Assembly (NCBI GenBank): GCA_963931495.1
Contig: OZ007020.1
Span: 360,001-392,000, forward strand
DNA: 32,000 nt
Origin: an uncultured Alphaproteobacteria bacterium
GTDB lineage: Bacteria; Pseudomonadota; Alphaproteobacteria; Rs-D84
Direction of reading: 5' to 3'
Shown: positions 1 through 32,000 of the stretch, one piece after another
Layout of the letters: each line of letters opens with the position of its first letter
Numbering within the stretch: position 1 is the first letter of the stretch
The notes under the pieces: model-generated
What the model saw: the letters and a program-made list of their open reading frames with translations, nothing else
Databases searched by the model: none
What the model was told of the DNA's origin: nothing
Translations under genes and position numbers: made by a program

Positions 1-1090
1 AATACGTGCGCTGGGGCATATGCAATCTATTGTGGAAAAACGGGCAACATTGCCGATATTGATGAACGTAAAAATTGATGTCACAGATGATTTGGTTTTG
101 TCGGCAACAAATGTTGATTTAGAATTGGTTGAACATGTCGCGGCGGATATTACACTGGGTGGACGCACGACCGTGCCGGTTCAGATGCTGTATGATATTG
201 TTCGTAAATTGCCAGATGATGCGGAAATATCGTTCAAGCAATCTGGGGACCAGTTGGTGGTGTCCAGTGGTCGCGCAGTGTTTCATTTGCCGACATTGCC
301 GGCGGAAAATTTTCCGGCCATGGCGGGCAGTAATTTAACCACCAGATTCCAGATGACAACGGGTGATTTGGCGCACTTGATTAACCAGACGAAGTTTGCA
401 ATCCCAACAGATGATGTTCGTTATCATCTGGGGGGGATTTATTTCCATATCTCGGACGAAGGCAAGGAAAAAATGTTAACCGCGGTCGCAACAGATGCCC
501 AGCGTATGGCACTGTGTGCAATTCCGGCCCCGGCGGGCAGTACAGAAATGCCGGCGGTTATTTTGCCGCGCCGCGTGATTGGTGAATTGTCAAAGTTATT
601 GGAAGATGCAACCGTTGATGATGTTACGGTTGAATTGTCGGATACCAAGGCACGGTTCACAGTTGGGGCAGCGACATTGACCAGCAAGTTGGTTGATGCG
701 CAATATCCAAACTATCGCGTTGTTATTCCAAAGGGTAATGACAAAATTGCTGTTATGGACAGAAAGCAATTCTTGAATGCGGTTGATTTGGTGTCGGTTG
801 CCAGTGTTGATAAAACAAAATCAGTTCAGTTGACGTTTTCTATGAACAAGTTGGTTGTTAATGCGTCCAGTCCAGATGCCGGGACCGCGACCCAAGAACT
901 GGATGTTGAATACAATGGTGATACCGAATTTACGGTTACGTTTAATGTAAAATTCTTGATGGATGTTGCCGGCCAGGTTGAAGGTGAAAAATTCCAAATG
1001 GAAATGCAGGATCCATTATCGCCAACAATCATTAAATCCACAGATAAAAATACAGACGCGTTGTTCATATTGATGCCGATGCGTATGTAA
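1..1090 (+). CDS. dnaN: DNA polymerase III beta sliding clamp, 5' end outside window
   Basis: The frame of ORF 20..1090 stays open back to base 2 (IRALGH precedes the listed Met), so the true start is upstream. VEKRATLPILMNV, ATDAQRMA, AQYPNYRVVIP and the C-terminal LFILMPMRM fit the beta-clamp pattern. Recalled alphaproteobacterial clamps begin ..LLKALGHVQSVVERRNTIPILSNV. Confidence 0.93.
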   Translation, partial: IRALGHMQSIVEKRATLPILMNVKIDVTDDLVLSATNVDLELVEHVAADITLGGRTTVPVQMLYDIVRKLPDDAEISFKQSGDQLVVSSGRAVFHLPTLPAENFPAMAGSNLTTRFQMTTGDLAHLINQTKFAIPTDDVRYHLGGIYFHISDEGKEKMLTAVATDAQRMALCAIPAPAGSTEMPAVILPRRVIGELSKLLEDATVDDVTVELSDTKARFTVGAATLTSKLVDAQYPNYRVVIPKGNDKIAVMDRKQFLNAVDLVSVASVDKTKSVQLTFSMNKLVVNASSPDAGTATQELDVEYNGDTEFTVTFNVKFLMDVAGQVEGEKFQMEMQDPLSPTIIKSTDKNTDALFILMPMRM

Positions 1091-1111
1091 TCTGTTTATT
1101 TGGTATGTTGA

Positions 1112-1146
1112 ACAGTTCTGCAAATATATGCGGAACTGTTTTTTTT
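1112..1146 (+). terminator. Rho-independent terminator after dnaN
   Basis: Stem acagttctgc / gcggaactgt (10 bp, one G-U), 8-nt loop, then a T7 run. It starts 22 nt after the dnaN stop. Confidence 0.8.
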
Positions 1147-1214
1147 GTTGGCAAGAATTGCAAACTTGATTTTTTATGATAACATCTGCGCCAGAAACAG
1201 AGAGGTTATTTTTT

Positions 1215-1757
1215 ATGAATATATCAGAAATTATTCCGGGTAAAGAACCACCAAAAAAAATGAATGCGGTCATAGAAGTGCCAGAAAATGGATATGTAAA
1301 ATATGAATTGGACAAGGATACCGGGTTGCCGCGTGTGGACAGAATTTTACATACCCCGATGGCGTATCCGGCCAATTATGGTTACTTTCCAGGCACGTTG
1401 GGTGACGATGGCGACCCACTGGATTGTGTTGTCGTTTGTAATGCGCCATTGAATCCAGGTGTGTTGATTGAAGTGCGGCCAATCGGGGCACTGTTGATGG
1501 AGGATCAATCAGGTGGCGATGAAAAAATTATATGTGTGCCACGTGATAATATTGACCCATATTATACAAATACAGAATATATTGAACAGTTACCGGAAAT
1601 ATTGCGTTCCAAGATTGAATATTTTTTTCATCACTATAAAGATTTGCAACCAAATGCATGGTCCAAGGTCAAGGGCTGGGCCAATCGCGATATGGCAGAT
1701 AAACTGATTATGGAAAGCATTGACCGATATTGGGCGCGCAAGCGTGCCGGGCAATAA
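1215..1757 (+). CDS. ppa: Inorganic pyrophosphatase (family I)
   Basis: YPANYGYFPGTLGDDGDPLD, EVRPIGALLMEDQSGGDEKIICVP and HHYKDL are family I PPase signatures. The ATG at 1215 is preceded by agagg (1201-1205), so the listed 1176 start is probably an upstream extension. Confidence 0.93.
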   Translation: MNISEIIPGKEPPKKMNAVIEVPENGYVKYELDKDTGLPRVDRILHTPMAYPANYGYFPGTLGDDGDPLDCVVVCNAPLNPGVLIEVRPIGALLMEDQSGGDEKIICVPRDNIDPYYTNTEYIEQLPEILRSKIEYFFHHYKDLQPNAWSKVKGWANRDMADKLIMESIDRYWARKRAGQ

Positions 1758-1820
1758 ATGCTTGCCAGGGATGGATTGTGATTTTATAATAACTGCGCAA
1801 AAAACAAAGGGGTATTAATT

Positions 1821-2390
1821 ATGGCATCATATATTGCAAATGATATGCGTGTGGGTTGGGTGATTTCGCACAACGGGAAAAGATATTCTGTTATGTCAAT
1901 AACCAAGGTAAAACCCGGCAAGGGTGGCGCATTTGTCCAGGCGGATTTGCGCGATATTGATTCCGGAAACAAGGATAATAATCGTTGGCGCGCCGAAGAC
2001 AAAGTTGAAAAGTTAATAGTAGAAGATTTTGAATGCCAGTATCTGTATTCTGATGGTACAGATGCATATTTTATGAATCTGTCTGATTATGAACAATTTA
2101 CTATGCCGGTTGAATCGCTGGGCGAACAGATGAAATTCTTGGCCCCGGAAATGCTGGTCAAGGCTAATTTCGTAGAAGGTCAACCTGTATCAATTTCATT
2201 GCCGAAAACAGTGGTTGCCGTCGTGGCGGAAACAGAACCGGCGTTAAAGGGACAAACTGTGTCCAACAGCGGGGGCAAACCGGCGATATTGGATAATGGC
2301 GTGCGGGTCCAGGTGCCGTTGTTCATTGAACAGGGCGAAAAAATTGTCGTAAATACAGAAACGCTGGAATATGTTGAACGTGCCAAATAA
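1821..2390 (+). CDS. efp: Translation elongation factor P
   Basis: 189 aa. KVKPGKGGAFVQADLRD loop region, three-domain length, C-terminal GEKIVVNTETLEYVERAK. SD aagggg at 1807-1812. Confidence 0.93.
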   Translation: MASYIANDMRVGWVISHNGKRYSVMSITKVKPGKGGAFVQADLRDIDSGNKDNNRWRAEDKVEKLIVEDFECQYLYSDGTDAYFMNLSDYEQFTMPVESLGEQMKFLAPEMLVKANFVEGQPVSISLPKTVVAVVAETEPALKGQTVSNSGGKPAILDNGVRVQVPLFIEQGEKIVVNTETLEYVERAK

Positions 2391-2412
2391 AAAATAAATT
2401 ATAACCGGCATT

Positions 2413-2465
2413 CCTGCGCACGGTGACGGCCGATATATATGAGGGTCATTGTTGTCGTGCGCAGG
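2413..2465. repeat. 10-bp perfect inverted repeat between convergent efp and fba (possible bidirectional terminator hairpin)
   Basis: cctgcgcacg (2413-2422) and cgtgcgcagg (2456-2465) are exact reverse complements separated by 33 nt. There is no clean U-tract on the + side. Confidence 0.4.
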
Positions 2466-2474
2466 TATGCGGTA

Positions 2475-3425
2475 TCATTTTTTTATCTGGTTATTTGATT
2501 TCATTATATTTGTTATTTCGTCCACACACGTATCATATATGTTTTTTTGTCCGGCGCCCAGGTAATCGCGCGGGTTAAATGTTTCTGGATTTTTTGCCAA
2601 TGTTTCACGCACACCTGCGGTAAAGCCCATGCGCAGGTCGCTGTCTATATTTACTTTACATATATTCATTTGAACCGCGTGTCGTATTTGTTCGGGTGGA
2701 ATACCGCGTGCGCCACTGATTTTGCCGCCGCTGGTGTTGATTGTGTTTACATACGATTGTGGCACGGTTGATGCGCCATGCAGTACCAGTGGAAAATCAG
2801 GTAACTGGGTGGCGATTTTTTCCAATATGTCAAATCGCAATTCTTCGTTATCAGATTTGCGTTTGTATGCACCATGACTGGTTCCGATTGCGACGGCCAA
2901 CGAATCAGTATTTGTTGCGTTTACAAAATTAACCACGTCATCAGGATTGGTATAGTTTGACGCATCGCCGTGTGTTGTTTCATCTTCAAATCCGGCCAAT
3001 GTTCCCAATTCTGATTCAACCGATACATCATATTGATGGGCAAAGTCTATGACAGTGCGGGTCAGTTCTGTGTTTGCGTCAAATGGTAATTTGGAACCAT
3101 CAATCATAACACTGGAAAACCCCAGTTTAATCGCATGAACACACGATTCGTATGATGTCCCGTGGTCCAAGTGTAATGCAATCCCGTTTTCTGGACGCAG
3201 ATTTAGCCCCCAAATCATACCCATCAGTAAATTATCGCCCATGTATTTTAACGCAGATTCAGATACCGCCAGAATAACCGGGCTGTGTGTGTCGCGCGCC
3301 GCAGATATAATCGCATCCAATGTTTCCATGTTGTAAAAGTTAAATGCCGGCACCGCATAGTGATTCGTAATTGCGTCGGCAAACATTTGTTTTGTGTTGA
3401 CCAGTCCAAAATCTTTGTAATCCAT
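2475..3425 (-). CDS. fba: Class II (metal-dependent) fructose-bisphosphate aldolase
   Basis: YAVPAFNFYN, HLDHGTSYE, SVMIDGS, GTSHGAYK and LVLHGAS are class II aldolase motifs. The listed TTG start at 3449 lies inside the predicted -10. The ATG at 3425 (MDYKDFGLV) follows ggggga, and the ATG at 3437 is an alternative. Confidence 0.9.
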   Translation of the reverse strand: MDYKDFGLVNTKQMFADAITNHYAVPAFNFYNMETLDAIISAARDTHSPVILAVSESALKYMGDNLLMGMIWGLNLRPENGIALHLDHGTSYESCVHAIKLGFSSVMIDGSKLPFDANTELTRTVIDFAHQYDVSVESELGTLAGFEDETTHGDASNYTNPDDVVNFVNATNTDSLAVAIGTSHGAYKRKSDNEELRFDILEKIATQLPDFPLVLHGASTVPQSYVNTINTSGGKISGARGIPPEQIRHAVQMNICKVNIDSDLRMGFTAGVRETLAKNPETFNPRDYLGAGQKNIYDTCVDEITNIMKSNNQIKK

Positions 3426-3448
3426 AAAATCCCCCATGCTTTGTGACA

Positions 3449-3457
3449 ATTATATCA
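3449..3457 (-). promoter_or_regulatory. Extended -10 promoter element (TGaTATAAT) for fba
   Basis: The minus strand reads cttgTGaTATAATtg immediately upstream of the fba start. No good -35 is present, which is tolerated by extended -10 promoters. Confidence 0.45.
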
Positions 3458-3505
3458 CAAGTGCCGCGAATAAAATATCAGGAATATTTTCGCAAAATTA
3501 ACACC

Positions 3506-3535
3506 TTGACAAAAAATACATTTGTAGTGTATAAT
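3506..3535 (+). promoter_or_regulatory. Near-consensus sigma70-type promoter (TTGACA-18 nt-TATAAT)
   Basis: TTGACA at 3506-3511 and TATAAT at 3530-3535, both perfect hexamers. It points into the 3542-3766 unit. Confidence 0.7.
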
Positions 3536-3541
3536 TCACAA

Positions 3542-3733
3542 GAACTTTGAAAACAACGTATATTCAGGTGGTTGGATACGATGAATATCTTTTGTATTCT
3601 TGACCGTTTTTATTCTGGGGGTGCGCCGTCGTGGCCGCCCTGTGGGGTGACGGGGGGAATGCGGGGGAATGAATCGTTTCCGTTTGTTCAAAACGCGTCT
3701 GAATATGTTTTTGGGGCGATGTAAGACAGGGAT
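3542..3733 (+). ncRNA. Candidate structured leader or small RNA (G-rich), family not recognised
   Basis: Lies between a consensus promoter and an intrinsic terminator. A locally G-rich core carries the tandem boxes cggggggaatg / cgggggaatg (3651-3671). Long-range complementarity joins atattcag (3560-3567) to ctgaatat (3699-3706). A competing complementarity exists between ctttgaaaacaacg and cgtttgttcaaaa. Confidence 0.35.
3581..3724 (+). CDS. Possible 47-aa small ORF inside the leader (MNIFCILDRFYSGGAPSWPPCGVTGGMRGNESFPFVQNASEYVFGAM)
   Basis: ATG at 3581 lies 9 nt after aggtgg (3566-3571), and the stop TAA is at 3722-3724. It is below the 60-aa ORF-track cutoff, and no family was recognised. 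It may be non-coding. Confidence 0.2.
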   Translation: MNIFCILDRFYSGGAPSWPPCGVTGGMRGNESFPFVQNASEYVFGAM

Positions 3734-3766
3734 GGGTCCGGATTTTTTCGGCCCGTTTTTTGTTTT
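3734..3766 (+). terminator. Rho-independent terminator / attenuator
   Basis: Stem ggg(t)ccgga / ttcggccc with a tttt loop, followed by gttttttgtttt. It ends about 35 nt before the SD of the next gene, leaving no room for another promoter. Confidence 0.7.
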
Positions 3767-3804
3767 ATGTTGCGTCAAATCGCCAAAATAAAAAGGAGTA
3801 AGTG

Positions 3805-4257
3805 ATGAAGTTCAAACGTGTTGTGCCATATAATTTGAAAAAGATGCTGCCGATATTGGGAATTGCCGGTATCGGTGCCGTATCATCATGTGAAAAAGTT
3901 GAACCAATAGAAATGCCAAAGACGTCTGTAGAATTTGAGATACGCGGCGGAACTAATAGTAATCTGGTCGCAGAAACGTGTGAATGGAACTATAATCGTA
4001 TGGTGCCAGAGATATTTACATATGCGGACCAAGAATATATTGACACGGTGTATTTGGTGCCTATCAGTGTATGGTCATATAATTCAGAGGCGATACATTA
4101 TATACGCAAAAACTTTTTAGAGCAATTTATAAACTATTCACCGAAAATTCGTGGAAAAGGTGATTTCCCGTTCCGTACAGGAGAGGCATCCAAGGTACCA
4201 GAAGACAGTTTATGGTTTGTCCAGAACGGTTGGACGATAAATCAAAAACAACGCTAA
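3805..4257 (+). CDS. Lipoprotein, paralogue 1 of a tandem pair (unknown family)
   Basis: SD aaggag (3793-3798) precedes the ATG at 3805. Signal peptide with lipobox GAVSS-C. Shares PYNLKKMLPxLGIAGIGAVSSCEK, YSPKxRGKG-F and PEDSLWxVQxGWTINQ with the next gene. Confidence 0.8.
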   Translation: MKFKRVVPYNLKKMLPILGIAGIGAVSSCEKVEPIEMPKTSVEFEIRGGTNSNLVAETCEWNYNRMVPEIFTYADQEYIDTVYLVPISVWSYNSEAIHYIRKNFLEQFINYSPKIRGKGDFPFRTGEASKVPEDSLWFVQNGWTINQKQR

Positions 4258-4286
4258 AGCGGTCTTTATTTACAAGGGGTAAGATT

Positions 4287-4763
4287 ATGAAAAAAATAAA
4301 TTTCAGAAAAATTTTTCCGTATAATTTGAAAAAGATGTTGCCAGTATTGGGAATTGCCGGTATTGGCGCCGTGTCGTCGTGCGAAAAACCATCACCATAT
4401 CAACCAGCGCCAGCCGAAGTTGATGTTTATTTTGATTATGATAATACAGATCCAGCATATATATGGACATTAAGTTCAAATGGGCAATATACTTATGAAC
4501 CCGGGAAACCTGTACAATATTACAATGAACATCCAGATGTTAAGACAATTTATATTGTGCCGGCGGGGCAATGGAACGAGTATACTGGTGTTGTGTTGCA
4601 AAGAATACGTCCTGGGTTGGAGATGCTGTTTAATTATTCGCCAAAGGTTCGTGGCAAGGGCAATTTTAATTTGCCGTTGGGGTATGCAGCCCAGTTTCCA
4701 GAAGATAGTTTATGGCTTGTTCAACATGGATGGACGATAAATCAACAACAAAATCAGCATTAA
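4287..4763 (+). CDS. Lipoprotein, paralogue 2 of a tandem pair (unknown family)
   Basis: ATG at 4287 follows aagggg. MKKINFRKIFPYNLKKMLPVLGIAGIGAVSSCEK contains the lipobox. The conserved C-terminus is PEDSLWLVQHGWTINQ. The listed 4212 start overlaps the previous gene and lacks a signal peptide. Confidence 0.8.
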   Translation: MKKINFRKIFPYNLKKMLPVLGIAGIGAVSSCEKPSPYQPAPAEVDVYFDYDNTDPAYIWTLSSNGQYTYEPGKPVQYYNEHPDVKTIYIVPAGQWNEYTGVVLQRIRPGLEMLFNYSPKVRGKGNFNLPLGYAAQFPEDSLWLVQHGWTINQQQNQH

Positions 4764-4766
4764 TAT

Positions 4767-4796
4767 AAAAAAAACCGGCATTTGCCGGTTTTTTTA
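4767..4796 (+). terminator. Rho-independent terminator (A-tract/T-tract flanked)
   Basis: aaaaaaaaccggc-attt-gccggttttttt immediately after the stop at 4763. The listed TTG start at 4782 of the next ORF lies inside it. Confidence 0.85.
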
Positions 4797-4856
4797 TCAT
4801 TTGACAATACCGTTGTAAACGTGCAAAGATATTCTTATAAGATGCGGGTCTTTATT

Positions 4857-6320
4857 ATGAAAAAACTGCTTAATACGTGGATATTTGTTTTTTTTGTGTG
4901 TGTTTGTTGTGATGTGATGGCCCAGGCTGTTGTTGGGGCTGGTGATGGGCCGGAGATTGTACAAGTCTGTCAGGTGAATTGTAGAGAAGTAAAACCAGTG
5001 GATGACCCAAATTGGGTTTGTTCAGAGGCGGGGGTCACTTGTACAGCGGGATGCTACAAAAATCCTTACGAGGCCGAGGATGGAACACAGACAGCAAACT
5101 GTCAGGCGTGTGGTATTGGAACGTATATTGAATCCCCTGACCACGTCAGTCCGGCGTGCGATGATTGCAAGAAACCAGACAATGTTGCAAATACGGTTGT
5201 TAATTTTGTTGAAGATTCGGCGGACGTATTAAATCCAGATGTTAAGGATTGTACAGAGGATGGTTCTAATAATTCGTCATGTATATTAACTGGGCGTACA
5301 TTAGAGTACGGATGTCCATGGATGGTAACGTGCGAAGATGGATATTTTTGGAATGGCAGCCAATGTTCAAACTGTACCAAAGGATACGAAGGAAATGGAA
5401 AGACGTGGACCATGGTTGCAACTGGGAATAAGTTGTCTGGCATCGCAAAGGATAATCGGTTAGAACGTTGTATCGGTATTGAATATACGATATCTTTACA
5501 AACAAATACATCGTATGCCGCGAATATAACGCCGGTTGCCAGTGGGATGCCAACGTCGGATGAATATAAAGACAAAAGCGTCGTTTTTAAGTTTGGCAGT
5601 GGATTTAAGAACGGAAGCAGCCATACAACAACGTTGCCCAGTTCGTATTTGCAGCCGTCAACGTCGTACTATACGTTAACGTTGCCCAGTTCGTATTTGC
5701 AGCCGTCAACGTCGTACTATACGTTTTTGGGGTATTTCAAAACGGCCGATGATTCAGAAGATACAACGCCTGTTATAAAGCCGGATGGCACGGGTCAAGG
5801 GGCGGAATCTGCGGATTTGCGTGATAATAATACACTGTACGCGCGATATGAAATACATAATACCAGTGTATGGTACATGGATAAAAAACCACAGTCGTGG
5901 GGGAACGCGCCTGCGACCAAGGCAGAAGTTGTGTTTACTGTAAAGAATCCAGAAGCAGACAGAAAGGTAAAGGCGTTGCCCAGCAATTGGTATCTGGATG
6001 GGAAAATTTTTGATTACTATGAGTGTTATAATGTAAAAACTGGTGCGGCGTGCCAGGGTAAAGTTGAATACGATCCGGGTGAATCTTTGATATTTTCAGA
6101 TGATTTGGAACGTGTTTTGATTCCGCATTATCACGACTGTCCCAAGGGACACTATTGCCCAAAAGGTGTGGAAAAGGATTGCCCCGCCGGGTCAACCACA
6201 AACAGCACGGGCCAGTCGCAGATTACCAGTTGCGTTATGAAACCAACCGACAGTGGAACGAAATTTGTTGATCAATACGGAACCTTTTATTTGCCCAGTA
6301 ATTCTGATATACCGTATTAA
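4857..6320 (+). CDS. Secreted cysteine-rich repeat protein (eukaryote-like CxxC / CPxGxY modules), family member 1
   Basis: MKKLLNTWIFVFFVCVCCDVMA signal peptide from the ATG at 4857. Many paired Cys: CQACGIGTY, CEDGYFWNGSQCSNCTKGYEG, DCPKGHYCPKGVEKDCPAGSTTNSTGQSQITSC. The C-terminal module is shared with 20760..21635 and the fragment 10558..10752. Confidence 0.75.
   Translation: MKKLLNTWIFVFFVCVCCDVMAQAVVGAGDGPEIVQVCQVNCREVKPVDDPNWVCSEAGVTCTAGCYKNPYEAEDGTQTANCQACGIGTYIESPDHVSPACDDCKKPDNVANTVVNFVEDSADVLNPDVKDCTEDGSNNSSCILTGRTLEYGCPWMVTCEDGYFWNGSQCSNCTKGYEGNGKTWTMVATGNKLSGIAKDNRLERCIGIEYTISLQTNTSYAANITPVASGMPTSDEYKDKSVVFKFGSGFKNGSSHTTTLPSSYLQPSTSYYTLTLPSSYLQPSTSYYTFLGYFKTADDSEDTTPVIKPDGTGQGAESADLRDNNTLYARYEIHNTSVWYMDKKPQSWGNAPATKAEVVFTVKNPEADRKVKALPSNWYLDGKIFDYYECYNVKTGAACQGKVEYDPGESLIFSDDLERVLIPHYHDCPKGHYCPKGVEKDCPAGSTTNSTGQSQITSCVMKPTDSGTKFVDQYGTFYLPSNSDIPY
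5631..5726 (+). repeat. Tandem 48-bp duplication (2 x 16 codons, TLPSSYLQPSTSYYT[LF])
   Basis: Units 5631-5678 and 5679-5726 differ only at their last base (a vs t). Confidence 0.95.
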
Positions 6321-6443
6321 TTGATTTGATGTCCGTGGACTGTGTATTATATAACTTGACAACGTGGCGTTTTGTGCAACAATTGTAGTACGAATCGGGG
6401 AGCGGGTCAGAGAATACGTAAAGTTTGATAAAGGACACGAAAT

Positions 6444-6839
6444 ATGAAAAAAGTTCTGGTTTCCGCAATTGCATTGACCGCTTTGACCGGATGCAGCGCA
6501 TATTATGACTACTATAAGGGCGGCGTCAGATATACCCAAGATGGGCAAGATTGTATCTATTACGCCGGCGAATATGGACGTAATTTTTCCCAGTATGTCA
6601 GTGGTATTGATAATGGCAAAAAGATTGTCTATCGCAACACACGGTGTGAAGACCTGTATGCGCGCGATACGTTTGGTTTGCCACAACGTAATGAACGCCA
6701 GGTTCTGGCCCCGGCGGCCCAAGAAGTGTCGTGCACACAATGTGGTGCGTGTGGTGCCGAAACTGTTTCTTGCGGATGCGATTCTTGCGGTGCCCAGCCG
6801 GTTCTGAAACGCAGATATGTCATCGTTCCGGCGATGTAA
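6444..6839 (+). CDS. Lipoprotein with Cys-rich C-terminus (unknown family)
   Basis: SD aagga. MKKVLVSAIALTALTG-C lipobox. C-terminal cluster CTQCGACGAETVSCGCDSCG. Confidence 0.7.
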   Translation: MKKVLVSAIALTALTGCSAYYDYYKGGVRYTQDGQDCIYYAGEYGRNFSQYVSGIDNGKKIVYRNTRCEDLYARDTFGLPQRNERQVLAPAAQEVSCTQCGACGAETVSCGCDSCGAQPVLKRRYVIVPAM

Positions 6840-6865
6840 AGCAAACCAGATTTCGTTGACTTTTG

Positions 6866-6906
6866 GCGGCAATGCCGATGCTGTTCGGTGTTGCCGCTGT
6901 GTTTTT
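6866..6906 (+). terminator. Rho-independent terminator
   Basis: gcggcaa / ttgccgc 7-bp stem, 18-nt loop, then tgtgttttt. Confidence 0.6.
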
Positions 6907-6970
6907 ATCTTGCTTGAATCATGCGTGTTTTTGTGATACAATTGCTGTAACAGGTTAAAAGGGGATTCAT

Positions 6971-7351
6971 ATGAAAAAATTATTAAAGATTTTGGGTGTT
7001 GCTGGTATCATCGCAACCGTCGGTGCCGGCGGGGCAATGGCGGTCGCGGCGGGCGGTGTCGGTGTTAATGATTCCGGACTGTGCATGTTAATCGGGCAAA
7101 TGTATGGCGTGTTCAAAATATTACGTACGTTGGCGTTTGTTGGGGCTGCGTTCATTATCGCTGGATGGGCATGGACATATATTTCCAAAGGCAAGGTTGA
7201 AATGGAGGACCTGAAAGCCAAAGGTACAGGCATGTTGGTCGGGTTCGTATTGTTGTTTGGTATCGGTATTGTGTTACAGTTCTTCTTGTCATCAGCCGGG
7301 TTGGGGATGATTGGATGCGAAAATGTAATACTGCAATGGGGATTGAATTAA
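6971..7351 (+). CDS. Small membrane protein with TrbC/VirB2-type pilin architecture
   Basis: 126 aa. Long signal-like N-terminus (MKKLLKILGVAGIIATVGAGGAMAVAAGG), then two hydrophobic helices separated by the charged loop SKGKVEMEDLKAKG. The segment GLCMLIGQMYGVFKILRTLAFVGAAFIIAGWAW resembles the recalled VirB2 core ..ICTFILGPFGQSLAVLGIVAIGISWMFG. Confidence 0.4.
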   Translation: MKKLLKILGVAGIIATVGAGGAMAVAAGGVGVNDSGLCMLIGQMYGVFKILRTLAFVGAAFIIAGWAWTYISKGKVEMEDLKAKGTGMLVGFVLLFGIGIVLQFFLSSAGLGMIGCENVILQWGLN

Positions 7352-7376
7352 AAAAACGGCCAAATGGCCGTTTTTT
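7350..7376. terminator. Bidirectional rho-independent terminator
   Basis: aaaaaaacggcc-aaat-ggccgtttttt between convergent genes. Confidence 0.8.
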
Positions 7377-7431
7377 ATTGTTCTGGCGTAAATACCCCGG
7401 GCGTGGGCCCAAGGAATTATTTATTTTATTT

Positions 7432-8382
7432 TTATCGCTGTAAAACCTGGGGCGCGAATTGTTGAATAAATTTTTGTTCCGCGTTTTTGAATTCACGCGA
7501 TATATTGGTGACTGATTTTTTGAATATGTCTTGTTCTGGGGCGATTCCAGTCTTTTGTATCATGCGAACGCGTGCAGACACCAGTTCTTCGTATAATATA
7601 TCGGCAAAACGTTCAAATCGCATATGTGGGGTCGTGTCCCATGTGGCAATGGCGTTGCATATGCCCCGCCGGCGTGACAGTAATGACTGGGCCCCCATAT
7701 AATTTGACAGTGGGTCATTGTCGTATATCGGAATGTCGTGACCGATTTTGATGTCGTTTGCGTCGCGACCATAGAAAAACGCACGGTGCATATAATAATG
7801 AAAATGGCGCATGTTGGCATGATTACGATGGGCAATGCCGTTGACCATGTGTTCTGCGCGTGCCAATTCATCACGCAATGATATGCGGGCGTATTGGTAT
7901 GTTTGGTTGTATATATCACCGAATGTCGCGTTCGGCATCATAAAATATGTCTGGGTGAATATCTGGCGTGGCCATTGACGCATTATTGACCAGCATGCAT
8001 ATCGGGTTAATTTGGCGTCTGGGGCGTTTGTTTTGTTTATTGTCTGGTTGCCGTCATTGATTTGATAGTTGTTATGTATCGTCGCAATGTGACCAGTATA
8101 GAAATTATAAAAGTTTTGCGGAATACGTTCGTTATCTGAATTATGTCGGCGGATTTTTTCAAATGTTTTGCGATTAATTGCGTCGCGACCAATTGTGTCA
8201 ATGTCGTCGTGGTGACCCATGTATAATGGACCAAATAAATTATATAAATCAGAAAATAACCAATATTCGCATTCGGATGTTATGGCGGCGCCAGAAAACA
8301 GGGTGGGGGGATTATCGTCATATGTGCTGTGGGTGCAACGATTCAATTGATTGTAAATATTTTCAGATTTTTCGTGTGCCAT
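7432..8382 (-). CDS. DinD-like (DNA-damage-inducible protein D family) protein, divergent
   Basis: TFEKIRRHNSDNE, KLTRYACWSIMRQ and TQTYFMM line up with the recalled DinD core FENI+R..E.G, L[ST]RYACYLIAQNGDP and AQTYFAxQTR. The N-terminus is extended and the rest is diverged. Confidence 0.45.
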   Translation of the reverse strand: MAHEKSENIYNQLNRCTHSTYDDNPPTLFSGAAITSECEYWLFSDLYNLFGPLYMGHHDDIDTIGRDAINRKTFEKIRRHNSDNERIPQNFYNFYTGHIATIHNNYQINDGNQTINKTNAPDAKLTRYACWSIMRQWPRQIFTQTYFMMPNATFGDIYNQTYQYARISLRDELARAEHMVNGIAHRNHANMRHFHYYMHRAFFYGRDANDIKIGHDIPIYDNDPLSNYMGAQSLLSRRRGICNAIATWDTTPHMRFERFADILYEELVSARVRMIQKTGIAPEQDIFKKSVTNISREFKNAEQKFIQQFAPQVLQR

Positions 8383-8404
8383 TTTTTGTCCCCTGGGGTG
8401 ATTA

Positions 8405-8629
8405 TTATTTTTGTTCTTCTATGTTCGCCAATGAAAACAAAACAGACGAAATCAATGATTGGTATGGGACGTGTTGTTGATCGGCCAATTGTTTTATGCG
8501 TTCCAAAATCTGGTGCGGAATGCGCATGTTTATCACACTGTCAGATTTATTAAATGCGCGATATGCCGCATATTCTTTCAGTAAAGATTCTATGTTCATT
8601 ATGAACAGTTGTTGCATTACGTTTGGCAT
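8405..8629 (-). CDS. CopG/ribbon-helix-helix antitoxin-like protein
   Basis: INMRIPHQILERIKQLADQQHVPYQSLISSVL matches the RHH antitoxin pattern (beta strand IxIRLP, then ..GIPYQ[ST]LI). The ATG at 8629 follows aggggg, and the listed 8647 start is also possible. It sits 22 nt upstream of the DinD-like gene. Confidence 0.55.
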   Translation of the reverse strand: MPNVMQQLFIMNIESLLKEYAAYRAFNKSDSVINMRIPHQILERIKQLADQQHVPYQSLISSVLFSLANIEEQK

Positions 8630-8776
8630 ACACAACCCCCTATACATACGGCAATACCGCCGTCTTTACAACGAACTATACCATTGTATTGGCATTTGTC
8701 AATACATTTGTAATTGCGGGTGTATGCACGGGTGTGATGGCGTTTGTAGGGGCGTGTGTGTGACACTGTTTTTGGG

Positions 8777-8806
8777 GCGCAAAATCTTGCTTTTTATGTT
8801 TTGCGC
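8777..8806. repeat. 8-bp perfect inverted repeat upstream of tolB
   Basis: gcgcaaaa (8777-8784) and ttttgcgc (8799-8806) with a 14-nt spacer, 44 nt before the tolB ATG. tataaa follows directly. Confidence 0.35.
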
Positions 8807-8849
8807 ATATAAAATTATTGTGTCTTTTGTTCGCAGGAAAGGTTCAGAT

Positions 8850-10169
8850 ATGATAAAGAAAATAATCTTTGGTGTGATGGCCGTAATGATGATTGCGTTT
8901 CCGGTCCATGCAGAAATCAAGGTTGATATTATTGCAAATGCAGCCGAACCAATATCGGTCGCAGTTCAGAAAATTGAACCCGTTGGTGATGTTGATGCAG
9001 ACGATCTGGAAATGATACGTGATGTTGTTGATGCAGATTTGAAATCAACCGGACTGTTTCGTATTGTGTCGCGTGATGCGTTGCCTGAATTTGTAAAAAT
9101 GGGAAATATGCCTGATTTTGAACTGTGGGATGCGGTGCGTGCCCAAGTTCTGGTCCAGGCAAAATTGGCCGCGGAATCTGGGGGGCGGTACAGTTTGGAA
9201 TTTTATGTATGGGATGTAAATGGCCGTGAACAGATAGAAGCACAGAGTTTGGTCGCATCACGTAAATCTGTGCGGCGGTTGGCGCATATTATGGCGGATG
9301 CAATTTATGAACGTCTGACCGGTGAAGTCGGATATTTTGATACGCAAATTGTATTCATTGCGGAAACAGGACCTGTTGGTAACAGAATAAAGCGGATGGC
9401 AATAATGGACCAAGATGGTCATGGAATGCGATATTTATCAGATGAAGATACTTTTGTTATGTCGCCCCATTTTTCGCCGAATATGCAAACAATTGTGTTT
9501 TTGTCTTTCCGTGATGATGATCCAATGGTCTGGACGCTGGATTTGGAAACAGGGGAACAGCGTCGGTTGGGCCAATTTGGCGGGATGAACTTTGCCCCGC
9601 GGTTTTCGCCAGATGGTACTAAAATTGCACTGTCGTTGGTTAAAAACGGCATAACGCACATATATGAATACGACATTGAGTCAAAAAAGTTGCGTCAATT
9701 AACCTTCGGGCGTTCGCTGAACACCAGTCCGTCTTATTCCCCAGATGGTAAAAAAATGGCTTTTAATTCTGATCGCAGTGGTAACCAGCAAATTTATGTG
9801 TTGGATCTGGAATCAGGGGATGTGGAACGTATAACATATGGGGCTGGGCGATATGCAACCCCGGCATGGTCCCCAGATGGGCAATTTATCGCATTTACAA
9901 AAATTGCCGACGATACGTTCTATATTGGCATTATGAATCCGCGGGGACGTAATGAAAAAATATTGGCCGGTGGATGGTATATGGAGGCCCCATCCTGGGC
10001 CCCGGGTTCACGGCGTCTGGTGTATTATGAAACAGAAAAGGCACTGGATGGTATTGAACGTATCAGTCATATTCGCAGTGTGGATATTACCGGACAGAAT
10101 ATATATGATATTGAATTGCCAGATGGTATAAATGGGGTTGAACCAACGTGGTCACCAAAGTTGCCCTAG
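8850..10169 (+). CDS. tolB: Tol-Pal system periplasmic beta-propeller protein TolB
   Basis: ATG at 8850 follows aggaaagg. Signal peptide MIKKIIFGVMAVMMIAFPVHA. Repeated propeller blades (SPxFSPDG, SPSYSPDGKKMAF, PAWSPDGQFIAF, EPTWSP). The listed 8496 start adds a non-homologous 118-aa extension. Confidence 0.92.
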   Translation: MIKKIIFGVMAVMMIAFPVHAEIKVDIIANAAEPISVAVQKIEPVGDVDADDLEMIRDVVDADLKSTGLFRIVSRDALPEFVKMGNMPDFELWDAVRAQVLVQAKLAAESGGRYSLEFYVWDVNGREQIEAQSLVASRKSVRRLAHIMADAIYERLTGEVGYFDTQIVFIAETGPVGNRIKRMAIMDQDGHGMRYLSDEDTFVMSPHFSPNMQTIVFLSFRDDDPMVWTLDLETGEQRRLGQFGGMNFAPRFSPDGTKIALSLVKNGITHIYEYDIESKKLRQLTFGRSLNTSPSYSPDGKKMAFNSDRSGNQQIYVLDLESGDVERITYGAGRYATPAWSPDGQFIAFTKIADDTFYIGIMNPRGRNEKILAGGWYMEAPSWAPGSRRLVYYETEKALDGIERISHIRSVDITGQNIYDIELPDGINGVEPTWSPKLP

Positions 10170-10561
10170 GGCTGGGGATTTCATTGATATCGGGCGTGGC
10201 ATATGCGATGCCGGCGGTTGTTGACTATGTGATTGACGGCGATACGTTTGGCGCACATGTGTTGGTAAGTGACGATATCAATGTTGATGTGCGTGTACGA
10301 ATCGCAAATATTGATGCCCCAGAAATTCATGGTCGGTGTGAATTTGAAACGATGTTGGCACACCGGGCCCGTGACCGGTTGGCGGAATTGTTGCCAATTG
10401 GTGAATCCGTTGATTTAACAGATGTTCGTGATGATAAATATCTGGGGCGTATTGACGCCCGTGTTATTCATGCAAAACATGGCGACGTTGGCCGCGTTAT
10501 GATGACAGAAAATTTAGCGCGCAAATATGATGGCGGGCACCGTGATGGATGGTGTGATTAA
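10148..10561 (+). CDS. Secreted thermonuclease (staphylococcal nuclease, SNase-like) family protein
   Basis: VIDGDTF, VRIANIDAPE and DKYLGRIDARV are SNase fold motifs. The GTG start at 10148 gives the signal peptide MVTKVALGLGISLISGVAYA and overlaps the tolB end by 22 nt. The ATG at 10208 is an alternative. Confidence 0.75.
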   Translation: MVTKVALGLGISLISGVAYAMPAVVDYVIDGDTFGAHVLVSDDINVDVRVRIANIDAPEIHGRCEFETMLAHRARDRLAELLPIGESVDLTDVRDDKYLGRIDARVIHAKHGDVGRVMMTENLARKYDGGHRDGWCD

Positions 10562-10752
10562 GTGCACAGTTAATATATTACTTGCAAAACTACTATAAAA
10601 CCAGTACCGAATGCAAAGAATGTCCATCGCCAGGTACCAGTGATAACAATAATTCAAATGGAATTACAGATTGTTATATCCCGGCGGGTACCACCGGCAG
10701 TGATTCAACCGGTTCGTTTATGTATGTATCTGATTGTCATTATTCAAATTAA
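10558..10752 (+). pseudogene. Orphan 3' fragment of a cysteine-rich secreted-protein gene
   Basis: Open frame ..LQNYYKTSTECKECPSPGTSDNNNSNGITDCYIPAGTTGSDSTGSFMYVSDCHYSN* with no ATG, SD or signal peptide. It matches the C-terminus CTPCPSHSSGT...SITECYVIPNKFTGSDTTGS of 20760..21635, including the shared DNA 12-mer accggcagtgat. Confidence 0.6.
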
Positions 10753-10777
10753 AATCCCGCAATATGCGGGATTTTTT
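10751..10777. terminator. Bidirectional rho-independent terminator
   Basis: aaaatcccgc-aatat-gcgggatttttt. It is shared by the + strand fragment and the convergent plsC, whose stop overlaps the T-run. Confidence 0.8.
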
Positions 10778-11483
10778 ATGCACTGTGGCGGTTGATGGCC
10801 GCAGATATTTCGTCCAATGATGCGTTACAAGGTAACATGGGTTCAAACCATACATTTGCCGTGCCTGGGCGCATTTTTCCACGCTTTGGCCAGTACAGTC
10901 CCGTATCTGTTCCAACCGGTAATATTGGTAATTTTAATTCATGGGCCAGAAATAACAAACCGCGTTTTAATTTTACTTTTTGTCCCGGCTTTGCACGTGT
11001 GCCTTCGGGGAATATTATCAGTACCATGCCGTCCATAATCTTTTTTGCCACGGCGTTTGTTAATTTATGCATGTTTGTTGCACCACGTGCACGATTTACC
11101 GGCTGTAACCCCATGCGCCAAAATGCCCATCCGTAAATCGGAATCCACAATAATTCGCGCTTTATTATAAAAAATGCATGTGGCAATTTGGTTGTTAATA
11201 TCGCAACTTCCAGTATGGACATGTGTTTTGCGGCAACAATCGCTTTGCCATCCAGACGTATGTTTCCGTTTGGGGTCATTGGGATACCATTTTCTTCGTT
11301 TGGTGGAAAATGCAATGTGTACTTTATCCCAGCGACCAATCGGGCAATGCCCAGCACACCGCGCGCGCATGTGCGTATTAAAAAACGTATTAATGATTTG
11401 GATATTAACCCAATTAACAAAATCGGTGACCATAAAACAAAATACAGTCCCAGTGTAATTTTGAAAAGAATTGTTCTGAACAT
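10776..11483 (-). CDS. plsC: 1-acyl-sn-glycerol-3-phosphate acyltransferase
   Basis: AAKHMSILEVAIL (HX4D box with Glu in place of Asp), FPEGTR and an N-terminal TM helix. The start at 11483 (MFRTILFK) is preferred, and the listed 11537 would overlap the upstream gene by 32 nt. Confidence 0.8.
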   Translation of the reverse strand: MFRTILFKITLGLYFVLWSPILLIGLISKSLIRFLIRTCARGVLGIARLVAGIKYTLHFPPNEENGIPMTPNGNIRLDGKAIVAAKHMSILEVAILTTKLPHAFFIIKRELLWIPIYGWAFWRMGLQPVNRARGATNMHKLTNAVAKKIMDGMVLIIFPEGTRAKPGQKVKLKRGLLFLAHELKLPILPVGTDTGLYWPKRGKMRPGTANVWFEPMLPCNASLDEISAAINRHSA

Positions 11484-11505
11484 TACTGTTTTTTCCTTTT
11501 GATTA

Positions 11506-12015
11506 CTATCGTTCTTTGATTCCGCAAAGTGTTGCAATGTATTTTATATATTCTGTGGCCCATCTTTCAAGTCTTTTTGCAGGCGGCATCCCAGATAATG
11601 GTACCGGGCATGCGATTATTTCTGAATCTGGAATTTCATGTTGTATCAAGTGACGCGCGCGATTCATGTGGTCTTCGGTTGTAATTAAAACGATCCTGTC
11701 CAGTCCAGTGCGTGTCGCAATTTTTTTTATTGCCAATGCATTTTGATATGTTGATTCTGATTCGGATTCAATCGTTACACGACGGTTTATTTCATATGAA
11801 CCATCATCGCCCGCACCAATGATATACAGGTCTGTATTTGGATATGTGCGTAATTTACGCATTGCAAACGGAATGCGGCGCATGTCACCGGTTAATACAA
11901 AAATACTGTCGTCTGGCAATATTTCGTTACACTGTGACGGTGTAGAAAACTTAAACGCCATTCCACCAATCGCAACGCATGTCAGAAGTAATAAAGACGA
12001 TGTTAATAATCTCAT
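11506..12015 (-). CDS. DUF218 / YdcF-ElyC-like protein
   Basis: N-terminal TM segment. IFVLTGDMRRIPFAMRKL..LYIIGAG and VLITTEDHMNRARH follow the DUF218 pattern. The start overlaps the ftsX stop by 4 nt. Confidence 0.65.
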   Translation of the reverse strand: MRLLTSSLLLLTCVAIGGMAFKFSTPSQCNEILPDDSIFVLTGDMRRIPFAMRKLRTYPNTDLYIIGAGDDGSYEINRRVTIESESESTYQNALAIKKIATRTGLDRIVLITTEDHMNRARHLIQHEIPDSEIIACPVPLSGMPPAKRLERWATEYIKYIATLCGIKER

Positions 12016-12851
12016 TCTTCGTTTTTAAGAATATTCAATGTTGTGCGTTTTGTCATCCAAATTGCGAATATTATTATAACAATTGGCAATAATAACAATG
12101 TAATCCATCCCGCCCCAGATATGTCCAACATTGCCATTAACCCAACGCGTGCACTGTGCGCGGTTGACAGTATTAACAGTAATACTGGGGCCGCAACAAC
12201 AAATCCAATTCCACCCGCAATTGTACATATTTTTGCAATAATAATTTGCATCTGGTGGGCAACATATGCGTCTGTGGCGCCAATTTGGTTTAATATTTCC
12301 AGTTCGCGTCGGTGCAACAATGCCATATTACGTGTGATATACGATATGCACAGACCAATTGCCCCCAGGGTCAGCACTAATACAAACGATGCAATCAGAA
12401 TCATTTTCCATCCGGCCGATGTTGATGCGTTTAACGCATCGGCATGTGTTAAAAAACGCGCATATTTTGATATCTGGGGGCCGATTTGTTCCATGGCATC
12501 GGTTGTGGTAAATTCAACTTCATACATTTTTGGCAGATAGTTTTCCAATGCCCCACCGCCAGAAATCCATGGCCGCATTAAATCACGCATTTGTTCAGTT
12601 GTTATTTCTGTGACATGGGTTATTTTGTCAGTGTTTTCATCAAAAATCTTTTTTACATTTGCTGTATTATCAGTATCCATAATCTGGACAGTGGCGTATA
12701 AATCCCATTGCGAATTCCAGCGAATAACCCCCGTGCCAATTGCCAATGACATGCCCAATGCAATTACCGCCAGAAAAGTTAATAACGACATTATTGCCGT
12801 CATGAAAACGGATTGGTCTTTGATTACAGAAAATACAATGGGCTTTTTCAT
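12012..12851 (-). CDS. ftsX: Cell division ABC transporter permease FtsX
   Basis: Four predicted TM segments with a large first periplasmic loop. ELEILNQIGATDAYVAHQ box. Directly abuts ftsE. Confidence 0.85.
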   Translation of the reverse strand: MKKPIVFSVIKDQSVFMTAIMSLLTFLAVIALGMSLAIGTGVIRWNSQWDLYATVQIMDTDNTANVKKIFDENTDKITHVTEITTEQMRDLMRPWISGGGALENYLPKMYEVEFTTTDAMEQIGPQISKYARFLTHADALNASTSAGWKMILIASFVLVLTLGAIGLCISYITRNMALLHRRELEILNQIGATDAYVAHQMQIIIAKICTIAGGIGFVVAAPVLLLILSTAHSARVGLMAMLDISGAGWITLLLLPIVIIIFAIWMTKRTTLNILKNEE

Positions 12852-13655
12852 TTATGCGTTTCCGATGTCATCAAATTGTTTTGATAATTCTGTGAAGTAA
12901 TTTTGTGGTTTGGGGCCTTTCCACAACTTTTTTCCAATGTTTTGTGTTGTTGATTGACCGGCGGCCTTGGTGGGTGCGCCGTTTGTAAAACTGACCCGGT
13001 GATTTTCAACACGAATAACAGGGTATTTATATGTTTCTATTAATTTAGTGCTGTGTGTGGCCAATATAATTGTTGTGCCAAATGCACGATTCATTTGCAC
13101 AAACAATTCCATCAGGCGTGACGCGTTTTCGTCGTCCAGATTGCCCGTCGGTTCGTCGGCCAATAATATTGCCGGCTGGATAATAATTGCACGCGCAACG
13201 GATACACGTTGCTGTTGACCGCCAGACAGTTCGCGCGGGTTGGCATTGGCATATTTGCCCAATCCGACCCATTCCAGTGTTTTGGATACCAGTTTCTGTA
13301 TCTTGGATTCTGGAAAGTTTCGTACCCGCAGTGGTAACGCAATGTTATCAAACACAGACATATGTGATAACAGTGAATATTCTTGGAATACAATTGCCAT
13401 TTTGTGACGCAGTTTTGCAATCTCGTCCCGCGTCATATCATTGGTTATGTGACCAAATAATTTAATCTGGCCCCGGCATGGTTTGTGTAATTGATATATT
13501 AAACGCAGTAACGTTGTCTTGCCCGCACCAGATGCCCCAGATAAAAAGTAAAATCCGCCAGAACTGATATTAAATGATACATCAGACAGTATTTCGTGCG
13601 TGTCATCATAACGCGCACCAACATTGGCAAAAGATATCGCAGTGTTATCTGGCAT
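12852..13655 (-). CDS. ftsE: Cell division ATP-binding protein FtsE (with a C-terminal tail of roughly 45 aa)
   Basis: Walker A GASGAGKTT, signature LSGGQQQRVSVARA, Walker B ILLADEPTGNLD. Adjacent to ftsX. Confidence 0.9.
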   Translation of the reverse strand: MPDNTAISFANVGARYDDTHEILSDVSFNISSGGFYFLSGASGAGKTTLLRLIYQLHKPCRGQIKLFGHITNDMTRDEIAKLRHKMAIVFQEYSLLSHMSVFDNIALPLRVRNFPESKIQKLVSKTLEWVGLGKYANANPRELSGGQQQRVSVARAIIIQPAILLADEPTGNLDDENASRLMELFVQMNRAFGTTIILATHSTKLIETYKYPVIRVENHRVSFTNGAPTKAAGQSTTQNIGKKLWKGPKPQNYFTELSKQFDDIGNA

Positions 13656-13717
13656 GATAAAAAATCATAGTAAAAAAATTTTTTTCGGTCAAGTTGCACA
13701 AAATATAAATTTATTAT

Positions 13718-13746
13718 TTGGAATGAATGCTTATTTGTGATATAGT
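13718..13746 (+). promoter_or_regulatory. Putative promoter (TTGGAA-17 nt-TGaTATAGT extended -10) for the barrel gene
   Basis: TTGGAA at 13718-13723, TG at 13738-13739 and TATAGT at 13741-13746. Contains the 11-mer atttgtgatat also found upstream of fibre gene 1. Confidence 0.45.
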
Positions 13747-13775
13747 TACAGTAAATTTTATGGAGTTATGGAAGG

Positions 13776-14519
13776 ATGAAAAAAATAATTTCTTTTGCTG
13801 TGTTGGCTGGTTTGTCTGTGTCTGCGTATGCGGCACCGATGTATCCAACGTATGTATCCAGTAATTCGTATGTTGATGCGAATTACAGCGGTGACAGTCT
13901 GTACAGATATGCCGACCGTGAAAAAACAAATTGGTATGCCACAATTCGTGCCGAATTGGCTTTGTTGAATTGGACGAATACGTATTCAATGCAAGAAACT
14001 GCACCAACAGATGCGGGATTTGGCGGGGATAAATATTCACTGGAACCGGTGTTTGGTGGCAACTTGGCGGTTGGTCATAAGTTTACAGATGCATGGCGTG
14101 CGGAACTGGAAGCCGGCTATATCGGATATTTTTCTGATACTGATCCGATTTCACACTTTACAATGCAGATTCCGTATTTAATGGTGAATGGATTTTATGA
14201 TTTTCAAAATGGATTTTATCTGGGGGCGGGCGTTGGTGTGTCGCTGGTTATAACAGAAATTGATACGTTGATGTCTACGCCGGAAAATCGCTATAACACC
14301 GGGGCATCGCCAATGGGGGCGGTTATGTTGGGTTATGCGCTGGAACTGGGTAATGATTTTGTTCTGGATGTGCGGTACAGATTGTCTGGGATGATGGGGG
14401 ACCAGCATCGTTTCTATCCGACAGAACTGTTTGATGGCAGTGCAACGTTCTGGGTGCAAAATGAAATTGGATTCATACTGGATAATTCACTGTCGGTCGG
14501 GTTGCGATATGAATTTTAG
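13776..14519 (+). CDS. Outer-membrane beta-barrel protein, Omp25/Omp31 (OMP_b-brl) type
   Basis: Signal peptide MKKIISFAVLAGLSVSAYA. Alternating amphipathic strands rich in G/Y. Terminal SLSVGLRYEF with C-terminal Phe, typical of OMP insertion signals. Confidence 0.8.
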   Translation: MKKIISFAVLAGLSVSAYAAPMYPTYVSSNSYVDANYSGDSLYRYADREKTNWYATIRAELALLNWTNTYSMQETAPTDAGFGGDKYSLEPVFGGNLAVGHKFTDAWRAELEAGYIGYFSDTDPISHFTMQIPYLMVNGFYDFQNGFYLGAGVGVSLVITEIDTLMSTPENRYNTGASPMGAVMLGYALELGNDFVLDVRYRLSGMMGDQHRFYPTELFDGSATFWVQNEIGFILDNSLSVGLRYEF

Positions 14520-14531
14520 TATAAAATGCTG

Positions 14532-14561
14532 TTGACCCGATTCGGACATTTGTGATATCAT
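14532..14561 (+). promoter_or_regulatory. Putative promoter (TTGACC-18 nt-TATCAT with TG extension) for the fibre array
   Basis: TTGACC at 14532-14537, TG at 14553-14554 and TATCAT at 14556-14561, 20 nt before the ATG at 14582. Confidence 0.5.
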
Positions 14562-14581
14562 TAAACAGGTAGAGAGAATTT

Positions 14582-16399
14582 ATGAAAAACACGTTTGGCA
14601 TTTCAACATTAGCAATCACATTGGCCATAGGGGCATTTGTGTGTGACGCAAATGCGGCGGCAACTGTTCGGGCATTGGGGGGCAGTGGAACGTATTCCAG
14701 TGCATCCAGTGCATCGTCTGGTTCGTCGGCCACAACACGGGGCAGTTCGGTCAGTGTTGCACCGGTGGCCAGTTCTGGGTCGTCGGGCGTCGCGGCAACC
14801 GGTGGTGGAACAACCACGGGGCGGGTTTCAACAATGCCACGTCTGTCGTTGGGCAGTTATTTGACCGGTGCAATTAATTCCAGTGGCGGAATGCTGCGGC
14901 CGGTGGTGTCGGGTGATGATTCTTCGTCGTCTGGTTCGGGGTCTGGGTCAACAGGTGGTAATATGACCCCCGGGGCATCCGCGGAAATTATCAAGGAAAT
15001 TGACCGGTTGCATTCAGATGTGGAAAGTTTGCGCGCATCAGATGAAAGTCTGTTGGAAAGCATGGATGCCAAGCAGGATGTTTTGGTTCCGACCGAAGAT
15101 GGGTATGTTGTTATTGACAATAATGAAATCTTTTTGGACGTTGAAAATTTAAGTAATGCATTAGAAGAACTGGTTGATGATGGTCGTGAAGTAGAAATTG
15201 ATTATGATGGCGAATATGTTGTTTGGCGTTATGTCGGTGATGCAGTGTGGAATAATTTGATATCCAAGGAAGATATTACCGGACCCCAAGGACCCGAAGG
15301 ACCCCAAGGTCCCCAGGGCGAGGCCGCCAATCTGGACGCATATTCAACAACAGAACAGATGAATTTTGCAATTGCAAATGCAATTGGTGCGCTGGCTGAA
15401 ATATACGCAACGAAAACAGAATTAACAAAGTATCCGACGTCTGATACTGTGGCGGCAACATACGCGACCAAGGCGGAATTGGCGAAATATCCAACCGCGG
15501 ATACGGTTGTTGCAACCTATGCAACCAAGGAAGAGTTAAAGAACTATCCCACGTCTGAAACAGTATCGGCAACATATGCAACAAAAACAGAGTTGGCGAC
15601 CAAGGCAACGACCGAGGCACTGGAACGTGGATTGGCGGCCAAGGCAGATGCCGCGGCATTGGATAACTATGTTAAAACAGGAACACTGACCCAGTATTAT
15701 TATGACAAGGCCGGGGTTGATAATCGTATATCTGAAATTGTGTCGGGGGATTTAAGTACTGCGTTGACACAATATGTTAAAACAGAAGATATGAATACGG
15801 CATTGGCGGGCAAGGTTGATAACGAAGATATGGTCAACTATGCAACGGTTGCAACGGTTGATACCAAGGCGGATAAAACAGCGGTGGAATCGTTGGCACT
15901 GACGGTTGCAGATGTTGATACAGTCGCAACATCGGCGGCCCAGGGTGTTGATACGGTGTCTGATTTGGTGGATGAGGTTATTGGGCATGTAAAACAGAAT
16001 AAAACGGCAATTGGAAATATGCAGACTGTCGTAGGGGCGGGGGAATTGTCAACCGAAGCGCGAACAATCGTGGGGGCCATCAATGAAATAACAGGTCGGG
16101 TGGACGATTTACCAACACAGAGCAATTTCCAAGAAGTTAATCAAGCTATCACCAGCATAGAAAATGCATTGGAAACCAAGGTTGAAACGACCGAATTAAA
16201 TGAAATCGCCTTTACCGGCCAGATTACAAATGAAAATGTGGCGGAAAATGCGGGGATTTCACGTATTAAATTATCATCGGATGTTCAAGATTCTTTGGAT
16301 CGTGCCGATGAAGCGGTGGTTGTTGATGGTATCGGTTCAAATCGTATCTTGGGAACAGACGACGCCGGTCAAGAAACGTGGTACGAAATTGTTATGTAA
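14582..16399 (+). CDS. Secreted tail-fibre-like / collagen-like repeat protein (fibre array gene 1)
   Basis: Signal peptide ..AFVCDANA-AA, then a Ser/Gly-rich linker. WRYVGDAVWNNL is followed by GPQGPEGPQGPQGEA. Three YPTxDTVxATYATKxEL repeats, heptad-like A/T/K/D-rich stalk, IVGAINEI box, C-terminal GTDDAGQETWYEIVM. Confidence 0.8.
   Translation: MKNTFGISTLAITLAIGAFVCDANAAATVRALGGSGTYSSASSASSGSSATTRGSSVSVAPVASSGSSGVAATGGGTTTGRVSTMPRLSLGSYLTGAINSSGGMLRPVVSGDDSSSSGSGSGSTGGNMTPGASAEIIKEIDRLHSDVESLRASDESLLESMDAKQDVLVPTEDGYVVIDNNEIFLDVENLSNALEELVDDGREVEIDYDGEYVVWRYVGDAVWNNLISKEDITGPQGPEGPQGPQGEAANLDAYSTTEQMNFAIANAIGALAEIYATKTELTKYPTSDTVAATYATKAELAKYPTADTVVATYATKEELKNYPTSETVSATYATKTELATKATTEALERGLAAKADAAALDNYVKTGTLTQYYYDKAGVDNRISEIVSGDLSTALTQYVKTEDMNTALAGKVDNEDMVNYATVATVDTKADKTAVESLALTVADVDTVATSAAQGVDTVSDLVDEVIGHVKQNKTAIGNMQTVVGAGELSTEARTIVGAINEITGRVDDLPTQSNFQEVNQAITSIENALETKVETTELNEIAFTGQITNENVAENAGISRIKLSSDVQDSLDRADEAVVVDGIGSNRILGTDDAGQETWYEIVM
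15281..15325 (+). repeat. Collagen-like run, five G-X-Y triplets
   Basis: gga ccc caa gga ccc gaa gga ccc caa ggt ccc cag ggc gag gcc translates to GPQ GPE GPQ GPQ GEA. Confidence 0.9.
15428..15598 (+). repeat. Three tandem 57-nt (19-aa) coding repeats
   Basis: KYPTSDTVAATYATKAELA / KYPTADTVVATYATKEELK / NYPTSETVSATYATKTELA. The units are diverged at synonymous sites. Confidence 0.9.
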
Positions 16400-16420
16400 C
16401 AGAGCAGAATGGGAACGTAA

Positions 16421-17584
16421 ATGAAAAATAAAAAAATTGTTTTTTGTGGATTTGCGGCGACATTACTGATGGCGGGTACCGCGAATGCGGCGGTGAAAAT
16501 TGCCAGCCAAGAATACGTTGATCGTGTTGATAATGTTATCGCGGAAAGCGTTGATTCTGTTCAGACCCAGGTTACAGAATTGGATACCGTTGTTAATGAC
16601 CCGGATACAGGGCTGGTTAGTGGGGTTGCGGATTTACAATCCCAGATTTCGGGCAAGCAAGATGTTGCGAATTTAACCCAGACCATAAATGATGAATCCC
16701 AGGAAACACAATATCCATCGGCGGCGGCGGTTAATACGGCAATCAAAGATGCAACAACAGGACTGGTTGGCAGCGAAGATTTAGAAGATTTGGCCGGTGA
16801 TGTAAATGCGCTGAACACAAATGTTATCCAGTTGCAATTTGATGTAAAGTCAAAACAGGATTCTTTGAATGATAATCAAATGAATGCGGTGAATTCTGGG
16901 ATTACTGCGGACAAGGTTACACAGTATGATGAATATGCAACCCAGATTGCGGCCAAGCCAGACGCAGCATCGTTGGCAACAGTGGCAACAACAGGATCAT
17001 ATAATGATTTGAAAGATGCGCCGGCACCGATTGTCGTTGATGCGACGTTAAGTGCAGAAAGTACAAATCCGGTTCAAAATAAAGTTATTAATGCCGCATT
17101 GGCAACCAAGGCCAGTACCCAGGATGTTTCTGATATCGCCGAAGATGTGACGATATTGGAATATCTGGTTAATAACGAAGATACAGGCTTGTCGGCCCAG
17201 GTTGCAGATATTGCTACCGCGGTTGAAACAGCGCAATCGGGTGTTGATTCGTTGACACAAACAGTCGGTAATGCCGAAGGTGGACTGGTCAAAGATGTTA
17301 CAGATTTGCAAGGCGATATGTCTGGCAAGCAAGATGTGGCAAGTCGTGAAAATACAATCACTGATGATGATACAAAATATCCATCATCTGGGGCGGTGTA
17401 CGATGCGTTGGCAACCAAGGCTGATGTTGATGCAACGTATACCAAAGAAGAAACAGACAACCAAATCACTACATTGGCAATACCACGGCCAAGTGATGAA
17501 TGTATGGCATCGTCAGGGGTGTGTGTGTTGTCGGTAACCAGTTCTGGTGACTTTGCATGGGTTAATGTGGCGTATCCAGATTAA
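16421..17584 (+). CDS. Secreted tail-fibre-like protein (fibre array gene 2)
   Basis: Signal peptide ..MAGTANA-AVKIASQEYVDRVDNV. Two YPSxxAV boxes (TQYPSAAAVNTAI, TKYPSSGAVYDALATKAD). VATTGSYNDLKDAP. C-terminal PRPSDECMASSGVCVLSVTSSGDFAWVNV. Confidence 0.8.
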   Translation: MKNKKIVFCGFAATLLMAGTANAAVKIASQEYVDRVDNVIAESVDSVQTQVTELDTVVNDPDTGLVSGVADLQSQISGKQDVANLTQTINDESQETQYPSAAAVNTAIKDATTGLVGSEDLEDLAGDVNALNTNVIQLQFDVKSKQDSLNDNQMNAVNSGITADKVTQYDEYATQIAAKPDAASLATVATTGSYNDLKDAPAPIVVDATLSAESTNPVQNKVINAALATKASTQDVSDIAEDVTILEYLVNNEDTGLSAQVADIATAVETAQSGVDSLTQTVGNAEGGLVKDVTDLQGDMSGKQDVASRENTITDDDTKYPSSGAVYDALATKADVDATYTKEETDNQITTLAIPRPSDECMASSGVCVLSVTSSGDFAWVNVAYPD

Positions 17585-17642
17585 TTTGGCTGGGGCAAAA
17601 CAAAGAGATATAAAGAGAAAAAAATAAAACAGGAGAAAACAA

Positions 17643-18917
17643 ATGAAAAAATTAACCGCAGGTATATTTGCAACCTTATTAGCTGTTGTGTCGGTTGGTG
17701 CCGCACGCGCTGATATCGCGTCCAGCCAATATGTTGATGACAAGGTTGATACCGTTGAAACATCTGTAACAACATTGTCTGGACGGGTTGATACCGCCGA
17801 AGAGGGAATTGAAACATTGGGAACAAAATTGGATGCCAAGTTGGATTCTGCAACAGCGGCCAGCACGTATGCAACCCAATCAGCATTAACAAGTGGTTTG
17901 GCGAACAAGCAAGATAAAGCACTGATTACATCAGCAGAATATGCGGAACATATATCCAGTGAAACAGGTTATCCATCTGTGGCGGCAGTAGAAGCGGCAA
18001 TTGATGCGGCAACCGATGGGGTGGTTACCGATGTGTCGGACAAGGTTGATATTGCCCAGGGCGCTGGTGCCGCGAACAAGGCTGTTATTACTGGGGCGGA
18101 TGGTAATATTACAACTGGTGAAGTTACCAGCGGCATGATTGCAGATGGTACAATCGTTAATGCAGATATTTCCGCATCGGCGGCCATTGAGGCATCAAAA
18201 ATTACAGGTCTGGGTGGTTTGGCCAGTCAAGATACTGTTGGTGCCGGTGATATTGAAGCGGGCGCAATCGTTAATGCAGATATTTCCGCGTCGGCAGCCA
18301 TTGATCAATCAAAAATTAATGGATTAGAAGCATCGTTGGGTGCAAAAGAAAATGTTGCTAATCGTGTTACAACGACAACATGGAATGCAAACAAGAACAG
18401 TGATGAAATGTATCCGACAGCGGGTGCGGTCAATGCCGCAATTACAACCGCAACGTCTGGTATTACAACAGATATATCTGAATTGACGACCCAGGTTGAA
18501 GAAAATACCCAGGGTATCGCTGATAACGCAAGTGATATATCAACCAATACATCGGCGATTGGTACTTTGACCAGTTTGACAACCACAGAACAAGGAAACT
18601 TGGTTGGTGCGATTAATGAAGTGGCCGGTGAGGTTGCGGATGTTTCGGGTGATATTGCATTAAAACAGAATATCACAGATAACACATTCACAACAGCGGC
18701 GAAGACGGTACCGGGTGCTGTTAATGAATTGAAAACCGCGGTTGATGCGGCCGCAGATGCGGCAGAAGCAGCCCAGACGGCGGCCGATGCCAAGATCCCA
18801 ATGCCAAGTGGCGAATGCAGCAACCCAACAAACAAATGCGTATTAGTATCAAATGGTACAAGTTCGTTTGAATGGGAAGTTGTTGCCCGTGGTGTGTCAC
18901 CGGATGTTGGTGAATAA
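17643..18917 (+). CDS. Secreted tail-fibre-like protein (fibre array gene 3)
   Basis: SD aggag. Signal peptide ..VSVGAARA-DIASSQYVDDKVDTVETSV. YPSVAAVEAAI and YPTAGAVNAAI boxes. Duplicated IVNADISASAAIxxSKIxGL module. LVGAINEV. C-terminal PMPSGECSNPTNKCVLVSNGTSSFEWEVV. Confidence 0.8.
   Translation: MKKLTAGIFATLLAVVSVGAARADIASSQYVDDKVDTVETSVTTLSGRVDTAEEGIETLGTKLDAKLDSATAASTYATQSALTSGLANKQDKALITSAEYAEHISSETGYPSVAAVEAAIDAATDGVVTDVSDKVDIAQGAGAANKAVITGADGNITTGEVTSGMIADGTIVNADISASAAIEASKITGLGGLASQDTVGAGDIEAGAIVNADISASAAIDQSKINGLEASLGAKENVANRVTTTTWNANKNSDEMYPTAGAVNAAITTATSGITTDISELTTQVEENTQGIADNASDISTNTSAIGTLTSLTTTEQGNLVGAINEVAGEVADVSGDIALKQNITDNTFTTAAKTVPGAVNELKTAVDAAADAAEAAQTAADAKIPMPSGECSNPTNKCVLVSNGTSSFEWEVVARGVSPDVGE
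18135..18330 (+). repeat. Internal duplication with 114-nt (38-aa) period in fibre gene 3
   Basis: The copies starting at 18153 and 18267 share 36 of their first 38 nt (atcgttaatgcagatatttccgc[a/g]tcggc[g/a]gccattga). Confidence 0.85.
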
Positions 18918-18933
18918 TTTTACCGATAAGATT

Positions 18934-18964
18934 CTGTGTGTGATGCGTGGTGCGTCACACACAG
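18934..18964 (+). repeat. Strong hairpin built on (TG)n/(CA)n between fibre genes 3 and 4
   Basis: ctgtgtgtgatgc..gcgtcacacacag gives about 13 bp including G-U pairs, with a small loop. No U-tract follows. Confidence 0.6.
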
Positions 18965-19038
18965 AAGGATAAAAATGGGTATAAGTGGTGCGCAACGTAA
19001 CGGTAATGTGAACATTTAGTTTTGTTTATGTAAATGTG

Positions 19039-20073
19039 ATGCTGAAAGTTAAAAATATTTTTGCTGTTTCTGTTATCGCGATAATGACAGTTGGCGGGGC
19101 GTTGGCTGATATTGCATCTGTAACGTATGTTGATGATAAGTTCAGCACCGTTGAAACCGATGTTACGGGAAATGTCACAGGGGACGGGAATGTTGTAACC
19201 ACAATTTCAGCCAGTGGTAACACGGTTACCGCGACCAAGGGAATAACCGCCGAAGAAATTAAAAACAAGGTTGAAAGCATTCGTGATTCTGGGACGGCAA
19301 CAAACACGGCGTATCCATCAGAACGTGCGGTTGCAATTGCGTTGGCGGTCAAGGCAGATTCCAGCACTGTTTCCGCAATGCAAAGTGATATAGATGCCGC
19401 CGGTGCCGCCGCCGCCGAGGCCAAAGAAGCGGCCAGCAGTGCAGAAAGTGCAGCAACAGAGGCATCAGAAGCCGCCGCCGCCGCCACCGCAGCGGTCGCG
19501 AACAAGGTTACGGCGAATGCCGCAATCACGGGTGGCACAGCAACAAAAATTACATTTGATGCCAAAGGATTGGTTACGGGTGGGGCCAATTTGACCGCTG
19601 ATGATATTCCAACGGTTCCAAGTACAAAAGTTTCGGGGCTGTCAACAGTCGCAACGTCGGGGTCGTATGATGATTTGACGGACAAGCCGTCTATCCCAGC
19701 GGCATATACTTTGCCGGCGGCGACATCGGCGGCGTTGGGCGGTGTTAAATCGGGCGGTGATATTTCTGTTTCCGCAGATGGTATTGTGACAGTCAGCAAT
19801 GCTGCATCGGCGGACAAGGCGACAACGGCCACAACCGCAACGAATGCAACCAATGCAACAAATGCGACGAATGATGCCGGCGGTAATAATATTGCGAGTA
19901 CGTATGCAACCAAGTCGCAAATAACGGCATTGAACAGTTCATCCACAGGTACGGGTGCCGTTGTGACCGCTGTGTCACAATCAGGTGGCAAGGTTTCAGT
20001 GACCAAGGGCAATGTTCAAATTCCTGTGGGCAGTGCGACCGGAACATCGTATGCCACGATATGGGTTGAATAG
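19039..20073 (+). CDS. Secreted tail-fibre-like protein (fibre array gene 4)
   Basis: Signal peptide ..MTVGGALA-DIASVTYVDDKFSTVETDV. YPSERAVAIALAVKAD, an Ala/Glu-rich coiled segment, VATSGSYDDLTDKPSIP, LPAATSAALGGVKSGGDISVSADGIVTV, ATNATNATNATN, C-terminal GTSYATIWVE. Start is GTG 19036 or ATG 19039, and the SD is weak. Confidence 0.75.
   Translation: MLKVKNIFAVSVIAIMTVGGALADIASVTYVDDKFSTVETDVTGNVTGDGNVVTTISASGNTVTATKGITAEEIKNKVESIRDSGTATNTAYPSERAVAIALAVKADSSTVSAMQSDIDAAGAAAAEAKEAASSAESAATEASEAAAAATAAVANKVTANAAITGGTATKITFDAKGLVTGGANLTADDIPTVPSTKVSGLSTVATSGSYDDLTDKPSIPAAYTLPAATSAALGGVKSGGDISVSADGIVTVSNAASADKATTATTATNATNATNATNDAGGNNIASTYATKSQITALNSSSTGTGAVVTAVSQSGGKVSVTKGNVQIPVGSATGTSYATIWVE
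19820..19873 (+). repeat. Low-complexity 9-nt coding repeats (ATT ATT ATN ATN ATN ATN)
   Basis: gcgacaacg gccacaacc gcaacgaat gcaaccaat gcaacaaat gcgacgaat. Confidence 0.8.
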
Positions 20074-20110
20074 CCTGTGCTGTGTGTGGACCAAGGTTTA
20101 CATAATAACA

Positions 20111-20138
20111 AAAAAGCGCCGTTTGGCGTTTTTTTTGT
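20111..20138 (+). terminator. Rho-independent terminator after the fibre array
   Basis: aaaaagcgcc-gttt-ggcgtttttttt, 38 nt after the stop at 20073. Confidence 0.8.
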
Positions 20139-20146
20139 TTCGGACT

Positions 20147-20169
20147 GGGTACCCCAGGTGGCAGGTCCG
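20147..20169 (+). repeat. Left copy of a roughly 21-nt direct repeat flanking the IS200 remnant
   Basis: gggtaccccaggtggcaggtccg here, compared with taccccaggtggcggggtccg at 20611-20631. Confidence 0.75.
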
Positions 20170-20581
20170 ATGAATGCGGATAATCCAAAATTTTTGTTCT
20201 GGGATATTGGTATGAATTTAATGTTGGGGTTGCATTATGTCTGTCACGGCCGGTATCATGTACGTTTAGCGGCCGCATGGCGTCGTAAAACATTCAACGA
20301 TGGCATGTTTAGTTTTTTCAAGAAGTGCGCAGAAATAATTTGTAAATGTTACCCACGGATAAAAGTATTAGAAATAAAACACAATAGAGATTATATATAT
20401 ATTTTGATATCGCCAGCGCCGTCATTGTCTGGGGGGGGTAACGCGATTAGCACGATAAAAACAAATACCAGCAGCCAGATGAACAATATATTTTAGGTAT
20501 GGACAGTAATTGGCCTGAGGAATGTTTTTTATCAATGGCATAGATGAAATGATGGTCAAAAAATACATTGAACAACAGTGA
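20170..20581 (+). pseudogene. IS200/IS605-family tnpA (Y1 HUH transposase) remnant
   Basis: YHVRLAAAWRRKTF..KVLEIKHNRDYIYILISPAPSLS..IKTNTSS parallels the recalled IS200 TnpA YHIVFAPKYRRQAF..RILEAECCADHIHMLLEIPPKMS..LKGKSS. The HUH motif reads YIY. The tail (..LA*GMFFINGIDEMMVKKYIEQQ) is only recovered in another frame through two stops. Confidence 0.7.
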
Positions 20582-20610
20582 TAAAAAGATTTGGGACGAC
20601 ATGTGGTCAA

Positions 20611-20631
20611 TACCCCAGGTGGCGGGGTCCG
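20611..20631 (+). repeat. Right copy of the direct repeat flanking the IS200 remnant (contains a small hairpin)
   Basis: taccccaggtggcggggtccg. acccc and ggggt can pair. Confidence 0.75.
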
Positions 20632-20663
20632 TGTGATTATTTATTAGCACAACTGATACGGGT

Positions 20664-20691
20664 AAAAAAATCGGGGACATGTTGCCCCGAT
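20664..20691 (-). terminator. Rho-independent terminator for the minus-strand Cys-rich gene
   Basis: The plus strand reads aaaaaaatcgggg-acatgttg-ccccgat. On the minus strand the stem is followed by T7. Confidence 0.8.
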
Positions 20692-20759
20692 TTATAACAT
20701 GTGTTGGGGATGTTAATGTTTATTAATCATTGCTGATAATATGCATTTTTATCACACGC

Positions 20760-21635
20760 TCAACTGCCGGTGGTATCACTGCCGGTGAATTTATTTGGTA
20801 TAACATAGCATTCTGTTATAGAAACAGTGCCAGGGGTTGCAGAACCGCCAACACCGATAGAGCCGTCGTTTATTTCGCCCGGGCCGGCGGTCGTTTGGGT
20901 ACCAGATGAATGCGATGGGCATGGGGTGCAATATGATACTATGCTGCCGGCGAAATTTGCATTAGGTACCCCGTAAAATCCCTTGGGGCATCGCGTTTGT
21001 TTATTCATGTACGTCATGCATCTGTTGCCACTGCATGCTTTCTTTGTGCGGACCTGGACCGCGTTTGAACCACTGTATGCCATTTCCCATGCTGTTGGAA
21101 CGCATGTTGATTCATCGCATGTGCCACCAGTGGTGCCACCACCACCAGTATTGCTGGCCAAAGAATCACTCATACATTTATAATAGGTTACATTACTGCA
21201 TCCCAAAATAGTGTGTTTTACGCGTGTGTATCCAGATTTACATCCGCTGGCGGATTTAATATAGTATTGAATACCATCTGCATCAAAACATATGTTTGTG
21301 GTACCTGTGGCCCCAGGATCGCCCATCACAGATGCCGTTGAACCAAAGTCTATGAATTCCGTGCGTTCATATATATTGGTGCATCCCGCAGACAGGCATT
21401 GAGCATATCCACCGCCGCCGCCACCACCACCACCGGAATCGCCACAGCGACGACAACATGCGGTGTTTACAATGTCAAGGCATGTCATGCATCCACTGAT
21501 GCATTCGGATACGTTATCCCAATCTAAGTATGATTCAGGAATGTTGGCACTGAATGCAGGCGTATTGAAACACAGGCAACATAACACAGAAAACACCCCG
21601 CCATGCCAAATGGCGGCATTTGATTTTATATACAT
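20760..21635 (-). CDS. Secreted cysteine-rich repeat protein, family member 2 (with Gly9 tract)
   Basis: ATG at 21635 follows gggaga. MYIKSNAAIWHGGVFSVLCCLCFNTPAFSA is signal-like. Cys-rich motifs include CISGCMTCLD, CCRRCGDSGGGGGGGGGYAQC and RCPKGFYG. The C-terminal module is CTPCPSHSSGT...SITECYVIPNKFTGSDTTGS. Confidence 0.75.
   Translation of the reverse strand: MYIKSNAAIWHGGVFSVLCCLCFNTPAFSANIPESYLDWDNVSECISGCMTCLDIVNTACCRRCGDSGGGGGGGGGYAQCLSAGCTNIYERTEFIDFGSTASVMGDPGATGTTNICFDADGIQYYIKSASGCKSGYTRVKHTILGCSNVTYYKCMSDSLASNTGGGGTTGGTCDESTCVPTAWEMAYSGSNAVQVRTKKACSGNRCMTYMNKQTRCPKGFYGVPNANFAGSIVSYCTPCPSHSSGTQTTAGPGEINDGSIGVGGSATPGTVSITECYVIPNKFTGSDTTGS
21408..21434 (-). repeat. (GGN)9 trinucleotide tract encoding Gly9
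   Basis: The plus strand reads tcc acc gcc gcc gcc acc acc acc acc. Confidence 0.9.
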
Positions 21636-21657
21636 ATTTTTGTCTCCCACTTTTGTT

Positions 21658-21687
21658 GTTGTGAATGCCGAATTTGTCATTCACAAC
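21658..21687 (-). promoter_or_regulatory. Perfect 10-bp palindrome at the transcript start of the Cys-rich gene (operator or 5' hairpin)
   Basis: gttgtgaatg (21658-21667) and cattcacaac (21678-21687) with a 10-nt spacer. It lies between the predicted -10 and the SD. Confidence 0.55.
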
Positions 21688-21697
21688 ATTTGCATTT

Positions 21698-21726
21698 ATT
21701 ATATAAAATTTTGCATGTGGGTTCAA
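21698..21726 (-). promoter_or_regulatory. Strong sigma70-type promoter (TTGAAC-17 nt-TATAAT)
   Basis: On the minus strand, TTGAAC lies at 21726-21721 and TATAAT at 21703-21698, with an exact 17-nt spacer. Confidence 0.65.
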
Positions 21727-21733
21727 TCGCAAA

Positions 21734-22309
21734 TTAAAACAGGGATATTAATCCAATACCCAGGCCGGCCGCAATTATCGCCCCAATCGTTATCGGCCAG
21801 AAATATTTTTTTACAATCGCGTTTGCGCGTTCTTGGAAAAAATACAACAGTGTTGCAATTATCGCAAAGCGACCAGTGCGGAATATCGCAGATACACCGA
21901 CAAATATCCACAATGGATATCCAATGAACCCCAACCATATCGCCAACAGTTTGTATGGTATCGGGGTTACCGCGGTTAAAACAATAATCAGTATGCCGTA
22001 TTTGCTGAACATCGGTTTGATGGCCGTGTCAATTAATTCTGGATTAGTAAATGTGTTTATTATCCACATGCCAAGTGAATCCCATAACCATGCACCAATC
22101 AGATATGCAATTATGCCACCAACAATTGAACCCAGTGCCGCGGCAATTGTTATCGGTAACGCGCGTTTCTTGTTCGCGATGATTGGCGGGGTCATAAATA
22201 CTTCGGGTGGAATAAATAAAAATATTGATTCGCAGATTGTCAAGAAAAATACAATCCATGAATATGCGCGGCTTTCTGATTTGCTTAATATATATTCTGC
22301 GAATTTCAT
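21734..22309 (-). CDS. YqaA/DedA-family inner-membrane protein
   Basis: 191 aa and multi-TM. FFLTICESIFLFIPPEVFM...ALGSIVGGIIAYLIG is the DedA/SNARE-associated core pattern. Confidence 0.7.
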   Translation of the reverse strand: MKFAEYILSKSESRAYSWIVFFLTICESIFLFIPPEVFMTPPIIANKKRALPITIAAALGSIVGGIIAYLIGAWLWDSLGMWIINTFTNPELIDTAIKPMFSKYGILIIVLTAVTPIPYKLLAIWLGFIGYPLWIFVGVSAIFRTGRFAIIATLLYFFQERANAIVKKYFWPITIGAIIAAGLGIGLISLF

Positions 22310-22390
22310 TTATCTCTCGGTTCCCATGGTTGATTCAAAAAAATTTACTTGATTGTAAATTAATATTTTATACTTTACAATACATTATAT

Positions 22391-22762
22391 ATGGTGAATG
22401 CAAATATGATGAAAAAACAAAATAATTCCAATCGTGCAGAACGTGTGGCCAGTAAAGTTCAAACACTGGTCGCAGAAATATTGCGCAGTCAGTTTGGCGA
22501 TGATGAATTGCTGGGCGGGGTGTCGCTGGTCGGCGCCGTGGCACATGGCGGATTACAATTCGTGCGATTGTTCTTTTATTCCCATAATAAAAATATTGCC
22601 GATGTTCAACGACGATTGGACCAAGAAACAAAAACGATTCGTTATGAACTGGCCGCGCGAATGAATCAAAAATATGTGCCAGAAATCCGTTTTGAATATG
22701 ACGATACGCTGGAACGGGCCGCGCGAATTGATGAAATTTTTGCCAAATTAAACGAAAAATAG
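22391..22762 (+). CDS. rbfA: Ribosome-binding factor A
   Basis: RAERVASKVQTLVAEILR.., YVPEIRFEYDDTLERAARIDEI and a length of 123 aa. Confidence 0.88.
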   Translation: MVNANMMKKQNNSNRAERVASKVQTLVAEILRSQFGDDELLGGVSLVGAVAHGGLQFVRLFFYSHNKNIADVQRRLDQETKTIRYELAARMNQKYVPEIRFEYDDTLERAARIDEIFAKLNEK

Positions 22763-22778
22763 TTTTATGAAAATTTGG

Positions 22779-22807
22779 TTGCAAGTTCGTATATACTGGT
22801 GTATTAT
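22779..22807 (+). promoter_or_regulatory. Putative lepA promoter (TTGCAA-17 nt-TATTAT)
   Basis: TTGCAA at 22779-22784 and TATTAT at 22802-22807. The listed TTG start at 22807 overlaps the -10. Confidence 0.5.
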
Positions 22808-22830
22808 TGCCGCATAACGCGCGGTATAGT

Positions 22831-24627
22831 ATGAATCAAAAGTATATCAGAAATTTTGCAATCGTTGCACATATTGACCATGGTAAGTCAACGCTGTCTG
22901 ACCGGTTGATTGAATATACCGGCGGATTGCAATCGCGCGAAATGAAGGCCCAGGTACTGGATTCTATGGACATTGAACGTGAACGTGGAATAACAATCAA
23001 GGCGCAAACAGTGCGATTAAATTATACGGCCAAGGATGGACAGGTTTATCAATTAAATCTGATGGATACCCCCGGACATGTTGACTTTTCATATGAAGTA
23101 TCACGCAGTTTGGCCGCATGTGAAGGCGCATTGATTTTGGTTGATGCAACCCAGGGGGTCCAGGCGCAAACACTGGCAAATGCATATTTGGCGTTGGATA
23201 ACGATTTGGAAATGTTGCCGGTTCTGAACAAGATTGACTTGCCGTCCAGTGATGTTGATGCCGCACGCCAGCAGATTGCCGATGCGATTGGATTGGACGC
23301 GTCAAATGCGATTTGTGTGTCGGGAAAGACAGGTGCCGGCGTTCCAGAATTGTTGGAAGAAATTGTTCATAAATTGCCCGCCCCAGACGGTGATGAAAAT
23401 GCCCCGGCGCGCGCGCTGTTGGTGGATTCGTGGTATGATTCTTATCTGGGGGTTGTGATTCTGGTGCGGGTTGTTGATGGGCAATTGGCGCGTGGTCAGA
23501 AAATTCGCTTTATGGCAACAGGTGCAGAATATGTGATTGAAAAAATCGGATGTTTTACACCAAAAATGATTGATACAGATGCGTTGCTGACCGGTGAAAT
23601 CGGATTTATTATCACAGGAATGAAAACAATCCATGATTGCAAGGTCGGCGATACAATTATTGATGCGCGTGCGGGTGCGGCGTGCGAACCGTTGCCGGGT
23701 TTCAAGCCGTCTGTGCCGGTTGTTTTTTCGTCGTTTTTCCCAGTATCGGCGGATGATTATCCGAATTTGCGCGATGGCGCAGAAAAATTGGCGTTGAATG
23801 ACGCGTCGTTCGTGTTTACAACAGAAAAGTCATCTGCACTGGGGTTTGGATTGCGGTGTGGGTTCTTGGGGTTGTTGCATATGGAAATTATCAGTGAACG
23901 TTTGCGCCGTGAATTTGGATTGAACTTGATTAATACGGTGCCAAGCGTGTTGTATAAAATTCATATGCGTGATGGCAGTATCGTTGATCTGGAAAATCCC
24001 GCAGATATGCCAGATGTTACAAAAATTGAATCTGTTGATGAACCGTGGGTGCGGGCAACAATTATGATGCCTGATAAGTATATGGGCGGAATTATGTCAC
24101 TGTGTTCCGAACGGCGCGGGGTGCAAGAAAATATCTCTTATGTTGGTAATCGCGCCGTGTTGGTATACCAGTTGCCATTGGCGGAAATTGTGTTTGATTT
24201 TTATGACAGGGTAAAATCTATATCGTCGGGCTATGCATCGTTTGACTATGTCGTTCAGGGATATCAGCCGTCTGATTTGGTCAAAGTGTCCATATTGGTT
24301 AATGAAGAAAATGTAGAACCACTGTCTTTTATGTGTCATCGCAGCGCCGCAGAAAAACGGGGGCGCCAAATTGTTGAAAAATTAAAAGATTTAATCCCAA
24401 GACATCAATTCAAAATTCCGTTACAGGCCGCAATCGGTGGTAAAATTATCGCACGTGAAACAATTGCGGCATATCGCAAGGATGTAACAGCAAAATGCTA
24501 TGGCGGGGATATTACGCGCAAGCGCAAATTGCTGGAAAAGCAAAAGGAGGGAAAAAAACGTATGCGGACATTCGGTAATGTGGAAATACCCCAGTCTGCA
24601 TTCATAAACGCATTGAAAGTAAACTGA
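22831..24627 (+). CDS. lepA: Elongation factor 4 (translational GTPase LepA)
   Basis: [29 protein letters not shown] and the LepA-specific C-terminal region ..[22 protein letters not shown]. Start at the ATG at 22831. Confidence 0.95.
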
Positions 24628-24644
24628 TATAAAGGAACTGGGCC

Positions 24645-25061
24645 ATGTCTGTGTGGACGTATATACTTAAAACACCAATAAAAGTAATTCGGGCGGATTT
24701 CGCAGAATATAGAAAACTGAATCAAGACATTGCGCGTGTGGGACGTAATATGCAGAATGCACGTGTTAATATGATTGTGCGTATGGGGAAAAAATGGTGC
24801 GTGGTTCCATCGGCACGTGCGTATGCGGGCTGTGTGCAAAAATCTTGGACCCCAGAGTTAGATATTCAAATGGGAATTAATGTATTGCGTGAATATGAAT
24901 GTGAATGTCCGTTGTTCGTTCCAAACTGGTGGCCGTGTAATCAAGTAAACTGTCTGTATCACCAGTTTAACAACAAGTATTTTGAAAATAAAAATATTTA
25001 TGAAGTTCTGAAACGTAATAAGTCTGGGTTTTGGAAAGAAAAGTTTAACAAGGTACGATAA
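24645..25061 (+). CDS. Small Cys-box protein, paralogue 1 of 3 (unknown family)
   Basis: SD aagga sits 17 nt after the lepA stop. N-terminal WTYILKTPIKVIRADFAEYRKL. C-terminal PCNQVNCLYHQFNNKYF...FWKEKFNKVR. Confidence 0.6.
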   Translation: MSVWTYILKTPIKVIRADFAEYRKLNQDIARVGRNMQNARVNMIVRMGKKWCVVPSARAYAGCVQKSWTPELDIQMGINVLREYECECPLFVPNWWPCNQVNCLYHQFNNKYFENKNIYEVLKRNKSGFWKEKFNKVR

Positions 25062-25078
25062 ATGGTGGGGTTGTTGTT

Positions 25079-25360
25079 ATGTCTGGGTGGAAATATTTAA
25101 TTAAAACTTCGCGGAAAACGTTAAAATCAGATATCACAGAATATAAAAAACTGTGTGAACGTCTTGTGGATGCCAGGCGACAATATAATTTATCACGTGC
25201 ATCCTTTACAGATGTTGGATGTACGCGTTATCCATGCAAAGACATATATTGCAAATATTATGAAGTTAACCGAAATTATGGCGAAACGTTGCATATGATG
25301 CATATGTTGGAAAAACAGCGCAAGATTTACTGGGTGCAAAAGTTTGCAAACTGTCGGTAA
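25079..25360 (+). CDS. Small Cys-box protein, paralogue 2 of 3 (unknown family)
   Basis: WKYLIKTSRKTLKSDITEYKKL, PCKDIYCKYYEVNRNYG and YWVQKFANCR follow the same layout as the 24645 and 25695 genes. Confidence 0.55.
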   Translation: MSGWKYLIKTSRKTLKSDITEYKKLCERLVDARRQYNLSRASFTDVGCTRYPCKDIYCKYYEVNRNYGETLHMMHMLEKQRKIYWVQKFANCR

Positions 25361-25380
25361 AAAAAAACAAGGTGAATGTT

Positions 25381-25677
25381 ATGAATAAATTTAACGTTGT
25401 AAAAAAAACTGTTTCTGATTGTTTTAATATACGGCCGGGTGTAATCAATAAAACAACTCATCTGGAAAATGATTTAGAATTGGACAGTCTGGACAGAATT
25501 ATATTACAGGCGAAAATAGAATCAAAATGTAAAAATTTTTATCCAAATGTTAAAAACTGGGTGGAAAATGTTCAAACGGTCGGTGATATCGCAGATTATG
25601 TTGATATGTGCAATCATGTGAATTGTAAAAAATTCGGACTTATTGGGCTTATCGGCCGTTTCGGAAAATCAATGTAA
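25381..25677 (+). CDS. Divergent acyl-carrier-protein-like protein (second ACP)
   Basis: SD aaggtg lies 7 nt before the ATG at 25381. VKKTVSDCFNI..INKTTHLENDLELDSLDRIILQAKIE aligns with the ACP helix I-II region, including the DSL phosphopantetheine site. There is an extra Cys-containing C-terminal tail. Confidence 0.6.
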   Translation: MNKFNVVKKTVSDCFNIRPGVINKTTHLENDLELDSLDRIILQAKIESKCKNFYPNVKNWVENVQTVGDIADYVDMCNHVNCKKFGLIGLIGRFGKSM

Positions 25678-25694
25678 ACAAGGGAAATAAAAAT

Positions 25695-26084
25695 ATGAAA
25701 ATAATTCAATATATGTTAACAACACCAATAAAACAACAACGTGCGGACCTTGCGGAATGGCGTATATTACAATACAAATGCGCGTCACTGCATTTGGATA
25801 AATTTTGCGCATATGATTCGCTGATTCGGTTTGTTAACGAAAATCAAAATCCGCATGATATACGGGCGTGTGTAAAGCGGCCTGAAAATTGGCAACAGTT
25901 CATGTCCGTCCCAGACGATTCGTTTTGTAAAAAATTTAATCCAAATAATATGATGGGGGCGTGCGATGAACAAAATTGTCCTTTCTATCAGCGCAATAAT
26001 GCATTCTTTAATATTTTGAAACGGTATGAAAGCGCGATTACAGCACGGCGTGATTTTTGGGATAATAAAATGAATCAGCGTTAG
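25695..26084 (+). CDS. Small Cys-box protein, paralogue 3 of 3 (unknown family)
   Basis: IQYMLTTPIKQQRADLAEWRIL, ACDEQNCPFYQRNNAFF and FWDNKMNQR. SD aaggga. Confidence 0.6.
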   Translation: MKIIQYMLTTPIKQQRADLAEWRILQYKCASLHLDKFCAYDSLIRFVNENQNPHDIRACVKRPENWQQFMSVPDDSFCKKFNPNNMMGACDEQNCPFYQRNNAFFNILKRYESAITARRDFWDNKMNQR

Positions 26085-26107
26085 TCTTTCTGGACGGGGG
26101 GAATATC

Positions 26108-27106
26108 ATGGCACATCAATTCTTTTTTAATCCGTTTATATTGGATAACTTGCCGACACCAAGTGCGGGATTTGATGTGGTCCAGGATATATCTGAACCG
26201 CGTCTGCGTATGTATATCACCAGTCGCGGGATAAAAACATTCTTTGTGCGTAAACGTGTACATGGGCGGGACAAGCGTATAATAATTGGAAATTATCCGG
26301 ATATTGATGTTGAAACAGCACGTGGAATGGTGCCATCTGTGTTGGCGCGCGCAATGGAAAAACCACGCCGTCGCAATAAAAAAATTACAATGCGCAAATT
26401 TCTGGATATATATTTGACGAACCGAATTCGCAGAAACAGTTATTCGCGCGAAAAATTGGAACGCGCAATAAGACGGCATCTGTCACCACTGTTTGATATG
26501 CCATTGAATGAAATTTCAGATGCTGATATTGCCAATGTTATCATATGTATCCATGGCCCGGCCATCGCAGCCCGTATGCAGGATTTGTTACAAAGTGTTT
26601 ACAAGTATGCAATTGATAATGGGTATGCCAATGAAAATCCAGTTGCGAAATTACAGAAAATAAAGCCTGTGCGTCGTGTGCGGCCGTTGAATATGGCGGG
26701 GTTCCATCGGCTGGTGGGGGCAATAAAACGCGAACCTGTCCAGAATTTGCGCGCGGCGTTTTTAATGCTGGTGTACGGTTTCGCACCGAAATCACGTGTC
26801 TTTGCAATGCAATGGCGTGACCTGGATTTTAACCTTTATATGTGGAATGATTGGCCACTGTCTGATGCCGCGGTTGTTTTGTTACAGGATTTGCCGCAAA
26901 ATGGCCGTTGGGTATTTCCTGGACGGGGACGGGGGCATTTGACAGATCCGCGTGTCGCATGGCAGCGGATTGTGACCAAGGCCGGTATCCCAAATGTGAC
27001 AATGGACGATGTGCATAAATTCTTGATGCGACAATTGGTCTGGGCCCCAGACAAGGAAGATATTCGTGCAAATATGAATGATGTTTTGGTAAATGCGCTT
27101 GGTTGA
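26108..27106 (+). CDS. P4-type tyrosine-recombinase homologue, catalytically degenerate and C-terminally truncated
   Basis: N-terminal arm-binding (DUF4102-like) pattern ..RLRMYITSRGIKTFFVRKRVHGRDKRIIIGNYPDIDVETAR, then WRDLDF and VFPG. The HxLRRT box reads TMDDVHKF. The ORF stops at ..NALG, where LGH precedes the catalytic Tyr in intact enzymes. Confidence 0.65.
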   Translation: MAHQFFFNPFILDNLPTPSAGFDVVQDISEPRLRMYITSRGIKTFFVRKRVHGRDKRIIIGNYPDIDVETARGMVPSVLARAMEKPRRRNKKITMRKFLDIYLTNRIRRNSYSREKLERAIRRHLSPLFDMPLNEISDADIANVIICIHGPAIAARMQDLLQSVYKYAIDNGYANENPVAKLQKIKPVRRVRPLNMAGFHRLVGAIKREPVQNLRAAFLMLVYGFAPKSRVFAMQWRDLDFNLYMWNDWPLSDAAVVLLQDLPQNGRWVFPGRGRGHLTDPRVAWQRIVTKAGIPNVTMDDVHKFLMRQLVWAPDKEDIRANMNDVLVNALG

Positions 27107-27242
27107 TACATATATTTTTGCATTTGTCAAGTGTTTGTTATCGTTTGTTATAATTTCTTGACACTGTTTGCATAAAATGATAGTTTTAAGTAATGACGCC
27201 CGTGTTCGGGCCAAAAATTTAACAAGAATAAAGGATAAAAAT

Positions 27243-27476
27243 ATGACAACTTTTGAACGTGTAAAAAAAATTGTGTCTGAAAAATTGAGTATACCAGAAG
27301 CGCGAATTGAAGAAAATTCGTCTTTTGTAAATGATTTGGGCGCAGATTCTTTGGACGTCGTGGAATTTGTTATGGCCGTGGAACAGGAATTTGGTATTGA
27401 AATTCCAGATGATGCCGCAGCAAAATTAACAACTGTGGGCGAAGCGGTTAAGTATATTGATGCACATAAAAAATAA
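27243..27476 (+). CDS. acpP: Acyl carrier protein
   Basis: [15 protein letters not shown]...[30 protein letters not shown] is canonical AcpP. The ATG at 27243 follows aagga, and the listed 27168 start is an extension. Confidence 0.95.
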
Positions 27477-27509
27477 TAGTTTGGGGTTTGTGTATCAAGA
27501 ATAGTAAAG

Positions 27510-27544
27510 TCCGTCGCGATATTTTTTGCGTGACGGATTTTTTT
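27510..27544 (+). terminator. Rho-independent terminator / attenuator after acpP
   Basis: tccgtcgcg..cgtgacgga stem followed by T7. Confidence 0.65.
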
Positions 27545-27613
27545 CTGTACGTTGATTGTTAAACGTTATATTATAATTGCATCGTACAGGTTTTATTACA
27601 AAGGATATGTGGT

Positions 27614-28867
27614 ATGAAAAGAGTTGTTATTACCGGCATGGGAATTGTATCACCGGTTGGAACAGGCGTTGAATATGCATGGAAAAATATTGTTAATGGT
27701 GTGTCTGGGGTGCGGAAAATTGATACATTTGATGCATCTGATTTGGCATCGCAAATTGCGGGATTACCGGTTGTGGGGACTGAACCAGGGCAATATAATC
27801 CAGATGCGGTTGTTGATGCGCGCGAACAGCGTAAAATGGATAAATGTATTATATACGGCGTTGTTGCCGCAGATGAAGCAATCAAAGATGCCGGATTGGC
27901 CGAATACGATGGGGACAAAACCAGAATGGGCGTTTCAATTGGTGCGGGCATTGGTGGATTGAATACGATTTATGATAACTGTGTTGAATTGTATGCAAAT
28001 GGTCCACGACACATCAGTCCGTTCTTTATCCCAAAGGTTATTATTAATATGACCGCGGGACATGTTTCTATTAAATATGGGCTGAAAGGACCGAATCTGT
28101 CTGTTGTTACAGCATGCGCGTCGGCGGCGCATTCAATTGGCGAAGCCGTGCGGTTAATCCAGCATGGTGATGCAGATGTTATGGTTGCTGGTGGTGCCGA
28201 AGGTGCGGTTGGTAAAATTGGCGTCGCAGGATTCTGTGCAATGAAGGCGTTGTCAACGCGTAATGATGAACCAGAAAAAGCATCGCGCCCATGGGATAAA
28301 GGTCGTGATGGATTTATCATTGCCGAAGGTGCCGGTATTTTGGTTCTGGAAGAATACGAACATGCGATTAAGCGTGGCGCAAAAATTTATGCCGAAGTTG
28401 CTGGGTACGGTTTATCCGGTGACGCATATCATATTACGGCACCGGCCCCAGGGGGCGAAGGTGGGCTGCGTGCAATGCAGGCGGCATTAAAAGATGCCGG
28501 AATGCAACCGGGCGACGTTGATTATATCAATGCACATGGAACATCAACAGGTTTGGGTGACATGGGTGAATTGGCCGCGGTAAAGACGTTGTTTGCCGGT
28601 GCCGATGTTTCAATGTCTTCAACAAAATCTATGACAGGTCACTTGTTGGGTGCCGCCGGTGGGATAGAGGCGATATTTTGTGTGATGGCAATTCGTGACG
28701 GAATTGTGCCACCAACAATTAATCTGGAAAATCCAGAAGAAGAGGTTGGTGATTTTGATTTAGTTCCGAATGTTGCCAAAAAACGCACGGTTGATGTTGC
28801 GTTAAGCAATTCGTTTGGTTTCGGTGGTACGAATGCCAGTTTGATTATTAAACGATTTGAAAAATAA
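27614..28867 (+). CDS. fabF: 3-oxoacyl-ACP synthase II
   Basis: VVITGMGIVSPVG, the active-site context VVTACASAAHSIG, INAHGTSTGLGD, HLLGAAG and NSFGFGGTNASL. Confidence 0.95.
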   Translation: MKRVVITGMGIVSPVGTGVEYAWKNIVNGVSGVRKIDTFDASDLASQIAGLPVVGTEPGQYNPDAVVDAREQRKMDKCIIYGVVAADEAIKDAGLAEYDGDKTRMGVSIGAGIGGLNTIYDNCVELYANGPRHISPFFIPKVIINMTAGHVSIKYGLKGPNLSVVTACASAAHSIGEAVRLIQHGDADVMVAGGAEGAVGKIGVAGFCAMKALSTRNDEPEKASRPWDKGRDGFIIAEGAGILVLEEYEHAIKRGAKIYAEVAGYGLSGDAYHITAPAPGGEGGLRAMQAALKDAGMQPGDVDYINAHGTSTGLGDMGELAAVKTLFAGADVSMSSTKSMTGHLLGAAGGIEAIFCVMAIRDGIVPPTINLENPEEEVGDFDLVPNVAKKRTVDVALSNSFGFGGTNASLIIKRFEK

Positions 28868-28870
28868 AAA

Positions 28871-28891
28871 ATGCCCCGAATGGGGCATTTC
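28871..28891 (+). terminator. Rho-independent terminator after fabF
   Basis: atgcccc-gaat-ggggcat followed by ttt. Confidence 0.7.
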
Positions 28892-28954
28892 TTATATCTT
28901 GTTTTATTTTTATATACATATTTTGTATGAATAAAATCAATTAACGCGATAGAT

Positions 28955-28987
28955 AAAAAAAAAACGGGCAATGCCCGTTTTTTTATT
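28955..28987. terminator. Bidirectional A/T-flanked terminator hairpin
   Basis: aaaaaaaaaacggg-caatg-cccgttttttt, abutting the stop of the minus-strand synthetase gene. Confidence 0.7.
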
Positions 28988-30668
28988 ATTTGTCATCATC
29001 TTTGCCGAATCCAATCGTGCTTTTGATTGGTTCAATAATTGTGTTTTTGGCACTGTCCAGCGTGCGTATTAATGCACGACGAATTTTGCCACTGATTGTC
29101 ATCGGCAGACTGTCCACGAATTCAATTACACGTGGATATTTGTATGATGCAGTGCGACTGCGTACATGATCTTGTAATTGACGCACAAGAACATCTGTTC
29201 CTTGGAAATATTTATTCAGAACAATTGTCGCCTTGACCGCCATGCCACGTGATGGGTCGGGAATTCCAGTAACGGCAACTTCGCGGACGGCGGGATGTTC
29301 CAGCAGCACACTTTCAACCTCAAACGGGCTGACGCGATATCCAGACGTTTTGATTAAATCATCGTTCCGGCCAACAAACCAATAGTATCCATCGTTGTCG
29401 CGGTACGCCACGTCCCCAGTATGATAGAATCCATCACGAAATACCTGGTTCGTCAGTTTTTCGTTTTTATGATAACCCTGGAATAATCCCACAGGACGGC
29501 CATTTTTTAACGATACGCAGATTTCACCAACTGTACCATTCGGAACAGGGCGTCCGCCTTCGTCCAATAACTGAACATCCCAGCCCGCTGCCGGCATGCC
29601 CATGCTGCCCGGTTTGGGTTCAATCCATTGATTTGTAAACAGCATTATGCATGTTTCTGTTTGACCGAAACCTTCGTGTAATTTGATGTCTGTGGCCGAT
29701 TGAAAGCGTTCAAAAACTTCTGGATTTAACGCTTCGCCGGCAACGTCAGCCTTGGTCAATGCGGATACATCATAATGTGTGAAATCAGCGTGTATTAACA
29801 TTTTATATACAGTTGGGGGTGCACAAAATGATGTTATGTGGTTGTCTGACATCGCGGACAATAAATCATGTGCGGTCGCGATTCCGGAAAAGTCATATAC
29901 AAATACGGTCGCGCCCGCCAGCCATTGGCCGTACATTTTGCCCCATGAACATTTTGCCCATCCTGATTCAGACAATGTAAAATGAATGTCGCCATCATGC
30001 AGACGTTGCCAAAACACGGCGGTGTTTATATGCCCCAGCGGATATACGAAATTATGTGCAACCATTTTGGGTAAATCTGTGGTGCCACTGGTGAAATATA
30101 TTACCATCGTATCAGTGTTATTATTTGGGACACGTGCAAATTCAGACGGCATTGTTTCCAGTGCGCCATCAATATCTGGGGTTAATATTAATTTAACATC
30201 AGATGTGCCGATTGCCGTCTTGATTTCGTTTATAATGTGTCCATCGTCGTATGCAAAAATATATTTCGCGTCGGCCTGGCGAATGCGGTATTCAATATCT
30301 TCGGCCTTTAACTGATTCGTTGATGGAATTGGTATGATTCCAGCCTTGTGCATGGCCAACATTAAAATCCAATATTCCCAGCGACGACGCATGAACAGCA
30401 ATGCAGTGTCGCCACGGTTCATGCCAAGTGATGTTAAATAATTTGCCAGTGCGCCCGACATTAACGATAAATCACGAAATGTAAAACGTTTGATTTCCCC
30501 CGAATCGTCGGTCCACAATAATGCCAAATTATTCGGTGTTTCTGTTGCCAATACATCAATTACATCATATGCAAAATTAAAGTTTTCTGGAACAACAGGG
30601 GCGCCATTTTGGATATAGTCTTCGTAACTGTCAAATTTATCTTTTTTCAGGAATTTTGATGCAAACAT
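28986..30668 (-). CDS. AMP-forming acyl-CoA synthetase (medium-chain/ACSM-like adenylate-forming enzyme)
   Basis: YFTSGTTDLPKMVAH (AMP-binding P-loop), GFGQTE, YHTGD and GRNDDLIKTSGYRVSPFEVE..SGKIRR. The ATG at 30668 follows aaggt. The listed 30692 start sits only a few nt after a TATAAT. Confidence 0.85.
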   Translation of the reverse strand: MFASKFLKKDKFDSYEDYIQNGAPVVPENFNFAYDVIDVLATETPNNLALLWTDDSGEIKRFTFRDLSLMSGALANYLTSLGMNRGDTALLFMRRRWEYWILMLAMHKAGIIPIPSTNQLKAEDIEYRIRQADAKYIFAYDDGHIINEIKTAIGTSDVKLILTPDIDGALETMPSEFARVPNNNTDTMVIYFTSGTTDLPKMVAHNFVYPLGHINTAVFWQRLHDGDIHFTLSESGWAKCSWGKMYGQWLAGATVFVYDFSGIATAHDLLSAMSDNHITSFCAPPTVYKMLIHADFTHYDVSALTKADVAGEALNPEVFERFQSATDIKLHEGFGQTETCIMLFTNQWIEPKPGSMGMPAAGWDVQLLDEGGRPVPNGTVGEICVSLKNGRPVGLFQGYHKNEKLTNQVFRDGFYHTGDVAYRDNDGYYWFVGRNDDLIKTSGYRVSPFEVESVLLEHPAVREVAVTGIPDPSRGMAVKATIVLNKYFQGTDVLVRQLQDHVRSRTASYKYPRVIEFVDSLPMTISGKIRRALIRTLDSAKNTIIEPIKSTIGFGKDDDK

Positions 30669-30773
30669 ATTCTGGTTACCTTTTTTGTTCATACATTAAT
30701 AAATTATAAATAGCCGTATGCAAGTATTGCAGATTATTTTCACAAGTAAAACAAAAATAATGAATAAAAAAAG

Positions 30774-30802
30774 TTGATTTTTTATTCCCATGGGTGCATA
30801 AT
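30774..30802 (+). promoter_or_regulatory. Putative tRNA promoter (TTGATT-17 nt-CATAAT)
   Basis: TTGATT at 30774-30779 and CATAAT at 30797-30802, about 20 nt upstream of the mature tRNA 5' end. Confidence 0.5.
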
Positions 30803-30823
30803 CGGCCTGGTTGTTTGGTGTTG

Positions 30824-30900
<77 letters not shown>

Positions 30901-30910
30901 TAAGTTTTTT

Positions 30911-30937
30911 GTGCGCCGTGGTGGCGTTTTTATTTTT
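30911..30937 (+). terminator. Weak terminator after the tRNA
   Basis: Short stem (g)cgcc/ggcg(t) followed by ttttt-a-tttttt. Confidence 0.35.
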
Positions 30938-30980
30938 TGTAATTTGCATTCGTTTTTTTATCTGTAATAATATGTATGCT

Positions 30981-31994
30981 ATGAGAAAGAAATTAAAAAT
31001 TCCAAATAACAGAGTACTGGGTATTGTTGGCTTTATTGTTGTTATTCTGGTGATATTGTTATATCTGTTTGGTATTCGCAGTGTCGTGTCGCATGATGTG
31101 ACGTTTGAATTGTCGCGTGGTACCACTGTGTCCGCGGTGGCGACACAGTTAAATGCCATAGGGGTGATTGATATGCCAGGACTGTTCAAAATCGCAGTTC
31201 GTGGTAATGGTGGGCAAATTCAATCAGGACTGTATGATATTCCACGTGGAACCAGTGTATGGCGTATCGCCCGCATGTTTGCCAATGGTGACGTGGCGTC
31301 AACAACAATTGTTATCCCCGAAGGTTTAACAGTACAACAGATTAAGCGATTGTTGCTGGACGAATCTGGGTTAACAGGTGGTGTTGAATGTGGTCCGGGG
31401 ACCGATTTGCCGGTGTGTGATTTGCATGATGGGGATTTGTTCCCAGATACATACCGGGTTGCGCGCGGCACGTCGCGATTGGCAGTGTTGGATTTAATGC
31501 GTAAAAAAATGCTGGATTTGCGTCATAATTGGGAACGGGGTGGGGCGATTGCGCCACGGCCGTTGAAATCTTGGAACGATGTGGTTACATTGGCATCCAT
31601 TGTTCAAAAAGAAACGCCCAAAAAATCAGAAATGCCAATAGTGGCCAGTGTGTACCTGAATCGGTTGCGTGATAATATGCGTTTACAGGCGGATCCGACG
31701 GTGGTTTATGCGGTGACGCGTGGACTGGGGGATATGCAGGGGCGCCCGTTGTTGCGTGAATACCTGAAAACAGACAGCCCATATAATACATACACGAATC
31801 GCGGATTGCCGCCGGCACCAATCGCGAACGTTGGTCGTGATGCGATATATGCTGTCTTGCAACCCGCAGACACAAATTATTTGTTTTTTGTCGCAGATGG
31901 TACTGGTGGGCATCGTTTTTCGTCGTCGTATGACGAGCATATGAAAAATCATGCGAACTGGCGCGTGATAAAAAAAATTCAAAATCAAAAATAA
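30981..31994 (+). CDS. mltG: Endolytic murein transglycosylase MltG (YceG-like)
   Basis: N-terminal TM anchor. ASIVQKET, LQADPTVVYA, SPYNTYTNRGLPPAPIANVG and YLFFVADGTGGHRFSSSYDEH are YceG family motifs. Start is ATG 30981 or 30972. The listed 30909 start overlaps the tRNA terminator. Confidence 0.9.
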   Translation: MRKKLKIPNNRVLGIVGFIVVILVILLYLFGIRSVVSHDVTFELSRGTTVSAVATQLNAIGVIDMPGLFKIAVRGNGGQIQSGLYDIPRGTSVWRIARMFANGDVASTTIVIPEGLTVQQIKRLLLDESGLTGGVECGPGTDLPVCDLHDGDLFPDTYRVARGTSRLAVLDLMRKKMLDLRHNWERGGAIAPRPLKSWNDVVTLASIVQKETPKKSEMPIVASVYLNRLRDNMRLQADPTVVYAVTRGLGDMQGRPLLREYLKTDSPYNTYTNRGLPPAPIANVGRDAIYAVLQPADTNYLFFVADGTGGHRFSSSYDEHMKNHANWRVIKKIQNQK

Positions 31995-32000
31995 AAAGTC

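Follow-up and report, generated by a model that had tools for sequence, protein, structure and literature searches.

A conserved cluster of an outer-membrane barrel gene and four genes for probable trimeric surface fibres in the Rs-D84 lineage

Gene content and organization of the cluster

The window, that is, the whole stretch of 32,000 nucleotides analyzed here, comes from an alphaproteobacterium that lives in the gut and is a member of the Candidatus Enterousia / Rs-D84 lineage, as the earlier note on this DNA had guessed at the level of the class. On the plus strand, a gene encoding a 247-amino-acid barrel protein is followed by four ORFs of the same orientation encoding fibre proteins of 605, 387, 424, and 344 amino acids (genes 1 to 4; 14582–16399, 16421–17584, 17643–18917, and 19036/19039–20073). 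The arrangement of four consecutive ORFs behind an outer-membrane protein gene described earlier is therefore confirmed. The spacer between the barrel gene and gene 1 comprises 62 nt, and the gaps between the fibre genes measured 21, 58, and 118/121 nt (previously given as 21, 58, and about 120 nt). All five are real genes, since gene 3 has more than 960 and gene 1 has 386 database relatives and the cluster is found in dozens of genomes. The flanks contain dnaN, lepA, fabF, tolB, ftsEX, yceG, tRNA-Pro, and the genes for a pyrophosphatase, EF-P, a class II aldolase, and an acyl-CoA ligase. Phage structural genes were not found in these flanks, and tail, baseplate, or capsid genes were absent from the roughly 13 kb that flank the cluster to each side, in line with the earlier description of the surroundings as housekeeping or unrelated. 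A Pal-like gene is also part of this neighbourhood.

Two promoter-like sites precede the first two genes on the plus strand, one upstream of the barrel gene (13718–13746, TTGGAA-17-TATAGT with TG) and one in the spacer to gene 1 (14532–14561, TTGACC-18-TATCAT with TG, 10/12). The latter had been named as a putative promoter at which the block begins. The site is present, but the region holds 17 such sites against 15.4 expected from shuffled sequences, so that both are to be read as consensus matches only. An intrinsic, potentially bidirectional terminator (AAAAAAGCGCC-GTTT-GGCGTTTTTTTT, 20111–20138) closes the cluster and folds as predicted. Between genes 3 and 4, a perfect 15-bp stem-loop lacking a T-tract (18934–18966, plus strand, z-score −6.6) is kept in three loci (L001–L003) and may stabilize the RNA or act as a partial attenuator.

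The outer-membrane barrel and the four fibre proteins

The first gene (13776–14519, plus strand) encodes an eight-stranded outer-membrane β-barrel protein, as judged from an AF2 model with eight long strands (pLDDT 85), Foldseek matches to OmpA, OprG, NspA, Ail, OmpW, and OmpX, and a weak PF13505 match (24.3 bits, under the cut-off); many of its homologues carry PF13505. The signal peptide covers amino acids (aa) 1–19, a Tyr-rich extension at about aa 20–52 is poorly modelled, and the C-terminus reads ...GLRYEF. With eight modelled strands, the protein could be of the anchor type or act as a partner of the fibres; it could also be the major outer-membrane protein of the lineage and syntenic by chance. 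A role as secretion or translocation pore was ruled out by the OmpA/OmpW-like model. The earlier suggestion that the fibres are possibly displayed via the barrel is supported in part, the adjacency being strongly conserved.

In a heuristic check, all five proteins displayed a K/R start, a hydrophobic 12-mer (Kyte–Doolittle 2.4–2.7), and an AxA-type site, which reproduces the signal peptides reported for the four fibre ORFs and adds that of the barrel. Cleavage is predicted at AYA-AP in the barrel protein and at ANA-AA, ANA-AV, ARA-DI, and ALA-DI in the products of genes 1 to 4, respectively. Signal peptides are kept in every orthologue group. A C-x(3-9)-C pair occurs in the C-terminal module of 40 out of 49 gene-2-type and 49 out of 73 gene-3-type proteins, and Cys residues outside this pair amount to 0.03 per protein. 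This restriction fits an oxidizing extracytoplasmic location and, together with the signal peptides, argues for the Sec export proposed before. A YadA anchor, a lipobox, or a fusion to the barrel was found neither in the four proteins nor in hundreds of homologues.

Gene 1 (14582–16399, plus strand; ORF, signal peptide, and orthologue alignment) is the only one whose signal peptide (aa 1–25) is followed by a conserved Gly/Ser/Thr-rich region (aa 26 to about 145), in which the motifs VRxLGGxGTY and RLSxGxYLxG are invariant. A coiled-coil shaft and a C-terminal hairpin (...LGTDxxGxxxWYEI) complete the 605-aa protein. At aa 215, WRYVGDAVWNNL leads into GPQGPEGPQGPQGEA with five GXY triplets at aa 234 (15224–15325, plus strand, repeat family D17); Pfam Collagen was matched by 6 of 32 orthologues (best 4e-18). 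Three tandem 57-nt (19-aa) repeats (15390–15599, plus strand, repeat family D1) carry β-layer-type YATKxEL motifs, which occur in four copies in the protein (aa 275, 294, 313, and 332; 0.03 expected in shuffled sequences). For this motif class (YATKxE type), a solved structure is trimeric (PMC4786415). The orthologue profile of gene 1 matches the stalk of the trimeric autotransporter adhesin (TAA) NadA (2.3e-5) as well as β-layer constructs (4e-5).

The remaining fibre proteins each start with a signal peptide of 23 residues (aa 1–23) and carry an N-terminal cap motif. Gene 2 (16421–17584, plus strand, 387 aa; ORF, signal peptide, motifs, and repeats D11 and D12) has the cap IASQEYVD, an internal duplication, and the C-terminal module IPRPSDEC...CVLSV...FAWVNV. 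It is paralogous to gene 3 (1e-24), as is gene 4 (5e-21). Gene 3 (17643–18917, plus strand, 424 aa; ORF, signal peptide, AF2 monomer, and homologues) combines the signal peptide MKKLTAGIFATLLAVVSVGAARA and the cap IASSQYVD with a helix-rich shaft and the C-terminal module IPMPSGECSNPTNKCVLVSNGTSSFEWEVV. Its AF2 monomer consists of about 60% long helices at low overall confidence (pLDDT 54), and the C-terminal hairpin (aa 398–415) reaches a pLDDT of about 80; a comparison of the C-terminal hairpin with the T4 foldon yielded no similarity. The protein also matches the SadA N@d coiled coil (0.014). Gene 4 (19039–20073, plus strand; ORF, signal peptide, motifs, and independent gene call) encodes 344 aa from the ATG at 19039, the length obtained in independent gene calls on identical contigs, or 345 aa from an alternative GTG at 19036. 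The cap IASVTYVD is followed by an Ala-rich shaft, the modules GSYDDLTDKP and LPAATSAALGGVKSGG, and the conserved C-terminus ...VTKGNVQIPVGSATGTSYATIWVE.

All motifs listed in the earlier note could be located at exact positions. Besides the WRYVGDAVWNNL segment and the collagen triplets of gene 1, these are [ST]GSY[ND]DLxDxP (gene 2 aa 191, gene 4 aa 207), LPAATSAALGGVKSGGDISVSADGIVTV (gene 4 aa 225), [IL]VGAINE[IV] (gene 1 aa 496, gene 3 aa 320), two copies of IVNADISASAAIxxSKI (gene 3 aa 171 and 209), and five YP[ST]xxAVxxA[IL] boxes, two each in genes 2 and 3 and one in gene 4. Collagen triplets, β-layer motifs, and the similarity to NadA/SadA stalks make the trimeric fibre state suggested at the outset likely.

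Conservation of the locus and exchange of the central regions

The cluster is an order-wide hallmark and not an oddity of one genome. The barrel gene is present as first cluster gene in 64 out of 77 species-level loci, the next family gene follows at a median distance of 63 nt and is gene 1 in 57 of 63 loci, and the strict order barrel-g1-g2-g3-g4 was found in 31 loci. In 61 of 63 species-level loci, ftsE adjoins the cluster. Its syntenic chromosomal position in dozens of species of the lineage shows that the cluster is not what remains of a prophage. A further 78 loci were likewise free of tail, baseplate, and capsid genes within about 10 kb, and the family-specific termini are absent from the 2.9 million viral contigs of IMG/VR. 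The view that the fibres are cell-encoded is strengthened by the synteny and by this absence. One phage contig (L085) carries a gene-3-type C-terminal half, at a junction that may be an assembly chimera. No curated family naming the fibre proteins was found.

The signal peptide, the N-terminal motif, and the C-terminal tryptophan hairpin are specific to each paralogue and conserved, and the length of the middle varies several-fold; orthologues of gene 1 comprise 420–1468 aa and those of gene 4 comprise 148–992 aa. Over 10 kb, the window shares 99.4% identity with locus L001; the middle of gene 3 is the one part that has been exchanged. In this central cassette (17819–18790, plus strand), delimited by the identity profile and its breakpoints, the strains diverge or show no homology. 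Gene 3 comes in three or more allele classes (424, 392, and 369 aa), with termini common to all. Gene 3 is 87.5% identical to its counterpart in another species, the flanks of which reach just 74–81%. The middles of the family members contain modules of the phage tail-fibre, collagen, YadA-head, and NadA-stalk-like types, with orthologue matches to PHROG tail-fibre families of up to 3.5e-38 and 2e-34 and YadA_head matches of up to 3e-10 in some orthologues; a few orthologues match the Lpp-type family Alanine_zipper. The window's own proteins match phage and TAA families mostly weakly or over short stretches, with one significant PHROG match (gene 1 aa 192–250, phrog_19976, 4e-10) and a match of gene 3 aa 143–335 to the phage-context fibre P0468 (2e-11). 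Assembly from phage-fibre parts, as previously proposed, is thus supported in part; other modules are of the TAA-stalk, YadA-head, and collagen types.

A putative attachment module and alternative readings

The four proteins are probably secreted trimeric surface fibres acting as adhesins, and we favor, with reasonable though not high confidence, the interpretation of the five genes as a lineage-wide cell-envelope module consisting of a barrel and exported trimeric attachment fibres. The gene preceding the fibres would provide a small eight-stranded outer-membrane barrel. The four paralogues would be exported by Sec, cut by signal peptidase at the AxA sites, and assembled into parallel homotrimeric α/β coiled-coil fibres. 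Those of genes 2 to 4 begin with an IASxxYVD β-layer-type cap, and all four end in the short, conserved tryptophan β-hairpin, which most likely sets the trimer register and in genes 2 and 3 would be stapled by the Cys pair. Between these constant ends, which may serve as recombination sites for exchanging shafts within and between species, the shaft is a length-variable mosaic of phage tail-fibre, TAA stalk/head, and collagen modules. The most likely cell-proximal anchoring elements are the barrel and the conserved Gly/Ser-rich N-terminal region of gene 1. Projecting from the outer membrane, the fibres could attach these metabolically dependent bacteria to partner or host cells, with shaft variation driven by phages, immunity, or partner diversity. 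At less than 1 Mb, Rs-D84 genomes are devoid of many biosynthetic pathways and of standard transporters, and the bacteria are predicted to depend on partners (PMC12306168). The cluster is the best candidate for cell-to-cell attachment in these uncultured bacteria.

The shafts might instead vary because the bacteria evade phages or host IgA, and not because they recognize partners, with the fibres forming a protective or structural layer (an S-layer-like nap, a phage decoy, or a means of immune evasion). BclA-type proteins make hair-like naps, and the collagen and coiled-coil build resembles theirs. The hypervariable shafts are swapped both inside a species and from one species to another, their phage-fibre modules could serve mimicry or receptor competition, and a globular receptor-binding tip was not recognizable, both ends being conserved and the shaft alone variable. 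Nevertheless, we consider such a coat unlikely: the order-wide retention of four paralogues with conserved termini in genomes below 1 Mb suggests specific, non-redundant roles, some orthologues contain YadA-head repeats typical of adhesin heads, and the predicted lifestyle calls for attachment devices. The conserved termini would equally be expected of docking surfaces in a split type V system, in which the barrel, alone or in a BAM/TAM-assisted complex, replaces the missing C-terminal TAA anchor and the fibres dock via their hairpins or the gene 1 N-terminal region. TAA-like stalks and heads (NadA, SadA, YadA_head) and the nearly invariant adjacency of barrel and gene 1 agree with this arrangement. 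It is rendered distinctly improbable by a barrel model resembling OmpA, OmpW, and OmpX that has no passenger-conducting lumen, by the family-wide absence of the PF03895 anchor, and by the lack of any Rosetta-stone fusion of barrel and fibre among 94 barrel and 386 gene 1 homologues.

The combination of Sec signal peptides with no identifiable outer-membrane translocation device would also suit coiled coils that remain inside the envelope and set its spacing like Lpp or OmpM stalks, and the Alanine_zipper matches and the proximity of tolB, the Pal-like gene, and ftsEX point in this direction. However, a spacer matched to a fixed periplasmic width could not vary in length several-fold, as the orthologues do. 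Allelic cassette replacement and exchange between species typify molecules that are exposed, and phage tail-fibre, collagen, and YadA-head modules belong outside the cell, so that this reading is very improbable. Alphaproteobacterial gene transfer agents are known to keep fibre genes away from their main cluster, and the modules common to phage fibres and the phage contig L085 might indicate that the proteins equip such an agent, a prophage, or a tailocin/contractile injection system encoded elsewhere. We regard this as extremely improbable. Conserved cleavable Sec signal peptides clash with assembly on cytoplasmic particles, the constant partner gene encodes an outer-membrane barrel, and the absence of tail, baseplate, and capsid genes within about 10–13 kb of the loci, the lack of the termini in IMG/VR, and the doubtful junction of L085 argue in the same direction.

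With the attachment module as the preferred reading, the chimeric fibres of Bdellovibrio, named earlier as the only comparable concept, are an incomplete comparison. The N-terminal domain of the Bdellovibrio MAT fibres is missing from the four proteins. Trimeric autotransporter adhesins offer a parallel that is no more distant, although the four fibres lack the TAA anchor.

Organization and conservation of the fibre gene cluster

The cluster consists of five ORFs on the forward strand. The first encodes a β-barrel protein of 247 amino acids (13776–14519, +). According to the ORF calls, it is followed by four fibre genes, namely gene 1 (14582–16399, +; 605 amino acids), gene 2 (16421–17584, +; 387 amino acids), gene 3 (17643–18917, +; 424 amino acids), and gene 4, which comprises 345 amino acids when read from a GTG codon at 19036 and 344 amino acids when read from the ATG at 19039 (to 20073, +). 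The shorter version of gene 4 was chosen in independent gene calls of identical public contigs, so that the four tandem, equally oriented ORFs described in the earlier note are borne out at 605, 387, 424, and 344 amino acids. The intergenic gaps from the barrel gene to gene 4 amount to 62, 21, 58, and 118/121 nt, the last three of which correspond to the short spacers of 21, 58, and about 120 nt noted before. Each of the sequence motifs listed there was located at exact positions in the fibre proteins. A promoter had been proposed at 14532–14561. The site is present (10 of 12 consensus positions, with TG), but it counts as a consensus match only, because the region contains about as many such sites as shuffled sequences do (17 vs. 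15.4). The terminator at 20111–20138 holds as the end of the block; its GC stem is clean and bordered by runs of A and T.

The flanks of the cluster are formed by chromosomal housekeeping genes, including dnaN, a pyrophosphatase gene, the gene for EF-P, a class II aldolase gene, tolB with a Pal-like ORF, ftsEX, lepA, fabF, an acyl-CoA ligase gene, a tRNA-Pro gene, and yceG. Neither in the flanks in the window nor in the related loci were phage structural, tail, or baseplate genes detected, in agreement with the initial observation that no phage surrounds the fibre genes. A protein identical to that of gene 1 in the window is also encoded on a contig of 958,617 bp, whose name suggests circularity, within the same 605/387/424/344 array.

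The barrel was modelled with AF2 using 42 homologues (pLDDT 85, pTM 0.79). The model displays eight long antiparallel strands and a poorly modelled, tyrosine-rich N-terminal extension, and the protein ends in RYEF, an aromatic β-signal as in small outer-membrane barrels. Foldseek matched it to OmpA, OprG, NspA, Ail, OmpW, and OmpX. The former designation as an Omp25/31-type protein is approximately right with respect to the predicted small, eight-stranded barrel; the score against PF13505 stays below the cut-off (24.3 vs. 28.7 bits), and many homologues carry a precomputed PF13505 match. As modelled, the barrel is of the eight-stranded kind that serves as an anchor or as a scaffold for adhesins and does not form a passenger pore. 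Fusions of barrel and fibre, which would link the two as in a Rosetta stone protein, were not found in 94 homologues of the barrel or in 386 of gene 1.

When one genome per prokaryotic species was scanned, 78 loci were recovered, virtually all of them from metagenome-assembled genomes of human, chicken, and ruminant gut samples. Their records carry the labels uncultured Alphaproteobacteria, Candidatus Enterousia, or "uncultured Rickettsiales". NCBI lists Candidatus Enterousia as a genus incertae sedis of the Alphaproteobacteria, and in GTDB it falls within the order Rs-D84. The genomes in this order are mostly below 1 Mb and encode neither respiration nor standard transporters; many biosynthetic pathways are missing as well, and the predicted lifestyle is that of an obligate symbiont or parasite drawing metabolites from other cells (PMC12306168). 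The five window proteins were compared with all ORFs of 81 fetched loci. The barrel was found in 64 of 77 species-level sources. The median distance to the next gene of the fibre family is 63 nt, and in 58 of 63 loci the distance does not exceed 150 nt. The gene directly after the barrel is a gene 1 orthologue in 57 of 63 loci. The strict order from the barrel through genes 1, 2, 3, and 4 is retained in 31 loci. Since FtsE (61 of 63 loci), FtsX (59), and LepA (41) are kept as neighbors, the cluster occupies the same chromosomal place across the order.

The fibre family is large. Gene 3 has at least 962 relatives at 90% clustering, and at 50% clustering the family comprises 2,179 representatives, 522 of them with E ≤ 1e-10. 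The only name given to any relative by any source is "hypothetical protein". For the window proteins, no significant curated family was obtained in Pfam or NCBIfam. No prior description linking Rs-D84 or Enterousia with adhesins or fibres was found in the literature.

Constant termini and exchangeable shafts

The four fibre proteins are paralogues (E-values of 1e-24 for genes 2 and 3, 5e-21 for genes 3 and 4, and about 1e-9 for gene 1 with genes 2 and 3). Every positional group has kept a signal peptide, an N-terminal motif, and a C-terminal module of its own. The gene 1 group follows the pattern MKxxLKISxLAIVCVLC...A-cleavage-SSVRSLGGSGTY ... RLSIGxYL ... VLGTDxxGxPVWYEI, the gene 2 group MKKxNIxFSGFMAAIL...ANA-cleavage-ATQIASKQYVD ... 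PQPxxxCxAESGLCVLSV...AWVNV, the gene 3 group MKKLTAGIFATLL...A-cleavage-xIASxxYVD ... IPxPxGECxxPxNKCVLxxN...WEVI, and the gene 4 group ...IFAVSFIAMM...A-cleavage-xIASQGYVD ... VTKGNVxIPVGxxxATxYATIWVE. The lengths of the orthologues vary widely, from 420 to 1064 amino acids for gene 1 (1468 in locus L028, fetched for comparison), 267 to 750 for gene 2, 271 to 595 for gene 3, and 148 to 992 for gene 4. The C-terminal modules are tryptophan hairpins of 30–40 amino acids. Most of the 238 family ORFs carry a tryptophan within about 15 residues of the C-terminus, even though tryptophan accounts for only 0.38% of the residues. Among the paralogues, gene 1 alone has a non-fibre region, namely a Gly/Ser-rich N-terminus with the invariant motifs VRxLGGxGTY and RLSxGxYLxG.

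A signal peptide with an AxA-type site had been claimed for each fibre ORF. It was seen in all four fibres (signal-peptide regions at 14582–14656, 16421–16489, 17643–17711, and 19039–19107, + strand, for genes 1 to 4) and also in the barrel. All five proteins have an n-region containing K/R, a hydrophobic core (Kyte–Doolittle value of the best 12-mer 2.4–2.7), and an AxA-type site, which reads AYA/AP in the barrel and ANA/AA, ANA/AV, ARA/DI, and ALA/DI in genes 1 to 4 (the slash marks the cleavage point). Within each paralogue group, the amino acid sequences of the signal peptides are far more conserved than the mature proteins. The gene 3 signal peptide, for instance, shows 71% amino acid identity across 31 species compared with roughly 30–45% for the whole protein in the alignments. 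This conservation suggests a sequence-specific role of the signal peptides beyond generic Sec targeting. A function as recombination handles on the DNA level was considered and rejected (four-fold-site identity 0.44–0.48 vs. 0.37–0.39 in the FtsE and barrel controls). Because the synonymous sites are only marginally above the controls, the constraint acts mainly at the amino acid level. Cysteine is nearly absent from the fibre family (0.03 per protein outside the termini), except that the C-terminal modules of the gene 2 and gene 3 types contain a C-x(3–9)-C pair, the location of which fits a disulfide that would be formed after export.

The shaft between these ends is exchangeable. The window and the conspecific locus L001 share 99.4% identity in the 10.2 kb upstream and 98.3% downstream, yet the central part of gene 3 (about 17819–18790) is replaced (7–64% identity in 150-nt bins). 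The breakpoints lie inside gene 3 and leave the signal peptide, the N-terminal cap (the IASxxYVD motif), and the C-terminal module intact. At least three allele classes of gene 3 (424, 392, and 369 amino acids) and indel variants of 381–401 amino acids were distinguished, with N-termini at least 90% and C-terminal modules at least 80% identical among the classes. Between the window and L004, a locus of a different species, the housekeeping flanks are 74–81% and genes 1 and 4 are 64–66% identical, whereas the gene 3 section (17415–18895 vs. L004:9767–11241) reaches 87.5% nucleotide identity. That gene 3 exceeds both the flanks and genes 1 and 4 indicates that a fibre allele was recently shared across species.

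The earlier note had further regarded the fibres as assembled from phage-fibre parts. The signal for this is strong in the orthologues, which match the tail-fibre PHROGs phrog_5073 (3.5e-38), phrog_366 (6e-32), and phrog_892 (2e-34; 14 members), some of these scores being possibly inflated by collagen repeats. Matches to phrog_28766, fibritin, head-fibre, and YadA_head profiles were also obtained for the orthologues, the latter with 3e-10 at best and in only 2 of 46 orthologues scanned. For the window proteins, the matches are modest. Amino acids 192–250 of gene 1 match phrog_19976 ("tail assembly protein", 4e-10), and amino acids 143–335 of gene 3, covering the IVNADISASAAI repeats and LVGAINEV, match P0468 (2e-11). 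The latter is a fibre of 1,836 amino acids from a phage context, which holds LVGAINEV and IxxADIxxxAI repeats, has no signal peptide, and adjoins a SegE-type homing endonuclease. GSYNDLxDKP, a motif of genes 2 and 4, is also present in P0486, a fibre of 1,434 amino acids ending in a Peptidase_S74 chaperone. A tblastn search with the whole proteins of genes 1–4 against 50,697 phage genomes gave no matches or only marginal, short ones (33–60 amino acids, E about 1e-2). Direct homology of the window proteins to phages is thus weak, an outcome to which the low-complexity filter may contribute. Relatives of the family-specific termini were not found in the 2.9 million viral contigs scanned. The picture drawn from these sequences is one of constant, cell-specific ends combined with a shaft that would derive from a module pool common to phage fibres and trimeric autotransporter adhesins (TAAs).

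A separate observation concerns the phage contig L085 (ENA ERZ16268164 scaffold_3603), which encodes an endolysin, a giant RNA-polymerase-like protein, and P0386, a protein of 3,352 amino acids with C39-like peptidase and CHAP domains. The last 290 or so amino acids of P0386 (L085:16935–17785) correspond to the half of a gene-3-type protein including the IPAP...C...CVL...W module. At the DNA level, the terminal 850 nt of L085 combine pieces of different Enterousia gene 3 alleles and reach up to 98% identity to L019, another locus fetched for comparison. The junction (about nt 16935) coincides with a shared TTIEGN motif, and only 5 nt separate the end of the gene from that of the contig. The P0386 tail is either a host fibre half captured by a phage or an assembly chimera.

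Probable trimeric fibres, related systems, and possible roles

Several lines of evidence point to trimeric α/β coiled-coil fibres. Gene 1 contains four YATKxE motifs, compared with 0.03 expected in shuffled sequences. They agree with the β-layer consensus [aliphatic]-A-T-K-[polar]-[D/E], for which structures have been solved in trimeric coiled coils (PMC4786415). The profile of the gene 1 orthologues matches the TAA stalk of NadA (4cjd, 2.3e-5) and GCN4-fused constructs with an ADVYTKxxxYTK repeat (4e-5). The latter are read as β-layer-type matches because the repeat resembles the β-layer segments described in PMC4786415. Gene 1 also includes five collagen GXY triplets, and the Pfam Collagen model is passed by 6 of 32 orthologues (best 4e-18). 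In gene 3, amino acids 277–340 weakly resemble the SadA coiled coil (2wpr, 0.014). The gene 3 family profile gave nothing meaningful against the PDB. The motif IASxxYVD, which opens the mature proteins of genes 2–4, closely resembles AATKAYVDKAI of a prophage tail-fibre hyaluronidase, the site of a transition from β-structure to coiled coil (PMC4786415). It is present in 41 of 49 gene-2-type, 67 of 73 gene-3-type, and 30 of 41 gene-4-type proteins and in none of the 59 gene-1-type proteins. At the level of the motif, we infer that IASxxYVD forms an N-terminal trimer cap. The AF2 monomer of gene 3 (pLDDT 54, about 60% long helices) was too poor for a fold search, as would be expected of an obligate oligomer, and includes a better-defined C-terminal β-hairpin (amino acids 398–415, pLDDT about 80). 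With the T4 foldon, the C-terminal module shares only the pattern IPxP ... hairpin ... W. Homology to the foldon was rejected at the sequence level, leaving an analogy, since a profile of 30 modules retrieved no foldon PDB chain at E up to 10 and hhalign returned a probability of 0.5%.

The fibres resemble TAAs (type Vc secretion, e.g., NadA, SadA, and YadA) in the Sec signal peptide, the modular fibre, the predicted stalk rich in coiled coil with β-layer and N@d-type motifs, and the extensive variation in length and modules. In contrast to TAAs, the YadA anchor (PF03895), in which four strands per chain form a 12-stranded barrel, is absent. Pfam scans of the four window proteins and 78 orthologues gave no YadA_anchor match. 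Instead, the proteins end in the tryptophan hairpin. A separate gene for an eight-stranded barrel precedes four distinct, conserved paralogues. The mosaic adhesive trimer (MAT) fibres of Bdellovibrio bacteriovorus are likewise encoded by the cell, carry signal peptides, and occur as multiple paralogues per genome; they are mosaic trimeric fibres with parts common to phage tail fibres in a bacterium that lives off other cells (PMC10769870). The Rs-D84 fibres are alike in being signal-peptide-bearing, probably trimeric mosaics in several paralogues, encoded by a bacterium predicted to rely on other cells. MAT proteins, however, possess a conserved β-rich domain of about 130 amino acids right after the signal peptide, and their conserved retention end is combined with a C-terminal tip that has diversified into an S74 chaperone or other adhesive folds (PMC10769870). 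By this description, genes 2–4 are set apart, as they run from the cleavage site into IASxxYVD and then a predicted helix, whereas gene 1 has its low-complexity Gly/Ser-rich region with short motifs in place of the β-rich domain. Moreover, both ends are conserved and the shaft varies in the Rs-D84 fibres, the genes form a fixed, operon-like array behind a barrel, and Peptidase_S74 was not found by Pfam in the window proteins or the scanned orthologues.

With phage fibres and fibritin whiskers, the cluster shares modules, the logic of trimeric α/β coiled coils, and a short C-terminal β-hairpin with a key tryptophan, reminiscent of a registration domain. Phage tail fibres are encoded together with tail or baseplate genes and are assembled in the cytoplasm without a signal peptide. 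Unlike these, the Rs-D84 fibres have predicted cleavable Sec signal peptides in all members and a chromosomal locus that is syntenic across an order. The streptococcal Scl proteins and BclA of the Bacillus exosporium nap are secreted trimeric filaments in which collagen GXY runs are joined to other domains; they are polymorphic in length between strains and use constant terminal elements for attachment and trimer nucleation. The combination of collagen with other domains, the length polymorphism, and the constant ends recur here, but Scl and BclA are Gram-positive proteins with LPXTG or basal-layer anchoring and large globular ends, whereas the envelope here is diderm and collagen is minor and optional (five triplets in gene 1 of the window).

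The Bdellovibrio chimeric fibres had been named as the only comparable concept. TAAs compare at least as closely. Judged by sequence, the cluster works like TAAs and MAT fibres and belongs to neither family: it is not a TAA because the defining anchor is absent, and it is not a member of the MAT family because it has neither the N-terminal β-rich domain nor the logic of conserved base and variable tip. We classify it as bacterial mosaic trimeric surface fibres with a distinctive operon organization.

In the proposed mechanism, the fibre products would be exported via Sec and then cleaved. They would trimerize as α/β coiled coils, with a β-layer N-cap at the start of genes 2–4 and the conserved tryptophan hairpin at the end of all four fibres, stapled by a disulfide in genes 2 and 3. 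The fibres would project from the cell surface as attachment fibres, and their shafts would diversify via cassette exchange. The leading candidates for a cell-proximal anchor are gene 1, the constant neighbor of the barrel and the sole paralogue with a non-fibre region, and the barrel itself. We consider it probable that the cluster encodes attachment fibres of this kind; their exposure at the surface, their passage across the outer membrane, and what they bind are inferred. The alternative of a non-adhesive protective coat appears rather unlikely, and a split type-V-like system is less likely still. That the proteins serve as tethers within the envelope is improbable, and the lowest probability falls to fibres of a phage-like particle, a reading disfavored because conserved Sec signal peptides do not suit assembly in the cytoplasm.

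In a more far-reaching and rather unlikely reading, the cluster could be a new display system, in which the barrel would aid the export and anchoring of four translocator-less trimeric fibres forming an organelle for attachment to partner cells. The tether would be the Gly/Ser-rich N-terminus of gene 1 and possibly the tryptophan hairpins of the other fibres. If this is true, the conserved signal peptides would be the feature that a specific export or sorting step recognizes. Candidatus Enterousia and other Rs-D84 bacteria are uncultured but common in the guts of humans, poultry, and ruminants. Of their genomes of less than 1 Mb, about 0.65% is devoted to the five genes. By encoding hypervariable, exported fibres and a dedicated barrel, the cluster offers an obvious molecular handle on how these cells, which are predicted to depend on others, make contact. 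Possible uses include antibodies, FISH-coupled pull-downs, partner identification, and strain typing by gene 3 alleles. The cluster also widens the general theme that bacteria reuse modules of phage fibres and adhesin stalks as surface fibres, as in TAAs and MATs. The architecture of constant ends and a swappable shaft differs from these, and the outer-membrane route could reveal new secretion or anchoring biology.

Further features in and around the cluster

Directly 3' of the gene 3 stop codon, a perfect 15-bp stem–loop without a T-tract was detected at 18934–18966 (CTGTGTGTGATGCGT...ACGCATCACACACAG-like; folding z-score −6.6). Its conservation in the conspecific loci L001–L003 is 98%, and no copy was found elsewhere. 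Between genes 3 and 4, the stem–loop may serve RNA processing or stability or act as a partial attenuator. Past the cluster terminator, a segment of about 441 bp (20150–20631) is missing from the otherwise 98–99% identical L001. It is bounded by direct repeats of 20–21 bp (TACCCCAGGTGGCAGGTCCG / TACCCCAGGTGGCGGGGTCCG), one copy of which is present in L001, and had no match elsewhere among the fetched data. Either a small insertion or a deletion between the repeats accounts for the difference.

The convergent gene directly after the cluster (20760–21680, −) encodes a cysteine-rich protein of 306 amino acids with a glycine run and a hydrophobic N-terminal segment. Searches in Pfam, PHROG, and NCBIfam gave no match, and versions of 291–302 amino acids occupy the same position in conspecific contigs. 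The product may be another envelope or secreted protein. Farther downstream (24645–27106), four small ORFs of unknown function (138, 93, 101, and 129 amino acids) precede an integrase-like protein of 332 amino acids, for which Arm-DNA-binding, SAM-like, and central domains and no catalytic-domain match were reported. The integrase-like gene is not a recent insertion, since a homologue is present in 38 of 63 related loci. One ORF of this group (25372–25677) weakly resembles an acyl carrier protein.

On the other side of the cluster, a DinD-like protein of 316 amino acids is encoded at 7432–8382 (−; phrog_8036, 2.9e-12; NCBIfam DinD, 2e-6, below the cut-off). In conspecific gene calls, its gene adjoins a small upstream ORF of the CopG antitoxin family. 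By its sequence matches, the pair, located between ORFs of unknown function and tolB, looks like a small toxin–antitoxin or damage-inducible module.

Follow-up and report, generated by a model that had tools for sequence, protein, structure and literature searches.

A lepA-acpP locus of "Candidatus Enterousia" containing an integrase homologue without catalytic residues and a variable array of Cys-box genes

A tyrosine recombinase that is inactive and serves as a DNA binder, selecting the DNA target, is known from TnsF of the Tn6022-like Tn7 transposons (PMC10293859). TnsF belongs to a mobile element, contains N-terminal zinc fingers and has the Tn7 machinery as its partners. The integrase homologue intL of the gut bacterium "Candidatus Enterousia" was likened to TnsF by description, a catalysis-dead recombinase scaffold being kept in both, apparently for DNA recognition or bending, whereas intL was found as a chromosomal core gene with an arm-binding domain of the P4 type and without transposon partners. 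With the integrases of the P4/CP4-57 type, intL was found to have the arm- and core-binding domains in common and the start of the catalytic domain could be aligned, whereas intL contained no catalytic residues and no att sites and was non-mobile and lineage-wide. Variable small genes beside a tyrosine-recombinase gene are known from chromosomal integrons and from the rAID systems of gut Bacteroidales, which are recombinase-associated arrays of orphan immunity genes. The array of Enterousia, also a gut bacterium, was found to be similarly placed, whereas its recombinase is predicted to be inactive, a single protein family makes up the array, and the array lies upstream on the same strand. An integron-like cassette array was ruled out by the 17-nt spacers, the inactive recombinase and the single gene family; since the spacers are only about 17 nt, there is no room for attC-like sites.

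The zinc ligands of the T4/RB69 gp32 are His64, Cys77, Cys87 and Cys90. The C-x9/10-C-x2/4-C pattern of this zinc subdomain was found to align with C88, C98 and C103 of cb1, the first of the array proteins (here called Cys-box proteins), followed by the presence of a common Y-x2-K-N-x2-Y ... Y-x2-L-K ... [FY]-W pattern, the last at the helix start, whereas cb1 contained no OB fold, had another architecture and would have Cys63, not His, as the fourth ligand. The zinc finger of DksA/TraR contains CxxC-x17-CxxC after a coiled-coil hairpin, and the Cys-box proteins were set apart from it by description, the Cys spacing and the helix order being different. Prefoldin subunits and V-ATPase subunit D were found to resemble the Cys-box model in shape only (long helix, beta element, long helix); they were the best Foldseek matches, were non-significant and contained no cysteine cluster. 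AcpP and the phage ACPs (PF00550; phrog_5934) had a predicted four-helix layout and a DSL serine in common with the ACP-like gene product, AcpX, whereas acpX was below the family cut-offs, contained a basic tail, was clade-restricted and sometimes fused, and had lost the serine in one lineage.

The window, the whole stretch of 32,000 nucleotides analysed here, belongs to "Candidatus Enterousia" of the order Rs-D84, a group of Alphaproteobacteria from the gut that are uncultured and have a genome size of about 1 Mb. All sequences were from MAGs or metagenomes. This gut lineage is widespread in humans, poultry and ruminants, and its habitat is a dense, phage-rich gut community. The lineage was reported to be without lipid biosynthesis pathways, and the host probably lives as an obligate symbiont or parasite (PMC12306168). 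None of the relatives examined had a fabD or fabG domain within a distance of about 8 kb, and the proposal of the initial annotation that the block stands in place of fabD-fabG is therefore moot.

lepA was found to be followed by five tightly spaced ORFs on the + strand, in the order cb1, cb2, acpX, cb3 and intL (Table 1), and the gaps of 11-23 nt and the separate SD sequences described for them initially were confirmed. The successive spacers from lepA to intL were 17, 17, 11, 17 and 23 nt when acpX was read from the alternative start GTG 25372 (101 aa), and the gap to cb2 was 20 nt when it was read from ATG 25381, from which the relatives were called; a purine-rich SD was present ahead of each of the five ORFs. 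As first noted, no strong intrinsic terminator was found inside the block (cb1 to intL), and convincing ones were present downstream of fabF (28869-28890 and 28958-28984). The intergenic gap had a median of 17 nt over 336 junctions across the relatives' loci, and co-transcription of the array with lepA is plausible from this spacing and from the lack of a strong internal terminator. The GC content of the block was 0.32-0.38 as against 0.45 in lepA and 0.46 in fabF, so that the AT-richness observed initially held for these two genes, but it is no mark of a foreign block because acpP was found to be equally AT-rich (0.37). Recent horizontal import was ruled out on composition, the AT-richness being lineage-wide and common to acpP. 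No Rfam-type known RNA element was found in the block.

Table 1. Coordinates of the features of the lepA-acpP locus within the window.
Feature	Position	Strand	Description
lepA (EF4)	22807..24627	+	Pfam GTP_EFTU, EFG_C, LepA_C; upstream anchor
cb1	24645..25061	+	full-length Cys-box protein, 138 aa, pI 9.6
cb2	25079..25360	+	short Cys-box paralogue, 93 aa
acpX	25381..25677	+	divergent ACP-like, 98 aa from ATG
cb3	25695..26084	+	full-length Cys-box protein, 129 aa; adjoins intL
intL	26108..27106	+	P4-type tyrosine-recombinase homologue, 332 aa, pI 10.4
intL-acpP intergenic region	27107..27242	+	ultra-conserved; alignment of 82 loci
acpP	27243..27476	+	Pfam PP-binding E=7.5e-17; downstream anchor
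fabF	27614..28867	+	ketoacyl-synthase domains in orthologues; downstream anchor

intL was found to contain the domains Arm-DNA-bind_3 (E=4.8e-5), Phage_int_SAM_3 (E=2.5e-5) and Phage_int_M (E=6.5e-7), and no PF00589 catalytic domain was found even at E<=1. It matched the PHROG_1 integrase at E=1.2e-27 and its profile matched lambda Int at E=1e-5; PF00589 was matched at E=1e-17 to 1e-32 by three phage integrases alignable with intL. All six catalytic residues of the recombinases (R-K-H-R-H/W-Y) were substituted or deleted in intL. The catalytic Arg I (R212 of lambda Int) aligned to A226 or to the invariant P227, the Lys hairpin was deleted (24-aa gap), the box II HxxR was read as D-D-V-gap, and the C-terminal LGH...Y segment was deleted (27-aa gap), with no Tyr in the tail of the intL orthologues. 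The initial call of a dead integrase homologue was upheld by these results. The dN/dS of intL was 0.06, similar to that of rbfA, the relatives were 62-80% identical to the intL of the window, the length was about 331-338 aa wherever the start was readable, and the gene was kept in six species without an array. The alignments and substitution rates show intL as a core gene under strong purifying selection with a predicted catalytically inactive product, which by analogy with TnsF is most likely a non-catalytic, sequence-specific DNA-binding or -bending protein.

Relatives of intL were found in 190 GTDB species, and 80 loci were fetched. The lepA–intL–acpP–fabF backbone was present in 78/78 species with a locus extending from lepA to intL; lepA adjoined the array or intL in these 78, the acpP-fabF synteny was found downstream in all loci examined, and the array genes were always tightly spaced 3' of rbfA-lepA. 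The block was flanked by short repeats at chance level only, and an integrated element with att sites was ruled out. Since an integrase without catalytic residues is conserved over about 190 species, the lepA-acpP locus is, as judged from the compared sequences, fixed and selected and not a decaying mobile element.

The three small ORFs were confirmed to be paralogues, cb1 matching cb3 at E=2e-10 and cb2 at E=1e-10, with a weaker match between cb2 and cb3 (0.022). The family was found to contain 201 clusters at 50% identity, nearly all matched over the full length, and its proteins were of ~135 aa with a median pI of 9.2 and a net charge of +8. A first genome scan with a narrow Cys-box alignment gave no matches. 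The proteins had no matches in Pfam, NCBIfam, PHROG or PADLOC, in agreement with the initial failure to recognise a family, and a phage or plasmid origin of the genes was rejected, no relatives being found in IMG/VR, INPHARED phages or PLSDB plasmids and no match to the fold among the viral folds (BFVD). By these searches, the Cys-box proteins constitute an undescribed family which, as far as seen, is confined to the Rs-D84 gut lineage.

The C..C-x4-C box pointed out initially was found to be present but incomplete, four cysteines being invariant in 136 sequences (C63, C88, C98 and C103 in cb1 numbering), with the spacing C-x24-C-x9-C-x4-C. The cb2 of the window species was internally deleted and contained neither the beta region nor the C88 equivalent, whereas its orthologues were 125-148 aa long in the loci L014, L008 and L020; short forms recur in other species. 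The AF2 model of cb1 (pLDDT 93.4, pTM 0.81) contained a helix at 12-43 followed by the presence of three beta strands and a helix at 106-137, and along the sequence the ends were conserved and the middle was variable. The positive charge was located in the two conserved terminal helices, and AcpP is acidic. One family member was found to be fused to an HNH nuclease domain. In the Foldseek search of the PDB, the fold gave no significant match (best E>=0.66, TM-scores 0.2-0.5) and no OB-fold or gp32 match, and no catalytic-looking match was found in the structure searches. The sole hmmsearch matches among the PDB sequences were on the gp32 zinc subdomain (E=0.088), over about 47 columns in which three Cys and the aromatic/Asn motif were matched; hhalign gave a probability of 59.6% (P=8.9e-5) against the Zn-type gp32 subset as opposed to 2% against the whole gp32 family. 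From their invariance and from this borderline gp32 match, the four cysteines would most likely be the ligands of a structural Zn(Cys)4 site.

The array was found to contain 0-8 Cys-box copies per locus, and the 171 proteins compared fell into 110 clusters at 40% identity; the small genes, initially taken for a retained cargo, were not static but the variable part of the locus. The array was absent in six species, in which lepA was followed by intL after 18-28 nt. Paralogues within an array were at most 48% identical (median 27%), by which recent tandem duplication was ruled out as the source of the array. The dN/dS of the Cys-box genes was 0.07-0.44 and, since it was <1 throughout the array, there was no direct signal of positive selection. 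The 5' 300 nt of cb3 (25700-25999) were found in two old allelic forms in this species, with 58-89% nucleotide identity in the tract as against about 100% in the background, a dS of about 1.0 and a dN/dS of 0.21. Recombination mosaics were present, neighbouring genes having a dS of 0.17 to >2 as against 0.5-0.65 in the flanks; a cross-species mosaic (L001) came from a single contig end and may be an assembly chimera. Genes are gained and lost and old alleles recombine, which keeps the array diverse, and the high divergence of the Cys-box genes could come partly from weak constraint on small helical proteins.

acpX was found to match PF00550 at E=1.3e-3 (19.4 bits, below the cut-off of 20.8), the NCBIfam ACP models at E=7e-9 (below their cut-offs) and phrog_5934 (phage-type ACP), and its product and AcpP, encoded nearby, had 31% identity (E=7e-9). 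It contained the DSL serine (LELDSLD) followed by the presence of a basic C-terminal tail (pI 8.7), and its relatives and fusions had precomputed PF00550 matches; the divergent ACP recognised initially is supported by these results. The gene was limited to the subclade of the window. L014 and the fusions retained the attachment serine, whereas L008 and L009 were found to contain Leu. An ACP domain was fused to a Cys-box domain in three species (L035, L043 and L044) and in two database clusters, and ACP-ACP fusions were also found. In the natural ACP-Cys-box fusions the ACP domain substitutes for the first 10-20 residues; the fusion model had a pLDDT of 92.1 and a pTM of 0.71, the latter being no proof of a defined interface. 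An ACP-like gene was missing from >90% of the arrays. The fusion proteins indicate that a link between ACP and Cys-box proteins exists, in one subclade. The restriction of acpX to this subclade and the loss of the serine in one lineage argue against a general carrier-protein-dependent modification system, one of the functions offered initially.

The intL-acpP intergenic region was found to contain tandem promoter-like elements and a small leader hairpin, with the direct repeat TTTGTTAT-N2-TTTGTTAT at 27134-27151. The 8-mers TTTGTTAT and TTGTTATA were conserved in 82/82 aligned loci. A second copy of the TTTGTTAT tandem repeat was not found within the window, and a regulon for it was rejected on that ground. 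The acpP leader region had no Rfam match, and RNAalifold returned no structure for the gappy leader alignment. As a speculative proposal, the acpP promoter region is a candidate target of intL.

The explanation preferred here, with confidence somewhat short of even, is a locus of two layers which would differ in age and role and would both be fixed in the Rs-D84 chromosome, namely a domesticated intL and an accessory array of metal-stabilised adaptors docking an acidic partner. intL would have a P4-type integrase of a phage or island as its ancestor, with catalysis gone and the arm- and core-binding domains kept, and would act as a DNA-binding or -bending protein with a candidate target just downstream, in the acpP promoter region. 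In the Cys-box model, conserved terminal helices would flank a variable beta region bearing the four Cys. From the charge of the helices and the ACP domain at the N-terminus of the fusions, we infer that the conserved basic helices dock an acidic partner, which may be AcpX, AcpP or nucleic acid, whereas the variable beta region would supply the specificity. The ACP part of this explanation is weakened by the confinement of the ACP link to one subclade, by the Leu of L008 and by the basic nature of the stand-alone AcpX of the window (pI 8.7). The turnover and recombination of the array would be the signature of a locus of antagonistic or partner-specific interactions, which the array may serve. 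A hitherto unrecognised type of hypervariable locus, in which new-fold Zn(Cys)4 adaptors dock the cellular ACP or a dedicated ACP-like paralogue by a conserved basic region and read variable targets with a rapidly diversifying beta region, as a partner-interaction or immunity system of obligately dependent, genome-reduced gut symbionts beside a domesticated intL acting as a DNA-binding regulator, is rather unlikely.

The block was initially taken for a fossilised integrative element on lepA; in this reading the integrase would be decaying and the cargo would be kept by chance. The catalytically dead integrase and the AT-richness of the block beside lepA and fabF are consistent with this, and the phrog_5934 match and the weak gp32-like zinc motif fit an ancient origin from a phage or island, but the locus was present in 78/78 species and intL relatives in 190, intL had a low dN/dS and a stable length and was kept without the array, no flanking att repeats were found, and acpP was equally AT-rich. 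The fossil reading may be right for the origin and is not right for the present status, and as a whole it is very unlikely. A carrier-protein-dependent biosynthesis or modification, in which AcpX would carry a substrate and the Cys-box proteins would be enzymes or substrates, is less probable still; an ACP-like gene with a DSL serine lies inside the array and the ACP-Cys-box and ACP-ACP fusions agree with it, but no synthase, ligase, transferase or PPTase was found among the genes of the block or its surroundings (about 8 kb), an ACP-like gene was missing from >90% of the arrays, the attachment Ser was Leu in two loci, and the Cys-box fold had no catalytic-looking match. The least credible reading is that of non-functional small ORFs, as decaying remnants or AT-rich gene-calling artefacts, to which the invariant cysteines, the dN/dS values, the confident common fold predicted and the intact ORFs at a median spacer of 17 nt are opposed, although six species were without these ORFs and cb2 was internally deleted.

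The Cys-box proteins might instead be nucleic-acid-binding zinc proteins (of ssDNA, RNA/rRNA, nucleoid or regulatory type) acting with rbfA and lepA, the ACP fusions being incidental. Their uniformly basic character, the matches to the gp32 zinc subdomain and the constant tight spacing after rbfA-lepA favour such a role; however, the match was of low probability against the whole gp32 family, Foldseek gave no OB-fold match, and housekeeping RNA binders are not normally so variable and dispensable, so that this role is regarded as fairly improbable. A similarly low probability was given to an anti-phage or inter-bacterial conflict module of defence, decoy or immunity proteins, whose diversity frequency-dependent selection would maintain, with intL unrelated or regulatory. 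The copy-number variation, the extreme diversity, the old coexisting alleles, the recombination tracts, the HNH fusion and the phage-rich surroundings of the host point to such a module, whereas the dN/dS was <1, no enzymatic effector was present at the locus, phage, plasmid and IMG/VR collections contained no relatives, and the array lies in a housekeeping operon and not in a defence island. A known defence system was rejected, the five block proteins having no match to PADLOC-DB models at E<=1.

Genome-reduced symbionts and parasites usually shed paralogues and mobile-element remnants. The keeping of up to eight Cys-box copies and of a dead intL in a genome of about 1 Mb therefore implies strong selection. 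intL would be a chromosomal, lineage-wide case of tyrosine-recombinase exaptation in bacteria. The ACP fusions give a concrete lead to ACP docking, and the locus could be of use for typing strains in Enterousia populations.

Downstream of lepA, five ORFs were found on the plus strand where the initial annotation had placed them, separated along the block by gaps of 17, 17, 11, 17 and 23 nt; the gap before the ACP-like gene becomes 20 nt instead of 11 nt if the ATG at 25381 is taken as its start. As that annotation had also described, all five ORFs were preceded by their own SD, no strong terminator was found between the block ends, and the block was richer in AT than lepA and fabF. The paralogy proposed for the three Cys-box genes cb1, cb2 and cb3 was borne out by the comparisons of cb1 with cb3 (E=2e-10) and of cb1 with cb2 (E=1e-10). 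The fourth gene was found to encode a divergent ACP-like protein, as had been suggested, with a score slightly below the family threshold for PF00550, a match to the NCBIfam ACP models that falls short of their cut-offs (E=7e-9), 31% identity to the adjacent AcpP and a retained DSL serine. The fifth gene, intL, contained the arm-binding and core-binding domains expected of the integrase homologue it had been called, and the PF00589 domain was not detected in it by domain search.

Features of the locus and its neighbourhood in the window and in relative loci (L-numbers)
Feature	Location	Strand	Length	Remark
cb1		+	138 aa	Cys-box paralogue
cb2		+	93 aa	Cys-box paralogue
cb3		+	129 aa	Cys-box paralogue
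cb3 allele tract	window 25700-25999			only region of the second allele
intL	window 26108-27106	+	332 aa	integrase homologue
intL-acpP intergenic region	window 27107-27242			promoter-like elements, repeat, hairpin
PlsC-type acyltransferase	window 10776-11537	-		
Four consecutive large ORFs	window 14582-20073	+	605, 387, 424, 345 aa	position kept in relatives
Glycine-run ORF	window 20760-21680	-	306 aa	run of about 11 glycines, many cysteines
AMP-binding enzyme	window 28986-30692	-		beside acpP-fabF; possibly acyl-ACP or acyl-CoA synthetase
Mosaic segment	L001 8250-8828			matches window 24900-25473
Extra in-array ORFs	L053 8727-9179; L054 3496-4008; L065 9081-9611; L076 3545-4048; L091 4347-4883		150-178 aa	C-x-N-N ... 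H-C-x-G-C-P-x-F
MvaI/BcnI restriction enzyme and N6/N4 methyltransferase	L017 13634-15197; L018			strain-specific insertion 3' of fabF
GIY-YIG ORF	L016 14668-14907			strain-specific, small, downstream of fabF

The six catalytic positions of intL were checked against lambda Int and against three phage integrases in which PF00589 is detected. The Arg I position was occupied by an invariant Ala/Pro, the beta-hairpin bearing the Lys was deleted, box II H-x-x-R was replaced by D-D-V-gap, and the C-terminal segment containing the His/Trp and the nucleophilic Tyr was deleted, so that the alignment agrees with the earlier reading of the integrase as catalytically dead. The identity of intL to that of the window over the fetched loci was 62-80%, comparable to rbfA and acpP, and its dN/dS was 0.06 at an unsaturated dS (0.65), compared with 0.07 for rbfA. 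The catalytic loss together with the high identity and low dN/dS argues that intL, annotated in public records as "integrase family protein", is a domesticated, non-catalytic tyrosine-recombinase derivative held under selection and not a pseudogene, as judged from sequence comparison. The protein was found to be very basic (pI 10.4) and may act as a DNA-binding protein; TnsF of Tn6022, a documented non-catalytic tyrosine-recombinase derivative serving as a DNA-binding selector (PMC10293859), offers a precedent for an inactive recombinase that binds DNA.

The word-indexed search recovered only 7 Cys-box clusters, all in the lepA ... acpP context, and the full HMMER scan, which covered 1.84 billion cluster representatives, recovered 201 (E<=1e-3), nearly all of 125-145 aa and matching end to end. 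With intL as the anchor, relatives were found in 190 GTDB species, and 80 loci were fetched from this search, all from uncultured gut Alphaproteobacteria, many of them "Candidatus Enterousia", with the sole exception of L081 (CAVGNU010000007.1). The record of the latter was labelled Bacteroides fragilis and contained a complete Rs-D84 locus in the order rbfA-lepA-7 Cys-box genes-intL-acpP-fabF; the contig is probably mis-binned or mislabelled.

The gene order rbfA-lepA-[array]-intL-acpP-fabF was found in the 78 species having both anchors, with a median spacer of 17 nt, and the locus is thus fixed throughout the lineage. The array contained no Cys-box gene in 6 species, one in 26, two in 16, three in 19, four in 6 and five to eight in the remaining 5. 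Since lepA and intL lay next to each other, 18-28 nt apart, in the array-less species, the backbone is lepA-intL-acpP-fabF and the Cys-box genes form its variable insert. The initial annotation had taken the block for a fossilised integrative element with retained cargo; the dead integrase is in keeping with such an origin, but the backbone gene order was constant, att-like repeats were not found on either side of the block, and intL is under selection. Besides this fossil islet, the competing readings considered for the block were a nucleic-acid-binding role, a defence module, carrier-dependent chemistry and ORFs that have no function.

The intL-acpP intergenic region exceeded the flanking coding DNA in conservation across 82 species. 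It was found to contain the tandem promoter-like elements TTGTCA-17-TATAAT and TTGACA-17-TAGTTT, a direct repeat TTTGTTAT-N2-TTTGTTAT present in 82/82 loci, and, in the leader, a small hairpin GCCC(A)...(T)GGGC, which was changed in a compensatory manner to GTCC...GGAC in L017 and L019. This region could be the binding site of a regulator, possibly intL.

In the Cys-box family, C63, C88, C98 and C103 (cb1 numbering) were invariant in 136 sequences, and Y6, D18 and W130 were nearly invariant. The sequences were conserved mainly at their two ends (residues 1-25 and the C-terminal 30 residues) and in the Cys region, whereas residues 31-60 and 71-90 were the most variable and contained the indels. 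The proteins were uniformly basic (median pI 9.2, net charge +8), with the positive charge located in the conserved terminal helices, and the dN/dS of 0.07-0.44 indicates functional genes. The AF2 model of cb1 was confident (pLDDT 93.4, pTM 0.81) and placed three beta strands, followed by a Cys-rich loop, between two helices (12-43 and 106-137). The view that these small proteins belong to no recognised family was upheld by the searches: no Pfam or PHROGs family was common to the 136 members (isolated single-member matches only, E at least 6e-4), the window proteins had no match in NCBIfam or PADLOC, and Foldseek found no significant match for the model in PDB or BFVD, the best hits resembling prefoldin and V-ATPase subunit D in shape, with E of at least 0.66. 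The Cys-box proteins constitute a new family, basic and with four invariant Cys, whose confidently predicted fold looks novel.

The sole sequence lead was the zinc subdomain of gp32 (T4/RB69), in which three Cys and a downstream Y..KN..Y...Y..LK...[FY]W motif align with the Cys-box. The hhalign probability was 60% against Zn-type gp32 and 2% against the whole gp32 family; the match is read as a likeness in structure to a metal knuckle rather than as established homology. The four Cys would form a structural Zn(Cys)4 site, the conserved basic terminal helices may be the surface on which an acidic partner, either ACP or nucleic acid, docks, and the variable beta region may act as a specificity element. 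In the database protein P0101, a cb2-like N-terminal part was joined to a domain of the HNH endonuclease type (PF01844, E=8e-7). The extra ORFs in five arrays, missed by the Cys-box HMM and having no Pfam match, may represent a sister family.

The 171 array proteins fell into 110 clusters at identity of at least 40%, including 75 singletons, and the median identity of 27% between paralogues within an array indicates that recent duplicates are absent. When L017 was compared with the related locus L019, adjacent array genes showed dS from 0.17 to >2, against 0.5-0.65 in the flanks. A second cb3 allele was found in three assemblies of the species of the window (L003, L004, L007), with a nucleotide identity of 58-89% over its tract against a background of ~100%, dS ~1.0 and dN/dS 0.21. 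The two alleles, with products of 129 and 122 aa, are both old, differ over the 5' two-thirds of the gene with sharp boundaries and occur together within one species. In L001, a contig of a different species with lepA of ~83% nucleotide identity, the segment from mid-cb1 through cb2 up to the contig end was 99-100% identical to the window; this single case is due either to recent recombination between species or to a chimeric assembly. The extreme diversity of the array is a pattern of old allelic lineages shuffled by recombination, together with gene gain and loss, and the selection on it may come from antagonistic or partner-specific interactions.

The locus lies directly upstream of acpP, and its association with ACP was found to be clade-specific. 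Among the fetched loci, the stand-alone ACP-like gene was present only in the subclade of the window, with the attachment Ser replaced by Leu in L008 and L009. ACP-Cys-box fusions were found in three further species (L035, L043 and L044) and in the database clusters P0048 and P0089. In these proteins the Cys-box domain lacks its first 10-20 residues, and in their place stands an acidic ACP domain that has kept the DSL serine; the fusion model was confident (pLDDT 92.1, pTM 0.71). By Rosetta-stone logic, these fusions indicate a joint function of the two domains, at least in this clade. The array of L041 contained an ACP-ACP protein. No biosynthetic enzyme or PPTase was found near the locus.

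The lineage to which these loci belong, the order Rs-D84, has genomes of ~0.75-1.0 Mb. It is reported to be unable to synthesise lipids, amino acids and nucleotides, and it probably lives as an obligate symbiont or parasite (PMC12306168). The presence of the AMP-binding enzyme and the PlsC-type acyltransferase in such a lineage fits ACP-mediated scavenging of fatty acids. The four large ORFs had no Pfam match, nor did the glycine-run ORF, which has 302-aa orthologues in all close relatives and may encode a surface or secreted protein.

The Cys-box family and the locus type, all data on which come from uncultured organisms, matched nothing found and were rated as new both as a protein family and as a locus architecture, and the locus is surprising for specialists in genome reduction and in the domestication of mobile elements.
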